Made by a program: the position numbers and the translations under genes. Of a stretch of 64,000 bases of DNA, positions 1 through 64,000 are shown in pieces (position 1 is the first letter of the stretch; every line of letters begins with the position of its first letter). Origin of the DNA: Opitutales bacterium. GTDB lineage: Bacteria > Verrucomicrobiota > Verrucomicrobiia > Opitutales > JABSRG01. The notes beneath the pieces are model-generated. The model did no database searches. It was not told the origin of the DNA and worked only from the letters and a program-made list of their open reading frames with translations. The stretch lies in NCBI GenBank assembly GCA_049599475.1, contig JBMYOQ010000016.1, positions 11,128 through 75,127 on the forward strand. Direction: 5' to 3'.

Positions 1-2
1 TT

Positions 3-878
3 TCCAAGAATTCAAAAGTAGTCGGTAAATCTCTGCGAGACATCCGCCTCGAGGCTGGAGTTCGTATCGGGTTCATCCGCAAGGGCTCAGATGTATCCCT
101 CCCGACGGCCGATACCGTGATCGAGCACGGCAACGTCGTCGCCCTATTCGGAAAGCCCGAAGACCTACTTGAGATTCGGACTAAATTCGATCCCGGTTGC
201 CGCCTGGATACCGTGCGCGTCGTGCTCTTCGGGGCATCCGAAATTGCGATTTCCCTGATGCGGGTTTTGAATAACCCCCGCTTCAAAATCCGGATCATTG
301 AGAAAGACGAGAAGCTCTGCCGTGTCATGGCAGAGCGCTTTGAGAATGTGACCATCATCCAGGGAGACGCCACATCACTCCGCGTCCTCGAAGAAGAACA
401 AATCGAAAGCGCCGACTACTTCGTCGCCTGCACGAAGGATGACGAAGACAATATCATGACGAGCCTCCAGGCCTCTCGCCTTGGGGCAGAGCATGTGCAG
501 CTGGTCATCAACCGCGCCGACTACCAAGAAGTCATCAGCACGGTAAAAACCACACTCGGTGTGGAGCTCATCGTATCGCCGCGACTCGCAACGGCAAATG
601 AGATTTTGAGAGCGATCTCGCCAGACATGATCGTCGAGCTCGCCTCACTTGAGCAGGCCGGTGCTAAAATCGTAGAGATAAAAATCAGGCCGGATAGCGC
701 CGTTGCCGGTAAAAAGCTTCGAGAAATCTCCCTGCCACAAGGCACCGTAATCATCGCCCTCCTCCATAAATACGCGGCAAAAGTGCCGGGCCCAGACGAT
801 ACCATTATTGGCGGAGACAGGGTCGTCGTAATCGTTCGAAAGGACGAATTAGACGCGCTTAAAACAGCCGTCGAGTAA
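3..878 (+). CDS. trkA: Trk K+ uptake system NAD-binding regulatory subunit TrkA (5' end lies outside the window)
   Basis: Frame is open from nt 3 (SKNSKVVGKSLRDIRL..., RCK_C). It continues into an RCK_N Rossmann domain (VVLFGASEIA...IIEKD...GDAT) and a second RCK_C. Directly upstream of trkH. Confidence 0.93.
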   Translation, partial: SKNSKVVGKSLRDIRLEAGVRIGFIRKGSDVSLPTADTVIEHGNVVALFGKPEDLLEIRTKFDPGCRLDTVRVVLFGASEIAISLMRVLNNPRFKIRIIEKDEKLCRVMAERFENVTIIQGDATSLRVLEEEQIESADYFVACTKDDEDNIMTSLQASRLGAEHVQLVINRADYQEVISTVKTTLGVELIVSPRLATANEILRAISPDMIVELASLEQAGAKIVEIKIRPDSAVAGKKLREISLPQGTVIIALLHKYAAKVPGPDDTIIGGDRVVVIVRKDELDALKTAVE

Positions 879-890
879 TCTACACGATTG

Positions 891-2366
891 ATGAATTACC
901 CACTCGTCATACGCCTTCTTGGATACATGTGCCTCGCCATCAGTGCGGCCTTTCTCATATCACTCGGCGTCGGCTTCCTGTATCCAGATACTGATAGCGA
1001 ATCACAAGCCATCGCTGGATTTGGATATAGCATCGCGATCTCCGCGTCGATCGGAACCGTATTGGCATACCTAGGACGCAATGCGAAGAATCGCATGTTT
1101 CGCAAAGAGGCATTCGCCCTGATCGGGGTATCTTGGTTTGTCTGCAGCACCATCGGGGCCCTACCTTATTTGTTTGCGATGCCGGGTACATCCTTGGCAG
1201 ACGCTTTCTTTGAATCGACCTCTGGACTCACCACGACCGGGGCTTCCGTGTTTACCGATTTCGAATCTTGGCCGCGCAGCCTCCTTTTCTGGCGCTCATT
1301 CAGCCAATGGATCGGCGGCTTGGGTGTAGTTGTATTTTTTGTAGCACTCCTTTCGTCTCTCGGGGCTGGGGCAAAAATATTATTCACCAATGAATCGAGC
1401 GCAGCCTCGACAGATATCGACACCTCGCGTGTTCAAAGCGGCGTATCGAAAATTTTCGCCCTCTATGTATCCCTCACCATCGCTTGCTTTATCTGCCTAG
1501 CCCTCGCGGGCATGAGCTGGTATGATGCAATTTGCCACGCCTTCACAACCCTGGCCACCGGCGGGTTCAGTACGCGTTCGGCTAGTATTGAAGCCTTTCA
1601 GAGCCCACTCATTGAATGGATCATCATTTTTTTCATGGCTCTCGGCGGCACCAGTTTCTTATGGCTTCTTAAAATAGGGAGCAGCCCTTTCAGAGAGATG
1701 TCGCGCAACTCAGAAGTGAAGGTGTATTTCCTAATCCTTACAGTTGCGACCCTCCTGATTGCCATTGAGCTTTTCGAAGGGAACAATGCAACCTCCCTAT
1801 TCGACAGCATCACGAAGAGCGCTTTCCAGGTAGTCTCGCTCATGACATCCACAGGGTTTGCTTCAGCGGATTATGATACATGGATGATGCCCACAAAGAT
1901 CATACTACTCGGGGTAATGATCATCGGAGGCTGCAGTGGCTCCACCGCTGGCGGCTTTAAGGTAATCCGCCTCGTAATCTGCATAAAAGTGGCCTGGGCG
2001 CAGATCGAAAAATCAATACGCAGCAATTTGGTAAAAACACTCCGTGTCAACGGCCGGGTCCTCAAGGAATCGGATCAATTCGCAGTCATCAGTTACGCCG
2101 TCTTGATCGGACTCACCACGACATTTTCAATCGTAGCCTTCGCCGCCCTCGAGCACAATATGAGTTTCAAAAGCTTGGTAGCTGGAGTGTGCGCGTGCCT
2201 CTACAATACAGGTCCATCTTTCGACCAACTCGGTCCCACACAAAACTACGGCCACCTACTTCCCGCTTCGAAAATTTTCCTATCCGTCCTCATGGTCATG
2301 GGACGTCTAGAACTCTACGCAGTCTTCGCTCTCTTCGCGCCGTCGCTCTGGAAGAAATTCTCGTAG
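891..2366 (+). CDS. trkH: Trk K+ uptake permease TrkH
   Basis: Polytopic membrane protein with pore motifs FESTSGLTTTGAS, TLATGGFS, STGF, GGCSGSTAGG and MGRLE. Confidence 0.95.
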   Translation: MNYPLVIRLLGYMCLAISAAFLISLGVGFLYPDTDSESQAIAGFGYSIAISASIGTVLAYLGRNAKNRMFRKEAFALIGVSWFVCSTIGALPYLFAMPGTSLADAFFESTSGLTTTGASVFTDFESWPRSLLFWRSFSQWIGGLGVVVFFVALLSSLGAGAKILFTNESSAASTDIDTSRVQSGVSKIFALYVSLTIACFICLALAGMSWYDAICHAFTTLATGGFSTRSASIEAFQSPLIEWIIIFFMALGGTSFLWLLKIGSSPFREMSRNSEVKVYFLILTVATLLIAIELFEGNNATSLFDSITKSAFQVVSLMTSTGFASADYDTWMMPTKIILLGVMIIGGCSGSTAGGFKVIRLVICIKVAWAQIEKSIRSNLVKTLRVNGRVLKESDQFAVISYAVLIGLTTTFSIVAFAALEHNMSFKSLVAGVCACLYNTGPSFDQLGPTQNYGHLLPASKIFLSVLMVMGRLELYAVFALFAPSLWKKFS

Positions 2367-2382
2367 GGGACCCAGGACGTTT

Positions 2383-2889
2383 TCAGCGATTCCAGGGCAT
2401 CTTTGCTAGCATCAAGCCCATGCCGCAGATGTCGGTGACTCCGGCGAAGACTAGGCCGCAGCCTACGAAAATGGGGACTGCGAAGAAGCCCGCGTGAACT
2501 GTCAGGCCGAGGATCGAGAATATCGCGACCAGGGCACCTGCACCTATGCGAACTTGGCGTTCGATGCTAATGCTGCCTCCTTGGCCTTTTTCCGTAGGGT
2601 AGCCGGCTGAAGTCCAAGAGTTCAGACCGCCTTCTACGCTGATCACTTCTTGATCGCTCTTTTGAGCAAGGAGTTCGGCAGCTTTTTTGGAACGCACTCC
2701 CGACTGGCAGATCAGGACGAGGGGTTTGCCTGAAAGGTGTTCCGCACCCCCTTTCTCGATCGCGTCGAGCGGGATATTTTCTGCGTGAGCTAAGTGCTCG
2801 CCTCGATACTCACCGGGCGAGCGCACATCGATCCAGGTGTAATCTTCAGATGAGAGATTTTGAGCTTCGGATACGCTTAAAGTTTTCAT
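2383..2889 (-). CDS. Rhodanese-domain membrane protein with C-terminal DUF2892 (YgaP-like)
   Basis: IDVRSPGEY...ICQSGVRS...EGGL rhodanese domain, followed by ERQVRI and two TM helices ending CGMGLMLAKMPWN. Confidence 0.88.
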   Translation of the reverse strand: MKTLSVSEAQNLSSEDYTWIDVRSPGEYRGEHLAHAENIPLDAIEKGGAEHLSGKPLVLICQSGVRSKKAAELLAQKSDQEVISVEGGLNSWTSAGYPTEKGQGGSISIERQVRIGAGALVAIFSILGLTVHAGFFAVPIFVGCGLVFAGVTDICGMGLMLAKMPWNR

Positions 2890-2945
2890 GATATAATATC
2901 GGATCTTCGAATGGGGGATTTCATTCCTTCAATTATATTTAGATC

Positions 2946-2974
2946 TCACGCTCACTTCGCTCAAGGCCCTAAGA
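2946..2974 (+). repeat. Dispersed intergenic repeat, copy 1 (TCACGCTCRCTTCGCTCAAGRCCCKAAGA)
   Basis: 26/29 identical to 63882-63910. Confidence 0.6.
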
Positions 2975-3157
2975 GTTCAGAGTGACTGAAAGAATTTCGG
3001 CTAAACCATTCCTCAAAACTATATTCAATCATTTTCAAACTCATCAGATGTAGCGGATCCATTGGGACGCCAATACTAAAGGATGCTCAAAGGCGCGGCA
3101 CCAGAGTGCCGCGGCTTCACCGATTCATAATCAAAATAACGAGCGCAATCCCCCGCT

Positions 3158-3700
3158 CTACAGGAGGCCGAGCATCATTTTGCCTTCTTCGGAAATCATA
3201 TCTTGGGTCCACACCGGGTCCCAGACGATTTCGACTTCGGCATCTGCTACACCGGGAACCACTTTGACTTTGTTCTTGGCGTCTTCAGCGATAGTGGGGC
3301 CCATGCCACAGCCAGGAGCCGTGAGTGTCATATCTACATGGACGTTAAATTGTGCGCCCTCTTCCTTGACCTCCATGTTGTAGACCAAACCAAGGTCTAC
3401 AATATTCACGGGGATTTCGGGGTCGTAGACTTTTTTCAACTGTTCCCAAATCTTTTCAGCATCTGGCGGTCCGTCGTGGTCGGCTCCGTCGCCTTCGATT
3501 CCATCTGATACAATCTCCTCTCCCAAGGCATCCGCATATTCACTCGCTACGCGGAACATGCCGTGGTCAGTCATGATTGTGAAATTCCCTCCAAGGCGGT
3601 GCGTAATGACGACACGGGTACCTTCTTCGAGTGTAAAGGGATCCCCCTGAGGAATCAAAGTAGCCTCGATATCTCGGCTTAATATACGATCTTCAGTCAT
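3158..3700 (-). CDS. sufT: Fe-S cluster assembly protein SufT (long form, DUF59)
   Basis: [15 protein letters not shown]...[11 protein letters not shown]...WDPVW DUF59 motif with an N-terminal extension; last gene of the suf cluster. Confidence 0.9.
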
Positions 3701-3702
3701 TG

Positions 3703-5034
3703 CTAGGCTGCCGTGTGGGTAGAGAATTTCTTTTCGATGAGTTCGCGAACGGTGTCTTGGATCGACTCCGCAGAGATCTTTTCAGTGACTTCTTCGAGGA
3801 ATCCGGTGACCATCAAATGCTTGGCGATGCGCGGTGGAATACCACGTTGCAAGAAGTAGAAGAGCTCTTCTTCGCTTAGCTTACCCGTTGTCGCACCATG
3901 TGAGCACTTCACGTCGTTTGCTGAGATTTCTAGTCCCGGCAGTGAGTTGGCCTCGGCGGTATTATCCAAAAGGATGTTTCGATTGGTCTGGTAAGCATCC
4001 GTCTGCTGAGCATCATCTCCGACACGTATCAATCCGGAGAATACAGTACGTGCCGAGTCCATCAGGGCATTCTTGTATAGAAGGTCTGAGAATGTGTTGG
4101 CCGCTACGTGTGTTTGGAAAGTGCGCTGGTCAAACTCTTGGGTGCCGTCAGCTACCGTGAGAGCATACATTTTTGCATTGGCTCCTGTGCCCTCGACACT
4201 CACTTGGTTTTCATAGCGAGCTTTCTTCGAACCCAAATTGATCGCAGCCGACTGGAACTCCGCGTCGCGAGACACAAAGCCAGAATCCAATTGGAAGATG
4301 TTCGAGCTGGTATTGATATTTTGGATTGCTGTCCGTTCAACGCGCGCACCGTTGCTCACGTGAACATGAGCCGAAGCTGAGACATATGCGCCCTCTGCGC
4401 CTTCAGCAGTCAGATAAGAATCGAGCACTTGGACACGCGCATTATCTTCTGCCACAACAAGCGTGTGGGGGAAGGTCGCGACACGAGAACCAGTGGCCTC
4501 GTATGTAGCTGCAATGAATCCTGAAACCTCGACGTTTTTCGGGACGAAGACAAAGAGTCCGTTGGAAACCAGTGCACGATGGAGATACTCAAATTTCTCT
4601 GAGCCCAACTCCGTTGTGTTCTGGAACAACCAGGGACGAATTGCTGATTCGTTCTCCGCAAGAGCGGCGCTCAGGCTAGAAATAATGACACCTTGCTCAG
4701 CAAGCTCAGCAGGCACCTCAGGTGCGCTCACAAGCACATCGTCCACAAAATGGAAGTGCATCAATGCATCCTTCGCGGCTGGCAAGGACACCGATGGGCT
4801 CAAGAGCCCTTCGTTCGGTACCGACAATTCCACGTCATCGAGGATCGTGCGATTGACTGTCGCGAAGCGCCATTGCTCATCTTTACGTGTAGGCAAAGGC
4901 AGTTTGCTAAAGTGCTCCCAGGCTTCTAGGCGGGCTTTTTGAACCCATACTGGCTCATTGGAAAATTTCTCTTCAATGAAGGCCGGGCCGTCTAATTGGC
5001 TTAAGTTGCTATTCACTAATGTATTCGAAATCAT
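3703..5034 (-). CDS. sufD: Fe-S cluster assembly protein SufD
   Basis: EQWRF near the N-terminus, [17 protein letters not shown] and LFYFLQRGI; follows sufB. Confidence 0.93.
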
Positions 5035-5062
5035 GATGTTTATTCTTTCGATGGGGTGCTCC

Positions 5063-6475
5063 TTAACCCACAGACCCTTCCATTTCCATTTCGATGAGGC
5101 GCTTGAGCTCCACCGAATACTCCATTGGGAAGGCTTTGATGAGATCGTTCACAAAGCCATTGACCGCTAAGCTCATCGCTTGGCCCTCGTCGAGACCTCG
5201 CTGCATCATGTAGAAAATTTGCTCAGCGCTTACTTTAGAAACTGATGCCTCGTGTTGGACCGAGTTCCCCTCGCCAGTCACGGTGATCGCAGGATAAGTG
5301 TCGGTGCGGCTGTTTGTATTAATCAAAAGCGCATCACACTCAGTATTATTCTTACAGCCCTTCACATCCTTTGGCATGTAGACTTGTCCACGATAGATGG
5401 ACTGCCCTTCACCAATTGAAATAGACTTCGCAATGATGTTGGAGCTGGTGTCGCTCGCCAGGTGAAGCATTTTTGCTCCAGTGTCTTGCTGCTGCCCATC
5501 ATTCGCCAAAGCGATAGAAAGCACTTCGCCACGAGCCCCCTTGCCCTTCAGGACAACACCTGGGTATTTCATGGTGAGGCGGCTACCGATATTACAATCG
5601 ATCCACTTCACCTCCGCGCCCTCTTCGGCCATTGCGCGTTTGGTGACCAAGTTGAATACATTATTCGACCAGTTTTGAACGGTGATGTATTGGATTTTAG
5701 CATCCTTCAATGCCACCAACTCAACGACCGCGGAGTGCAGAGTCGATGTCTCAAACTTCGGGGCTGTGCAGCCTTCCATGTAAGTGACCTCGGCTCCTTC
5801 GTCGGCAATGATTAAGGTGCGCTCGAATTGCCCGAAGCTTTCCGCATTGATACGGAAGTAGGCCTGTAACGGCTGCTTCACCTTCACACCTTTGGGAATG
5901 TAAATGAATGAACCTCCAGAGAATACCGCGCTGTTGAGTGCAGAGTATTTGTTGTCCCCGGTCGGGATGACCTTTCCGAAGTATGGCTTGAAAATTTCTG
6001 GATGTTTTTCGAGGGCCTCTGTGGAGCCCATGAAAATGACACCTTCCTTCTCAAGGTCGTCCTTCATGCGTGAATACGCGGCCTCGGAGTCGAACTGCGC
6101 TTCGACACCTGCGAGGAACTTGCGCTCACTCTCAGGAATTCCGAGACGCTCGAACGTCTCTTTTACGTCGTCAGGCACTTCGTCCCAGGTACGGGAAGGC
6201 TGCTGGCCCTTGGAAAGGTAGTAGCGGATAGTATCGTAATTGATATTCTCCAAATCCTTCGTGGCCCAGTGTGTTGGGTTGGGCTTGCGCTTAAACACTT
6301 CAAGCGCCTTGAGACGGAATTGGCGAACCCAGTCTGCCTCCTTTTTGACTTTGGAAATATACTCGATGGTCTCTTCGGTGAGGCCCACCCCAGCATCGTA
6401 AGCGTAATCTTCCTTGTAGTGGAAATTACCCTTATCGCGATCGATCGTATTCAGCGTTTCGGCTTCGGACATCAT
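5063..6475 (-). CDS. sufB: Fe-S cluster assembly protein SufB
   Basis: [29 protein letters not shown] and FPMEYSVEL motifs. Start set to ATG 6475 (or 6472) to avoid overlap with sufC. Confidence 0.96.
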
Positions 6476-6519
6476 AGGGATATCGGTGTTTGAAATTCGT
6501 GTTGTGATGCGTGCGGGAG

Positions 6520-7284
6520 TTAGGCGGGAGCGCCGACCAACTCGTTTTTGACCCACTCGTAGCCGTTCTTCTCAAGTTCCTTGGCGAGGTCGGGTCCACC
6601 ACTTTGGACAATACGACCGTCGAACATGATATGAACCACGTCGGGCACGATGTAATCGAGGAGGCGCTGGTAGTGAGTGATCACGACCATGGAACGCTCT
6701 GGTGAGCGAAGGGTATTCACACCTTCGGAAACGATGCGAAGGGCGTCGATATCGAGGCCTGAATCTGTCTCGTCAAGAACCGCTACCTTGGGCTCAAGCA
6801 TCGCCATCTGGAGAATTTCGCAGCGTTTCTTTTCACCGCCCGAGAAACCTTCGTTTACCGAGCGCGCTGTGAATTTGCGATCGATCTTGAGCGAATCCAT
6901 CTTCTCATAAAGTTCGCGGTAATAGGCCGGTGCATTGATTTCCTCTCCTTCTGGAAGACGAGCCTGGCGGGCCGCGCGAATGAAGTTCGCGATGGTTACA
7001 CCAGGAATCTCGATAGGATACTGGAATGCCAGGAAGAGGCCCGCACGCGAGATTTCGTCTGGCTCTTCGCCAAGGATGTTTTCTCCATCCAGAGCTACAC
7101 TACCGGAATCGACCGTGTAGTCTTCGTGGCCCGCGAGAACCTTCGCGAGGGTGCTCTTACCTGTGCCGTTTGGCCCCATGATGGCGTGCACTTCGCCTTT
7201 GGGCACAGACAGGGAGAAGTCCTTCAAGATAGGGCTTCCGTTGATGGATACGTTTAGGTTTTGGATTTCGAGTGCGTTGCTCAT
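6520..7284 (-). CDS. sufC: Fe-S cluster assembly ATPase SufC
   Basis: [29 protein letters not shown] and ITHYQRLL motifs. Confidence 0.97.
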
Positions 7285-7296
7285 TGGAAAATGTTT

Positions 7297-7755
7297 CTAG
7301 GAATTTGCTGGATGCTTGGGTGCGGTGGGCTTGGCGGCAGGCGCTTCGCCGTCGAATGAAAGTTCAAAATTGCGGATCTTGAATCCCGAAGGCAGGAGAT
7401 GCTCGAGGGTCTTGATCACGGAGTTGGGTAGGTGCACATCGTAGACGCGGCCTGACTTACTGCAGTGGAAGTGAGCGTGCTCCTGCAGATTTGGACAGAA
7501 GCGTGTAGGCTCGCGGTCGAAATTCACACTGCGGACGAGCCCAGATTGCACGAGGGTTTCCAAGCAATTGTAGACCGTGGCGAGGGAGATCGTCGGCATG
7601 GACTCCTTGGATCGTGCGTAGACTTCTTCAGCAGTCGGATGGTCTCGCTTTTCGAGAATCACACCATAGACATGCTCGCGCTGGCGAGTTGGGCGGAGAC
7701 CCATTTTCTCGAGCGCTTCATCGAATTCAACCTTAAACTCTGGTTTTAATTTCAT
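7297..7755 (-). CDS. Fur-family transcriptional regulator (Irr/PerR-like), first gene of the suf operon
   Basis: [21 protein letters not shown] and HAHF motifs; no CxxC pairs. Confidence 0.9.
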
Positions 7756-7772
7756 CTAGAATCTTATTTATA

Positions 7773-7805
7773 CTAAGAATTGTTCTAAATTGGAATCATT
7801 CTAAA
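7773..7805. promoter_or_regulatory. Two tandem ICE-like (7-3-7) palindromic operators
   Basis: CTAAGAA-TTG-TTCTAAA (7773-7789) and ATTGGAA-TCA-TTCTAAA (7789-7805) resemble the Irr ICE consensus TTTAGAA-N3-TTCTAAA. They lie 18-50 bp upstream of the regulator start. Confidence 0.7.
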
Positions 7806-8107
7806 AAGACATAAAAGTCAAGATTCGCGAAATGATTTTCCGGAAAAAAGTTAGCCCAAGCTCACAATCCATCAGGACAATCCTAAAACCTGAGATCGCC
7901 AAAATTATACATCCCTCTAATAAACAGCATTTTACGAACTCATCGATCCGCCCAAGAGACACCCATCTTAGCTTCCCCCAAACACACCTCGAAACTCAAA
8001 TTTACAGGGATTCGGTCTCAATAAAGACGTGAAATAGGTAGATTTATCGAAATTCGGAAACTTTCAGTCCGTCCATAGGTTATTAGTTAGCATAAGAAAC
8101 ACGTGTC

Positions 8108-8153
8108 GGGTGGGCAACGGAGCGAGAGATCCTCCTGCCCACCCTATTTTTTT
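8108..8153 (+). terminator. Rho-independent terminator-like hairpin on the + strand with no annotated + gene upstream
   Basis: GGGTGGGCA...TGCCCACCC stem with inner GGAG/CTCC pairing, followed by TATTTTTTT. Confidence 0.6.
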
Positions 8154-8236
8154 GGGAAACCCGCTGATAGCCGAACTATCAAACGCTTCGGAAGAGCGAG
8201 GACGAACAGCTTCAGAGAGAGTCCCTGCAGCGAAAA

Positions 8237-8899
8237 CTAAGGTTTATTTACCTTGATCGGCTTTTTCCGAGCGGGAAAACACTGATGACAGATTTCGCAG
8301 CCATGCTCAGCTCCATCGCAGGTCCGACGCGCTTGGCAAAATTCGCGTCCATAGAAAATGATCTGCAAGTGCAGCTTGTTCCACGTTTCCTTGGGAAAGA
8401 GTTTCTTCAGGTCCGCCTCGGTCTGTTTGACGTTCTTCCCTTGGGTCAATTTCCAACGCTGAGCGAGACGATGAATATGCGTATCCACCGGAAACGCTGG
8501 CACTCCAAAGGCTTGAGACATCACTACGCTAGCCGTCTTGTGGCCTACACCGGGAAGCGCCTCGAGCTGCTCGATATTCTCGGGAACGTTCCCTCCATAC
8601 TCATCCACCAAGATATGCGAGAGGGCCGCGATATTTTTTGATTTGGCAGGCGCCAGTCCACACGGGCGAATGATCGCATGAATTTTCTCCAAAGGCACAT
8701 GTATCATACCCTCTGGAGTATCTGCCTGAGCAAATAAATCCGGAGTCACTTGATTGACGCGTTCATCCGTACATTGCGCGGAGAGCAATACTGCGACTAA
8801 AAGAGTGTAAGGGCTTGTGTGATCCAGCGGTATCGGCGGGTCGGGATACAGCTCATCAAGCAAGTTCTGTATATATACTGCGCGTTCCTGCTTCTTCAT
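8237..8899 (-). CDS. nth: Endonuclease III
   Basis: LLSAQCTDERVN, HhH LPGVGHKTA, FPVDTHIHR and a C-terminal Cys cluster; start at ATG 8899. Confidence 0.93.
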   Translation of the reverse strand: MKKQERAVYIQNLLDELYPDPPIPLDHTSPYTLLVAVLLSAQCTDERVNQVTPDLFAQADTPEGMIHVPLEKIHAIIRPCGLAPAKSKNIAALSHILVDEYGGNVPENIEQLEALPGVGHKTASVVMSQAFGVPAFPVDTHIHRLAQRWKLTQGKNVKQTEADLKKLFPKETWNKLHLQIIFYGREFCQARRTCDGAEHGCEICHQCFPARKKPIKVNKP

Positions 8900-8901
8900 A
8901 A

Positions 8902-9693
8902 TTACATTACATCCGCAAAGGAGCTTTTGATCCACCGAAAGAACAGATAACCCGTCACCAAAACTCCGAGACAAAATGCCATAGATATAGAGACGCCCAA
9001 CCAGCTGACTTCTGATCCAAATAAGATGGCGGACCGTGCGGAACTCAGAAGATGTATTAACGGATTAAAGCGTAAAAACTCCCAGACTCCTGGCTCTCGC
9101 TGCGCTACCATTTCAGGAGAGTAAAAGACTGCGCTCGCATAGAGTAAGACCAAACCAAGGACTCCTGAAATTTGCTGTAAATCTCTGATAAAGACACCGA
9201 GTGCGGAAAACCAAAACGCCACACCCAAGCTCAGAAACACCAAAGCAAGAACCGAGAATATCAGGGACGGAATCCCTTCGATGTGGAAGACCCCGGCAAA
9301 CAGAGCCCCTACGACCACTAGCCCTAACTGTACCAATAAAGTAACCACAGGTGCGCCCACAGCCGATAGCGGCAACAGCTCCAAAGGGAAGGACACCTTT
9401 TTAACGTACACGGTGTTTCCTAGAATAATATGAGGAGCGCTCTGCAGCACCTCACTAAAGAAATTAAAGAGCGCAAGGCTTAGAAAAATGCCGAGCGCAT
9501 AAAAGGCAGGCGAATCATCTGGCTGAGCGATATAACGCCCTCCGAAAATCAAGCCAAACACAGTCGTATATACCGCCATCATCATGAGGGGCTGCCCGAT
9601 CATCCAACCCCAACCGAGAATCGATCCGCGAAAACGTTGCTGAATAGATCGCACAGTGAGTTGCTTCAATAGATGCCAATGTGCCGAATTCAT
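8902..9693 (-). CDS. ABC-2 type polysaccharide export permease (Wzm/RfbA-like)
   Basis: RFRGSILGWGW...PL, YVKKVSFPLELLP, RDL and NPL motifs; about 6 TM helices. Confidence 0.85.
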   Translation of the reverse strand: MNSAHWHLLKQLTVRSIQQRFRGSILGWGWMIGQPLMMMAVYTTVFGLIFGGRYIAQPDDSPAFYALGIFLSLALFNFFSEVLQSAPHIILGNTVYVKKVSFPLELLPLSAVGAPVVTLLVQLGLVVVGALFAGVFHIEGIPSLIFSVLALVFLSLGVAFWFSALGVFIRDLQQISGVLGLVLLYASAVFYSPEMVAQREPGVWEFLRFNPLIHLLSSARSAILFGSEVSWLGVSISMAFCLGVLVTGYLFFRWIKSSFADVM

Positions 9694-10694
9694 CTCGAGT
9701 ATTTAGCTTTTATAAATTCTAATAGCGATTCTTGTAAGGCATCATCACTTGACGCCCAGGCGACCTCTCCGTTGCTGCCGCGCGTGCGCTCAGAAGTCCC
9801 CCCTGCTTGAAAAGCAATTACAGGTAAACCCGCGCGCCGTGCCTCCTGAATAAAATTCGAGTTGGACTCTTCCTGAGAGGCAGATACTGCGCAATCTCCA
9901 GCGTAATAATATTTCGATACATCGAGCTGCAGGCCAAAGAACCGCACTTTTTCGCCCAATCCCAATTTCGCAACCAAGCGTCGACATGCGCTCTCCTCCG
10001 AACCGCTCCCCACCAACCACAGCTGCCAAGCATGACGCCCTGCAAGCAGATCATCAATTCTCTTAAAGATACGTATTAATTTTTCATGACACTTACCAGG
10101 TCGAAAGGCCGCGACTTTCACAAACACCGCGGGAGCGCCATCCTCAACGCCCAACTCACGCCGTGACTGGTCTCGCCGCTCCATCCGGTTTGCATAGGAG
10201 AGTTCATGAATTTCATAATTCTGAACCAATTTCATCTTGTCTGCTGAAATGCCAATTTCGGTAGCGCGATCCGCGGCATACTGGCTGTTTACCCAGATGC
10301 TATCCGCCACATTCAGCGTCCGGCGATAGGCCGCAGTAAATGGCCTGCCGGTACGAATGCTCGCGACAAGCTCAAGATCCGGGTTTCTAGCTTTGAGTCT
10401 CCAGCCAAATTCATTCGCCACACGCCCCATGAGTATCGCCTTTTCAGGACCAAGCGAAACGATTTTCCCAGACAATACCGGAGGAAACCAATTTAATTTC
10501 CAATCAAAGGGCTGTATTGTAATCCTCTGGACATTCAGTGAATCAGCAGAGGCCTCAAGAGGCCCTCCAGGGCGCGCAGTGACGAGCGTAACATGCTCAC
10601 CCTCCTCCGCCAAATGCTTGCACAGGGCCAGACTGTTGCGCTCGGTTCCTCCCATCCGGAGGTAGTCCTGAAGCACACATATCCGTTTAGCCAT
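9690..10694 (-). CDS. Glycosyltransferase family 4 (GT-B)
   Basis: N-terminal GGTER; E-x7-E motif (EESNSNFIQEA...GLPVIA); start at ATG 10694. Confidence 0.85.
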   Translation of the reverse strand: MAKRICVLQDYLRMGGTERNSLALCKHLAEEGEHVTLVTARPGGPLEASADSLNVQRITIQPFDWKLNWFPPVLSGKIVSLGPEKAILMGRVANEFGWRLKARNPDLELVASIRTGRPFTAAYRRTLNVADSIWVNSQYAADRATEIGISADKMKLVQNYEIHELSYANRMERRDQSRRELGVEDGAPAVFVKVAAFRPGKCHEKLIRIFKRIDDLLAGRHAWQLWLVGSGSEESACRRLVAKLGLGEKVRFFGLQLDVSKYYYAGDCAVSASQEESNSNFIQEARRAGLPVIAFQAGGTSERTRGSNGEVAWASSDDALQESLLEFIKAKYSR

Positions 10695-11955
10695 GGTATC
10701 GCTTGAAAAGGAGGGAGACGTTTGCTCCACCAAATCCACTACTATTGCTCAAAGCATATTCGATTTGGCTATCGATCGTATCCTGCTGAATTGCAACACC
10801 CTCGACCATGGGGTCCAGCTCAGTGATGTTAGCCGAGCCGGGTATAAATCCGCCTTTTATTGCAAGCGCAGTAAGGGTAGATTCAAGCGAACCTGCTAAA
10901 CTCAGGCCATGCCCTGTGAGGGCTTTCGTACTGGAGACTTTTACGGAGCTATTTTCGCCAAAGACTTCCTTGATCGCCTTAATCTCAGCAGCATCCCCAA
11001 AGGGGGTGGAAGGCGCGTGAGCATTTATGTAGTCTATTGCTTCGGGCTCAACAGAACCTGACGACAAGGCACCTTTGATCGCGCGCGCCAGGCCCTGACC
11101 CTCTGGCTCAGGCAAGACAGGGTTGAAACCGTCACTCGATTGCCCCCAACCTGCGACGCTCGCATAGATTTTCGCTCCACGCTGCTCAGCAGCTTCGCGT
11201 GATTCTAGGACGAGGACAGCCGCACCACCAGTACCCACAAACCCATTACGTTTCTTGTCGAAAGGCCGCGAAGCCGACGCTGGATCATCATTTGCAGATA
11301 GTGCGCGCATGCATGCAAAGGGCAAAATACAATCTAGGTCTCCATCCTCTGCACCCACGACAAACATTCTCTTTTGCTGACCGCGGGCGATAGCATCATA
11401 AGCAAATCCCAAAGCGTGCGAAGAAGACGCGCAGGCCGATACAAATCCTGTGGAGAAACCTTGGATCTTGAAGTGAGAGACGAGATTAAAATTCAGCGTT
11501 CCTGCTATCGATGAGACTATGCCCTTAGGGTTCGCTCGCTCGACGCCCACTTTTTTCATCTTATCCAGCGATTGGTAAAGCATCATGGCGGAACCCGCAG
11601 ACGCGGTATACATCCCGACCGATGGGTCAGACACTTCAGCTTCAGACAGGCCAGCATCTTCGACTGCTTCAGTGAAAGCGCAGAGCCCAAACAAGGCATT
11701 CGGAGACATGCCTCGAAGAACGGAACGAGACACACGGTACTTTGCCGGAAATTCCCAGTCTTCTTGGTCCGGAGCAGTCAGGTCGAACCCCTTAACAGTT
11801 CCCAGGACACTCACCGGTGCCTTTACATCCAAAAACGGCTGATAGGTCTCAATTCCAGAACGCAGGTCACGCATGCTCTTCACGGCTTCCTGCAATGAAT
11901 TGCCGATACTAGAAACCAGGCCCAGGCCTGTAATTACGACTTCTGTATTCTCCAC
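10687..11955 (-). CDS. Beta-ketoacyl-ACP synthase (FabB/FabF family)
   Basis: VITGLGLVSSIG, catalytic SACAS, INAHAPST, TGHGL and SNSSGFGG. Confidence 0.92.
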   Translation of the reverse strand: MENTEVVITGLGLVSSIGNSLQEAVKSMRDLRSGIETYQPFLDVKAPVSVLGTVKGFDLTAPDQEDWEFPAKYRVSRSVLRGMSPNALFGLCAFTEAVEDAGLSEAEVSDPSVGMYTASAGSAMMLYQSLDKMKKVGVERANPKGIVSSIAGTLNFNLVSHFKIQGFSTGFVSACASSSHALGFAYDAIARGQQKRMFVVGAEDGDLDCILPFACMRALSANDDPASASRPFDKKRNGFVGTGGAAVLVLESREAAEQRGAKIYASVAGWGQSSDGFNPVLPEPEGQGLARAIKGALSSGSVEPEAIDYINAHAPSTPFGDAAEIKAIKEVFGENSSVKVSSTKALTGHGLSLAGSLESTLTALAIKGGFIPGSANITELDPMVEGVAIQQDTIDSQIEYALSNSSGFGGANVSLLFKRYHG

Positions 11956-12085
11956 TCCCTGGACTACAATAGCTCAGTGCGCACGGATCAAGCGGTATTA
12001 TCGGCACTCTGAAATTCCCCGGGACTTCAAAGCGATTTTGCGGAATTGCCTTTCTCGCGATCCCTGCTACGGTGGGGCGCTTTAG

Positions 12086-12826
12086 ATGAAAATTAGAGCG
12101 TACGGACGGTCAGATCGCGGCATCAGGCGTGAGATAAATGAAGATTCCATGCTGTGTGCCCAAGACAAAGGGGTCTTCGCGGTAGCGGACGGTCTGGGAG
12201 GTCTGCCTCGCGGTGAGCTAGCCAGCCGAGTCGCCATCGAACGCGTTTCCGAAGTGCTCGAAGTTCCCAGTTTGAGCGGAGAAGATTCCGATACAGTTAA
12301 GCGCGCCGCCCTTTCAGCAAACCGGGCTGTTTACGACGAAGGCGCATCGGTAAACGAAGAAACCGGTATTGGCACGACACTCACATTGATCAAAATTGCA
12401 TCCAACCGCTTATACGCAGCGCACGTGGGTGACACTTCGCTCTACATTCAACGTCGCGGTCAACTGTCTAAGCTGTCCAAAGACCACACCATGGCTCAAG
12501 ACGTCAAAGATCGCCTCGGCCCCGAGGAAGAAGCTTATATTCCAGACTATTTTGCTCACACCCTCACCCGATGCCTTGGGCAGCAGCCCACGGTTGAAGT
12601 CGATACACTCGAACACTCGGTAATCGGTGAAGATCGCATTTTTCTCTGCAGCGATGGAGTCCAAAAGGTCTTTGAAGATGCAGAACTCAGCCGCATGATC
12701 CACGCTGCCTCCGATCCTCAACAGCTCGTGGATCAGATTATCGAGCAGGGTAACGAGCGCGGTGGCCCAGACAATATCACCGCAGTCGTAATTTTCGTTG
12801 AAGCACAATCCGAAGAGAGCGCGTAG
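12086..12826 (+). CDS. PP2C-family Ser/Thr protein phosphatase
   Basis: GIRREINED, VADGLGG, HVGD, LCSDG and GGPDNIT motifs. Confidence 0.93.
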   Translation: MKIRAYGRSDRGIRREINEDSMLCAQDKGVFAVADGLGGLPRGELASRVAIERVSEVLEVPSLSGEDSDTVKRAALSANRAVYDEGASVNEETGIGTTLTLIKIASNRLYAAHVGDTSLYIQRRGQLSKLSKDHTMAQDVKDRLGPEEEAYIPDYFAHTLTRCLGQQPTVEVDTLEHSVIGEDRIFLCSDGVQKVFEDAELSRMIHAASDPQQLVDQIIEQGNERGGPDNITAVVIFVEAQSEESA

Positions 12827-12831
12827 AATCC

Positions 12832-13902
12832 ATGCGGACCGATGCCTATGACTTCGCATTGCCGGAGCACCTAATCGCGCAACATCCTTCCAAGGAGCGC
12901 ACGGCGTCCAGACTTCTCGTTGTGGACCGAGGAGCTGGCAAGGTTTCCCATTATTCCTTTTCGGATCTACCTCAGTTGCTTCCGGGTCCGCTCCACCTGT
13001 TTCGCAATAACGTTTCCGTAATTCGGGCTCGGCTCAAGGCATTCCGCCCCAGTGGCGGCGCTGTCGAATGCGTCTTGCTTGAGCCCAAAGACGAGGACCC
13101 GTTCGAGTGGAAATGCCTCGTGAAGCCGGGCCGTAAACTGCCAATCGGCGCCGAGTTTTCTCTAGAGAATGCCTTCCACGCGACCATTACCGGCAAAGAT
13201 TCTTCCGAGGGAACCTCTTGGGTCCGCTTCCAAGTGGACAAGCATAGCGGTGTCGTCGAAATGGCAGATGAACTCGGCGAGCTACCCCTACCGCCCTACA
13301 TAAAACGCGAGCAAACCGAGCCAGAAGACAATAAGCGCTACCAAACAGTCTATGCTGATGAGAGCAAAAAAATGGCGGCTGCTGCACCGACCGCAGGGCT
13401 TCATTTCACCCAAACAATCATCGATCAGCTAGAGTCCCAAGGGCACACATTTCACGACCTCACCCTTCGCGTAGGCCTGGGAACTTTTCGGCCCGTCAAA
13501 ACAGATAATATTGAGGATCATCCCATTCACAAGGAGCGCTACTGGGTGCCACACGAAAGCCTGAATGCTCTCAGGGAATTTACAGGCAAGCGCCTCGCAA
13601 TAGGCACGACATCGGTACGGTCTATTGAAGACTGCCTCAACAACATATCGGGCTCGTTCCCTAGTATGACGGACTTTACCCGTGAGGCAGATTTGTTCGT
13701 CATCCCCCCCTATCAATTCCTAGGCGTCGACCACCTCATCACCAATTTTCACCTCCCACGCTCAACCCTATTCGGGCTAGTCGCCGCTTTTTTGACTCCG
13801 GGTAAGGCCGACGGGGTGCAATGGCTCAAAGACATATATACAGAAGCAGTGCGTGAAGAATACCGCTTTTTCAGCTACGGCGACGCCATGCTCATTCTTT
13901 AG
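12832..13902 (+). CDS. queA: S-adenosylmethionine:tRNA ribosyltransferase-isomerase
   Basis: LIAQHP, PLPPYI, AAPTAGLHF, TNFHLPRST and [12 protein letters not shown] motifs. Confidence 0.97.
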   Translation: MRTDAYDFALPEHLIAQHPSKERTASRLLVVDRGAGKVSHYSFSDLPQLLPGPLHLFRNNVSVIRARLKAFRPSGGAVECVLLEPKDEDPFEWKCLVKPGRKLPIGAEFSLENAFHATITGKDSSEGTSWVRFQVDKHSGVVEMADELGELPLPPYIKREQTEPEDNKRYQTVYADESKKMAAAAPTAGLHFTQTIIDQLESQGHTFHDLTLRVGLGTFRPVKTDNIEDHPIHKERYWVPHESLNALREFTGKRLAIGTTSVRSIEDCLNNISGSFPSMTDFTREADLFVIPPYQFLGVDHLITNFHLPRSTLFGLVAAFLTPGKADGVQWLKDIYTEAVREEYRFFSYGDAMLIL

Positions 13903-16408
13903 TGCACGGACTCTTTGCCGCATGGAGATGGATCATTAAAATCTCCAACAGCTTCTCGGGAGCGACCGGCTTAGACAGAAATCCATTCATGCCCACCTCG
14001 TCACATTCGTCGCGCCCCTCTTCAGTCACATTTCCAGTGAGAGCGACTACCGGAACATCCGCATTGCGATGATCTGAGGCAAAGGCACGGATCCTCCGCG
14101 TAGCCTCATAGCCATCCATACCTGGCATCTGACAATCCATAAGGACCAGATCTACAGATTCATTCTCCAAAACCTCAAGCGCCCGCTCACCGGAGTCTGC
14201 CTTAAAAATTTCAAACGGATACTTTTGAAGTAAGATCTCCACAACGCGGAGGTTCATGACACTATCATCCACAACGAGCAATCGAGCCTCCTCAAATTCC
14301 TCTGGTGAAAGCAACTCTCCTTTATCCAATTCTTGATGCTTTTGAACCTCTGCATCCGTGGCGATTGCCAAGGGTAACTGTATTCTAAAATATGTCCCTG
14401 CCCCCTCTTCGCTGGAAAAATGAATCGCGCCTCCCATGAGATTCACAAGGCGGTCGATGATGGCTAAGCCCAAGCCCGTCCCCCCATGTTTTCGCGTCGT
14501 AGATGAATCTGCCTGCACAAATTTGTGAAAGAGTCGATCTTGAGCCTCCGCAGGGATACCCATGCCTGAATCTTCGACTTCCACAACGAGGCCACACTCT
14601 GGATCATCACTCGTTTTGAGATGCAGACGAACAAAACCCTCCTCGGTGAACTTCAAGGAATTCCCGATCAAATTTATCAGTATTTGCCTTAGCTTGTTGG
14701 GATCTCCACGCAGCCAATCGACCGCTTCGGTATCCATCTGAATTCGCAATTCGATGCCTCGTTCCGCAAACTGCTTTTCGAACATTCCGCGAATCGAATC
14801 CCTCAAAGCCGATACCGAAAACGGGATATCTTCGAGCTCCATGCGTCCCGATTCAATTTTCGAGAAATCTAGAATATCATTGATAAGGCTCAAGAGCGAC
14901 TCGCCGGAAACTTTCAGGATATCCACCCACTCTCGATGCGATGCGGGTAAATCCAATGCATCCAATTTTCCCGCCATCGCGATGATGCCATTTAGGGGAG
15001 TGCGTATCTCATGAGACATGGTGGCCAAGAACTCTGACTTAGCCCGGCTTGCTTGTTGGGCCAAATTTTCGGCAGCATACCGCGTCTCCACCTCCTGAGC
15101 GAGCTGCACGTTGCGTTCCTTGAGTTCCTTTGTCTGATTCGCCACCTCAGCATCGAGGTCAAGAATATGCCCCGCCAAACGCACCCGCATCTGGTCGATA
15201 CTCTTCGCCAGTTCCTGAAACTCCGTCACCGATGAGGGTAATCCCATTTTAGCAGAAAGGTCACCCTCACTCACTCGCCTTGCAACCACTCCGAGGCTCT
15301 CCAATTCACCCGTGAGTCGTCCAGCCAAGCGGACCATCAGAGCCGAAGTTATGATAAGCAGAACCATCACGGACAATATAAGCAGCCAGCGGTTTCGCTC
15401 ATTTGCCCGATCGAACTTAGCAGAGAAATCATCGTGGGCCTCAGATAGCTTCTTCAAGCCCATGCTCATATCGCGGATCGGCCTCAGCTCCGTCTTGAGC
15501 ACTTCCGTAGACACGACACTTCGAATACCCAGCAACCCAGGAATCACCTCAGCATTTCTTACGGAATCACCAGCTTCAATGAGCTCAGTGCCTCGCTTAC
15601 CCGCTAATAAAATCTCCTCAGTGCGTATATCCTTTACCTGAAGCTCTGCTCCGAAGGCATTCTCCACCGATAGAAAGGAAAGCAATCGGTCCAGGGGGAT
15701 CGCGAATTGCATATATCCTACGACGTCACGATTGGATTCTACAAAACGACCGGAGTCGTAGCGCAACTCACAGGACACAGACAATACGGGCCGCTTAAGA
15801 TCTCCTATTCGCTCCTTATATAGATCGAAATGAATGGGCCCTTCGCCGCGAGCCTCCAACATATTGAGAAACCAAGACTCACCCCCCTCATCCGTTTTCA
15901 GATTGGGCAGCTCGTAACCATCCCAAATAGGATCGCCTCCTTCAGGGACAACAAACTCTCCTCGGCGTGCAAACTCGCACCCTTCAGTATCGACAAATAC
16001 GATCTCCGAAAGGCGATGGGCCTCTATCATATCGTCGAGGTAGTTATAGAGGTTTTCTAAGGTAAATTTTCTCAAGGATTCATCACCTCGAACATACCGA
16101 GCAACTACGGTATTTTTCGCGCATATATAGACACTCTTTTGTATCGATCCTATGTGCGCCGAAAGGGCGCTGGCAGACCGATCTAACCACGCGGCATCGG
16201 CCTCCAATATGGATTCATTCAAACTCGCTGAGACGCGTTCCCTTGCGGACTCGATCTGACTCGTCTGGCTCTGTAGCTCATCATCAAAGGCCGACAGGCG
16301 ATCTCGAATCGCTTCAATCTCCAAGTATACGAGCACTCCAATGATACAGAAAGACCCCACCAAAACAGGGAGAACCGTCATTAACCATTGTTTCCTCAGA
16401 GAATTCAT
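13892..16408 (-). CDS. Membrane-bound hybrid sensor histidine kinase (periplasmic sensor-HAMP-HisKA-HATPase-REC)
   Basis: Two TM helices flank a ~310-aa extracytoplasmic region; H-box [28 protein letters not shown] and REC LMDCQMP. Confidence 0.93.
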
Positions 16409-16440
16409 AAACCAACATCGGTGCAGCGCTAGCCGCTGAC

Positions 16441-17523
16441 TTACATCTTAAACAGAATCTTTCCCAATCGATCGACGAGGGCGTCCTCAAGCACCAAGGG
16501 GTAGCCTCTCGATCGCTGCTCAGCCTTTGGATATATCGCCGGATTGCTCAACTGATCGGGAGCGGTCGTCTCCAATATTTCCAAACTACGCTCATTGGGA
16601 CAGGCGTAGAAAAGCTCCCGAGCCAAGCGCGCATGCACTTCAGGAGAAAGCACATGATTTATAAACGAGTAGGCCAAGTCAGGATTTGAGCTACCCTTTG
16701 CTAGCAACATACAGTCTAGAAATATCTCAAAACCTTCGTCCGGCAGAGCAAACCCTACATTCTCATGCTCATCTAGAACCGTGAGCGCATCTCCCGAATA
16801 AATGACAGCCGCCCCGACATCGCCATTCAGAACGGACTCCTGAATCAGTTCAATATCGGAGGTTACCAAGCGGATTCGCTCAGAATCCACAGATGCCTTT
16901 AGAAACTTAGCCGCCGCACGGATATCCTGCTCGCTCGGGTTCACCGGATCCGCCCCCATAGCGACTAGAGCCTGAGCAAAGGCAGATCGCGGCTCAGCAA
17001 ACACGCTGACCGGATAAGGCTTAGCCGGATCATAAAACTGATTCCAAGATCGAATTCCCTGGGGATATTTATCCTTCCGGTAGAGTATACCTGTGCTTCC
17101 GTAGAGATATGGGACTCCTCCACCTCCGAAGGTCTTCAATAGAACCGGGTCGATATATTTATAATTCGGAATTCGTTCCGTCTTTGGGGCGAAGGCTAAA
17201 TCTGCTCCAATAAGACCCTCCGCAGAATCCCCATCGATGATAATGATATCGTAGTAGCCCGGAGTCTGGGCCAGCAGTCTCAAGGCCTCCTTATCCGTTT
17301 CGAACTCGGAGTATTCGATTTTGCAGTTAAAAAGCTTCTGAAACTCCCGCAGTGTTGGCGAACGCTGAGCAATCGGCAATGCTTCATCAGTATTTGGATC
17401 AACATCGATATACTCGCTCCAGTTCAAAATACGCAAAGTCGGCAACTCAGCGGCCACCGACCACACACTGAAGACAAGGAGCCCAATTCCTGCTCCAAAA
17501 GATTTAGGGAAAACAGTTTTCAT
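16441..17523 (-). CDS. PotD/PotF-family (spermidine/putrescine-type) periplasmic binding protein
   Basis: Signal peptide; LRILNWSEYI, PYLYGSTGILY, YSGDA, PDEG...D and AYSFINHVLSPE motifs; start at ATG 17523. Confidence 0.85.
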   Translation of the reverse strand: MKTVFPKSFGAGIGLLVFSVWSVAAELPTLRILNWSEYIDVDPNTDEALPIAQRSPTLREFQKLFNCKIEYSEFETDKEALRLLAQTPGYYDIIIIDGDSAEGLIGADLAFAPKTERIPNYKYIDPVLLKTFGGGGVPYLYGSTGILYRKDKYPQGIRSWNQFYDPAKPYPVSVFAEPRSAFAQALVAMGADPVNPSEQDIRAAAKFLKASVDSERIRLVTSDIELIQESVLNGDVGAAVIYSGDALTVLDEHENVGFALPDEGFEIFLDCMLLAKGSSNPDLAYSFINHVLSPEVHARLARELFYACPNERSLEILETTAPDQLSNPAIYPKAEQRSRGYPLVLEDALVDRLGKILFKM

Positions 17524-17679
17524 ACCCCTTATAATTCGCCCGGAGGGTTCGTTCACTTGAACGCTCAGTAAAATCTCCGGCTCTCTTAGCAAAATTCCTA
17601 CTCTAAACGGGAATAAGACGCCCCACTAGCCCTCTCATCCAGCAATACTCACTGCATTCGCAAACATTAGAATAACACC

Positions 17680-18174
17680 GTGACCTTCGATGAAATCGTC
17701 TCCGAATACTACAAGCCCCTCTACCGCTTTGCATACAGCTTGGCCAAGAACGAAGACGGCGCTGGCGACCTGACTCAGCAGACTTTCTTCATCTACGCCG
17801 AGAAAGGGGACCAGCTGAAGGACCGTTCCAAGGTCAAATCATGGCTGTTTACCACCCTCTACCGTGAGTTTTTAAGAGTAAAACGAAAGACCGACCGCAT
17901 GGAGAACACCGAAGAAGAGGTCCTCGAACGCACGGGCCCATCCATCCAACCTGAAATGATCCGCAGCACCGATGCGAATACCGCAGTTGAAGCGCTACAA
18001 TCTGTAGACGAAATTTACCGCACCCCGCTGTCTCTCTTTTACCTCAACAACCACTCCTACAAAGAGATCGCACATATATTATCCGTGCCCATCGGCACCG
18101 TGATGTCCCGAATCTCCAGAGGCAAAACACAGTTGAAGCAAAACCTCCTCGCAGCCTCCGAAGAGCTCGCTTGA
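17680..18174 (+). CDS. ECF RNA polymerase sigma-70 factor
   Basis: Region 2 (DLTQQTF...KSWLF) and region 4 (SYKEIAHILSVPIGTVMSRISRGK). Confidence 0.93.
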   Translation: MTFDEIVSEYYKPLYRFAYSLAKNEDGAGDLTQQTFFIYAEKGDQLKDRSKVKSWLFTTLYREFLRVKRKTDRMENTEEEVLERTGPSIQPEMIRSTDANTAVEALQSVDEIYRTPLSLFYLNNHSYKEIAHILSVPIGTVMSRISRGKTQLKQNLLAASEELA

Positions 18175-18222
18175 GGACCCCACACCACACCCACAACGCT
18201 ACATTTAATAAGAAATCGAGTC

Positions 18223-19026
18223 ATGAATAGCGAAGAAGCCAAATTCACCCTTCAGTCCTTCCGACCCGGAACCGAAGACGAGAATGACCCTATTTTCCTG
18301 GAAGCCCTTTCGATGCTGGAGACAGACCCAGAGCTGGCACAATGGTACTCTGAGAACTCAACATTCGATGCCGAAATGCGGGAGAAGCTTTCCGACGTCG
18401 AACCTCCGTCTGACCTTCAGACGACTATCCTCGCAGGTATGCGCGCATCAGCGGCCCAGCCCCATGCCGAGGAGACAATCCAGGAGGAGGAGCCCGTCGC
18501 CACAACACGCAGGAGTTTTTGGCTACGAACGGAGACCCTAAGTATCGCCGCGATCTTTTTGATCGTCTTCCTTTGGGCCGACCCATTGTCCATGCGCGGA
18601 TTCCGTGCCGAGCCAGGGGCCGCCGCAGAAGGTATCCCAAGCGTGCTTGCCCATCTCACCGACCACTACGAGACATTTCCTGGGTTTGAGCTAAAATCGA
18701 GCAACTTGGATGATCTGCTAGGACACTTCGAAGCAAACGGTATCAGTAGCCCGAAATACATCCCTACTGCACTCGCCGACAACCCTAATGGTTGCCTTTC
18801 TATCGACATTGATGGGAACCCGATTGGCATGATCTGTTTTAACTACGGACTCAACACCATGCACCTCTACACTATCCCCGAAGCCGCTTTTGCAGACCAT
18901 GCGCCGATCAGCGAGCCCAAGATTTTCGAGGACCGGGGTCGAGGCTACAAGGTATGGAAACAGGACGAGCAGTTCTATGTCCTAGCTACTGAGGGCAAGA
19001 CCGATCGGCTCAAAGAAATCTTCTAA
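18223..19026 (+). CDS. Putative transmembrane anti-sigma factor
   Basis: Immediately follows the ECF sigma; N-terminal cytoplasmic domain, single TM helix, periplasmic domain with two Cys (GC...MICF). Confidence 0.7.
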   Translation: MNSEEAKFTLQSFRPGTEDENDPIFLEALSMLETDPELAQWYSENSTFDAEMREKLSDVEPPSDLQTTILAGMRASAAQPHAEETIQEEEPVATTRRSFWLRTETLSIAAIFLIVFLWADPLSMRGFRAEPGAAAEGIPSVLAHLTDHYETFPGFELKSSNLDDLLGHFEANGISSPKYIPTALADNPNGCLSIDIDGNPIGMICFNYGLNTMHLYTIPEAAFADHAPISEPKIFEDRGRGYKVWKQDEQFYVLATEGKTDRLKEIF

Positions 19027-19095
19027 CCGCGCTTGCAATAGGAAGCTCAGGGGTATCTTGGGAACATATCCCATCCAGGAATATCAACTACTATC

Positions 19096-19674
19096 ATGAA
19101 AAACGCACTCCGCTTATCGCTCGCTGTTCTAGGAGCGACTATCTTCGCAGCATCAACTGCTTCCGCCGACATCCCTGTCTACAAAATCGACTCGGTTCAC
19201 TCAGGTGTTACTTTCAAAGTCCGTCACTTCTTTACCAAAGTACCTGGCTCCTTCGGTAGCTTCTCTGGGGAAATTCACTTCGACAAAGACAACCTCGAAA
19301 AGAGCAAGGCGATCGCCACAGTCGACCTTAAGACAGTCGACACCAACAACGACAACCGCGACGGCCACCTGCAAAACGAAGATTTCTTCGATACGCCCAA
19401 ATTCCCAGAAGCCAAATTCGTCTCCACCAAATTCGAAAAAACAGGAGAGATGAAATACAAGATGCACGGTGAACTCACTATGCTCGGTGTTACCAAACCT
19501 GTCGTTCTCGATGCAGAATTCCTCGGAGAAGGTCCTGGACGCAATGGCGCGACCATCATGGGATGGGACGCGACTGGCATGGTAGATCGCCGCGATTGGG
19601 GAATCGAATACGGACAAGGTGTAGTCGGCAACGAAGTGGAAATTTCACTCAATATCCAGGCCAAGAAGCAATAA
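19096..19674 (+). CDS. YceI-family polyisoprenoid-binding periplasmic protein
   Basis: Signal peptide; YKIDSVHS...FKVRH, RDGHL...DFFD and RRDWG motifs. Confidence 0.93.
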   Translation: MKNALRLSLAVLGATIFAASTASADIPVYKIDSVHSGVTFKVRHFFTKVPGSFGSFSGEIHFDKDNLEKSKAIATVDLKTVDTNNDNRDGHLQNEDFFDTPKFPEAKFVSTKFEKTGEMKYKMHGELTMLGVTKPVVLDAEFLGEGPGRNGATIMGWDATGMVDRRDWGIEYGQGVVGNEVEISLNIQAKKQ

Positions 19675-19699
19675 GCTTACACCCAAAACTCTTTAAAAG

Positions 19700-19739
19700 G
19701 AAACCCTGCCCGGCACCAGACCGCGCAGGGTTTTCTTTT
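19700..19739 (+). terminator. Rho-independent terminator after yceI
   Basis: AAACCCTGC...GCAGGGTTT stem followed by a T-rich tail. Confidence 0.75.
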
Positions 19740-19777
19740 GCCTAGCAACCGACCTTTGGTGCATTCATAGAGGCATC

Positions 19778-19993
19778 ATGGAAGAGACACCAGACGCCCA
19801 GCAAGAACTCGAGATTCGCATCGCTTTCCTTGAGCGCCATATCCAGGAGCAGGACCAAGAGATTATGCGCCTGAACAAGCGACTGGATACCCTTACAGAC
19901 CGCGCTCAGCTTAACGAAAAACGACTGAATGATCTTTTACAGGGTGGATCTGAAAATCGCCTTAACGTGAATGAGAAACCGCCGCATTACTAG
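19778..19993 (+). CDS. slyX: SlyX family protein
   Basis: ELEIRIAFLE coiled coil and C-terminal EKPPHY. Confidence 0.9.
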   Translation: MEETPDAQQELEIRIAFLERHIQEQDQEIMRLNKRLDTLTDRAQLNEKRLNDLLQGGSENRLNVNEKPPHY

Positions 19994-20065
19994 GGGTTGT
20001 TACGAGTGTTAATTTCCTATTAACCTTGCCCCGACGCGCAAATGATTATGTAATATCATCTGTAA

Positions 20066-20437
<372 letters not shown>

Positions 20438-20465
20438 TCCCGAGATAACATTACGAAAACCATTC

Positions 20466-20496
20466 AGCCGGTCCAATTAATTGGGTCGGCTTTTTT
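20466..20496 (+). terminator. Rho-independent terminator after the P-II gene
   Basis: AGCCG-GT-CCAA...TTGG-GT-CGGCT stem followed by a T run. Confidence 0.75.
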
Positions 20497-20527
20497 ATGT
20501 ACCCCTGCATCGGGTGGCGACAAATCC

Positions 20528-21802
20528 TTGCTCAAGAGGATTTTATATAATATCCACCGAGCCCTAGTGGAGCACGCACGCGGATATATCGATGTCTCTC
20601 ATACATCACATACAACGAGCAATACTGGGATTCAACGGGTCACCCGCAGTATGGCACGATCGATCCAGGCGCAGGTAAAATCCACTTCCAACGTTACATT
20701 CGATCCGTTTCTAGATGCCTGGAGGCTCTTAAACAAAAAGGAGCTACAATGCCTTTTTCCGGTAAACCAATTTCGCCCAGGCTCGCGGCGTCGACCTCGA
20801 TGGACTACGCGTCAGCGACTTTTGGGCGTATCCCAAAGACAGCTCATCGGTAACAGGCGAAACTTCCTCAAAGGCAGCAATCCTTTCGACTTCATGATTT
20901 TCCCAGAAATTATTGGAGCTGAAATCAGCAAGCAATTCTCAGAGATACAGTCCAGTGACGGGGGCAAAGGTATCAGGATCGGAGTCTTTCACGATGCTAT
21001 TGCATGGAAATTCCCAGAGTGGTCAGCCCGAAAGACAGTCGATCACTACCCTGAGTATATGCGCTCCCTGGCACTCCTCGATGGCATTGCCTCAGTCAGT
21101 GAAGCTTCACGGCAGGACCTGATCGAATATTGGGATCACATCCAATTACCCGAATCATCCAGACCACCCATAAAATCGATCTACCTTGGCTCGGCGGATA
21201 CTCCGGAACCGGGTCCTGTACGCGAAATGCGGGAGACCCCGATCATTCTATGCGTGGCTACCCTAGAGGCTCGGAAAAACCACCTAAGCCTCCTTTCGGC
21301 GGCAGCTCACCTATGGCACCAGGGGTATAATTTCAAACTAGAGCTGATCGGAGGACACAACCGCGAGACCGGAATTGAGGCGGTAGCGAGCGTGGAGCGG
21401 CTTCAAGAATCCAATTTCCCTGTTACCTGGCACGGAGCTACCTCCGATGCAGATGTGGAGTCCGCCTATGAACGCGCAGATTTCGTCGTCTACCCGTCGC
21501 TCTACGAAGGGTTTGGGTTACCCGTGATCGAAGCCCTTAAATGGGGAAAACCGATATTGACGACCCATTGCGGATCGCTGAAGGAAGTCGTAAGAGGTGG
21601 CGGTTGCCATGTCATTGAAGACACTTCGGGAGCCTCAATTGCAGCCGGCATTACCCAAATTCTCGAAAATCCGGAGTATTTTAAGCAGCTTCAAATCGAA
21701 GCCCGCGAGCGCACTCATCGCAACTGGGATGATTACGCCAAAGATATCCTAGGATTCATCGAAGACCTCAGCATACAAAAAGCCGAGGTCTCCAAAATAT
21801 AA
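20528..21802 (+). CDS. Glycosyltransferase family 4 (mannosyltransferase-like)
   Basis: NTGIQRVTR, VATLEARKNH and YPSLYEGFGLPVIEA motifs; TTG start uncertain. Confidence 0.88.
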   Translation: MLKRILYNIHRALVEHARGYIDVSHTSHTTSNTGIQRVTRSMARSIQAQVKSTSNVTFDPFLDAWRLLNKKELQCLFPVNQFRPGSRRRPRWTTRQRLLGVSQRQLIGNRRNFLKGSNPFDFMIFPEIIGAEISKQFSEIQSSDGGKGIRIGVFHDAIAWKFPEWSARKTVDHYPEYMRSLALLDGIASVSEASRQDLIEYWDHIQLPESSRPPIKSIYLGSADTPEPGPVREMRETPIILCVATLEARKNHLSLLSAAAHLWHQGYNFKLELIGGHNRETGIEAVASVERLQESNFPVTWHGATSDADVESAYERADFVVYPSLYEGFGLPVIEALKWGKPILTTHCGSLKEVVRGGGCHVIEDTSGASIAAGITQILENPEYFKQLQIEARERTHRNWDDYAKDILGFIEDLSIQKAEVSKI

Positions 21803-21805
21803 GAA

Positions 21806-22396
21806 CTAAATCTTATCGATGATCTTGTCTGCGAGGCCATACTCGATGGCTTCCTTCGCGTTCAGGTAAAAGTCCCGATCAGTATCTTGCTCGATTTTCT
21901 CAAGGGGTTGTCCTGAAGAATCGGCCAAAATCTTATTCAATTCCGCACGCAACTTCTCCATCTCCTGCGCCTGAATATGAATGTCCGAGGCAGCGGCGAC
22001 CATGCGGCCTCCAATGAGCGGCTGGTGGATCAATACACGTGAACTCGGGTATAGAAAACGACTACCCTTTTCGGCACCGCACAGGAGAATAGATCCCATT
22101 GAGGCCGCCATTCCGGTAACCACTACGGTAACGGGCGATGAAATGAGCTTCATCGTATCATAACAAGCCATGCCTGCCGTGATCGATCCACCGGGTGAAT
22201 TGATGTAAAAAGTAATGGGCTCTCCCGGTGCATCTGTTTCGAAGTAAAGCAAACGCTCGGTGCAATCGCGCATCGTCTTATCGCTGACTTCGCCCCAGAG
22301 AAAGAGTTTTCGCTGTTCCAAAAACTTCTTCTGAATGATGAATGGGAAGCCTTCTTCGTTCTTCTTGCTTTCTTCGGATGATTCTTCTTCTGGCAT
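21806..22396 (-). CDS. clpP: ATP-dependent Clp protease proteolytic subunit
   Basis: YINSPGG, GMAASMGS, LIHQP and DTDRDFY motifs; start at ATG 22396. Confidence 0.95.
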   Translation of the reverse strand: MPEEESSEESKKNEEGFPFIIQKKFLEQRKLFLWGEVSDKTMRDCTERLLYFETDAPGEPITFYINSPGGSITAGMACYDTMKLISSPVTVVVTGMAASMGSILLCGAEKGSRFLYPSSRVLIHQPLIGGRMVAAASDIHIQAQEMEKLRAELNKILADSSGQPLEKIEQDTDRDFYLNAKEAIEYGLADKIIDKI

Positions 22397-22466
22397 GTTA
22401 TTTAAAAAATGAGCTATCGGGAAATTTGCAAACCCCACTTGTTAAGCGGGCATCCAGCGAATTTCT

Positions 22467-22910
22467 TTAGATTTCTAGCTGGTTAATACGGCGCTCATGA
22501 CGCCCGCCTTCAAATTCGGTCGCGAGCCACTTTTCTACAATCGCAATTCCAGTTTCGTTATCCACGACTCGACCACCAAGAGCGATCACATTGGCATTGT
22601 TGTGAGCCTTTGTCATCTCTGCCGACCACAAATCCCAGCACAGGCCGCAGCGAATGCCCTTTACTTTATTCGCCTGGATCGCCTCGCCGTTTCCGCTTCC
22701 TCCGAAAACGATGCCACAATCGCTCTCTCCACTGGCTACAGATTCTGCAGCCGGGCGAACAAATTTTGGATAGTCAGTCGACTCCAAAGAATCTGTCCCG
22801 AAGTCATTAACGGTATACCCTTTCTCGATCAGCCAAGCTTTGATGGCTTCTTTCAATTCGAAACCAGCGTGATCCGAACCCAAGGAAATTTTCAGCGAAG
22901 TATCTGCCAT
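22467..22910 (-). CDS. rpiB: Ribose-5-phosphate isomerase B
   Basis: GSDHAG, GGSGNGE...ANKV, HNNAN and FEGGRHERR motifs. Confidence 0.95.
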   Translation of the reverse strand: MADTSLKISLGSDHAGFELKEAIKAWLIEKGYTVNDFGTDSLESTDYPKFVRPAAESVASGESDCGIVFGGSGNGEAIQANKVKGIRCGLCWDLWSAEMTKAHNNANVIALGGRVVDNETGIAIVEKWLATEFEGGRHERRINQLEI

Positions 22911-23007
22911 AGCCGAGCGACACTGATTGAGTGTCGCTCGGCTGAAAAGACAAAAACCCAAGAATCCGAGCTATACACTATTTCTCAAAAGCCTTTTCGT
23001 AAACCTG

Positions 23008-23380
23008 GGAGGGACATTGCCCTCAATGGCGCTGCGTTCAGGATGATGTCATCGGTAGCGGCCCTCCGAGCGGCCGAATGCGGCGTATCAGCCGGGCGAA
23101 ATCGCTGTATTCAACCGCTCGGAGATCGGTTGCTACCCCATCTCTTCTCTAAAGGCCGCGCCATTACCTCGCCCTCAATGTCCGCCACGATTGACTCTAT
23201 TGATGCTAAGGACAGCGAACGTAGGCCTGCCGGAGATGGCGAAGCAATGACGCTGCCTTCAGGATAGATTAGGATAAAAATCATGACGAGAAGGTAGGGC
23301 GCGGTCCTCACGCAGCCGCCTCTGCTGCTCGGAATTCGGCTTAAATACGGTGGCTGCCTCGGAGATGTAGCTCTACCTTC
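23008..23380. repeat. Cluster of GTAG/GGAG-type REP palindromes (two REPIN-like doublets)
   Basis: Inverted pairs at 23054-23079/23109-23137 and ~23290-23320/23352-23380; each unit is GGTAG plus a short hairpin. Direct repeat GCCCTCAATG at 23019-23028 and 23171-23180. Confidence 0.75.
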
Positions 23381-23478
23381 AAGCGGCCATCTAATTCTCA
23401 ATACCATCCCTTTGTTAAACCATATTTAGCACTAAGGACAGAGTCCTTCCCGACAATCTCGGAAGACAATTTCAGAGC

Positions 23479-23721
23479 CTATCCTCGGCTAAATGCACCT
23501 GCATCCGGATAACCGTAGCGGTCCATTGGACCATCATAACAGGCCGCATCCAGGACAGACCACAAATGAATCAGCCATCCCAAGAGGAAGACCCACATGA
23601 CGGGTGTGAGGACACACATGACTAAAGCCTTAAACCAGCGACCTTGTACGAGTTGACCCAGACCCGGGATAAAGAAACTGCACACGGCAGAGATTACGTT
23701 TCCAGTTGTTCCATTATTCAT
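23479..23721 (-). CDS. Small membrane protein (TM2-like hypothetical)
   Basis: SFFIPGLGQLVQGR motif typical of small TM2-like proteins; two hydrophobic segments; GGGGAGG RBS upstream. Confidence 0.7.
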   Translation of the reverse strand: MNNGTTGNVISAVCSFFIPGLGQLVQGRWFKALVMCVLTPVMWVFLLGWLIHLWSVLDAACYDGPMDRYGYPDAGAFSRG

Positions 23722-23971
23722 GCCTCCCCTTATTGCGTTTTCGTTGCCAACATTTCCGAAAGATTCGCAAGGATCTGTCTATCAACATCTTATAAAATAA
23801 GATTTTTATACATAAAATCTTCCTGGTATTTTTCACCAAATAAGGCGGTGCAAAAAACCGTAAAAGAATGCCATTTCATACACCTTTCATACAAGTCATT
23901 TGACAGCAGAGAGAGCAGGCTCGTGATTAAGTATGGCCCCACGCTCACCTCCCTATTCTCGCTTCCTCAAA

Positions 23972-26008
23972 ATGCAAAACGCTGACTCCAAACCAGTTAC
24001 ACATTCATGGTCCCTGCCAAAAGAAGTCGCGTCCGCCGCCTCCAGAGGCATCTGGTGCCTATGGGTCTACCAAACCGAGAAGCGCCCCTACCAACTCCAC
24101 GTTGCCGATTCGGAAAAATGGGTTGAACAAGGCCTACCCGACATCGCCGGGCGCAGCCCCGAAGACTCCGCACAGATCCTACTCGCACACCTTCCCGAGA
24201 AAACCCAGTCCGAGATCGTCGATACACTCGAAATGACGGACGAAGGGGAAACCCGCGTATCCAACATTTCACTGCGCATCGAGGCAACAGCCTACGATCT
24301 CAAAATAATCAAGCGCTCAGGCTCAACATACCTCTATTTTCGACGCAACCAACAGACTTCGCCCATCCACCAGAAGTCATGGGACGAGATCGAAGACGCC
24401 TACCATTTCTTTCACGGGCTCTTCAACCAGTCTCCCAACGTAATTTTCTTAGAGGATTGGTCCCGCCTCAAGGAGCGTATCGACACTGTAGCCAAGTCGG
24501 GTGTTACCAATTTTAAATCGTGGGCAAATGGACTGAGCGATCAAGAGATCCTAAAACTCTTTGAACTCGTCGACATCCTCGATGTGTCCCAGACCGCGAC
24601 GGAGATGTATAAAGCCGAAAGCAAACAGACGGTCATCGAGAATCTGGACAAGATCCTCGAGCTGTCAGACCTGCAAAAGCTCCGGAATGAAATCGGTGCA
24701 ATCGCTTCGGGCGATAAACTGTTTAAAGACGATTTCATCTTTAAAGACCTCGAGGGAAACCAAATCCACGGCGATGTTTCGGTATGCGTCGTCGAAGGCT
24801 ACGAAGACACATGGAAGTATGTCATCGCCTCCGTTTCTGAAGTGACAGACCGCATCGAGGGCGCCGAGGAGCTCAAACGCATTGCACGCACCTTCCAAGA
24901 AAGCACCGACCTATTCCGCGGCACCCTCAACCACGTGCAGACACCGATCAGCCTTTCAGACGAAGCAGGGATCATCATTGAGGCCAATCAATCCTACTGC
25001 GATTTCTACGGACAGGTGCGGGATAAAATCGTCGGCACCCAATTTTTGAGCCATGCCGCCCCCCTGCTTACCGAGGCCGATCGCGAGCGCAAAATGGAGC
25101 AATATTCCCAGTTTGTAAGAATCGGGAAATCTGAAGAGTTCGAAGAGACAGTGCTCACTCACAAGGGATGGCGCACCATCGATGTCGTTCGAGGCCTCTA
25201 CACTCGACCCGACAATCAGCGATGGGTCGTCACCAGTTTTTTCGATATTACCCAGCTCAAGTCTGCTGAGGAGCAAAGCCGCAAACTCCTCCAGGATGAA
25301 CGCAAACTTTCTGAGCTGCGCAGCCGATTCATTTCAATGGTATCTCATGAATTTCGGACGCCTCTGACTTCTGCCAAGATGTCCAGCAGCGTTCTGATAA
25401 AATACATGGATCGCCTCTCCGAGGAAATGACCGTGAAGCACAGCGAAATCATCGCCCGTGCGATCCGACGACTCGAGGACATGATCGACGGCGTCTTAGT
25501 GATCAGCGAGGCCGGAGCCGGTAAACTTGCCGCCAAGGCCAAAGAAATTCCACTGGGAGAATACCTGGGCAATCACATAAAAGAGTGGCACACCGCACAC
25601 CCAGACATCGCGTTTCACACCGAGTTTGCGCCAAACTCACAGGACACTATTTTTGCCGACGAACGCCTCCTCTACCTGGCCATCAACAACCTGGTCTCAA
25701 ACGCAGTCAAATACGCCAGCAAGGCCGATCCCGCGGTCCGCATCACCCTCAAGAATACTGAGCAATCAGGCGTGCTCGTCACCATAGCGGACAATGGCAT
25801 TGGCATTCCCCCAGAAGACCAAAACGAAGTATTTCAATCGTACTATCGAGCAAGCAACGTAGGCAAAATCTCCGGCACCGGGCTTGGCCTGGTTGTGGTC
25901 GAGAATTCTCTGAAGGCCCTCGGAGCCAGTATTTCCCTTAAATCGGAAGAAGGTAAAGGTACGACCTTCCTGATCGACTTTCCTATGACTACGAAAGACA
26001 GCGCTTAA
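23972..26008 (+). CDS. Cytoplasmic PAS-domain sensor histidine kinase
   Basis: PAS-like repeats; H-box SHEFRTPL, NLVSNAVKY, DNGIGIP and GTGLGL; no TM helix. Start is 23972 or 23933. Confidence 0.9.
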   Translation: MQNADSKPVTHSWSLPKEVASAASRGIWCLWVYQTEKRPYQLHVADSEKWVEQGLPDIAGRSPEDSAQILLAHLPEKTQSEIVDTLEMTDEGETRVSNISLRIEATAYDLKIIKRSGSTYLYFRRNQQTSPIHQKSWDEIEDAYHFFHGLFNQSPNVIFLEDWSRLKERIDTVAKSGVTNFKSWANGLSDQEILKLFELVDILDVSQTATEMYKAESKQTVIENLDKILELSDLQKLRNEIGAIASGDKLFKDDFIFKDLEGNQIHGDVSVCVVEGYEDTWKYVIASVSEVTDRIEGAEELKRIARTFQESTDLFRGTLNHVQTPISLSDEAGIIIEANQSYCDFYGQVRDKIVGTQFLSHAAPLLTEADRERKMEQYSQFVRIGKSEEFEETVLTHKGWRTIDVVRGLYTRPDNQRWVVTSFFDITQLKSAEEQSRKLLQDERKLSELRSRFISMVSHEFRTPLTSAKMSSSVLIKYMDRLSEEMTVKHSEIIARAIRRLEDMIDGVLVISEAGAGKLAAKAKEIPLGEYLGNHIKEWHTAHPDIAFHTEFAPNSQDTIFADERLLYLAINNLVSNAVKYASKADPAVRITLKNTEQSGVLVTIADNGIGIPPEDQNEVFQSYYRASNVGKISGTGLGLVVVENSLKALGASISLKSEEGKGTTFLIDFPMTTKDSA

Positions 26009-27108
26009 TGGCTCAAGCTCCAGGAAGTTTCACTATACTCGTCATCGAGGACGATCCCGGCATTCGCGAAAATCTCAGCGATGTACTCATTCTCGAGGGG
26101 TACCGCGTGTCCTCAGCAGAGAACGGAATCGACGGATGTGCCCTGGCCCAATCAATCGTGCCCGACCTCATCATCTGCGACGTAATGATGCCTGAGCTCG
26201 ATGGCTACGGCGTACTGCAGAAGTTGCGAGAAAACGAGGAAACAGACGCCATTCCCTTCATTTTTCTATCGGCGAAAACCGAGCGCGCCGACATGCGATC
26301 AGGCCTCGGACTCGGCGCAGATGACTACCTGACGAAGCCCGTAGACATCGACGAGCTCCTCGCATCCGTCCAGCTCCGAATCAACCGAGCTGCCGTTCAG
26401 CGCCGCCAAGCTGAGAAACAACAAGTCGAACAATGGGGTTCCCTCCCACACGAGATCAACACCCCCCTCAACGGGATTATTAGCTCCGCAGAACTCTACC
26501 TGAGCATGATTCGCGCAGGTGAAAATTTTAATAATAACGAGCTCGCCGACGTATTCGAAATCATTCTCGACTCCGGTTACCGCCTGCACCGATTTACTGA
26601 GAAATACATCCGGTATTTCGAGCTCGTGCAACAGACCAAATCGCCCAATACCCGAGTGGAGCCCGAGCCTCTTTCGATCTCACCCTTGATTCAGGAAGCG
26701 ACCCGAGACCTCACCCATCAATTTGGCCGCGAAGAAGACCTCTACCTAGATTTACAGGAAGATGCCGTCGTCGGCCTGCGATTCTGGATCTTCCAATCTA
26801 TCAACAATCTCATCGAGAACGCTTACAAATTCTCTGAACAAGGCACGCAAGTGGCCATCATCGGCAAGGTGGATCGAGATCGCTACTGCATCCGAATCGT
26901 CGATCACGGGCGGGGCATGACTAGCGAGCAAATTTCAGAAATTGGACCATTCAAACAGTTTGAGCGCGACAAATTCGAACAACAGGGCTTTGGTCTCGGT
27001 CTCTTCAATGCGCGAGAAGGTATTTTTCTTTCTGGAGGAACATTTGAGGCGTTCCCGGTGACCCCTCAAGGGCTTCGCATCGAAATCTCCCTACCGCGCG
27101 CAGATTAA
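26008..27108 (+). CDS. Response regulator-histidine kinase hybrid (REC-HisKA-HATPase)
   Basis: ILVIEDD...ICDVMMP...KP REC domain; PHEINTPLNGI, NLIENAYKFS and GFGLGL. Translationally coupled to the upstream kinase (TAATG). Confidence 0.9.
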   Translation: MAQAPGSFTILVIEDDPGIRENLSDVLILEGYRVSSAENGIDGCALAQSIVPDLIICDVMMPELDGYGVLQKLRENEETDAIPFIFLSAKTERADMRSGLGLGADDYLTKPVDIDELLASVQLRINRAAVQRRQAEKQQVEQWGSLPHEINTPLNGIISSAELYLSMIRAGENFNNNELADVFEIILDSGYRLHRFTEKYIRYFELVQQTKSPNTRVEPEPLSISPLIQEATRDLTHQFGREEDLYLDLQEDAVVGLRFWIFQSINNLIENAYKFSEQGTQVAIIGKVDRDRYCIRIVDHGRGMTSEQISEIGPFKQFERDKFEQQGFGLGLFNAREGIFLSGGTFEAFPVTPQGLRIEISLPRAD

Positions 27109-27128
27109 GAACCACACAGTCCCTCTCC

Positions 27129-27734
27129 ATGGAAATTACGCTTGCTGAGCTTCCCCCAGCAAAACGATACGGCATCCTCGCCTCCCTGATTGTCCCACGT
27201 CCAATCGCTCTGATATCGACGATATCGAAGGACGGCGTGCACAACGCAGCACCCTTTTCTTTCTTCAATGTCTTCGGCAGCAAACCTCCAATTGTTGCGG
27301 TAGCTCCAGGCGACAAGGCACCCGGCATTCCCAAAGACACCGCACGCAACATCCGCGATAACGGCGAATTTGTGGTAAACATGGTAGACCCCGCAATCGC
27401 CCAAGGAATGAACCTCTCTGCAGCCAGCCTACCTCCAGAGACGAGCGAATTTGCAAGCGCGGGATTCATCGCAACCACTTCCACCCAAATTCAAGCTCCC
27501 CGCATCGCGGAGGCACCTGTCTCTTTCGAGTGCCGCGAGCACACGACCCTCCACATCGGCTCAAACCGCCTTGTCATCGGGGAAGTCCTCGTGGCGCATG
27601 TTCGCGATGGGATTTTGGATCCAGAGACGTACCGACGAATCCAAGACGGGGACTATTCACCGATCGGACGCATGCATAGCCCCGACTGGTACTGCGAAAC
27701 GAATTCCCTGTTTTCCATGCCTCGGCCAGACTAA
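27129..27734 (+). CDS. Flavin reductase-like FMN-binding protein (DIM6/NTAB family)
   Basis: IVPRPIA, NAAPFSFFN, KDTARNI and EFVVN motifs. Confidence 0.9.
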   Translation: MEITLAELPPAKRYGILASLIVPRPIALISTISKDGVHNAAPFSFFNVFGSKPPIVAVAPGDKAPGIPKDTARNIRDNGEFVVNMVDPAIAQGMNLSAASLPPETSEFASAGFIATTSTQIQAPRIAEAPVSFECREHTTLHIGSNRLVIGEVLVAHVRDGILDPETYRRIQDGDYSPIGRMHSPDWYCETNSLFSMPRPD

Positions 27735-27819
27735 TACTTCAATCAGTAACGCTGTTTTTACGACAATTTCGCACCCGAACACTTGCACCAGGGGGCCATA
27801 TTTCGCAACTTTCTCTTAA

Positions 27820-29319
27820 ATGTATCTCTTGCCTCGAGTTCTCATCGGTTTAACAGTCGTCATCTCCAGCCTTTTCGCCCGCGAGGTAGATGAACTCAAG
27901 GAGAACACAGATCCCGAGACCCCGGAGCAGGTAGTTGAAATCAACGAGCCGGATATCATCGAGGGCCCTCTCGACACCTACATCATCCCCATTGATCGGC
28001 AGATCGACAACGCTACTGAGGCGATCGTTCTCCGCGCACTCGAAGCGGCTGAGCTCAATGAAATCGACCTGATTGTCCTCGACATGGACACTCCCGGCGG
28101 CCGCCTGGACAGCACCCTCAACATCATGGAAGCCCTCGATAATTTCGAAGGCACCACTATCACTTTCGTCCGTTCAGACGCCCTTTCCGCAGGAGCCTAC
28201 ATTGCAGCATCCACCGATGAAATCTATATGGCGCCCAAAAGCATCATCGGTGCGGCCGCGGTTATCGCCGGAGGCGGCGAAGACATTCCTGAGACGGCCA
28301 AACAAAAGATCGACAGTGTGCTCAAGGCGAAAGTACGCACACTCGACCGCGATTACCGCTACCGCGCAGATGCCATTCGTGCGATGATGGATAGCGAATT
28401 CGAATTTAAAATTGGCAACAAGCTCATCAAAGAAAAGGGCGAGCTGCTGAGCCTGACCGACGAGGAAGCCTACGAGAAATACGGCAACCCTCCTGAATCG
28501 ATGCTATCCCTTGGCACTTACGAAGAAGTAGACGCATTACTCGAATCACGATTCGGCCCTGAAGGCACGATCGACCGCGAATTCGTGCTCACATGGTCTG
28601 AGGAATTGGCCTTTGTCTTAAACAGTATCACACCCGTGGTCCTTTCAATTGGCTTTCTCCTGATCTTCGTGGAATTCAAGACCCCCGGCTTCGGACTTTT
28701 CGGAACGCTAGGCATCTCCATATTAATCTTCGTCTTCATAAGCCAGTTCGTAGCAGGCTTCGCGGGCCACGAGCCCCTCATCCTATTCATCATAGGAATA
28801 GCCTTAATCCTCGTTGAGGTAATCCTAGTCCCCGGAACGTTTGTATCCGGCATTCTAGGATTCACCCTAATGGCGGGCTCACTCGTCTGGGTGCTCATCG
28901 GAGAATTGCCTTCACAGGACTTCCAGTGGAATGCCGAACTCTTCGAAGACCCTGTTTCCGATATCCTCTTAGGCTTGTTGATAGCGATCACCACATTTTT
29001 AGTGCTCCTGCGCTTCCTGCCTCAAAGCTGGTTCTGGAACCGTATCGTTTTGGCCAGTTCGGTAGCCTCCGGACCCACTCCCCAAACCGCCAAAGAGGTC
29101 GGCGAAGTAATCGGAAAAGTAAAGGAGCGCCCCGTAATCGGGACACAGGGTATAGCCGCCACCGATATGTTTCCCTCGGGAAGCGTGGAAATTGACGGTA
29201 AACGCTTTGAGGCTCAAGCAGCCCGCGGATCCATAAAACGTGGAGAAGACATAGTTGTAAGCGGTTATGCTAGTTATAGTTTGATCGTTAAGAGTTTATC
29301 AACAGAGGACGCATCATGA
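27820..29319 (+). CDS. Long NfeD (ClpP-class serine protease domain + TM + OB-fold), YqeZ-like
   Basis: LDMDTPGG, ALSAGAYIA, EFKTPGFG, TM bundle and C-terminal G-x-A-x-T-D...PSG OB-fold. Confidence 0.9.
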   Translation: MYLLPRVLIGLTVVISSLFAREVDELKENTDPETPEQVVEINEPDIIEGPLDTYIIPIDRQIDNATEAIVLRALEAAELNEIDLIVLDMDTPGGRLDSTLNIMEALDNFEGTTITFVRSDALSAGAYIAASTDEIYMAPKSIIGAAAVIAGGGEDIPETAKQKIDSVLKAKVRTLDRDYRYRADAIRAMMDSEFEFKIGNKLIKEKGELLSLTDEEAYEKYGNPPESMLSLGTYEEVDALLESRFGPEGTIDREFVLTWSEELAFVLNSITPVVLSIGFLLIFVEFKTPGFGLFGTLGISILIFVFISQFVAGFAGHEPLILFIIGIALILVEVILVPGTFVSGILGFTLMAGSLVWVLIGELPSQDFQWNAELFEDPVSDILLGLLIAITTFLVLLRFLPQSWFWNRIVLASSVASGPTPQTAKEVGEVIGKVKERPVIGTQGIAATDMFPSGSVEIDGKRFEAQAARGSIKRGEDIVVSGYASYSLIVKSLSTEDAS

Positions 29320-29783
29320 CGCTCATCCTTATTTTATTGGTCTTAGGTTTTATTCTCGTAGGCGCTGAAGTGCTACTGCCAGGAGGTATTCTCGGCCTAA
29401 TAGCGCTCATCGTGTTCGTAATCGCAACCGTCGTCGCAACGAATACCTACGGAGGCACAGGAGGCTTGATAACGTTCGCAGCCTCAGCGCTCGGCTCAGC
29501 CATCACCTTTTTTAGCATTTTTAAATGGGTCGCGATCTCTCCCAGCGGGGGAGGCCTCCGCCTAGATGCAGCCATCAACGGGAATTCCTCGAGCCAATCC
29601 CTGGATCCGGCTCTCGTGGGACAAACCGGTGTTACCGCGACTAAAATGGCACCCAACGGCCTCGTCTCCGTGGGCGACCAAGATCTCCAGGCACACTCAG
29701 AGGACGGATTCCTAGATATTGGCACCGCAGTTACTATCCACGGCATACGCCACGGAAATATCGTCGTCCGCAAAACAGTTTAA
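29316..29783 (+). CDS. Short NfeD-family membrane protein
   Basis: [13 protein letters not shown] region and a C-terminal OB-fold ([14 protein letters not shown]); ATGA overlap with the upstream gene. Confidence 0.85.
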
Positions 29784-29814
29784 TTTCAACCACTCAATAA
29801 ACCCGATTCGTAAA

Positions 29815-30855
29815 ATGATCTCTGATCCCATTCTAGCCGTTAATACCACCCTCGTCATCGGGGTCGTGATTATCATCGTAGTTATCGTTCTTTCGATGGT
29901 GCTATGGTCCTTCATTGGCGCATTCATCAAAGCAGCCTTAGCCGGAGCTCCGGTGGGTCTCCACACGCTCGTCGCAATGCGTCTTCGCGGTGTGCCACAC
30001 TCGCTCATCGTCGACGCTCGCATCACCGCGGTGAAAGCAGGCATCACTTTAGGCACTGACGACATCGAAGCGCACTACCTCGCAGAAGGTAATGTCATCC
30101 AGACCGTCCAAGCCCTGATCGCTGCTGAGAAAGCGAACATCACACTCGATTGGGCCCACGCCTGCGCGATCGACCTCGCCACACGCGGCACCGACAAAAG
30201 CGTTATTGAAGCGGTTAAGACATCTATTAACCCCAAGGTCATTGACTGTCCCGGAGGCGTCGGCGGACGCACATCCATCGATGGTGTCTCAAAAGACGGT
30301 ATCCAAGTAAAAGTCCGTGCCCGTGTAACAGTCCGCTCAAACCTCGACAAATACGTCGGCTCCGCTCTCGAAGAAACAATCATCGCGCGTGTTGGTGAGG
30401 GTATCGTCACTACCATCGGTTCTGCCGAGACCTACAAAGATGTATTGGAAAGCCCCGACAACATTTCCCGCAACGTGCTCGATCGCGGTCTGGACGTGGG
30501 CACCGCATTCGAAATCCTTTCCATCGACATTGCAGATGTAGACGTCGGTGAAAACATCGGTGCTCAGCTCCAGGAATCGCAGGCAGAAGCCAACAAAAAC
30601 ATGGCTCAAGCCCAGGCCGAAATTCGCCGTGCAGCCGCGGTAGCCCTCGAGCAAGAGATGAAGGCGAAGGTCGAAGAGATGCGCGCAAAGCTCGTCGAAG
30701 CCGAGGCCAACGTACCACAGGCGGTCGCCGAAGCCCTCCGCACTGGAAACATTGGCGTGATGGATTTCTACCGCATGGACAACATCAAGTCCGATACCGA
30801 GATGCGTTCTAGCATTTCCAAGGACGATGATGAAGAAGACGAAACTACACGCTAA
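29815..30855 (+). CDS. floA: Flotillin-like protein FloA (YqfA/UPF0365)
   Basis: [54 protein letters not shown] and GVMDFY motifs. Confidence 0.93.
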
Positions 30856-30874
30856 TCTTCACCTGATCCATTAA

Positions 30875-31519
30875 ATGGATAGTTTTCAGGACTTTCTCCC
30901 TATTCTGGTGATTATCTTGGCCTCCCTGGGGCCAAAGATACTGGAGTTTTTCCAGAACCAGAGCAGCGAGGAAGAAGACCGCAACCAGCCGGCAGAGACC
31001 GAACAGCAACGGCGTATCAAAGAAGAGATACGCCGTCGCATTGAGGCTGCGAGGCAAGGCCAGCAACAGACTCAACAGCAGCAGCAACCTACACAGCAGG
31101 AGCGCCCGACCCAACAAACGTCGGGACCCCCTCCGCTGCAAACACAGCCGCCGCAGCGTCGCCAAGCCGCGCCACCGCCTCTTACGCCGACAGCCGACGG
31201 GGGCCGCACCTCTTATCAAAGGGCGCAATCTCCCGAGCCTACTGCTCGTTTCGATCCCAATAAGGCACAACGTGAGCTGGAAGCCGCGCAAGAGCGCTTG
31301 AAGTCGACACACCAAAGGCTAGAAGCCGCAAAGCGCGAGGCCAAGCAACGCGCACGCCGTGCAGAGAAAACGGCCGCAGCGCGGAATCAAGCAGCTCCCG
31401 AGCTCGTGGCTCTCTCAGCGCAAGGCCTTCGCGGCTCCCTACGCGACAAGAAGCAAATACGCCGTGCTATCCTGCTATCAGAAGTGCTCAGTAAGCCGAT
31501 TGCCATGCGGCAGTCCTGA
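30875..31519 (+). CDS. YqfB-like protein (N-terminal TM, Gln/Pro-rich linker, coiled coil)
   Basis: Follows floA; C-terminal RRAILLSEVLSKP motif resembles the partner genes of floA operons. Confidence 0.65.
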   Translation: MDSFQDFLPILVIILASLGPKILEFFQNQSSEEEDRNQPAETEQQRRIKEEIRRRIEAARQGQQQTQQQQQPTQQERPTQQTSGPPPLQTQPPQRRQAAPPPLTPTADGGRTSYQRAQSPEPTARFDPNKAQRELEAAQERLKSTHQRLEAAKREAKQRARRAEKTAAARNQAAPELVALSAQGLRGSLRDKKQIRRAILLSEVLSKPIAMRQS

Positions 31520-31558
31520 GCCGTTTAACCTTAATCTCCCGATACAAAAGCTCTCACC

Positions 31559-32173
31559 ATGTCACTTATAGTACTCGTCATCCTCGTCGGTGTCGCCGGT
31601 TTTGTCATATTTTCTTTGATGCAAAGCAAGGGCGGCCCGATCGCCCCTCCACCCGAAACGAGAGCGATGACGATCGAAAACGTCGATGTCGGCGGCACGA
31701 TCATGTTGAGTGGCGTTGGTCCCGACCTCGAGGACTTCGATCTTATTGTCACGGCCAAGCATATCTACGAAGAGGACGGCTACCTCTGGCACGAACTCGA
31801 AGCAGAAAAGGGGGCTAAGAAAGTCTGGATCACCGTAGAGAATGACGATGAGCTCGAGCTTTCGATCACCGTCAGCAAACACAAGCTGCGCGATGCCGGC
31901 CTGACTCCCGAGCAGCTTGACCAATTCAAAAAGGACGACGATGGTAGCTTCTCTCTGGATGATGTCACGTATCACTTGGAAGACTACGGCAAGGCAATCT
32001 TTTACCGTGGAGGCAATCGCGCCCAGGGTGAAAAATTCAAATACTGGGAGTTCGAGAGCAAAGACGAGCGCCATTATGCATCCGTGGAAATGTGGGGAAG
32101 CGGCGAATACGAGCTTCATATCTCGGAGCCCCTTCGCAGTGCCCAAATCCAAATCTTTACCCTCAAAGGCTAG
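31559..32173 (+). CDS. DUF4178-like (YjfK-like) membrane-anchored protein
   Basis: N-terminal TM; YEEDGYLWHE...WITVE, YWEF and SVEMW pattern; Psp/polyamine gene context. Confidence 0.75.
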   Translation: MSLIVLVILVGVAGFVIFSLMQSKGGPIAPPPETRAMTIENVDVGGTIMLSGVGPDLEDFDLIVTAKHIYEEDGYLWHELEAEKGAKKVWITVENDDELELSITVSKHKLRDAGLTPEQLDQFKKDDDGSFSLDDVTYHLEDYGKAIFYRGGNRAQGEKFKYWEFESKDERHYASVEMWGSGEYELHISEPLRSAQIQIFTLKG

Positions 32174-32176
32174 ACG

Positions 32177-33070
32177 ATGACCGAAGGCCTCATGTATTGG
32201 GTGGGCGAACCCTTAATTTACATCGTGCTAGGCGTCATAATAATGACTCTCGCCAAACTTGTAAACGACTGGACCACGCCCTACTGCGTCGATACTCAGC
32301 TCGCAAAGGAAGACAATCCCGCATTGGCCGTCAGCTTTGTCGGCTACATGCTCTCTGTAGTTGCTATTTTTATAGGGGCCTTAAGCGGGCCGTCACTGGG
32401 GCTTGTCTATGACTTAGGCCTCACCACGCTTTACAGTGTATTCGGAATCATCCTCCTCAACTTGTCACGAATCATCAATGACAAGCTGATTCTCAGCCAG
32501 TTTTCCAACGTCAAAGAGATAATTGAAGACCGCAACATTGGAACGGGCGCAGTCCAGTTCGGCTCCTACTTGGCAGCGGGACTCATTATCGCTGGATCCA
32601 TCCAGGGTAATCTGGATCCCGTAGGAGATGTCACAAGTTCCTGGCTCAACACTTGGTATGGAGGACTGGTCACAGCATCTGTATTTTTTGCACTGGGACA
32701 AATTGTTCTTATTTTCTTTTCGAAGATATACGACTGGATCACACCTTTCAGCGTGCACGACGAAATCGAGAAAGATAACGTGGCGGCCGGTATCGCATTC
32801 GGGGGTGCGCTCTTGGCCAACGGCATCGTGCTGATGCAAGCGTCTAGCGGCACTTTTATTGATTGGTCGACCAATCTCGGAAAATTCGCAGCAGAGGCCG
32901 CAGCTCTTTTAGTCCTCCTTCCCTTTGTCCGCTTTGTGTATGACAAATGTGTATACGCAAAGATCGATCTAAACGACGAAATCGTGAAAGACCGCAATAT
33001 CGGCGCTGGCTTCCTAGAAGCTGGAGGCATGATCGGATTCGCCCTCATTTTCATCGCAGCCCTCGGCTAG
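32177..33070 (+). CDS. DUF350 (YjfL-like) membrane protein with duplicated domains
   Basis: Repeated TP-x4-E/Q-x3-DN-x-A/G motifs (EDNPALA, DRNIGTG, KDNVAAG, DRNIGAG); about 8 TM helices. Confidence 0.85.
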   Translation: MTEGLMYWVGEPLIYIVLGVIIMTLAKLVNDWTTPYCVDTQLAKEDNPALAVSFVGYMLSVVAIFIGALSGPSLGLVYDLGLTTLYSVFGIILLNLSRIINDKLILSQFSNVKEIIEDRNIGTGAVQFGSYLAAGLIIAGSIQGNLDPVGDVTSSWLNTWYGGLVTASVFFALGQIVLIFFSKIYDWITPFSVHDEIEKDNVAAGIAFGGALLANGIVLMQASSGTFIDWSTNLGKFAAEAAALLVLLPFVRFVYDKCVYAKIDLNDEIVKDRNIGAGFLEAGGMIGFALIFIAALG

Positions 33071-33082
33071 GAGATTTTACCC

Positions 33083-33676
33083 ATGGCATTTCAATCTCCC
33101 AAAAACAATATCGGCTTCCAAGTAACAGTAATCTTGGGGGTTTTCTCTCTGATCTGTCTAGCGACTGCAGCCGTCTTCAACATGGACAGCGGTAAGGCAA
33201 TCTCCATGACGGTCCCCGGCAAAGGAGAGTTTTCAGAAAGCTTTAAGTCTGAAAAGAAGAACCAAGTCTATTTTGTTCAACTCAGAGGAAGCACCGGGAA
33301 CCTCCCTTGGAATTCTGGATGGTCTGAGGCCGAAGTAGAAATAGCAGATGCGAACAATACCCCCTTATTTGCCTTTGGTGGAGATTTTTGGCGCGAAGCA
33401 GGTCGAGACGACGACGGTCCCTGGCAGGAACATAAGAGCCTCAATAAGATGAAAATCACCCTGCGCGACCCAGGCACTTACAATTTAAATGTAGATTTCA
33501 ATTCAAGCGTCGCCAACCCTGGCAAACTCACGGTGACCTTGCACCCAAAGCGCGCCAGCAGCCTACCGTTCTTCGTGCTCGGAATCATTTCATTCATCGC
33601 CGCAGTCGCGATCGGATATTTCTCGTCTAAAACAATCGTTCACCAAGCAGTACGAAATTTTGATTATGAATTTTAA
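33083..33676 (+). CDS. Hypothetical membrane protein (TM - beta-rich domain - TM)
   Basis: Two terminal hydrophobic helices; acidic GRDDDGPWQE motif; in-operon spacing. Confidence 0.75.
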   Translation: MAFQSPKNNIGFQVTVILGVFSLICLATAAVFNMDSGKAISMTVPGKGEFSESFKSEKKNQVYFVQLRGSTGNLPWNSGWSEAEVEIADANNTPLFAFGGDFWREAGRDDDGPWQEHKSLNKMKITLRDPGTYNLNVDFNSSVANPGKLTVTLHPKRASSLPFFVLGIISFIAAVAIGYFSSKTIVHQAVRNFDYEF

Positions 33677-33929
33677 ACTACTTGCCCTCATCGGCATTCT
33701 CGGCGCCGTCTACGCAACCGCATACGCCGCAAGCCTACGCGGCTATGGCTACGCCGGGCACAAAACGTATAAACGCAACGACGGCAGCTACTACTATGGT
33801 GGAGGCCCCAGCTTCTTCTACTGGGGCGGATCACGATACTACGACTCCGGCACCAGTGGAGGCAGTTTACGCGGCGGATCTCCGGGGGGGCCGAGTGTCC
33901 GTGGCGGGGGTCCCAGCTCCGGCAAATAA
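33666..33929 (+). CDS. Small secreted/membrane Gly-Tyr-Ser-rich protein ending ...VRGGGPSSGK
   Basis: Signal/TM N-terminus and low-complexity tail; overlaps the upstream stop and ends 10 bp before speE. Confidence 0.75.
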   Translation: MNFKLLALIGILGAVYATAYAASLRGYGYAGHKTYKRNDGSYYYGGGPSFFYWGGSRYYDSGTSGGSLRGGSPGGPSVRGGGPSSGK

Positions 33930-33939
33930 GCTATTTTGA

Positions 33940-35499
33940 ATGGCAGACACCGCGAATACACCCAACAATGCAGAGCGCCAGCAAACCCTAGCGCTCACGT
34001 TTTCTGTATTCGTCGCCGGCTTATGCTCCATTGTCTACGAGCTGCTCATTGCCACAGTCTCTTCCTATTTTCTCGGGAATAGTGTCACCAAATTTTCCTT
34101 AACCATCGGCATTTACATGGCCGCGATGGGCCTGGGAGCATGGATTTCGCGCCACATTCAGCGAGACGAATACAGCTTCTTTGTAAAAATGGAAATCGCG
34201 CTCGGCTTCCTCGGCGGCCTGAGCGTACCTATCTTATTTGCCACCTACAGCTTCATTCCCGATTCCTATATCTGGGTAATGGTCTTACTCACGGCGGGAA
34301 TTGGCGTTTTGATCGGCTTCGAGATACCCATGCTCACACGCCTGCTTGAGCGCTTTTACACGCTCAAGATGAATATATCCCATGTATTGAGCTTGGACTA
34401 CTTCGGGGCTCTGATTGCCACGCTGCTCTTTCCCTTTGTCCTCCTGCCATGGATCGGCCCATTCCGCAGCTCTCTGCTTTTTGGCATAGTGAACATGAGT
34501 ATCGGATTCCTGGTACTTTGGAAATTTCCCAATGCCTTCAATCCCGGGGCGCGCAAGTACTACGCCTTCCTCAGCAGCTCGGTACTTACCCTCTTAGTGG
34601 GCCTACTCATTGCATCCCAGGCTCTGATCAGCAACTGGTCCGACAGCTTGTATGATGACACCGTAATCTTGGAAAAGCAGACGCCCTACCAGCGTATCGT
34701 CGTGACACGCTACGGGGAAGACGTCCGACTTTTCCTCGATGGAAACCTACAATTCTCATCCCGCGACGAGTTTCGCTACCACGAGGCGATCGCCCATCCT
34801 GCTTTGGCCCAAACTCGGAACCGCCAAGACGTCCTGATCCTAGGAGGCGGCGATGGCCTGCTAGCGCGCGAAGTTCTCAAATGGCCGGATGTTGAACAGA
34901 TCATCATGGTGGACCTCGATCCGGCGGTAACTGATCTCGCCCGAGCCCACCCCCTCTTCACCCAACTGAACGATGATGCCCTGAAAGACCCACGTATAGA
35001 AGTCATCAACGGGGACGCCTTCCAATTTCTGGATACAGCCGAAGGACGAGAATTCCAGACAATCATCGCTGACCTACCGGATCCCAACAACATTTCCCTA
35101 GCGCGCCTCTACAGCCGCGAATTCTATCGACTTGTCCGCTCTCGATTGGCGCCTGGAGGCGTCTTCGTCACTCAGGCCACGAGCCCCTATTTTGCCACCG
35201 AAACTTTCTGGCAGATCCAAGAAACGGTCTCATCCGCCGGCTTCGGAGACACACTTCCCTACCATGCAGACGTCCCCAGCTTCGGCGATTGGGGCTTCAT
35301 TATGGCTGCCAACCACTCCCTGGAGACCGAACTCCGCGGCCTGCCCAATGAATTACGTTTTTTGAGCGAAGAAGGCTTCCCGGTGCTCACCCATTTTAGT
35401 AAAGATCTTAGCAGAGATAATTTTGCTGTCCTCCCAAACACTCTAGACAATCCCACCCTTCTGGCCCGCTACCTTAAAGCAGTGCGAGATTGGCGATAA
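33940..35499 (+). CDS. speE: Membrane-anchored polyamine aminopropyltransferase (spermidine synthase family)
   Basis: About 7 N-terminal TM helices (GLCSIVYELL...); catalytic domain LFLDGNLQFS...DEFRYHE, LILGGGDG, IADLPDP and VPSFGDWGF. Confidence 0.92.
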   Translation: MADTANTPNNAERQQTLALTFSVFVAGLCSIVYELLIATVSSYFLGNSVTKFSLTIGIYMAAMGLGAWISRHIQRDEYSFFVKMEIALGFLGGLSVPILFATYSFIPDSYIWVMVLLTAGIGVLIGFEIPMLTRLLERFYTLKMNISHVLSLDYFGALIATLLFPFVLLPWIGPFRSSLLFGIVNMSIGFLVLWKFPNAFNPGARKYYAFLSSSVLTLLVGLLIASQALISNWSDSLYDDTVILEKQTPYQRIVVTRYGEDVRLFLDGNLQFSSRDEFRYHEAIAHPALAQTRNRQDVLILGGGDGLLAREVLKWPDVEQIIMVDLDPAVTDLARAHPLFTQLNDDALKDPRIEVINGDAFQFLDTAEGREFQTIIADLPDPNNISLARLYSREFYRLVRSRLAPGGVFVTQATSPYFATETFWQIQETVSSAGFGDTLPYHADVPSFGDWGFIMAANHSLETELRGLPNELRFLSEEGFPVLTHFSKDLSRDNFAVLPNTLDNPTLLARYLKAVRDWR

Positions 35500-35539
35500 A
35501 CCGTTTCTCAATTAAAAGACTCAAATCAAATCGAACCCC

Positions 35540-35956
35540 ATGGAAAGTATACAAGTCACAACCGAACGCTCCGACGGTCTCGTCGAGTTCTTACAGCTCA
35601 ACGACTTCATAGTCACCGAACTCGAGGGCAACATCCTGCAAGTTGTCCGCGGTGAAGAGCTACCTGTTTATCTGTATCAAAACAACAATTCACTCCACTT
35701 CGAAGTGGACTTGGGCAACATCTCTGGAATCGCCAGCAAAGAACTCTATGAAGCCCTCCTCGACGCCAACACTACCGTTCAGCCCGTGTGCTTCGCGCTC
35801 AGCTCGAGCAACCCCGAGGACCCACGCCTGATCATTACGGAAAGCCAATTCACGCAAGATCTCTGCGACCAAGAGATTCTTGGAATCTTCGACGCCCTCG
35901 AACTCGCCGCTGATACCGCGGAAACGATCCTGTCACCCTTTCTGCAAAACGCCTAA
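35540..35956 (+). CDS. YjfI/CesT-like (T3SS-chaperone fold) acidic protein
   Basis: 138 aa, acidic; ELYEALLDAN...FAL pattern; directly upstream of the pspA homologue, like yjfI-yjfJ. Confidence 0.6.
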   Translation: MESIQVTTERSDGLVEFLQLNDFIVTELEGNILQVVRGEELPVYLYQNNNSLHFEVDLGNISGIASKELYEALLDANTTVQPVCFALSSSNPEDPRLIITESQFTQDLCDQEILGIFDALELAADTAETILSPFLQNA

Positions 35957-35968
35957 TTCCCCACTGCT

Positions 35969-36670
35969 ATGAGTATATTTAGCCGCATATTTAATATTGG
36001 TAAGGCCAACGTAAACAAGGCCCTCGACTCGATGGAAAAGCCCGAGGTCATGCTCGATCAGGCGATTCGCAATAAGGAAAAGCAGATCATGGAAGCGAAA
36101 AAAGCGATCCAGGGCTGCATTGCCACCGAGCACCAGACCAAGAAACTGCTCGAACAGGAAAAAGCCGAACAACTCGCCTGGGAGCAACGCGCCCAAGAAG
36201 CCCTCAAGAGTGGCCGCGAAGATCTCGCAGCGAAGGCCCTCCAGCGCGCCATGGAGTACGAGCAAAAGGCAACCGACCTTCAGGCCAATTGGGAAAGCCA
36301 GCGTGCCGCCACCTCAGAGCTCAAGCGCGACATCCTAAAAATGGACGACGAGCTTAAGGACTTCCGCCGAAATAAGGACTTTATCATCGCTCAATCCAAG
36401 GCTGCCGACGTCAAGAAAAGCATCTATGAGGCTAAGGCTAAGATCAGCAAGGATCGCTCAGCCGACGACCTCATGGAGCGCATGAAACGAAAAGCGGAGC
36501 GCTCAGGTGCCGAGGCTGATGCAGCCAAGGAGCTCGCAGAAACTTTCGACGGTAAAGACTCCCTTGAGAAAGAATTCGAGTCTATGGAAAGCTCCGGCGT
36601 CTCTCCGTCTGTCGCCGAAAAATTGGCGGCGATGAAGGCTGGCCTCAACAAGGGTCAACCCGGGGCATAA
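35969..36670 (+). CDS. PspA/IM30 (bacterial ESCRT-III) family protein
   Basis: MSIFSRIFNIGKANVNKALDSMEKPEVMLDQAIR, WEQRAQEALKSGREDLA and long coiled coils. Confidence 0.93.
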   Translation: MSIFSRIFNIGKANVNKALDSMEKPEVMLDQAIRNKEKQIMEAKKAIQGCIATEHQTKKLLEQEKAEQLAWEQRAQEALKSGREDLAAKALQRAMEYEQKATDLQANWESQRAATSELKRDILKMDDELKDFRRNKDFIIAQSKAADVKKSIYEAKAKISKDRSADDLMERMKRKAERSGAEADAAKELAETFDGKDSLEKEFESMESSGVSPSVAEKLAAMKAGLNKGQPGA

Positions 36671-36678
36671 CCGGACTC

Positions 36679-37080
36679 ATGGGAATGCCAATACCAGCTC
36701 CTTTCAATGGGCCCGAAGCCGAGAAATCACACTCGGCTTCGGGCACCCATGTCTTAGCGGAGCTGAATGGCTGTCCTGAACACCTGCTCAATTGTCCTCA
36801 AACACTGGATACTGAGCTGGTCTCAGCAGCCAAAGGGGCAGGCGCGACCGTTGTAAGCTCGCACTTTCACCACTTCAGTCCCCACGGAGTGAGCGGAGTC
36901 GTGGTGATCGCCGAGAGCCACATCACCCTACACACGTGGCCAGAAATAGGCTACGCCGCCCTCGACGTTTTTACCTGCGGCCATCCAGATCTCCCACTCC
37001 GTATCGCGCAGAAGATTGAAAAGATCCTAGGTGCCCAGACCTCAAAGATTCGAGAAATCAGCCGAGGTCCCAATGAGTGA
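36679..37080 (+). CDS. speD: S-adenosylmethionine decarboxylase proenzyme (class 1B)
   Basis: GTHVLAEL, FSPHGVSGVVVIAE-SHITLHTWPE (pyruvoyl self-cleavage site) and DVFTCG. Confidence 0.93.
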   Translation: MGMPIPAPFNGPEAEKSHSASGTHVLAELNGCPEHLLNCPQTLDTELVSAAKGAGATVVSSHFHHFSPHGVSGVVVIAESHITLHTWPEIGYAALDVFTCGHPDLPLRIAQKIEKILGAQTSKIREISRGPNE

Positions 37081-37152
37081 GGATACATACAGACGCATGG
37101 ACAAAACGGTATTTTCCGCTCGCAAACGCGAATGAAGAACGCCGATCCCAAA

Positions 37153-37965
37153 TTACTGTGGAGTATCTGAAATCCGAAAACGAATCGGAAACATAAAACG
37201 CGCATTCACGGGACGCCCGTTCTTCTTCGGGACTTCAAAAACACAGCTCTCTGCGCAGCGAATTGCAGGCATTATAAAGGCCAATTCTGCGGCTTCTACA
37301 ACCCGCTCGACCCATACCGATCCGTCTGTCTGGATTAGGACAAGCAGCTTTACCAAGCCTTCCACTCGTTGCCTGCGCAAGTCCATCGGATACTCTGGAG
37401 GATTCCCCGAGAGGCGCTTGGGAACGGCATCCAACTCATTCAGGCTAAACGAATTCTGACTCGAGTTAGAAGAGGTCGACCCGCCAGTCTGGTTTTTCAT
37501 AGTGTCCATAAAGGACTTCAGCCGCTGGGTAAGCTCCTCCTTGCTCAGACCGTCCAACTCCCCACGAAGGGAATCTGCCGAAGGCTTCGCATCATTCGCC
37601 GGACCATCTAATTGAAAATCTACCGTTAAGACTGTTCGCGCTTTGACCGGCTCTCCGTTTCTCAGCGGAGGCTCGTAGACCAGGGCTCCCGCGTATATCC
37701 GAGCCGAGGCCTCGAACAGTTTGTTTGAGGATTCTATGATCCGGGTTATCTCAGTGTTGCCCTCTTCATTAATGAGAATAGCCATGCGCACACTCCCGAC
37801 AACACCCTCTGCTTTTAAACCCTCCGGATAATAGAGGTCTGGCTCATGCACCAGCGCCGGCCTGCCGTCCAACTCCGTTAAAAAGTAGAAACGATCATCG
37901 GCATGGAGACAGGTCACACAACATAGCAGTCCAACCATCCATTTGAGGGCTCTTTTCAAACACAT
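37153..37965 (-). CDS. TonB-family protein with two TonB C-terminal domains
   Basis: Signal peptide; YYPEGL...GVVG-x-V...PPLRNGEPV, and a second PEYPMDL...EGLV...VPKKNGRPV. Confidence 0.82.
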   Translation of the reverse strand: MCLKRALKWMVGLLCCVTCLHADDRFYFLTELDGRPALVHEPDLYYPEGLKAEGVVGSVRMAILINEEGNTEITRIIESSNKLFEASARIYAGALVYEPPLRNGEPVKARTVLTVDFQLDGPANDAKPSADSLRGELDGLSKEELTQRLKSFMDTMKNQTGGSTSSNSSQNSFSLNELDAVPKRLSGNPPEYPMDLRRQRVEGLVKLLVLIQTDGSVWVERVVEAAELAFIMPAIRCAESCVFEVPKKNGRPVNARFMFPIRFRISDTPQ

Positions 37966-38097
37966 AATGCTCAGATCAAGAATGCTAATTCTAAAAATGC
38001 TAGCCTATAGATTCAAAAAGATACAATCGGGTCAACAGCTCCCCAGCATCAAAAAGAGCTGGCATTCGGCATCTTCGCTGCTCAAAAAACATGCATA

Positions 38098-41000
38098 ATG
38101 GGTATCCGCTTTATAGTTATAATCCTATGTTTGTTAATCAGCTTTCACTCGGCGAGCGCTGATACCGAAGCGAATAGTTCATTTTCTGAGGCCTTCAAAG
38201 AAGCCCTGAAAATACCCGAATCCTATCGGGTTGTCGAACCGAGCTGGGGACTCATCGTCGCAGACAAAGATGGAAGAATATGGCGGAGCAATGCCCGTGT
38301 TTCTAGGACAGGGAAGTTCAATGGTGAAGATGAAGCCCTGTTCTTCAGCCAGATGCGGGGTCGCAACTTCCAGCTCTCCATCCAGCCAGTCTTCCTGGAA
38401 AATACCGAAATCCCGCTCTATACTATCGCGGAAGCCTGGTATTCCCTACACGGCATTTCCTTAGGAGAATCCGACATCCTGAATATGGAACCCTTGGAGC
38501 AACCGGCTGGAGAGCCCTGGTTGCAGATAGATACCATCGTTCACCAGGAAAATCATTCGGACACCATTTCTACTCTCATTGCGCGCTTGGACTCGGTGGT
38601 CATCATCGCAAATGCATGGAAATCCCATGACGAGCCCTTCGTCAACCTACCTCGTTTCACAGAAATATTTCAACTGCATCCCGAGCTTTCCCTCTCAAAT
38701 GTGAGTGGCCTCCCACGGAGCGCGAACAGCACCGAACAAGCAACGGTCATCAATCACATTGGCCTGAGCCTGTTCAACCAGGGCAATCTCATTTGGGCAG
38801 CAGATCTATTCAAAAGAGCACATCGCTTAGACCCATTCTACGAAGATTACTTCCGCAACTCGGTATTGGCCCTACAGAAATCTGGGCAACATGCCGCAGT
38901 GGAAACCCTGATCAAGGAAGCGCCTATCGGCATGCAAAAATCTCCGGCTATTGTGCAAATGCGTGTATCCAGCCTCATTGCGCTAGGCGAGAGCGCACGG
39001 GCAGCCGAGATTCTCAAGAGAGAAATTGATCGAGGAGTCAAAAGTGAATCCGTGATCATCCAATATATGAACTCCCTTTTCGCTCTAGAGGAATTCGCCG
39101 AAGTCCGCGATGTAGGTGTCGAAGCCCTCGAACAAGGTCTAAATTCTTCGACAATCATGAGCAACCTGGGATGGGCGTATCTCAGGCTTGAGGACTACGA
39201 AAATGCCCGAGAAACCTTCCAAGGCATGGGCCGTCTTTTGAACGCCAACCTCGAAGCTTCCTATGGATGGATGCAACTCCTCCTGGAAGAGGAGAAATAT
39301 GAAGAATGCACAGCCTTTGGTATTAATATTTTTGAGACGAAGGGTGATCTTTCAGCTCTATCCTATGCAATACGAGGCCTTATCGAAACAGGTGATCATG
39401 ATACGGCGGAAGAATATATTACCGTCGGCCTCAAACGCAATCCTGCCAACCCGGATCTACTCCAATGGGATGAGTATGTGAAAAGCCTCACCGGCGAGGG
39501 TGTATCTCGAGAAGCGTCTACCCCAATCGAAGCCCTCGTGATCAATCAGGATCTACAGACTCAGATCGACACATGGAAATCCCAGGAGCCCGCAGTATCC
39601 GAAGAATTATTACAAAACATAGAAGACAAGGGCGCAATGTATAATGAAGTCACCACGATTACAGAGTGGATATCCGGCGACTCCTATACCACAACCACGC
39701 GTCTCGTCGCCACGATCAAATCGAAATCCACGGTGGACGCCTTCAAGCAGTTCGTGTTCAATTTCAACCCGTTCTCAGAGTCGATCTACATCAACAAAAT
39801 TGAAGTACGCGACGAGACTGGAGCCATTCTCGCAACTGAAAACCGCGACAAGTTTGTGGTTCGCCACGAAGACTCTTCAGCCTACGCCACAGAGGATCGC
39901 ATACTCATTGTTCCGATTCCAAGCATTCGCAAAGGGCGCACTCTAGAGCTCGTCTACACCCGACAAAGACGTGGCACCGAAGTGAAATTTCCGTTCACAC
40001 AGAATTTCTTCACAGGAGTCTATCCCGTCATGGAGTCTCATTACATTTTGCATGACAAAGAAGGGGCCCTGCACGCTAAAGCCTCTGGGATCGAAAAACA
40101 CGTTTCTCTAGAAAACGGAGCTCTGTGGTCAGTATTCAATGCAAAAGGATTACCCAGCGAAGACAACCTACCGACACCCGTCCAAATCGAGCCTGTCTTG
40201 AGAATTTCCAGCCAAGAGAAATCCTGGACTGAGCTAGCCTCAGATTACAAAGAACGTATCGACCATACACTTACTGAGTCTTCTGAGACGATGGACGAAT
40301 GGATCAAGGAACACATCGAAAAGCATTCGAACCACGAAGATTCACTAGCTTCCGCGCTCACCGCAATTCGAGAAAACTTCAACTACCAAGGCTACCTATT
40401 TGGCGAGCGCGCCCAAGTGCCCAACTTACCTAGCGATATCATCAACAACGGCTATGGGGACTGCAAAGATCTCAGCCTTCTCCTTCATAAGACTTTAGAA
40501 TTCCTCGAGATTCCGAGCTTCCTCACTCTAGTAAACACGAAAGGAGCCATCGCAACCGACATCCCATCTATCGATCAATTTGACCATATGATCGTCTACA
40601 GCCCAGGCCTCGGAGAATCCGGGCGCTTCCTCGACGCTACCGAAGCCTTCGCAACCGGTCTCACCGATCCGACTCATCTACAAAACGTCGAGGCGTTTGT
40701 CTTGGATTGGGACAATCCTCGCTTCGAGAAAATCAATCATTCTAAACCCACGGAAACCCCCATCTATTCCGAGCGCGAGGTAGTCCTTGAGACTGATGGC
40801 GCAATCAATGTCACAGAATCCATCACAATGCGTGGCCGTGCGGCCGAGAATTTTAAACGCTGGCTATCCACGATGACTCCAACTGAGCGCCGAGATGCGA
40901 TTCAAAGGTGGATGAATCACAACAAGCTCACGCTTCAAGTAGACTCAATATCCACCGAAAATGTAGAATCTCTCTACACTCCTCTATTTCTCGAAATTAC

Positions 41001-41442
41001 AGCATCCACCAGTACGGATTCTCTGCAGCCCAACTCATCCAACTCCCTAGATTTGCCCATCATTTCAGAGGCACTATTCGTAAGCGTACCTCAGACAACG
41101 GATCGCGAGTTCGATTACCAGAGAACAACCGCTTGCCGCATAACCGTGGATACTACTCTGAAACTACCCAGTGGGTGGTCTGCCCAACCAGTTACCACAG
41201 CAGATACTCCAGAAGCCCAAACATTTGGAATAGATATTTCGGTGGACTGGGATCAAGCAGGCTCCGAATTCTCGGGCACCAGCGTCATCAACGTCGAAAA
41301 ACCAGTGATCCCCGCAGATCAATTTGAAACTTACAAAAAGTACCTGAATAACCGTCTAGGAGACCTGGGGCCCAGGATTCATATTATTCCCTATGAGACG
41401 ACCCAAACCACCACCCCCGAGCCGCCCGGTTTTCGACTGTAA
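38098..41442 (+). CDS. Secreted TPR + DUF3857 + transglutaminase-like protein
   Basis: Signal peptide and TPR-like helices; putative Cys-His-Asp triad GDCKDLS / FDHMI / FLDAT. Confidence 0.82.
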   Translation: MGIRFIVIILCLLISFHSASADTEANSSFSEAFKEALKIPESYRVVEPSWGLIVADKDGRIWRSNARVSRTGKFNGEDEALFFSQMRGRNFQLSIQPVFLENTEIPLYTIAEAWYSLHGISLGESDILNMEPLEQPAGEPWLQIDTIVHQENHSDTISTLIARLDSVVIIANAWKSHDEPFVNLPRFTEIFQLHPELSLSNVSGLPRSANSTEQATVINHIGLSLFNQGNLIWAADLFKRAHRLDPFYEDYFRNSVLALQKSGQHAAVETLIKEAPIGMQKSPAIVQMRVSSLIALGESARAAEILKREIDRGVKSESVIIQYMNSLFALEEFAEVRDVGVEALEQGLNSSTIMSNLGWAYLRLEDYENARETFQGMGRLLNANLEASYGWMQLLLEEEKYEECTAFGINIFETKGDLSALSYAIRGLIETGDHDTAEEYITVGLKRNPANPDLLQWDEYVKSLTGEGVSREASTPIEALVINQDLQTQIDTWKSQEPAVSEELLQNIEDKGAMYNEVTTITEWISGDSYTTTTRLVATIKSKSTVDAFKQFVFNFNPFSESIYINKIEVRDETGAILATENRDKFVVRHEDSSAYATEDRILIVPIPSIRKGRTLELVYTRQRRGTEVKFPFTQNFFTGVYPVMESHYILHDKEGALHAKASGIEKHVSLENGALWSVFNAKGLPSEDNLPTPVQIEPVLRISSQEKSWTELASDYKERIDHTLTESSETMDEWIKEHIEKHSNHEDSLASALTAIRENFNYQGYLFGERAQVPNLPSDIINNGYGDCKDLSLLLHKTLEFLEIPSFLTLVNTKGAIATDIPSIDQFDHMIVYSPGLGESGRFLDATEAFATGLTDPTHLQNVEAFVLDWDNPRFEKINHSKPTETPIYSEREVVLETDGAINVTESITMRGRAAENFKRWLSTMTPTERRDAIQRWMNHNKLTLQVDSISTENVESLYTPLFLEITASTSTDSLQPNSSNSLDLPIISEALFVSVPQTTDREFDYQRTTACRITVDTTLKLPSGWSAQPVTTADTPEAQTFGIDISVDWDQAGSEFSGTSVINVEKPVIPADQFETYKKYLNNRLGDLGPRIHIIPYETTQTTTPEPPGFRL

Positions 41443-41564
41443 TACCGATCCTCAACCAGTTTAATAGTTACGACAGGGAGAAGTGTCCCGGTTTGGGTTG
41501 CTGTATAAAAATAGTAACGACAGGTAAGGAGAATTTTACTCCAAAGCGATTCACTTCACGCATC

Positions 41565-41590
41565 CCGCCGCTCGGAGAGCTGCGGCTACC
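41565..41590 (-). repeat. Single GTAG-type REP between convergent genes
   Basis: Reverse complement reads GGTAG-CCGCAG-CTCTCCGAG-CGGCGG, with the same loop core as the 23 kb units. Confidence 0.65.
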
Positions 41591-41645
41591 CTTTCCTTTG
41601 GGAAATTTAGTTAGCAGGCCACTTTGCAGACGGCCGCTGCAATTC

Positions 41646-42185
41646 TTAATAGGTAAACGCCGTTACCATCAATGCGACTCCGACTCCGAGGCCAAGACCC
41701 CCAAGTGCCTTGGCTCGAGAACCCTTGCGGTAAATCCAATCGAGCCAGTCGCGCATTTTGTAGGGACATGCACCCAGGTAAACGGCACCCGCGATCCCGA
41801 TGTATGTAACCGAGACCATGAACAAGCGCTGGGGGTGCTCCCATTGCATATAGGCCGTATTCAGTATTTGGGCACCGAATAGCAAAATCAAACCAGCCAA
41901 GCCTCGCACAGCCAGAAAGTCTGGCACGAAGGTGAAGCTTAAAACGGCTCCGACCCCGAAGAGGATCATCAACTTCGTCTTATGGTTGCCGAAATCTGCG
42001 ACGCCGAGTTGTGACAAATTGTAGATAAACCAGAGCGTAGCGGCTCCCAGCAGAATTTTTGCAGCGAGTGGATTGCGCGGAAAAGCCTTGGTCTGCTCCT
42101 GTGTCTTTTCGTTGCCGAAAAAGAAATGCGCACCTGTAGCGAAAACAATGATACCAACGAGAAGATTTGCGACGAGCAGAGACAT
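41646..42185 (-). CDS. Hypothetical integral membrane protein
   Basis: 5-6 TM helices; starts 8 bp after the miaB stop. Confidence 0.8.
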   Translation of the reverse strand: MSLLVANLLVGIIVFATGAHFFFGNEKTQEQTKAFPRNPLAAKILLGAATLWFIYNLSQLGVADFGNHKTKLMILFGVGAVLSFTFVPDFLAVRGLAGLILLFGAQILNTAYMQWEHPQRLFMVSVTYIGIAGAVYLGACPYKMRDWLDWIYRKGSRAKALGGLGLGVGVALMVTAFTY

Positions 42186-42193
42186 GAAACGTA

Positions 42194-43588
42194 TTATTTA
42201 ACCGCGACCGAAGGGATTTCGCTGTAGGGTGACACTCCACTCAATTGAAGCTCACCAAAGAGAGAACTTGTCGTTGCAGAATTGATACGCACGTCTACGA
42301 GCTCACCAACGAGTCGCTCATTACCCTTAAAGATCACTTTGCGGTGCCCACGGGTCCGGCCCATAAACATGTTCTCACCCTTACGCGCGGGGCCTTCCAC
42401 CAGGATTTCCTCGGTGCTTCCAATCAAGCTTTGATTGTAGTCGGTGGATTGCTTCTCGAGAATATCCAAAAGAATTCTCAAGCGCTCCTCTTTCACTTCA
42501 GTCGGAATCTGGTCTTCCATATCCGCGGCCTGAGTGCCACTGCGGATCGAGTATTTAAAGAGGAAGGCCATCGGGAAGGCGATTTCCTTGAAGAGCGATA
42601 CGGTATCTTGAAATTCTTCATCAGTCTCCCCCGGGAAGCCAACAATGACATCGGTGGAGAATACCATTTTCGGAGCAGCGACGCGCAGGTCATCAATAAT
42701 GCGTCTAAATCGCTCGCGCGTATAGGTGCGCTTCATCGCCTTGAGCACGCGATTGTTTCCACTTTGCATGGGAAAATGGATGTATTCGCAGAGCTTCGGC
42801 AAATCTCGATAAGCTTCGACCAAATCCTTGCGGAAACCAACGGGGTGCGGAGACGTGAAGCGAATACGCTCGATACCATCTACCTCATGCACCTGCTCAA
42901 TGAGGCGGACAAACGGTGATTTGCCGTTTTCGCGGCGCATGGAATCGCGACCGTAAAGATTCACAATCTGGCCGAGTAGGGTCACTTCCTTCGTGCCGTT
43001 ATCAGCCAAGCGCTTCACTTCATCGACAATATCGTTGATCGGTCGACCCCGTTCACGCCCACGCGTTTTCGGGACGATGCAATAGGCGCAGTTCATATTA
43101 CAACCCTGCATGATAGAGACGAAAGCGCTGATCTTGCGCTCATCTTCCAAATGCTGGCGGATTGTGTTCTGCGAGCCCGCTTCTTCCTCGAGATCCACAA
43201 CGCTGCGCGGTTTTGGCCCGAGGCCTTGGCGAGAACGTATGATATTGTCGAGGTGATCGGGGACTTGGTGAAATTTCTGAGTGCCGACGACGAGATCCAG
43301 GTCGGGAAGACGTTCAAGCAGTTCCGAGCCACGATTCTGAGCCATACAGCCGATGATCCCGAGAATGTAATCTGGGTTCTTGCGCTTGTTGCGCGTGAGG
43401 TAACCGGCTTTACCAATGGCCTTTTGCTCAGCCTGATCGCGGACCGAACATGTGTTGAGCAACACCACATCCGCCTGATCTTCAGAAGTTACGATCGAGT
43501 AGCCGCGGTCCCGAAGCATTGCTGAAACAGCTTCGGAGTCGCGTTCATTCATCTGGCACCCGTAGGTCTTGATGTATACCCGATTCAT
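42194..43588 (-). CDS. miaB: tRNA-2-methylthio-N6-dimethylallyladenosine synthase
   Basis: TYGCQMN, NTCSVR, radical-SAM CNMNCAYC and a C-terminal TRAM domain. Confidence 0.96.
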   Translation of the reverse strand: MNRVYIKTYGCQMNERDSEAVSAMLRDRGYSIVTSEDQADVVLLNTCSVRDQAEQKAIGKAGYLTRNKRKNPDYILGIIGCMAQNRGSELLERLPDLDLVVGTQKFHQVPDHLDNIIRSRQGLGPKPRSVVDLEEEAGSQNTIRQHLEDERKISAFVSIMQGCNMNCAYCIVPKTRGRERGRPINDIVDEVKRLADNGTKEVTLLGQIVNLYGRDSMRRENGKSPFVRLIEQVHEVDGIERIRFTSPHPVGFRKDLVEAYRDLPKLCEYIHFPMQSGNNRVLKAMKRTYTRERFRRIIDDLRVAAPKMVFSTDVIVGFPGETDEEFQDTVSLFKEIAFPMAFLFKYSIRSGTQAADMEDQIPTEVKEERLRILLDILEKQSTDYNQSLIGSTEEILVEGPARKGENMFMGRTRGHRKVIFKGNERLVGELVDVRINSATTSSLFGELQLSGVSPYSEIPSVAVK

Positions 43589-43645
43589 AGTCGAAAGGGA
43601 GAAAATGCCTCATTTCCCCAAATGGTCAATGAAAAGGGGGCGAGC

Positions 43646-43735
43646 AAATCTCAAACTCCAAATCTCAAATCCCAACACATTCTACTCGGGCTTCCCTTCC
43701 CCATTTTGGGATCTGGGATTTGAGTTTTGGGATTT
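43646..43735. repeat. Imperfect inverted repeat built from 7-bp units (AAATCYC)
   Basis: Arms at 43646-43675 and 43706-43735 are 24/30 complementary; each has about 4 heptamer units. Confidence 0.7.
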
Positions 43736-43738
43736 CAA

Positions 43739-46300
43739 TCAGCCCTTCACCACGCAGAAATCGAGCATGTGATCGCGCTGGAGATACTTTTGGGCGTAAT
43801 CCACGAGATCGGATGGACTCAGTTTTTGCAGGCGCTCATCGAAGCGAAAGGTATGCTCTAGAGGCTGCCCATACAGGAGAGAAATACCGACTTGGAGGCT
43901 GCGCATTTCTGGACGCTGCATACTCATCTGATGCTGAGCTCTGAGCTGGGTGACCGCTCGGGCGACCTCTTCGTCCGAGATTTTGCCGTCTTGAATCCGC
44001 GCTATTTCGGCGTCGTATTCTGCGTACACGGCCTCGGCTTGGTCCGGATGGGTGCCTGCATAGAATTGAAAGGCCCCATACTCTGCCGAAGGCAAACGTG
44101 TGCTTCCGACAAAATACGCCATTCCTTTTTCCTCGCGCACACGCTGAAATAGAGGGCTCGACATCCCGCTGAGGAGTCCATTCAGCGCAATGCCTGCATC
44201 ATTATCCTCAGATAAAAACCCTGCATCATGAAACATTCGAAGCACCACAGCTTGCTGACGATCCAGGTGATAATCGATGCGAGCATCCCCAGCGTATAGA
44301 CTCGGTTGACTCGAGCTACTCAACGAAGTCCCTGGCACCAGCCCCGAAAATGCCGAGGCAAACTTGGCATGATCTTCATCTGGGTTTACATCGCCCGCGA
44401 CTAAGAGCACGCAGTTAGCCGCGTTCAGGAAATTGGCTTGGTATTCGACGAGAGTTGCGCGATCCAGCGAGGCTAAATCGTCTACCGTGCCTAATGGCGA
44501 ACGCCCGAAAGGATGTTCCCCGTAGAACGTCCGCCGCGCCGCATTTCGGCCATGCGATACCACGTCATCTAAAGTCTCCTTCACCCGAGCGATCTGCGCA
44601 GTGCGCTCGCGCTCGAAGGTCTCCTCACGGAAGGCTGGTGCCACAACAGCCTGAGAAAATATATCGAGTGAGAGGTCCAAATCGCTCGATAAGGATTCGA
44701 GCGAGAGTCCAAACGTGTTATTCCCCGTCTGCCCTGAGAAGGAGGCCCCAATGCTATCGATCGTCTTTGCCACCTCCGCTGCCGTGCGGCTTTCAGTATC
44801 CTTTGTGAGCAGCGTGGCCAAAAGCTGATTGAGCCCAGACGCGCCCACGGGATCCCATATTGGCCCTCCGCGCCCGAGTAAACGGACCGAAATTGATGGC
44901 AAACGGGAATCGGGGAGATAGAGGATGCGCAGCCCATTATCCAAGGTTTCGACCCGGTATTCGGGCACTTTGGTTTTCGAGACTTTTGCGCTTTCAACGG
45001 ATGCCGTTTCAACCGCCGCTGCGGCTTTTGGTTCAAGCGTCACAAAGGTTTCACCCTCATTCAAAAGATACTGCGAGCCCAAGGCTTGGAGCGATTCTGG
45101 TGTGACCGCTAAAAGCTGTTCTACGAAGCGCTTCGGGTATTGAAGATCACCCACAACGACCTCTGCAGAGCCCAGGCGTGAGGCCTGACTGCTCACTGTT
45201 TTCAAACTGTTTAATCGAGAATTCAGCATCTGGCGCTTGGCCCGCTCTACCTCTTCTACAGAAATCTGTGTCTCAAAAAAGCGGCGATATTCATCCCGCA
45301 CCGCATCCGCGGCCGCATGCACGTTGTGCGGATCAGCCTCCCATGAAATCCAGAAAAGCCCCGAAGTGCCCGGATTCCAACAAGAGGCATCGATATCGTG
45401 CACCAGCTGAAGCTCCTCACGGATTTTTTTATAGAACACCGAGCTTTCCCCGGCTCCCAAAATAGCTGCTAGGACATCCAGGCTAGTGGAATCTGGATGG
45501 CTGATAGAGGGCACGCGGTACGCCAATCCCCCTTGAGCGATCTCGATATCAGCGAACTCGCGATGACTCCGAGCGCTGAATTGATGTTTCTCTTCTTCTA
45601 AAAATATATCCTGCGTAAAAGTCCGTTCAAAGCCACCCAAGGTATCTTCAACCGTTTGCCAAAACTCTCCCGGAGGCACCGCGCCCACCACCACGAGCAC
45701 CGTGTTATTCGGCGCATAGCGAGACTGATAATACTCCATCAGCGCATCCCGCTCGACGCGTTGAAATAAATTGCGGTGACCGATGACTGGATAGCGATAG
45801 GGATGCGACTGATACGCCGTCTTGAAGATCGCTTGAGAGAATCGGCTATGTGGATCATCCAGCCCCATGTCGATTTCCCGCAGGATCACGTCTTTCTCCC
45901 GAGTCACTTCATCGGCTGGCAGCGTAGAGCGGAAAACGATATCGGAGAGTAAGTCGAGCTGCTGAGCAAAGGTGTCCGCCAAACTATCGATGTAATAGAC
46001 AGTGCGATCGAAGGTCGTGTAGGCATTGATATAGCCGCCGTTATCATCGACTTCACGGGAGATATCGAGCGCGCCCCGAGTCGGTGTACCTTTGAACAAC
46101 AAGTGCTCAAGATAATGGGAAAGCCCGGCTCCGAGCCATGCGCCCTCATGAATACTTCCGGTCTTCACCCACAGCTGCAGCGATACCACAGGCGCAGCAT
46201 TGTCCTCGCAGTATACGACCGTGAGTCCGTTATCCAATACCCGCCGCTCCACTTGCTGACGGTTCAATGTCTCTAAAATTCGATCAGATGCTCCACTCAT
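43739..46300 (-). CDS. M16 family zinc peptidase (pitrilysin-like, fused halves)
   Basis: HYLEH (HxxEH), NAYT and EKDVILREI motifs; the second half lacks the metal motif; start at ATG 46300. Confidence 0.93.
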   Translation of the reverse strand: MSGASDRILETLNRQQVERRVLDNGLTVVYCEDNAAPVVSLQLWVKTGSIHEGAWLGAGLSHYLEHLLFKGTPTRGALDISREVDDNGGYINAYTTFDRTVYYIDSLADTFAQQLDLLSDIVFRSTLPADEVTREKDVILREIDMGLDDPHSRFSQAIFKTAYQSHPYRYPVIGHRNLFQRVERDALMEYYQSRYAPNNTVLVVVGAVPPGEFWQTVEDTLGGFERTFTQDIFLEEEKHQFSARSHREFADIEIAQGGLAYRVPSISHPDSTSLDVLAAILGAGESSVFYKKIREELQLVHDIDASCWNPGTSGLFWISWEADPHNVHAAADAVRDEYRRFFETQISVEEVERAKRQMLNSRLNSLKTVSSQASRLGSAEVVVGDLQYPKRFVEQLLAVTPESLQALGSQYLLNEGETFVTLEPKAAAAVETASVESAKVSKTKVPEYRVETLDNGLRILYLPDSRLPSISVRLLGRGGPIWDPVGASGLNQLLATLLTKDTESRTAAEVAKTIDSIGASFSGQTGNNTFGLSLESLSSDLDLSLDIFSQAVVAPAFREETFERERTAQIARVKETLDDVVSHGRNAARRTFYGEHPFGRSPLGTVDDLASLDRATLVEYQANFLNAANCVLLVAGDVNPDEDHAKFASAFSGLVPGTSLSSSSQPSLYAGDARIDYHLDRQQAVVLRMFHDAGFLSEDNDAGIALNGLLSGMSSPLFQRVREEKGMAYFVGSTRLPSAEYGAFQFYAGTHPDQAEAVYAEYDAEIARIQDGKISDEEVARAVTQLRAQHQMSMQRPEMRSLQVGISLLYGQPLEHTFRFDERLQKLSPSDLVDYAQKYLQRDHMLDFCVVKG

Positions 46301-46408
46301 AACGCGCAAAGACTCAGACTTACCACCCACCCACAAAACACAACCTAAACCCAATATTTCACCCTTGTGATCGAAGCAGTAAACGTAAGTTTGTTCAGAA
46401 GACTTATA

Positions 46409-46435
46409 CGCAGATTATGCAGATGGACGCAGATT
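46409..46435 (+). repeat. Left 27-bp inverted repeat flanking the GxxExxY gene
   Basis: CGCAGATTATGCAGATGGACGCAGATT is the exact reverse complement of 46813-46839. Confidence 0.9.
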
Positions 46436-46833
46436 CAAGCAACAGAGACCCGCAAACCTATTCTATTATCGGAGCCGCAATGACGGTTCACTCCGAGCTA
46501 GGATGCGGCTTTTTGGAGGCTGTCTACCAAAACGCGCTCGCGGTCGAATTCAGAAAACGCGGAATCCCTTTCTCAAAGGAAGTCAAGATACCCGTCTATT
46601 ACCAAGGAGAAGACGTTGAAGAATATAAAGCTGACTTTATCTGCTTCAATTCGGTAATCCTTGAGCTAAAGGCATTAAAAAAACTTTCTGGCGTCGATGA
46701 AGCGCAACTAATGAATTACTTGAAAGCGACCCAGATTCAGCGTGGCCTGCTATTAAATTTCGGATCGACTAGCCTTGACCACAAACGAGTCATTTTCAGC
46801 CACCAAAACAAAAATCTGCGTCCATCTGCATAA
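46417..46833 (+). CDS. GxxExxY protein (PD-(D/E)xK nuclease-like)
   Basis: LGCGFLEAVYQ signature; ADF...ILELK; Q-x2-NYL and GLLLNFG motifs. Start is 46417 or 46423. Confidence 0.92.
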   Translation: MQMDADSSNRDPQTYSIIGAAMTVHSELGCGFLEAVYQNALAVEFRKRGIPFSKEVKIPVYYQGEDVEEYKADFICFNSVILELKALKKLSGVDEAQLMNYLKATQIQRGLLLNFGSTSLDHKRVIFSHQNKNLRPSA

Positions 46834-46839
46834 TCTGCG
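46813..46839 (-). repeat. Right 27-bp inverted repeat flanking the GxxExxY gene
   Basis: AATCTGCGTCCATCTGCATAATCTGCG; contains the gene's TAA stop codon. Confidence 0.9.
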
Positions 46840-46860
46840 GATAAATACAGAAGCAGCCCC

Positions 46861-47970
46861 ATGAAACGTCTTTTTCTTATTATCATTCCTGTCCTGATCG
46901 CCGTTTTGATTGTTGTGGGGATTCGTACTCGGATACCTTCTGTGGAGGTCGCTTCCGTGGTGAAGGGTCCGGCCCTTGATGCGGTATCGGGGAATGTCGA
47001 GATTCTCCCGGTGCTCGAGACGGTTGTGAAGGCTGAGCGCGGTGGAGTGATCCAATCTGTGGTTACGCTGCCGACCGACTCGGTGGTCTCTGTCACCGTC
47101 GGCGAAACACTCGCCTCGCTTGACCCGGAACAAATCGAGTCTGAAATCGCCCTAGCGCGCCTACAAGTGGAAGCTGCAGAAGCGCGCCTAGAGGCCCCGA
47201 CGGAATACGATCTCCAACGCACCCGCCTGGAAGAAGAGCTGGATTCGCTCACCAATTTACGCACCGCAGGCAGTGTATCGGAAAACGAAGTGGCACGCAC
47301 CCGATCGGAAATCGAACGTCTTACCGTATTGGGCCAAGCCGAGCTGGACCGCCGAAAACAAGAGGTCGTATTGCTAAAAAACCAACTCGAAAAACGCGCG
47401 CTGTGGAAACGCCAACACACCATCGTTGCCTCTACACCCGGCAAGCTTAACGAGGTCTATGTCTTCCCCGGCGACATCGTCTACACGGGATCGCAAATAG
47501 CGAAAATTCACTCACACGAGCTGCTCATCAAAGTGGCTGTCCGCGAAGAAGATTTTATCGGAATCTCGATTGATAACGGGGTCCGCGTGCGCTTTCTGGC
47601 ACACGGCAACCAAGAATTTTCTGGAAAAGTCTCCGGACTTTCGCCCACCGCCGATGCGGACTCCCGACAACGCGATGTATTTGTAACTCTCGACAACCCG
47701 CCCGAAGGGCTCGTATCCGGCATGACAGGACAAGCCGTGATCATCAAAGCGGAACACCAGGACGTGCTTACGATTCCACGGCGCGCGCTCGTCGGCAATT
47801 ATGTTTACCGCGTGAATGGAAACCAAGTACAGGTCCAAGAAGTGAAGACCGGATTCGTCGGACTTGAGGTAGCCGAGATCGTCTCAGGGCTCAGTGAGGG
47901 GGACCGAGTGATCATCGACCGACCTCATCTTTATCGCGAGGGAGAAAAGGTAACGCCCTTCAGCAAATAG
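46861..47970 (+). CDS. Efflux periplasmic adaptor (HlyD/MacA-like membrane fusion protein)
   Basis: N-terminal TM, lipoyl halves flanking a coiled coil, GMTG and EIVSGLSEGDRV. Confidence 0.88.
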   Translation: MKRLFLIIIPVLIAVLIVVGIRTRIPSVEVASVVKGPALDAVSGNVEILPVLETVVKAERGGVIQSVVTLPTDSVVSVTVGETLASLDPEQIESEIALARLQVEAAEARLEAPTEYDLQRTRLEEELDSLTNLRTAGSVSENEVARTRSEIERLTVLGQAELDRRKQEVVLLKNQLEKRALWKRQHTIVASTPGKLNEVYVFPGDIVYTGSQIAKIHSHELLIKVAVREEDFIGISIDNGVRVRFLAHGNQEFSGKVSGLSPTADADSRQRDVFVTLDNPPEGLVSGMTGQAVIIKAEHQDVLTIPRRALVGNYVYRVNGNQVQVQEVKTGFVGLEVAEIVSGLSEGDRVIIDRPHLYREGEKVTPFSK

Positions 47971-47978
47971 CCTCCTGG

Positions 47979-49220
47979 ATGAATATCTGTCTACAGATAG
48001 CATGGCGATTCATCAGTGCTCGCAAGCGCGCGATGGGTATGAGCCTCTTGGGAATTACCTGTGGTGTCGCATTTTTCATTTTAACCCAAGCGCAGACCGC
48101 AGGATTTCAGGGGTTCTTCGTTGAGACGATTCTTGGAACCAATGGAGCTATCCGCATAACGGATCGCTATCAAGATGCTTTCAAGCCAATGACCCTAGAG
48201 ACCGCCAACGACGGCGAGAGTACCGTGCGGGTCATGAACGCACGCCCACACGAGGAAGGCGTGGCCTTCCCATCTGATATCCGAAATGCTGTCATGGAAT
48301 TCACCCCAGTGATCGGTGTATCGGAAATCATAGAGCGCAGGGTAGATGCTCGCAGCGGATTCAGGCGACAGGATGCCCGGGTCTTTGGAATCCGTGTCGA
48401 AGATCACTTACGGGTTTCGATGCTCGAGGACCAAATTGTCATAGGCTCCTTAGAGGCTTTTGCGGCAGATCCGTTGAGCGTTATGATTGGCAGCAAATTG
48501 GCAGGCAGGCTCGAAGTTCAACTCGGCGACTCTATCACTTTGCAACCCATCGGAGATAGCCGTTCTTACACGGTTTCAGCGATCTTTGAAACCGGAGTCG
48601 AAGTCATCGATAAGCAGCGCGTTTACACACATATTTCTGAGGCACGCTCCCTCCTCGAACTCCCGTTTGGTGGATCATTTTTGCAGATCGCTATCGACAA
48701 GCCTGAGAATGCTCGAGAAATCGCAGACCAGCTCCGCTACACCTTAAACCACGTCGCCATCTCATGGCAGGAGCGGGAGCAAGCATGGTTAGGTGTTTTC
48801 GGAGCCCTACGCTATTCCGCCGCGATCAGCATGTCTGTGATCATCCTGCTCGCCGGTATCGGGATATACAGCGCGCTCTCTATGCAGGTGGTTGAAAAGG
48901 AGAGAGAAATTGCCATTCTCCGGGCAACTGGATTTACCCGCGGAGACATTTCACGCATCTTCATTTCCCAGGGAGGCATCATCGCCGGTTTTGGCATCAT
49001 TACAGGATCCCTGATCGGGGCCCTTGCGACTTGGGGAGTCACCCAAATCCCACTACGTGTCCGAGGTATTTTTGCCACAGACCATTACATCGTAAGTTGG
49101 GATTGGACCCACTATGCACTCGCTGCGGCTATCGCGCTCTTCGTGAGTCTAGCCGGCACCTGGTTGCCTGCAAAACGCGCCGCCAATATCGAACCCGCCG
49201 TCGTCATCCGTGGAAACTAG
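47979..49220 (+). CDS. ABC transporter permease, FtsX/LolC-E/MacB family
   Basis: Four TM helices with a large periplasmic loop; EKEREIAILRATG and PAKRAANIEP. Confidence 0.9.
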   Translation: MNICLQIAWRFISARKRAMGMSLLGITCGVAFFILTQAQTAGFQGFFVETILGTNGAIRITDRYQDAFKPMTLETANDGESTVRVMNARPHEEGVAFPSDIRNAVMEFTPVIGVSEIIERRVDARSGFRRQDARVFGIRVEDHLRVSMLEDQIVIGSLEAFAADPLSVMIGSKLAGRLEVQLGDSITLQPIGDSRSYTVSAIFETGVEVIDKQRVYTHISEARSLLELPFGGSFLQIAIDKPENAREIADQLRYTLNHVAISWQEREQAWLGVFGALRYSAAISMSVIILLAGIGIYSALSMQVVEKEREIAILRATGFTRGDISRIFISQGGIIAGFGIITGSLIGALATWGVTQIPLRVRGIFATDHYIVSWDWTHYALAAAIALFVSLAGTWLPAKRAANIEPAVVIRGN

Positions 49221-49902
49221 AGATTCAGATTTGCCCCTCGAAGCGCTCACGGTGCATTGTCACCTGGGAAACGATGCTGCGCGCGTACACGCCGTAAAGG
49301 GTGTGAACCTACAGTTGAAAAACAAGGAAATGGCAGCTGTTACGGGCCCTTCTGGATGTGGAAAAAGTTCCCTACTCTACGCCCTGGGCCTCCTCGATCA
49401 TATCGACTCTGGAGAAATCAGGATTAACGGCCAAGACACATCCAAGCTGTCCAACGAAGCGCGCACTCAGCTACGGATGCTTTCTATCGGATTCGTATTT
49501 CAGTTCCACTACCTTATCGGAGAGTTTTCTGCCTTTGAAAATGTCGTCCTCCCAATGAAGAAAGCAGGCATTTTGAAAAGCAAAGAACAGGAAGAGCGCG
49601 CAGGATATCTCCTGGAAAAAGTAGGGCTCGCCGACAAACGCTCACGACCTGGAAACCAACTTTCTGGGGGTGAACGACAACGCGTCGCCATCGCTCGCGC
49701 CCTGGCGAATTCGCCGAAAGTTATTCTAGCTGACGAACCCACAGGAAACCTTGATCAAGAGAATTCCAACAGAATTTTTTCTCTTCTGAGAGAGATTACC
49801 GAAACGACCGAATCCTCCGTACTTTTGGTAACACACAATAGCAGCCTCGCGAACCAAGCTGATCGAATCCTCACCATGCAGGACGGGGTATTAAGGTCAT
49901 AA
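49210..49902 (+). CDS. ABC transporter ATPase (LolD/MacB-like)
   Basis: [36 protein letters not shown] and VTHN motifs. Confidence 0.93.
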
Positions 49903-49948
49903 GTTCTCCGTTCATCGAGATCCCTCGAACACAAATTCACATTTACGA

Positions 49949-51316
49949 ATGCTCGCCAAGATACATCGCATAGTATGCCGAGACGATTCGTTTCTAAAAC
50001 TACTCTTAGCGATTTGTATTCTATTCGGGGCGGGCTTGTTTCTCTCCCGCATCATCGAAATTCCGTGGCAGAGTGCACTCCGCGGCTGGGACAATAGTTT
50101 CTACTACATGTGGACGCGGTCCTTAATGATCGATGGCGATATAGACTTTGCGAATGAACGGGAAATCAACAACACCATAGCCCCCGCGAATATTGAGAGT
50201 TTCGCAGCGATGGAACCCACTAAGACGGGACTCCTCCCCAACAAATATGGAATCGGCTGGGGGTTATCAGCTATCCCATTTTTCCTAATCGCAGACGGTA
50301 TTGTTTGGGGAGCCAATCTCACAGGACTCACCGAGATTCCGCGCGATGGCTATGGCCCGATATACCAAATTTGCCAACAGCTCGGCCACTTGTGCTACGC
50401 TCTCATAGGCCTGTATTGCGCATACAAAATTTGCCTGTGCTTCTTTCCACCACTCCTCAGCAAGATCGGAATTCTCGGAGCCTGGAGCACAAGTATGCTG
50501 CCCTATTACCAGTGCTTAAACCTTAGCATGGCGCACAATTTAACATTCACATATACCGCCATCTGCTACCTCGCATCGCTACGCTTGCTCGATGATACTA
50601 CCTCATACCGCAAGCGTTGGATCGCCCTGCTTTGGTTTTCCAGCGGCATGCTCGTAGTCACGCGATTTCAGGCTGCGGTGTATTTGATTTTTCCTGCATA
50701 TGTAATTTTAAAGGGCTTGATAGCGAGGAAAGATATCACCTCGACCTGCGCTCTCTTCACCTTAGCCCTGGCACCCGTCATCACACAGCTAATCGCCTGG
50801 AAAATTATCTACGGCAGCTTTCTGATCAACACATATGCGCACAACGAAGAGGGGTTTTATTGGAGCACTCCCGCGCTGCTAGAAGTCTTATTTTCCCCAA
50901 ATCATGGCCTCTTTTACTGGCATCCCGTTCTGCTGATAGGCCTAGCGGGATTCATAGTGTTTTCTAAGCACCAAAAGGAAATCGGCATAGCCTGGCTTAT
51001 TAGCCTCGGCGCCACCTATTATGTGAATGCATCTTGGTGGTGCTGGTGGCTCGGCTCATCGTTTGGCCTCCGAAACTTCGAAGCTTCTGTGCTCTTTTTC
51101 ATGGTCGGCTTTTCCTACTTTCTCAACAGTATCCGGTCTCGTGAGTCCTATTGGGTCGCTGCGAAATACGGCCTCCTTGTATTCACTCTATGGAACATTA
51201 ATATCTGCGTCCTCTATTCAGCTGATGCTATCAGCCGAAATAGCGCAGTAAGCTGGTTTGAAATGCTGGAAGCGACCGCGACCTTCTACCCTTCGATACT
51301 GACACGTGTGTTCTAG
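49949..51316 (+). CDS. Polytopic membrane protein, probable GT-C glycosyltransferase
   Basis: D-x3-YY...RSL...DGDIDF first-loop motif, about 11 TM helices, HGLFYWHP and FGLR. Confidence 0.65.
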   Translation: MLAKIHRIVCRDDSFLKLLLAICILFGAGLFLSRIIEIPWQSALRGWDNSFYYMWTRSLMIDGDIDFANEREINNTIAPANIESFAAMEPTKTGLLPNKYGIGWGLSAIPFFLIADGIVWGANLTGLTEIPRDGYGPIYQICQQLGHLCYALIGLYCAYKICLCFFPPLLSKIGILGAWSTSMLPYYQCLNLSMAHNLTFTYTAICYLASLRLLDDTTSYRKRWIALLWFSSGMLVVTRFQAAVYLIFPAYVILKGLIARKDITSTCALFTLALAPVITQLIAWKIIYGSFLINTYAHNEEGFYWSTPALLEVLFSPNHGLFYWHPVLLIGLAGFIVFSKHQKEIGIAWLISLGATYYVNASWWCWWLGSSFGLRNFEASVLFFMVGFSYFLNSIRSRESYWVAAKYGLLVFTLWNINICVLYSADAISRNSAVSWFEMLEATATFYPSILTRVF

Positions 51317-51352
51317 CGACTCTGGCTTATTCAATATCCAAGGGCTACCCGA

Positions 51353-52777
51353 TTATTTTCCCGAAACACCGGCCTCGTAGTCGGTATCATCGAAGAAACC
51401 AGCGATGCGGTAGACCTGGGTATTGATCTCTTTCATTTGATCTGTGAGTTCGGTGTAGAGTTCATATTTATAATTAATGATACCCTTGTTGGAGTTGGTG
51501 TTCGAAGGGTCGACCTTCGTGTTTTTCATATCGTTATCTCCGTAACGAAACCAGTGCCACCCCACGCTATTGCGGGCTGCCAGTAGATTGAGCACCATGT
51601 TTTGGTAGTAGTAGCCCCGGTACTTTTGACCTTTAGTCATCCAGCCAGCCCCTGCCTCATTGGTAAGATGGGGCGTATCGAGGCCTTTCGCATACCACTC
51701 TGAGATGATAAACGGACGATCCACCCACTCTGCCCAGCTAGCCATGAGATCTGCGGGCAGCATCCAGGGGCCGTAGTAGTTGAAAGTCATGACATCGGCG
51801 TGTTTCGCATAAGCTTTTACGGCATCCTCAACACGGAATACCCGGATCATACGATGGCCCAGATATAGGTGATTGGGGTCATACTTCTTGATAGCGCCAC
51901 TGACGATGCGTCCGTATGTCTCGATGACATATCCGAGGAATGCATTTTTGTCGGCATCGTCCGCATCCGCGATCGTCACGGAGTCTTTCCCTTTCCTCTT
52001 TGCTAACCATGAATGAGCGGAAACATAGCCCGGATCTGCCGGATCGAGCGCGAGATATTGCTCTAAGTTTGTGGTGCGCAAAGGCATCTCATTGTCAGAG
52101 AAATGTCCCAACAAATAGGGGTCGTCCTTGGTAGCCGCAAAGCGCTTGGCATACTCGTCCGCAAATTCAGCAAATTCAGGATCGAAGACGGGGATGACTC
52201 CGGCCTTGTAGCTGTTATTCCCTGTCCCCATCTGAGCGATGCCTCGCTGCCTGGCGTATGTCCCCATAAAGGAGGTTTTAGTGACGTAAACGAGCGGATT
52301 CGCGGTCGGACGAATGATATCGTTTTTCGACCAAGCTGCGGCTCCGTTGAATCCAAGATCCCACATCTGCTCTGTCGCGGCTTCCGCCCAGACTGCGTCA
52401 GACCCGAATTTCTCTTCAAAATATGGCGTAAAACTCGGACTGCTCTTGTGCGTCGCGATTGCACATACCGCTTTGTGAATAAATAGGTGTCCTTCGGGAT
52501 CTATCAGCCACCAGCGCCCCTTGTGCTTCTGAGTGCGGAAGAACCCAGTCGCCTCAAACTCGCTAGACGCGATGCCTCCAAATTTGCTGTAGGCCTCATC
52601 CTTGCCTTCTACATATCCATCCAGCTGCTTGATGGTGTAAGTTTCTGTAGGCTTCCATTCTTGCGAAAGGCGTTTCCGTGAATCGACAAAGATCGGCTCG
52701 GTCGTCTTGGGGATGGCGTTTTGGGCAGCAGCGCTTGTCACTAGGGCAAGCGCCAAGAATGCGTAGAGATTTCGCAT
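51353..52777 (-). CDS. Secreted clan GH-A glycoside hydrolase, GH50/beta-agarase-like
   Basis: Signal peptide; ATGFFRTQK...WWLIDPEG, FSDNE (acid/base), IISEW (nucleophile) and VGWHWF. Confidence 0.72.
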   Translation of the reverse strand: MRNLYAFLALALVTSAAAQNAIPKTTEPIFVDSRKRLSQEWKPTETYTIKQLDGYVEGKDEAYSKFGGIASSEFEATGFFRTQKHKGRWWLIDPEGHLFIHKAVCAIATHKSSPSFTPYFEEKFGSDAVWAEAATEQMWDLGFNGAAAWSKNDIIRPTANPLVYVTKTSFMGTYARQRGIAQMGTGNNSYKAGVIPVFDPEFAEFADEYAKRFAATKDDPYLLGHFSDNEMPLRTTNLEQYLALDPADPGYVSAHSWLAKRKGKDSVTIADADDADKNAFLGYVIETYGRIVSGAIKKYDPNHLYLGHRMIRVFRVEDAVKAYAKHADVMTFNYYGPWMLPADLMASWAEWVDRPFIISEWYAKGLDTPHLTNEAGAGWMTKGQKYRGYYYQNMVLNLLAARNSVGWHWFRYGDNDMKNTKVDPSNTNSNKGIINYKYELYTELTDQMKEINTQVYRIAGFFDDTDYEAGVSGK

Positions 52778-52911
52778 GATTGAGGGAATTCGGTTCTTAT
52801 GGGTGATTGGGTGTGAGACCTTCACTATAAAACCCCGCTTTTGTAGAATCGTTTAATCAAATAACAAAGTCGGCCGGTTTTTCGATCCAGCCAAGAACAC
52901 CCAGAGTCCCC

Positions 52912-53997
52912 CTACGCGCTTTTCAAACTGGGGTCTGTCGTCCCACGATTCACACGGGAAGCACTCTTCTTTTTATCCGCTTGAAACTTCTTTTTCGCGA
53001 GTTCGCGCATGTCGATCGCGACATCGTCATCCTCGAAAATCTCCTGCCCCAGCAAGGCTTCGATAATATCCTCCATGGTAATCACACCTGCCACAGAGCC
53101 ATATTCGTCCACCGAGACAGCCAGCTGCTGGTGGTTTTTCAAAAAGACCTGCAGCGCATCAGCTGCTGAAGCATTTTCAGGAATAATGAGAACATCTTGG
53201 CGCAGTTCACTGATCGGGCGGTCATACTCATCGCGAGCCATCGCAGCCAACAGGTCGCGACGCCGCACAACTCCGGTGATGCCGTCGATGTTGTCATTGT
53301 AAACCGGCAAACGGGCAAAAGGGATGTTTTTAAAATCCTTGAAGACCTCCCCAACCGTCGACGTCTCATCGAGCGCGGTAACGACGGTCCGCGGGGTCAT
53401 CAAATCTTCGACAGGGATAGTGTCCAAGCTCAAGGCATTGGAAATCATATCCTGCTCGCCCAAGGTGATCTCCCCTTCTTCGGCGCTCTTGCGAGCCATC
53501 ATGATGATATCTTCATCAGAGGTTTCGGCATCTGCTTGCTTGCCGCCCGAGATCACTTTCACAGCCAAACTCGCCAGTCTCGAGATAGGCCACATGGTAA
53601 CACGGATGACGAGCAGCGGATAGACCAAGTAGGGCTGCAGCGCTGGACGGTAGAGGACCCCGATATTCTTCGGTAGAATCTCCGAGAACACCAAGATAGA
53701 AACCGTCATGAGCAGCGTATATAAATTCGCATTCCCGCCCTGAAATGCATTCGCAAATAGCACACCCGCATAGGATGCACCTGCGGTGTTAGCGATCGTA
53801 TTCAGACTGAGGATAGCAGAGGACGTCTCCTCGATTTCACGACGAAACTTTTCGAGCATTTCCCCGCGCTTGGGTGCCTTTTTCTTGAGACTTTCAATCT
53901 CCGTAGGCGACGTGCTTAAAATAAATGCTTCCAGCAGAGAACATAGGGCGGAGGCCACTATGGTGAAAGCGACTGCTGCATAAAACGTTGCGATCAT
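52912..53997 (-). CDS. CNNM/DUF21 + CBS-pair protein (CorB/TlyC-like)
   Basis: SLLEA, ILSLNTIAN, SEILPK, MTPR and VDEYGSVAGVITMEDIIE motifs. Confidence 0.9.
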   Translation of the reverse strand: MIATFYAAVAFTIVASALCSLLEAFILSTSPTEIESLKKKAPKRGEMLEKFRREIEETSSAILSLNTIANTAGASYAGVLFANAFQGGNANLYTLLMTVSILVFSEILPKNIGVLYRPALQPYLVYPLLVIRVTMWPISRLASLAVKVISGGKQADAETSDEDIIMMARKSAEEGEITLGEQDMISNALSLDTIPVEDLMTPRTVVTALDETSTVGEVFKDFKNIPFARLPVYNDNIDGITGVVRRRDLLAAMARDEYDRPISELRQDVLIIPENASAADALQVFLKNHQQLAVSVDEYGSVAGVITMEDIIEALLGQEIFEDDDVAIDMRELAKKKFQADKKKSASRVNRGTTDPSLKSA

Positions 53998-54377
53998 CGG
54001 CGGGCACTTGTTTGCAGAAACCAGCACACGCCGCACCTACTCAAAGGGTCATCATCCGACCCGCTTGAGAACTCTTCCTTCCGATGAGAAACGGTAGCGT
54101 TCATTCTGCAGACAAGTGGAGATTTTTTAGAAAAATGAGAGGTCGGAAGCATCTCCTGGTTATCCCGACTTCAGGTATATGGACGGATCCTCTGCACTGG
54201 CTGAAGAACCCGAGGGATGGGAGAGCGTGCCATCTATCCGAATAAAGGCAAGAAACAGATGACACAAAACGCCCACAAATTCACAGTCGGATGCAATAAA
54301 GGCAGCTAAACTCTTGACCTTGAAAAAATTTTTAAAGTTGATCGTGGGCTCTCAACTATCTCTACTCCCCAGTTGTT

Positions 54378-54893
54378 ATGTCTTCTCTACCCCGCCTCTT
54401 CATCGTTTGCCTCGTAGCCCTGTTTGCATTCTCTGGCTGTGAAACAGTCCAAAGTGCCTTCCGTTCAGGCCTACCACAATCCGTCACGATCGACTCCGTG
54501 CCCTCAAACGCAGATGTCTACGTAAATGGAGCCCACCTCGGGACGACTCCCGTGACGACCGAACTGCCTCGCAAAGTAACACACGAGGTTATGGTCAAAA
54601 AAGACGGCTACGTCGTACAGCGTGAATTCTTCACACCTACTCGCAATGAGAAGAGTCACGATTTCATCCGCTTCGGTCTCATGGAAGATCTCGGACTCTA
54701 CTTCGACCTCACTCCGACCGATATGCTTTCCCAAATGCGCCACTCCCTCGTTCCAATCGTGGCGTCCAATGAACCTTTCGAAGAAATGGCATACCGTGTA
54801 ATGCTGGCAGACGCACTGCTCGACTCTGGCGCAATCTCTCGCTCAGAGCACAGCACAATCTACCAAGAGCTCGTCAGCTTCTACGCAAACTAA
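54378..54893 (+). CDS. PEGA-domain lipoprotein
   Basis: Lipobox FSGC; IDSVPSNADVYVNG...GTTP...KKDGY PEGA pattern. Confidence 0.82.
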   Translation: MSSLPRLFIVCLVALFAFSGCETVQSAFRSGLPQSVTIDSVPSNADVYVNGAHLGTTPVTTELPRKVTHEVMVKKDGYVVQREFFTPTRNEKSHDFIRFGLMEDLGLYFDLTPTDMLSQMRHSLVPIVASNEPFEEMAYRVMLADALLDSGAISRSEHSTIYQELVSFYAN

Positions 54894-54905
54894 CTGACAC
54901 TCTTT

Positions 54906-55292
54906 ATGAGCGAAATCCCTACCGAGCTTAAATATACAAAAGACCACGAGTGGCTGCGCATCGAAAGCGATGGCACCACAGCTACAGTAGGGATTACCGC
55001 TTACGCCCAAGAGAGCTTGGGTGACATCACTTACGTAGAGCTGCCAGGAGAAGGCGATAGCCTCGATGCAGGCGACACCTTCGGCGCGGTGGAATCAGTA
55101 AAAGCCGCTTCAGACCTTTACGCCCCCGCCACCGGCACCGTTTCCGCAGTCAACGAAGAGCTCGAGAGCGCTCCTGAGCTGATCAACGACGACCCTTTCG
55201 GGACCGGATGGATCATCAAGATCACCCTAGACGAAGGCGCTGATCTATCCGAGCTCTTGGACGCAGACGCCTACAAAGCTATTACTGCATAA
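54906..55292 (+). CDS. gcvH: Glycine cleavage system H protein
   Basis: YTKDHEW, GITAYAQ, lipoyl-Lys VESVKAASD and NDDPFGTGW. Confidence 0.96.
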   Translation: MSEIPTELKYTKDHEWLRIESDGTTATVGITAYAQESLGDITYVELPGEGDSLDAGDTFGAVESVKAASDLYAPATGTVSAVNEELESAPELINDDPFGTGWIIKITLDEGADLSELLDADAYKAITA

Positions 55293-55546
55293 GACCGCCA
55301 CACGGTCTCCCCGCGAGGCACGGGTCTCATAATTTAAAGTTAGATAGTCCCAGGAGACCATCGTCTCGGTAGGGCAAAATCGGACCATAGCACCCCGAGG
55401 AATTTCAGGGAACAGCCTCTACTCCGCCTCTCAGCTTATTCAGTTAAGATTATAACTGGGCCGAACTAAAACACCCTTAAAGCATTGGGCTTGCGTTTTA
55501 GCGGCACAAACGCTTGCTTCGGCGGTTTTCACTTCGAAAACCACAC

Positions 55547-55855
55547 ATGAACACACTTATCTTTCTAGCCCAAGCTGCACCTGGACAGGGAGCTCCAAAC
55601 CCGCTTCTCCAGTTCATGCCGATGATCGTCATCTTCGCGGCGATGTATTTCTTGATGATCGCTCCTCAGCGCAAAAAGCAAAAGGAGCACCAACAAATGC
55701 TCACTGAGCTTAAAGTCGGCGACAAAGTCATCACCAATGCAGGTATTTATGGAGCGATCACCTCCGTGAAGGACGACCGTTTCGTCATCCAAATCGCAGA
55801 GGCTACCAAGATCGAAATCGCTAAGCAGTCGATTCAAAGCAAAAACAATTCATAA
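55547..55855 (+). CDS. yajC: Preprotein translocase subunit YajC
   Basis: YFLMIAPQRKKQKEH...LKVGDKVITNAGIYG; upstream of secDF. Confidence 0.95.
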   Translation: MNTLIFLAQAAPGQGAPNPLLQFMPMIVIFAAMYFLMIAPQRKKQKEHQQMLTELKVGDKVITNAGIYGAITSVKDDRFVIQIAEATKIEIAKQSIQSKNNS

Positions 55856-55915
55856 CCGGTTTCGAAGGAAGGCCCTTCGCTCCCATTTCCATTCCAGCCC
55901 TAAACCCAAAACAAC

Positions 55916-58495
55916 ATGTCAGGAAGAGTCCTGTGGAAATTTGCCATCACCATCATCGTTTTTGCATGGTCGATCGCATCTGTAACCCCAATTGAAGACA
56001 GCCCATTCGCCGAATACGTTCGCGCGGAAGCAACGGCTGATGTCGAGGAACTGGACGCCCTCCTAGCGCGGGCGGACGATGTGGTTGCTGAGGGTAATGC
56101 TTCTTCGGCCTACATGGCTCTGGGAAACATCGTCGACGCCGAGTCGATCGACCTCTCAAAATATTTCCCGGAAATACCAGTAGCAGACATCGCCAACCTT
56201 GAGACTCGCAACAGCGTGCTCATGCGCGAATTGCTGAAACGCTCGAAGGGCAAATTGAGACTTGGCCTAGACTTGATCGGTGGTCTTTCGGTAACCTTCC
56301 GCCTGGATAGTGAAGGCGATGGCGCCTCTGGGGACATTGGCCAAGAACAACAGCTCAATAAAGCTGTAGAAATTCTCCGCAAACGTCTCGACGGCAGCGG
56401 TGTTGCCGAACCCCTAATCCGTGTTCGCGGCACTCAGCACATCGAGGTTCAGTTACCCGGCGAAGATACTCAGAACAATCCAGACATTGTAGACACGCTC
56501 AAGGCACCCGCACGCCTCGAGTTTCGCGTGGTTCACCGCGACCAAATACGTGGCATGATCTCGCCGATCACGACTCCACCTTCACAACACCCAGCGGGCT
56601 ACGAAGTGCTCACAGTTGAGCGCCAGGACAGTCAGAGCGGCCAAGTATTTCAGAACGCCTATTTCGTAAAACGCATTCCTGAGGCGAAGGGCGATATCAT
56701 CAAGGAAGCATTTGCCTCACAAGACCCGACCACCGGAGCATGGATGGTCCAGCTGAGCATGACTGGCGAGGGTGCTGATGAACTTTTCGACGTAACGACC
56801 CGTATCGTAAACGAAGACCGTCAAACGGGAGCACAGCAACCTCTCGCGATCGTCCTCGACGGCGAGCTTTACAGTGCACCTGTGATCAATGAGCCGCTCT
56901 CAAACAGCGCTCAAATTACCGGAGACTTTTCACAGCGCGAAGCTTTCGAATTGGCCAATGTGTTGAACAACCCATTGGACGTTCCATTGATCGAAGACGA
57001 GATCTATGAAGTCGGACCCACCCTCGCTAAGGATGCTCAAGAAAACAGTAAGCAGGCTATGATGTGGGGAGCCTGCCTCGTGATCGCCTTCATGATCATT
57101 TACTACTGGGTCGGTGGAACCGTGGCCGTGATTTCTGGAATTATCAACGTGCTCCTCGTTCTCGGCGTCATGGCGAGCTTCGAGGCAACACTCACACTAC
57201 CCGGCGTAGCAGCCCTCGTATTGACCCTGGGTATGGGCGTGGACGCGAACATCCTGATCTTTGAGCGTATTCGCGAAGAGCTGTCCGAAGGAAAGAGCCT
57301 GAAAGCCGCGCTCCAGAGCGGTTTTGACAAGGCGCTTTCGACCATTCTTGACGCCAATATCACGACTCTCATCACGGCAGGTATTCTAATCTGGCTCGGA
57401 ACCGGTCCTGTAAAGGGCTTCGGTATCACGCTCGCAATCGGTATTTTCGCCTCAGTGATCGCGGCATTGATCGTATCGCGCGGCTTCCTCGAATTCCTCG
57501 TTGAGAAGAATATCGCCCGCCAAGTCCTCGGTTTCCCTAGCCTTCCTATCCGCAAGGTCGCGTTTCTCAACTACCGCAAGATTGCATTCATCGGCTCCTG
57601 GGCTCTGGTAATCGCAGGTATCGCATTCACCGTGATGCGCTCGAATGAGATTCTCGGGGTCGATTTCCGCGGGGGGGATGAAACCAGCATCAAAACGAAT
57701 ATCGAGCTCAGCAGTGAGCAGATCGAGCAAGTCGCCGCAGCCAATGATTTCCAAGAGGTCGTTCCTGTTTTCCAAACTGAAATTGGCACTGGTCTCGACC
57801 TCATCAAACTGCAGACCCGCGAAGGTACTGGACAAGATTTCGTAGCGGCGCTCAAGGCCGCCTACCCGGATGCGGGGATCGAGGTACTTGGCGTCACCAC
57901 AATCGGAAGCTCTGTCACTGAAGAGATCCAAAAGAACGCTTTTTACTCCGTACTCGCAGCCCTCGGAGGTATCCTCATCTACGTCGCATTGCGCTTTGAG
58001 TTTGGATACGGCATGGGCGCCGTCGTTGCGACCGTCCACGACGTCCTCATGACAGTCGGACTCTTCGTCATCTTCGGAGGGCAATTCTCAGCTCCGATGC
58101 TCGCGGCGATTCTGATGATCGTAGGTTACTCGATCAATGACACCATCGTCGTGTTCGACCGTATCCGTGAAGAACTCGGCCTCGACCCCGATTCTTCGCT
58201 GAAGGATATTGTCCACAAATCGATAAACCGCGTTCTGTCTCGAACCATTTGGACCAGTTTGACCACCTTGCTTGCCGCGGGAACTCTCTGGATCTTCGGC
58301 GCCGGCGTCATCCAAGACTTCGCGAAAATTTTCGTATTCGGTATCATTACCGGAACCTTCTCTTCGATCTTCATCGCGACTCCAGTCTTCTTCTGGTGGC
58401 ACAAGGGCGACCGCAAGCATGTCGAAGCCGGAGAAACACCGCTCCGCCGCTACGAGTGGGAAGTCTCCACGAAGGAATCTCGCGGAGAAGCCTAA
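55916..58495 (+). CDS. secDF: Fused protein translocase subunit SecDF
   Basis: LGLDLIGG, VDANILIFERIREE, GVDFRGG and GYSINDTIVVFDRIRE in a single ORF. Confidence 0.95.
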   Translation: MSGRVLWKFAITIIVFAWSIASVTPIEDSPFAEYVRAEATADVEELDALLARADDVVAEGNASSAYMALGNIVDAESIDLSKYFPEIPVADIANLETRNSVLMRELLKRSKGKLRLGLDLIGGLSVTFRLDSEGDGASGDIGQEQQLNKAVEILRKRLDGSGVAEPLIRVRGTQHIEVQLPGEDTQNNPDIVDTLKAPARLEFRVVHRDQIRGMISPITTPPSQHPAGYEVLTVERQDSQSGQVFQNAYFVKRIPEAKGDIIKEAFASQDPTTGAWMVQLSMTGEGADELFDVTTRIVNEDRQTGAQQPLAIVLDGELYSAPVINEPLSNSAQITGDFSQREAFELANVLNNPLDVPLIEDEIYEVGPTLAKDAQENSKQAMMWGACLVIAFMIIYYWVGGTVAVISGIINVLLVLGVMASFEATLTLPGVAALVLTLGMGVDANILIFERIREELSEGKSLKAALQSGFDKALSTILDANITTLITAGILIWLGTGPVKGFGITLAIGIFASVIAALIVSRGFLEFLVEKNIARQVLGFPSLPIRKVAFLNYRKIAFIGSWALVIAGIAFTVMRSNEILGVDFRGGDETSIKTNIELSSEQIEQVAAANDFQEVVPVFQTEIGTGLDLIKLQTREGTGQDFVAALKAAYPDAGIEVLGVTTIGSSVTEEIQKNAFYSVLAALGGILIYVALRFEFGYGMGAVVATVHDVLMTVGLFVIFGGQFSAPMLAAILMIVGYSINDTIVVFDRIREELGLDPDSSLKDIVHKSINRVLSRTIWTSLTTLLAAGTLWIFGAGVIQDFAKIFVFGIITGTFSSIFIATPVFFWWHKGDRKHVEAGETPLRRYEWEVSTKESRGEA

Positions 58496-58516
58496 ACCAA
58501 ACACACTGACTTTTCC

Positions 58517-58583
58517 CGGCTCACCGAGGACGGTTCGCCCCACCAAAGATTTTCCTGGTAGGGCGAACCGTCTCGGTGAGCCG
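58517..58583. repeat. REP doublet (REPIN-like hairpin) between secDF and recJ
   Basis: CGGCTCACCGAGGACGGTTCGCCCCACC ... GGTAGGGCGAACCGTCTCGGTGAGCCG, inverted with a 12-bp spacer. Confidence 0.8.
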
Positions 58584-58647
58584 CCTCGTTTTTACACGCG
58601 ATCTGCCGATTTCAAAGTCTCCAAACTCTACCGACTTATTACCTTTC

Positions 58648-60378
58648 ATGGATTGGACATTTAAACCGCAGCATAAGGCTCAGGCCAAGAAGCTGTCCCT
58701 GGCCCTCAACATGCACCCTGCGGTGTGCACACGTCTCATCCAAATCAATGAACACTTCTCGGACCCCGCGATCGCAGAGACATTCCTGAAACCACGCCTT
58801 TCCAACCTCGACGACCCTTTCAATATTACAAACCTGCGCGCGGCCGTCGATCGCCTGCATCAGGCCCTGGTCGATAACCAGAAAATCATCGTTTTCGGCG
58901 ATTACGACGTGGACGGCGTTTCGAGCACCACCCTACTCATCAGCATTCTGCGTCGCTTTGGAAATCAGCCCAATTTCTGCATCCCTCTGCGATCCGAGGA
59001 GGGCTATGGCCTGAGCACAAACGCCATCGAGCGTACTCTATCTGAGCATGGGGACCCCGACCTCTTTATAGCTCTCGATTGTGGCACAAATTCAAAGGAA
59101 GAGATTCGCATTTTGAACGAAAAGGGAATCGATACCATTGTCGTCGACCACCACCAATCGACCGAAGACGGACACGCTCCCGGACTGATCGTCAACCCGC
59201 ACCTCTTCGACAGCGATGATGCTCCTTGGAAAAACCTGTGCACCGTCGGCCTCACATTTAAGCTAGTCCACGGACTCATTAAGAAACTGAGACTCCTCGG
59301 GGACGAGTCTGCAGAGCAGATTGACCTGAGACAGTTCTTGGACTTGGTGGCCCTGGGAACAGTCGCCGATCTGGTCCCGTTGACCGCCGAGAACCGCATT
59401 CTCGCCTTCCGCGGATTGAGATCACTCTACCACACCAAACGCTGTGGGATCCATGCCCTCTTCCAAGTGAGCGGAATCGATCTAGCGGAAGTGGATGCCC
59501 TGAGACCTGCCGATGTATCTTTCCGCCTAGGCCCACGCATCAACGCCAGCGGACGCCTTTCAGACGCGACCATTCCTGTGGAAATGCTACTAGGGACCGA
59601 TTATAAGGACTGCGCCCGCGCAGCCGCTCAGCTCGACTCAATGAATCGCGAACGCCAAGCGATCGAGCGTGCAATCACGACTGAGGCGATGAAAGACATT
59701 GAAGAGCGCGACTCCGAAGCCCTCGGAATCGTGACCTACAGCGATGACTGGCATTCAGGGGTAGTTGGCATCGTAGCTAGCCGCGTATCACGCCATTACC
59801 ATCGCCCAGCGATTGTGCTTGGCGAAGACGGAGATATGGCAAAGGGATCTGGGCGCTCGATTCCGGGTATCGATTTGGTAGCGGTTCTCGAAAAATGCGA
59901 CGAGCTGCTCGACCATTGGGGCGGACACCCTATGGCAGTCGGCGTTTCCTTAAAACCAGCCAATGTCGACGCGTTCCGGACACGATTTGCCGAAGCCATT
60001 GCAGAACTCTACCCCAAAGGGCTCCCCGATGCCACGATCGAAGTAGCTGCTAAGATAAATCCAGAAATGGTTTCGGAGGAGTTTGTTGAAGACATTGAGG
60101 AGCTCCAACCCTTTGGCCAGGCCAACCCAGAGCCCGTATTCGCGATCGGCCCAATCACGCTGCAGATGCCTCCAAGAACTTTCGGAAAAGGCCATGTGCG
60201 CTTTCAATTTGTCCAGGAATCCGGTGAGAAGATCGCCTGTATCGGCTGGAATCAGAGCCACAAGGTGCCACCCATCCGTAAACCTATCGATATCGTAGCC
60301 CAGGTCGGCTGGAACGTATGGAACGGCGAACGCAACGTGCAGGCAACCGTCCTCGATTGGCGTTTTGCTCAATCTTGA
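58648..60378 (+). CDS. recJ: ssDNA-specific exonuclease RecJ
   Basis: GDYDVDG, DCG, DHH, GTVADLVPL, PRINASGR and GGHPMAVG motifs. Confidence 0.96.
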   Translation: MDWTFKPQHKAQAKKLSLALNMHPAVCTRLIQINEHFSDPAIAETFLKPRLSNLDDPFNITNLRAAVDRLHQALVDNQKIIVFGDYDVDGVSSTTLLISILRRFGNQPNFCIPLRSEEGYGLSTNAIERTLSEHGDPDLFIALDCGTNSKEEIRILNEKGIDTIVVDHHQSTEDGHAPGLIVNPHLFDSDDAPWKNLCTVGLTFKLVHGLIKKLRLLGDESAEQIDLRQFLDLVALGTVADLVPLTAENRILAFRGLRSLYHTKRCGIHALFQVSGIDLAEVDALRPADVSFRLGPRINASGRLSDATIPVEMLLGTDYKDCARAAAQLDSMNRERQAIERAITTEAMKDIEERDSEALGIVTYSDDWHSGVVGIVASRVSRHYHRPAIVLGEDGDMAKGSGRSIPGIDLVAVLEKCDELLDHWGGHPMAVGVSLKPANVDAFRTRFAEAIAELYPKGLPDATIEVAAKINPEMVSEEFVEDIEELQPFGQANPEPVFAIGPITLQMPPRTFGKGHVRFQFVQESGEKIACIGWNQSHKVPPIRKPIDIVAQVGWNVWNGERNVQATVLDWRFAQS

Positions 60379-60486
60379 TCGGCAGCGTTAAGGCAAACCC
60401 ATAACGCGCTGCCAAAATGCCCCTTTCAAACTCCCTCCACGCAATTTTCCTTTGTCTTCTATCCCTGTGTCTGAATTCACTAGGGG

Positions 60487-61251
60487 ATGGATACCGCAAA
60501 GCTTTGGGATTTTACGCAACTTCTAGTAGATAATAGCGCAGAGGTGATTCTCTCCTACTGGGATCGCGACGATCTGGAAGTCGTCAACAAGGGAGATGAT
60601 ACGCCCGTAACACTCGCGGACAAAGGCGCGGAGGAGGTTATGCGTGCATTGATCAACCAGCACTATCCCGAGCACGGTATCATCGGTGAAGAATATGGAA
60701 ACGAGAATGAGGACGCGGACTTCGTCTGGGTCCTGGATCCTATCGACGGGACCTTCTCTTTTGCACACAACATTCCGCTGTTCGGCACACTGATCTGTCT
60801 AAAGTATCAGGGAAAACCAATCCTTGGCGCTATCAATCAACCGGTTCTCAAAAAGTGTCTGATCGGCGATGGCGAAGTCACCAAATTGAACGGAAAAATC
60901 GTCACCTGCTCAGATACCACCGAGCTTGATCGGGCGACGCTGCTCGCCACCGACAACCGCACCGCAGCGGAGTATCAACCCAATACCCATTTCACCAAGC
61001 TCACCGAGAGCGTCCGGGTATTCCGGACATGGGGAGACGCCTACGGCTACCTAATGGTCGGATGCGGCGACGCGGACATCATGACGGATCCCATCGTCAA
61101 CGAGTGGGATTTCATCGGCCACGTGCCCATCATACGCGGCGCCGGAGGCATTATCACAGACTGGGAAGGGAAAGACCCCATCGGCGGCTCTTCTGTAGTC
61201 TGCGCAAATAAGCACCTTCACCCAAAGGTGATGGAAGTGCTGCACGGCTAA
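60487..61251 (+). CDS. hisN: Histidinol-phosphatase, inositol monophosphatase family
   Basis: PVTLAD, GEE, WVLDPIDGT, FGTLI, GDAYGY and WD...GAGG motifs. Confidence 0.8.
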   Translation: MDTAKLWDFTQLLVDNSAEVILSYWDRDDLEVVNKGDDTPVTLADKGAEEVMRALINQHYPEHGIIGEEYGNENEDADFVWVLDPIDGTFSFAHNIPLFGTLICLKYQGKPILGAINQPVLKKCLIGDGEVTKLNGKIVTCSDTTELDRATLLATDNRTAAEYQPNTHFTKLTESVRVFRTWGDAYGYLMVGCGDADIMTDPIVNEWDFIGHVPIIRGAGGIITDWEGKDPIGGSSVVCANKHLHPKVMEVLHG

Positions 61252-61383
61252 TGGGGCCGTTTTCGCCTGCGATTTCATTATAGTCAGAAGCATTCCCCAA
61301 GAAGCTCGCATTTATTGGGAGATTTCCCAATTGATGCACCATTCCCAACTTGAAAAACGCGAGGGAACTGGGAACATCTCCAA

Positions 61384-61848
61384 ATGGTCAATCACATCCG
61401 CACTGCAGCCCGCGCACTCATGATCCGGGACGGCAAAATCCTTCTCGTAAAGATGAAGGATCATCGCGGTGTATTCTATATCCTGCCCGGGGGGGGCCAA
61501 AAGGCAGGAGAGACCCTCCAGCAAGCTGTCGAGCGGGAATGCTCCGAGGAGACTGGATGTGATATCAAAGCCGGCAAACTCGCCTACATCCGCGAGTATA
61601 TTGGCCGCAATCATACCTTCTCCAAAGCCCATCGCCGCTTCCACCAACTCGAAGCCGTTTTTCACTGCGAAATCACCTGCATGGATCAGTTCGGCAAAGG
61701 CTGCGAACACGATAAGAAACAGGTAGGCCTACAATGGGTGCCTCTTGAAGACGTCCCCACCACCGAGCTCTACCCCAAATACGTTCGCGATATCTTTAAG
61801 GGCGGCGAGGTTCACACCCAGAATTTATACCTGGGCGACGTGAATTGA
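61384..61848 (+). CDS. NUDIX hydrolase
   Basis: Nudix box GGGQKAGETLQQAVERECSEETG. Confidence 0.9.
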   Translation: MVNHIRTAARALMIRDGKILLVKMKDHRGVFYILPGGGQKAGETLQQAVERECSEETGCDIKAGKLAYIREYIGRNHTFSKAHRRFHQLEAVFHCEITCMDQFGKGCEHDKKQVGLQWVPLEDVPTTELYPKYVRDIFKGGEVHTQNLYLGDVN

Positions 61849-61894
61849 TATTGATATATCATGTAGTTTTTAGGGCAATACAGCCCTCAAATGA

Positions 61895-61954
61895 ATGACA
61901 GTCTTGTCATAATACCCTGGGTCGATTGACTCACGAGAAGATTATCCGTATTAC
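61895..61954 (+). promoter_or_regulatory. Palindromic operator ATGACA-N4-TGTCAT plus a putative sigma70 promoter (TTGACT-17-TATTAC)
   Basis: Palindrome at 61895-61910, -35 at 61926-61931 and -10 at 61949-61954, upstream of the peroxidase gene. Confidence 0.5.
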
Positions 61955-61996
61955 AGAGGGTATACCCCAATTCTTAATACGACCCAACTTCTAGTT

Positions 61997-63688
61997 TTGA
62001 GTAACAATAATCGATTCTCTACCCTCGCTTGTTTGATTTTCTTAGCAACACAAGCACATGCAGATGAATGGTGGTACAGTGAACATTTCCCATTCATCTA
62101 TTCTTCTAGTCAAGAATGGTGTCTCATCGACGAGACAGACGAAAGCCCTTGGCTGTATTCATTTGATGACGCGACCTGGTATTCTTCCGAGAATTACACC
62201 TTCGCGGAATCCGAATGGTGGCAAGTAGACAGCTATCCCTATATTTATAGTACGACCCGGGGATGGATTTATTGCTATACGAGTTCCAGCACATTGCTGA
62301 CGCTTCACATAAACTCACAAGCCTTTCAGGACTTTGACGGCACATTCATCGCAACCGATCAGAGCGTCAGTGCCAGGGATTGGGAAATTCTCACAGCTGC
62401 CTATGGCCAAGACCTCAGCATATCTTTGCTGGATGCATTTGATATCAGCGGTGCGATTCCCGACTTCACGGTAAGCTTAAGCAGTAGTATTCCAGGCATC
62501 GAACAGGATGGCAACCTCCTCACAGGCAGCCCTGAAACAAGCGGTGTTGTCGACCTCACAGTCACCGCGACGCTCGAAGACAATAGCAGCGTGAGCCAGA
62601 CAACACAGTTAGTAGTATCAGCGGATGACAGCGAACTTCCGAGCCCGAACCTCCCATCGACACTCATCGACTACGAAGCCATCATTGCGAATCTTCCAGA
62701 TCAGTACACCAGCCGCGTCGACGACTTTGGGAATATCGCCAGTACCGACAATACCCCAAACAATAATCCCATTACCAATGCAGGAGCCACCCTCGGCCGA
62801 GTCTTATTCTACGATAAACGCTTATCCGCTAACAATTCCACATCCTGCGCGAGTTGCCATAAGCAAGAAGTTGGATTCAGCGATGATCGCCAATTCAGCC
62901 TAGGCTTCGAAGGTGGAGAGACAGGCCGTCACTCAACAGCCTTGAGCCACGCGAGATACTATGAGCGCGAGGCCTTTTTCTGGGACGAACGCGCCGATAC
63001 CCTGGAAGACCAAGTCCTTATGCCAATCCAGGACAGTGTCGAAATGGGCATGACCCTTGATAACTTGCGCGAGAAGTTAGCAGCTACCGATTTCTACGGT
63101 GACCTTTTCACAAACGCTTTCGGAGATAGTGAAATTACGGATACACGGATATCACAAGCGCTTGCCCAATTTGTTCGGGCCATGGTGAGCACGGAGTCCA
63201 AATTCGATCAAGCATTTGTAGATGGAGAACTGGATACAAGTGCATTCACAGACGAAGAGCTCGAGGGTCTCCAACTCTTCAGCGGAAATGCCGGAACCGA
63301 TGGCCGTGACCTCGGCTGTATCCGCTGTCATGAGACAATTGGTTTCGTCGGTGACAACACTCACAACATTGGTCTTGATTTAACGGATACAGATGAAGGT
63401 GCAGGCAATGGTGAGTTCAAAGTCCAATCTCTCCGCAACATTGCCGTAACCGCACCCTACATGCACGACGGGCGGTTCGCGACACTCGAAGAAGTCATCG
63501 ACCACTATGACAGCGGTGTTCAGGACAATCCAAATCTCTCAAATCGCCTGCGTAGAAATAACAACGACACCGTGAGGCGTCTCAACCTTTCTGACACAGA
63601 AAAAGCATCACTGGTAGCATTCCTCGAAACGCTCACCGACGAAGCCTTCCTCGACGACGAACGCTTCTCGGATCCGTTTGAGAATTGA
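61997..63688 (+). CDS. Di-heme cytochrome c peroxidase family (bCcP/MauG) protein with N-terminal Trp/Tyr-rich repeats and an Ig-like module
   Basis: Signal peptide; LGRVLFYDKRLS, CASCH, FFWDERA, CIRCH and FKVQSLRNIAVTAPYMHDG; TTG start. Confidence 0.88.
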   Translation: MSNNNRFSTLACLIFLATQAHADEWWYSEHFPFIYSSSQEWCLIDETDESPWLYSFDDATWYSSENYTFAESEWWQVDSYPYIYSTTRGWIYCYTSSSTLLTLHINSQAFQDFDGTFIATDQSVSARDWEILTAAYGQDLSISLLDAFDISGAIPDFTVSLSSSIPGIEQDGNLLTGSPETSGVVDLTVTATLEDNSSVSQTTQLVVSADDSELPSPNLPSTLIDYEAIIANLPDQYTSRVDDFGNIASTDNTPNNNPITNAGATLGRVLFYDKRLSANNSTSCASCHKQEVGFSDDRQFSLGFEGGETGRHSTALSHARYYEREAFFWDERADTLEDQVLMPIQDSVEMGMTLDNLREKLAATDFYGDLFTNAFGDSEITDTRISQALAQFVRAMVSTESKFDQAFVDGELDTSAFTDEELEGLQLFSGNAGTDGRDLGCIRCHETIGFVGDNTHNIGLDLTDTDEGAGNGEFKVQSLRNIAVTAPYMHDGRFATLEEVIDHYDSGVQDNPNLSNRLRRNNNDTVRRLNLSDTEKASLVAFLETLTDEAFLDDERFSDPFEN

Positions 63689-63881
63689 TACCATCTCATT
63701 CATATTGAGTGTCATTGGGGTAGTCACAGTACTCTGTTGCTATGTTCACGTTGGGTATTCGAACACAGGCGCCTTTATCGCTCATGGCCTTGAACGCGTC
63801 GACGTAACGAAGTGGAGATGGCGTAGCAAGCGGCAGAGAGAGGCGGCCACAACTATCAATATGAATGCGGAACGAGTTGGT

Positions 63882-63950
63882 TCACGCTCGCTTCGCTCAA
63901 GACCCGAAGACCCCAAGACTTTCTTCTACAATAGCTTTGGGTCTTCGTGT
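63882..63950 (+). repeat. Dispersed intergenic repeat, copy 2, plus adjacent hairpin
   Basis: 63882-63910 matches 2946-2974 at 26/29 and runs into a GAAGACCC...GGGTCTTC stem. Confidence 0.55.
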
Positions 63951-64000
63951 CGGTTTGCGGTTAAAATGCACCAGTAATTTGCGGGTGAAAGTGCACCATT

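Follow-up and report, generated by a model that had tools for sequence, protein, structure and literature searches.

Whether the twelve closely packed genes of this locus form one integrated machine, or separate units placed end to end, is the question that their arrangement raises. Within the window, the 64,000-nucleotide stretch of DNA that was analysed, genes g1 to g12 occupy 27820-37080, and the ORF coordinates confirm the preliminary description of a run co-oriented on the + strand, in which neighbours overlap or stand no more than 40 bp apart. The ORFs of g1 and g2 overlap by 4 bp (29319 versus 29316) and 31 bp separate the end of g2 from the first ATG of floA (29815); gaps of 19 bp (g3/g4), 39 bp (g4/g5), 3 bp (g5/g6) and 12 bp (g6/g7) follow, then an 11-bp overlap of g7 with g8, and gaps of 10 bp (g8/g9), 40 bp (g9/g10), 12 bp (g10/g11) and 8 bp (g11/g12). 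Upstream of g1 lie three further co-oriented genes (23933-27734, gaps 0-85 bp) encoding a histidine kinase, a hybrid RR-HK and a flavin reductase, and since a TonB_C gene (37153-37965) is convergent to g12, the co-oriented run stops at 37080. The twelve genes are two modules, B (27820-31519) and M (31559-37080), arranged head to tail. In our view these are probably separately conserved envelope modules that are likely co-transcribed here, rather than one machine conserved as a whole.

Module B is a flotillin unit, composed of nfeD1b, a short nfeD, floA and a yqfB-like gene. The long NfeD (g1, 27820..29319) is of the NfeD1b type (Pfam NfeD1b_N 126 bits, NfeD_membrane 66 bits, NfeD 25 bits), with a ClpP-like N-terminal domain, a membrane domain and a C-terminal NfeD OB domain in that order; it is the counterpart of B. 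subtilis YqeZ, and is syntenic in the same-genus relative G001 at 77% identity. The short NfeD (g2, 29316..29783; Pfam NfeD 39.7 bits) joins a hydrophobic N-terminus (hydrophobic segments 3-21 and 51-69) to an NfeD C-terminal domain, and relatives keep it between the long NfeD and FloA. The flotillin-like FloA (g3, 29719..30855) matches PF12127 at 473 bits and NF010186 at 478 bits (cut-off 393); its ORF begins with a TTG at 29719. The single-pass membrane protein g4 (30875..31519) has one hydrophobic segment (7-25), is rich in Gln and Pro in its middle part, ends in a basic coiled region, and matches no Pfam or NCBIfam family. It occupies the position of YqfB in the B. subtilis operon, has homologues 3' of FloA in G001 (55% identical), G003 and G006, and from an Atlas feature match alone (0.90; 189/256 features; target cluster 77% PF27722 YqfB) we tentatively call it YqfB-like.

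Module M is a trimmed copy of a published PspA-linked membrane aminopropyltransferase operon. It opens with a DUF4178 protein of YjfK-like type (g5, 31559..32173; PF13785 66 bits) bearing an N-terminal anchor (hydrophobic segment 3-21), followed by a polytopic, YjfL-like tandem DUF350 protein (g6, 32177..33070) with two stretches of PF03994 (194 bits) and seven hydrophobic 19-mers. The third gene, g7 (33083..33676), encodes a 2-TM protein (hydrophobic segments 14-32 and 160-178) that returned no match in the family search, and the beta-rich domain between its helices is predicted to be periplasmic; its Atlas structural matches (TM 0.72-0.76) fall in clusters that carry DUF4178, and a homologue stands in the same place at 15 of the 80 loci from other phyla. 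The 87-aa micro-protein g8 (33666..33929), likewise matched by no Pfam family, has an N-terminal signal/anchor helix, a Gly/Tyr/Ser-rich tail and an invariant C-terminus, ...GGGPxxGK; an equally open frame at 33682-33939 was rejected. Next comes the genome's sole Spermine_synth domain, in a fusion of seven TM helices to a SpeE-like aminopropyltransferase (g9, 33940..35499; NF002956 611 bits, cut-off 472). In its AF2 model (mean pLDDT 89) the seven helices lie N-terminal of residue 225, and the best PDB matches are confined to residues 234-472; its catalytic motifs are intact, and invariant across an alignment of 17 such sequences. The 7-TM domain has invariant acidic residues.

The small cytoplasmic protein g10 (35540..35956) is CesT/Tir-like, with a match to CesT under the cut-off (E 0.0017), and is the positional counterpart of YjfI. 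Its homologues (52% identical) at loci L026, L039, L141 and L038 score above the cut-off of CesT or CesT_Tir_1, the counterpart at L057 is a DUF2170 protein, and g10 itself has no match to DUF2170/YjfI. The PspA/IM30 paralogue of YjfJ type (g11, 35969..36670; PF04012, PspA_IM30, 137.6 bits) falls under the cut-off of the E. coli-type PspA equivalog (79 versus 243), and the genome's only other PspA gene lies on contig C2. SpeD (g12, 36679..37080), a class 1b pyruvoyl S-adenosylmethionine decarboxylase (TIGR03330, SAM_DCase_Bsu, 131 bits versus cut-off 75.65), is the genome's sole AdoMet_dc. HMM annotation thus upheld the gene identities first proposed for the locus overall, with two amendments: YqfB remains an Atlas lead for g4, and g10 is a weak CesT match, not YjfI/DUF2170.

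Could all twelve genes encode one integrated envelope-stress machine, with the membrane aminopropyltransferase held in place by PspA scaffolds and FloA/NfeD microdomains? The close spacing, with no terminator detected, is consistent with such a machine. The spacer between the modules (31520..31558, + strand) is 39 bp long and holds no repeat and no sigma-54 motif; RNA folding at the g4/g5 junction was not better than in shuffles (z +0.97), and promoter-like (10 versus 9.8 +/- 2.6) and terminator-like (17 versus 15.6 +/- 3.7) matches were at chance level. Because motif scans and RNA folding detected neither a promoter nor a terminator at 31519/31559, co-transcription of B and M in the present organism is plausible, and likely on sequence grounds. 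Links between PspA and SPFH proteins are also published (Ravi et al. PMC11237479; Popp et al. PMC9239133), and in B. subtilis YdjI is reported to link PspA to the membrane (PMC8581546). Both yqeZ-yqfAB and pspA-ydjGHI belong to the sigma-W regulon.

Against an integrated machine stands the distribution of the modules. Long NfeD, short NfeD and FloA occur together in all five family relatives (three of them also with a recognisable g4 homologue), whereas M is present in only one of the five; each module can thus do without the other. M is collinear without FloA in G003, G281, G512 and G322, and in G003, the closest M-bearing relative, M and floA lie on separate contigs. In G001 the genes from the histidine kinase to FloA-g4 are collinear (55-91% identity); after g4 come 418 bp and then fur-sufCBD, which places the synteny break precisely in the g4/g5 spacer. 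Another G001 contig carries the counterpart of a hairpin block at 8049-8156 of the window next to TonB-TPR with no M in between, and no SpeE or DUF350 match, nor any M, was found in this genome (86% complete). One possible reconstruction would make the join older than the genus, with an ancestral arrangement of B, M and fur-suf from which M would have been deleted in G001.

Beyond the family, the linkage of DUF350, DUF4178 and PspA in M is kept across phyla, and neither FloA (0/80) nor NfeD (0/80) was found beside 7TM-SpeE at loci from other phyla. Order-wide, FloA/NfeD and SpeE lie at most 20 kb apart in 4 of 18 genomes, representing 2 of 13 genera. In all three genomes of the second genus, g23, the distance between FloA, of an NfeD-FloA set, and a SpeE that belongs to another subfamily is 5.2, 5.2 and 17.6 kb, an apparently independent juxtaposition that could speak for integration; it is not operonic, and QueG and a PNP/MTAP-like gene, both on the opposite strand, intervene. 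A Band_7 gene adjoins M in G281, divergently, and an RCK K+ channel and an AAA ATPase accompany M in the relatives closest to the window copy, G003, G281, G512 and G093, and are missing from that copy itself. The juxtaposition in g23, the tight spacing and the Band_7 gene of G281 leave room for a true coupling of B and M. The adjacency itself is nonetheless lineage-specific and no conserved architecture: the neighbourhood search did not bear out its retention in relatives, and with the join missing in G001, in G003 and at all 80 loci from other phyla, the proposal of one envelope-stress machine is not supported as a conserved architecture. We accordingly regard an integrated twelve-gene machine as doubtful, and favour two modules.

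If M is a unit in its own right, what does its enzyme pair do? The simplest proposal, that SpeD and the membrane SpeE are the organism's plain putrescine-to-spermidine pathway with their neighbours as bystanders, draws on the presence of a single SpeE and a single SpeD in the genome, on the intact catalytic motifs, and on g9 passing PRK03612, an NCBIfam equivalog named polyamine aminopropyltransferase. Yet the genome holds a second spermidine route, CASDH adjoining CASDC on contig C97 (nspC 498.6 bits versus cut-off 409), so SpeD/SpeE are dispensable for spermidine. The fusion to seven TM helices with a catalytic domain predicted to face outward, and the neighbours retained across phyla, likewise argue against it. 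Li et al. 2019 reportedly described clusters of AdoMetDC, membrane-SpdSyn fusions and DUF350; such fusions are said not to rescue an E. coli speE mutant, and spermidine is said to be absent from such species. Ordinary spermidine synthesis is thus an unlikely purpose of SpeD/SpeE, in agreement with the view first taken of this SpeE, and the bystander proposal as a whole seems to us very improbable indeed.

We favour instead a module M predicted to modify an exported target. Mean K+R counts by loop across 17 7TM-SpeE sequences alternate (2.7 / 0.4 / 2.9 / 0.0 / 3.4 / 0.2 / 2.6), and the positive-inside rule, together with the AF2 model, predicts a periplasmic location for the catalytic domain. 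SpeD would produce decarboxylated SAM (dcSAM) in the cytoplasm; an outward catalytic domain needs this to be exported, and the 7-TM domain of SpeE or the DUF350 protein, as candidate carriers, may move it outward. On the periplasmic side, SpeE would then aminopropylate an exported acceptor, for which the best candidate is the invariant C-terminal lysine of g8, encoded just 5' of SpeE: all 16 aligned micro-proteins keep K87 and four glycines, and in several phyla a GK-ended ORF lies directly 5' of SpeE, at 18 of 96 loci (L026-L121). The CesT-like protein and PspA may act at the inner membrane face.

Module M has close published kin. Ravi et al. (2024, mSystems, PMC11237479) describe a CesT/Tir-PspA 'second major group' of operons, exemplified in Shewanella oneidensis, and include a 'Ctha_1186 lipoprotein'. 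M and the operons of Ravi et al. and Li et al. have in common co-oriented genes for the CesT-like/PspA dyad, 7TM-SpeE, 8TM-type DUF350, DUF4178, a small exported protein and SpeD; unlike them, the window copy has a flotillin operon in front of it. The preliminary description knew of no experimental characterisation of the joined architecture; as an architecture, the M half is already in print, and so is the linkage of PspA to band-7/flotillin and NfeD genes. Its parallels to yqeZ-yqfA-yqfB and to the yjfIJKL-type PspA cluster are valid. With E. coli yjfIJKLMC, M shares the grouping of PspA (YjfJ-like), DUF4178 (YjfK-like) and DUF350 (YjfL-like), but g10 has no DUF2170 match, and profile searches agree that the ATP-grasp YjfC is missing, SpeD and 7TM-SpeE being present where yjfIJKLMC has YjfC. 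The yjfIJKLMC-type and CesT/Tir-PspA operons are separate groups in Ravi et al. (PMC11237479).

Module B shares with the B. subtilis sigma-W operon yqeZ-yqfA(floA)-yqfB (PMC3498285) an NfeD-type protease, FloA and a small membrane protein in the same order, the likeness of g4 to YqfB being tentative only. It differs in the additional short NfeD gene between the long NfeD and FloA, and in the histidine kinase, hybrid RR-HK and flavin reductase upstream. YqiJ and YuaF are NfeD-family proteins. In group 1 of Ravi et al., CesT-PspA is joined to flotillin and YqiJ/YuaF (PMC11237479), and in Acidobacteriota band-7/FloT and NfeD lie beside PspA in 11/19 cases (Popp et al. 2022, PMC9239133). Compared with these neighbourhoods, the present locus has a flotillin of FloA type (PF12127) in place of the TM + band-7 + flotillin type, six genes between FloA and PspA, and neither an AAA+ nor a beta-propeller gene; common to all three is a PspA dyad together with an SPFH/flotillin and an NfeD-family protein.

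All twelve ORFs of the run proposed in the preliminary description are present on the + strand of the window at 27820-37080, with neighbors that overlap or lie no more than 40 bp apart, and the run is ended by a convergent TonB_C gene. HMM annotation upheld most of the gene names; g4 gave no family hit, the assignment of g10 was weak, and the reading frame of the Gly-rich micro-protein g8 was revised to 33666-33929. In the flotillin module (module B; g1-g4, 27820-31519), g1 encodes an NfeD1b-type long NfeD (NfeD1b_N 126 bits and NfeD_membrane 66 bits, both above cut-off). This YqeZ-like type combines a ClpP-like N-terminal domain, an NfeD membrane domain and a C-terminal NfeD OB domain, and we counted g1 as a member with its C-terminal NfeD domain at 25 bits, slightly below the cut-off of 29.1. 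HMM annotation identified g2 as a short NfeD, and g3 as a full-length FloA (PF12127, 473 bits, cut-off 34; NF010186, 478 bits, cut-off 393). No Pfam match was obtained for g4, and an Atlas feature match (0.90; 189 of 256 features) gives it a tentative link to YqfB (PF27722).

The aminopropyltransferase module (module M; g5-g12, 31559-37080) opens 39 bp downstream with DUF4178 (g5, 66 bits), a tandem DUF350 protein (g6, 194 bits), a 2-TM protein (g7) and g8, followed by a PRK03612-type 7TM aminopropyltransferase (g9, 611 bits; cut-off 472), which falls below the cut-offs for canonical spermidine synthases (TIGR00417, 150 versus 249.55 bits; PRK00811, 185 versus 260). The CesT score of g10 itself is weak (E 0.0017), although proteins homologous to it at 52-60% identity score above the cut-offs of CesT or CesT_Tir_1. 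The product of g11 belongs to the PspA/IM30 family (PspA_IM30, 137.6 bits) and is not a PspA equivalog; the E. coli-type assignment was rejected on TIGR02977 (79 versus 243 bits) and PRK10698 (49 versus 336). The last gene, g12, encodes a class 1b SpeD (TIGR03330, 131 bits; cut-off 75.65). Hydrophobic segments occur in nine of the twelve products, all except those of g10, g11 and g12.

Three further genes on the same strand, 0-85 bp apart, precede g1 at 23933-27734 and encode a PAS histidine kinase, a hybrid response-regulator/kinase and a flavin reductase; the trio keeps its place ahead of the flotillin genes in a same-genus relative (G001), but not in the closest relative with module M (G003). 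The two kinases, together with the flavin reductase, are possible regulators of module B. Promoter-like and terminator-like matches in our scans were at chance level, no sigma-54-type promoter pattern was detected across 23000-38500, and the predicted RNA fold at the junction between modules (31519/31559) was no better than that of shuffled sequences (z +0.97).

The preliminary description interpreted these genes as one integrated machine, and proposed a neighbourhood search for nfeD-floA together with pspA-DUF350-speE-speD. The observation of the genes themselves holds, and the integrated-machine interpretation finds partial support; the direct joining of module B to module M is not conserved and is a lineage-specific arrangement. 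The long NfeD, short NfeD and FloA are found in all five family relatives, with a g4 homologue detected in three, and in G001 the histidine kinase, hybrid kinase, flavin reductase, both NfeD genes, floA and g4 are collinear with the window (55-91% amino-acid identity). Synteny with G001 stops at the end of g4, after which follow 418 bp and fur-sufC-sufB-sufD. The corresponding fur-sufC-sufB-sufD-FeS assembly operon occupies 3158-7755 on the - strand of the window, inverted relative to G001. A strong GC-rich hairpin followed by a T run, read on the + strand, lies at 8049-8180; the hairpin block (8049-8156) is 85% identical in G001, where it stands on a second contig between a convergent gene and TonB with its TPR/DUF3857 neighbor, with no module M between, and in the window it is parted from TonB by the inversion. 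From the placement of fur-suf and of the hairpin and TonB in G001, it follows that the window differs from this sister species by an inversion of approximately 23-29 kb and by the presence of module M, the inversion ending either in the g4/g5 spacer or at the end of M.

Neither SpeE nor DUF350 has a match in the G001 assembly (86% complete), and no remnants of module M were recovered in its g4-fur spacer or TonB flank, where local alignment scores equaled those of shuffles. Nor were repeats above chance detected between the three breakpoint regions. In a further relative (G718, locus L042), a partial module M precedes a K+ channel gene, a transposase fragment and fur-suf, which fits an ancestral order of module B, module M and fur-suf. 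The fragment, of a DDE transposase (L042 12568-12993, - strand), lies between the truncated M, which lacks CesT, PspA and SpeD, and fur-suf, and hints that this site is prone to rearrangement. Approximately 92 bp upstream of fur are conserved, the operon following floA-g4 in G001 and M in G718. GC3 is similar in the genes of M (0.52-0.66) and B (0.57-0.63), so base composition gives no hint that M was transferred recently.

Beyond the genus, association of the two modules is sparse. In G003 (SpeE 55% identical) M and floA lie on separate contigs. The PRK03612 cut-off was passed by 11 of 401 genomes in the phylum sample, and NfeD-FloA genes were nearby in one of 16 fetched loci, L031 of genome G023. 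Within the order, 18 of 401 genomes hold a 7TM-SpeE enzyme, and FloA occurs within 20 kb of it in the window's genome and one other genus only (two of 13 genera), at distances of 5.2 kb (G023), 5.2 kb (G463) and 17.6 kb (G494) in the latter. In that genus QueG and a PNP/MTAP-like gene, both on the opposite strand, stand between FloA and SpeE, and a FastTree tree that excludes L042 and its duplicate L140 places the SpeE in another subfamily with good support. By a rough post hoc estimate, two of 13 genera weakly suggests an excess over chance (about 1-2% per genus). Among 80 loci from other phyla, neither FloA nor NfeD was detected (tblastn, E <= 1e-3), while the same search found g7 in 15, DUF350 in nine, DUF4178 in six and PspA in four. 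Our literature searches turned up no account of an M operon lying immediately next to a FloA-type operon. Elsewhere, G281 carries a Band_7 gene divergent from M, which its congener G512 lacks, and both 7TM-SpeE subfamilies occur in one genome of the order (G449, contig C3, 4378127-4379644 and 4058855-4059898). In L031, a PNP_UDP_1 gene (6425-7207; MTA phosphorylase or nucleosidase-like) adjoins the membrane SpeE, which would fit salvage of MTA, the by-product of aminopropyl transfer; this cluster also contains an amine oxidase and a Rce1-like protease.

The catalytic motifs of the enzyme encoded by g9 are intact. Across 17 aligned SpeE sequences, residues characteristic of canonical spermidine synthases are invariant, namely D276/E277/Y280/H281/E282, the GGGDG stretch, and the DxPDP residues D378/D381; the acidic residues E34, E128 and D153 of the membrane domain are likewise invariant. 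An AF2 model (mean pLDDT 89) places seven helices before the catalytic domain, and solved structures match g9 over the catalytic domain only. Because mean K+R counts alternate between loops (2.7, 0.4, 2.9, 0.0, 3.4, 0.2 and 2.6), the N-terminus is predicted to lie inside, and the catalytic domain outside. The window's genome encodes one SpeE and one SpeD, and also, side by side, a carboxy(nor)spermidine dehydrogenase and a carboxy(nor)spermidine decarboxylase (CASDH and CASDC; contig C97, 11539-13436; nspC 498.6 bits, cut-off 409), which are likely the organism's main route to spermidine or norspermidine. Since this route is present, module M is not needed for spermidine, and its role is probably not bulk spermidine synthesis. 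Li and colleagues are said to have found the AdoMetDCs of comparable systems active and spermidine absent, and the fusion reportedly fails to complement an E. coli speE mutant; for the window's genome, the CASDH and CASDC pair is indirect support for such a property.

A candidate acceptor is encoded directly upstream of SpeE. The g8 product has no Pfam match, and its family was recovered by an HMM built from neighbors, a word-based search having returned four relatives. A g8-type small ORF directly precedes SpeE in 18 of 96 fetched loci (L026-L121), from Verrucomicrobiota, Chloroflexota, Thermodesulfobacteriota, Melainabacteria, Abditibacteriota, Pseudomonadota and Bacillota, as well as two MAGs labeled 'Bacteroidetes' and 'delta proteobacterium'; the position is occupied by a single-domain DUF350 gene in the majority of the remaining loci. 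These ORFs encode a hydrophobic N-terminal helix and a tail ending in GGG[PIM]xxGK, and G26, G28, R69, G80, G82, G86 and K87 are invariant in 16 aligned sequences. The terminal lysine of g8 may be the acceptor. A broader reading holds that flotillin and NfeD were recruited at least twice, independently, beside PspA-linked aminopropyltransferases of two SpeE subfamilies, with FloA rafts in this organism organizing an outward-facing enzyme that aminopropylates this lysine on a tiny, exported protein. We consider that combination improbable; if true, it would represent a novel type of protein modification outside the cytoplasm, one linked to membrane repair. In the window, as in other loci, a Gly-Lys-ended micro-protein stands directly upstream of a predicted outward-facing enzyme; with the compact module M and the separate spermidine route elsewhere in the genome, this allows the enzyme's target to be tested directly by mass spectrometry. 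The lineage-specific flotillin context, for its part, cautions against reading a conserved machine into these genes.

With regard to known systems, module B has a counterpart in yqeZ-yqfA-yqfB, a sigma-W operon of B. subtilis. Two features of E. coli yjfIJKLMC, with which the preliminary description compared these genes, are absent: g10 does not match DUF2170 (YjfI), and the 17 ORFs scanned at 23933-41442 gave no ATP-grasp (YjfC) hit. PspA genes are not confined to M, as a second lies on another contig of the window's genome, and all five family relatives carry PspA outside M; in locus L038 (G322, 13320-16835), CesT_Tir_1 and PspA genes precede DUF4178 instead of following SpeE, and adjoin genes for a JAB protease and a ThiS-ThiF-rhodanese fusion. 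In relatives, M includes an RCK-type K+ channel gene after SpeE, an AAA + AAA_lid_6 ATPase gene after SpeD, or both (L026 5149-6627; L039 262-1623 and 3310-4410; L141 11294-12394 and 14087-15481; L041 13501-14586 and 16131-17501). The closest relatives' modules carry these genes, whereas the window holds a compact eight-gene version without either, in a genome with a separate spermidine route.

Module M corresponds to the CesT/Tir-PspA operons that Ravi et al. (2024; PMC11237479) place in a 'second major group', where a 7TM-spermine/spermidine synthase fusion is accompanied by DUF4178, a lipoprotein and an 8TM protein of the YjfL/DUF350 type. The CesT/Tir and PspA dyad (g10, g11), the fusion (g9), and the YjfL/DUF350 8TM and DUF4178 proteins (g6, g5) are all present in M, and g7 and g8 are candidates for the lipoprotein with a Ctha_1186 domain; a long g8-type homologue in L118 carries a lipobox-like LAGCS. 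On both the linkage to AdoMetDC and 'aminopropylation of other substrates', that paper refers to Li et al. (2019). As in that system of AdoMetDC and membrane SpdSyn fusion, a class 1b SpeD is clustered in M with the fusion and DUF350, and 35 of the 80 loci from other phyla have a SpeD no more than 10 kb away. Both halves of the run are already in print, as is the linkage in general between PspA and genes of the SPFH and NfeD families; as M is widespread and published without a known product, a natural context that hints at its partners is useful.
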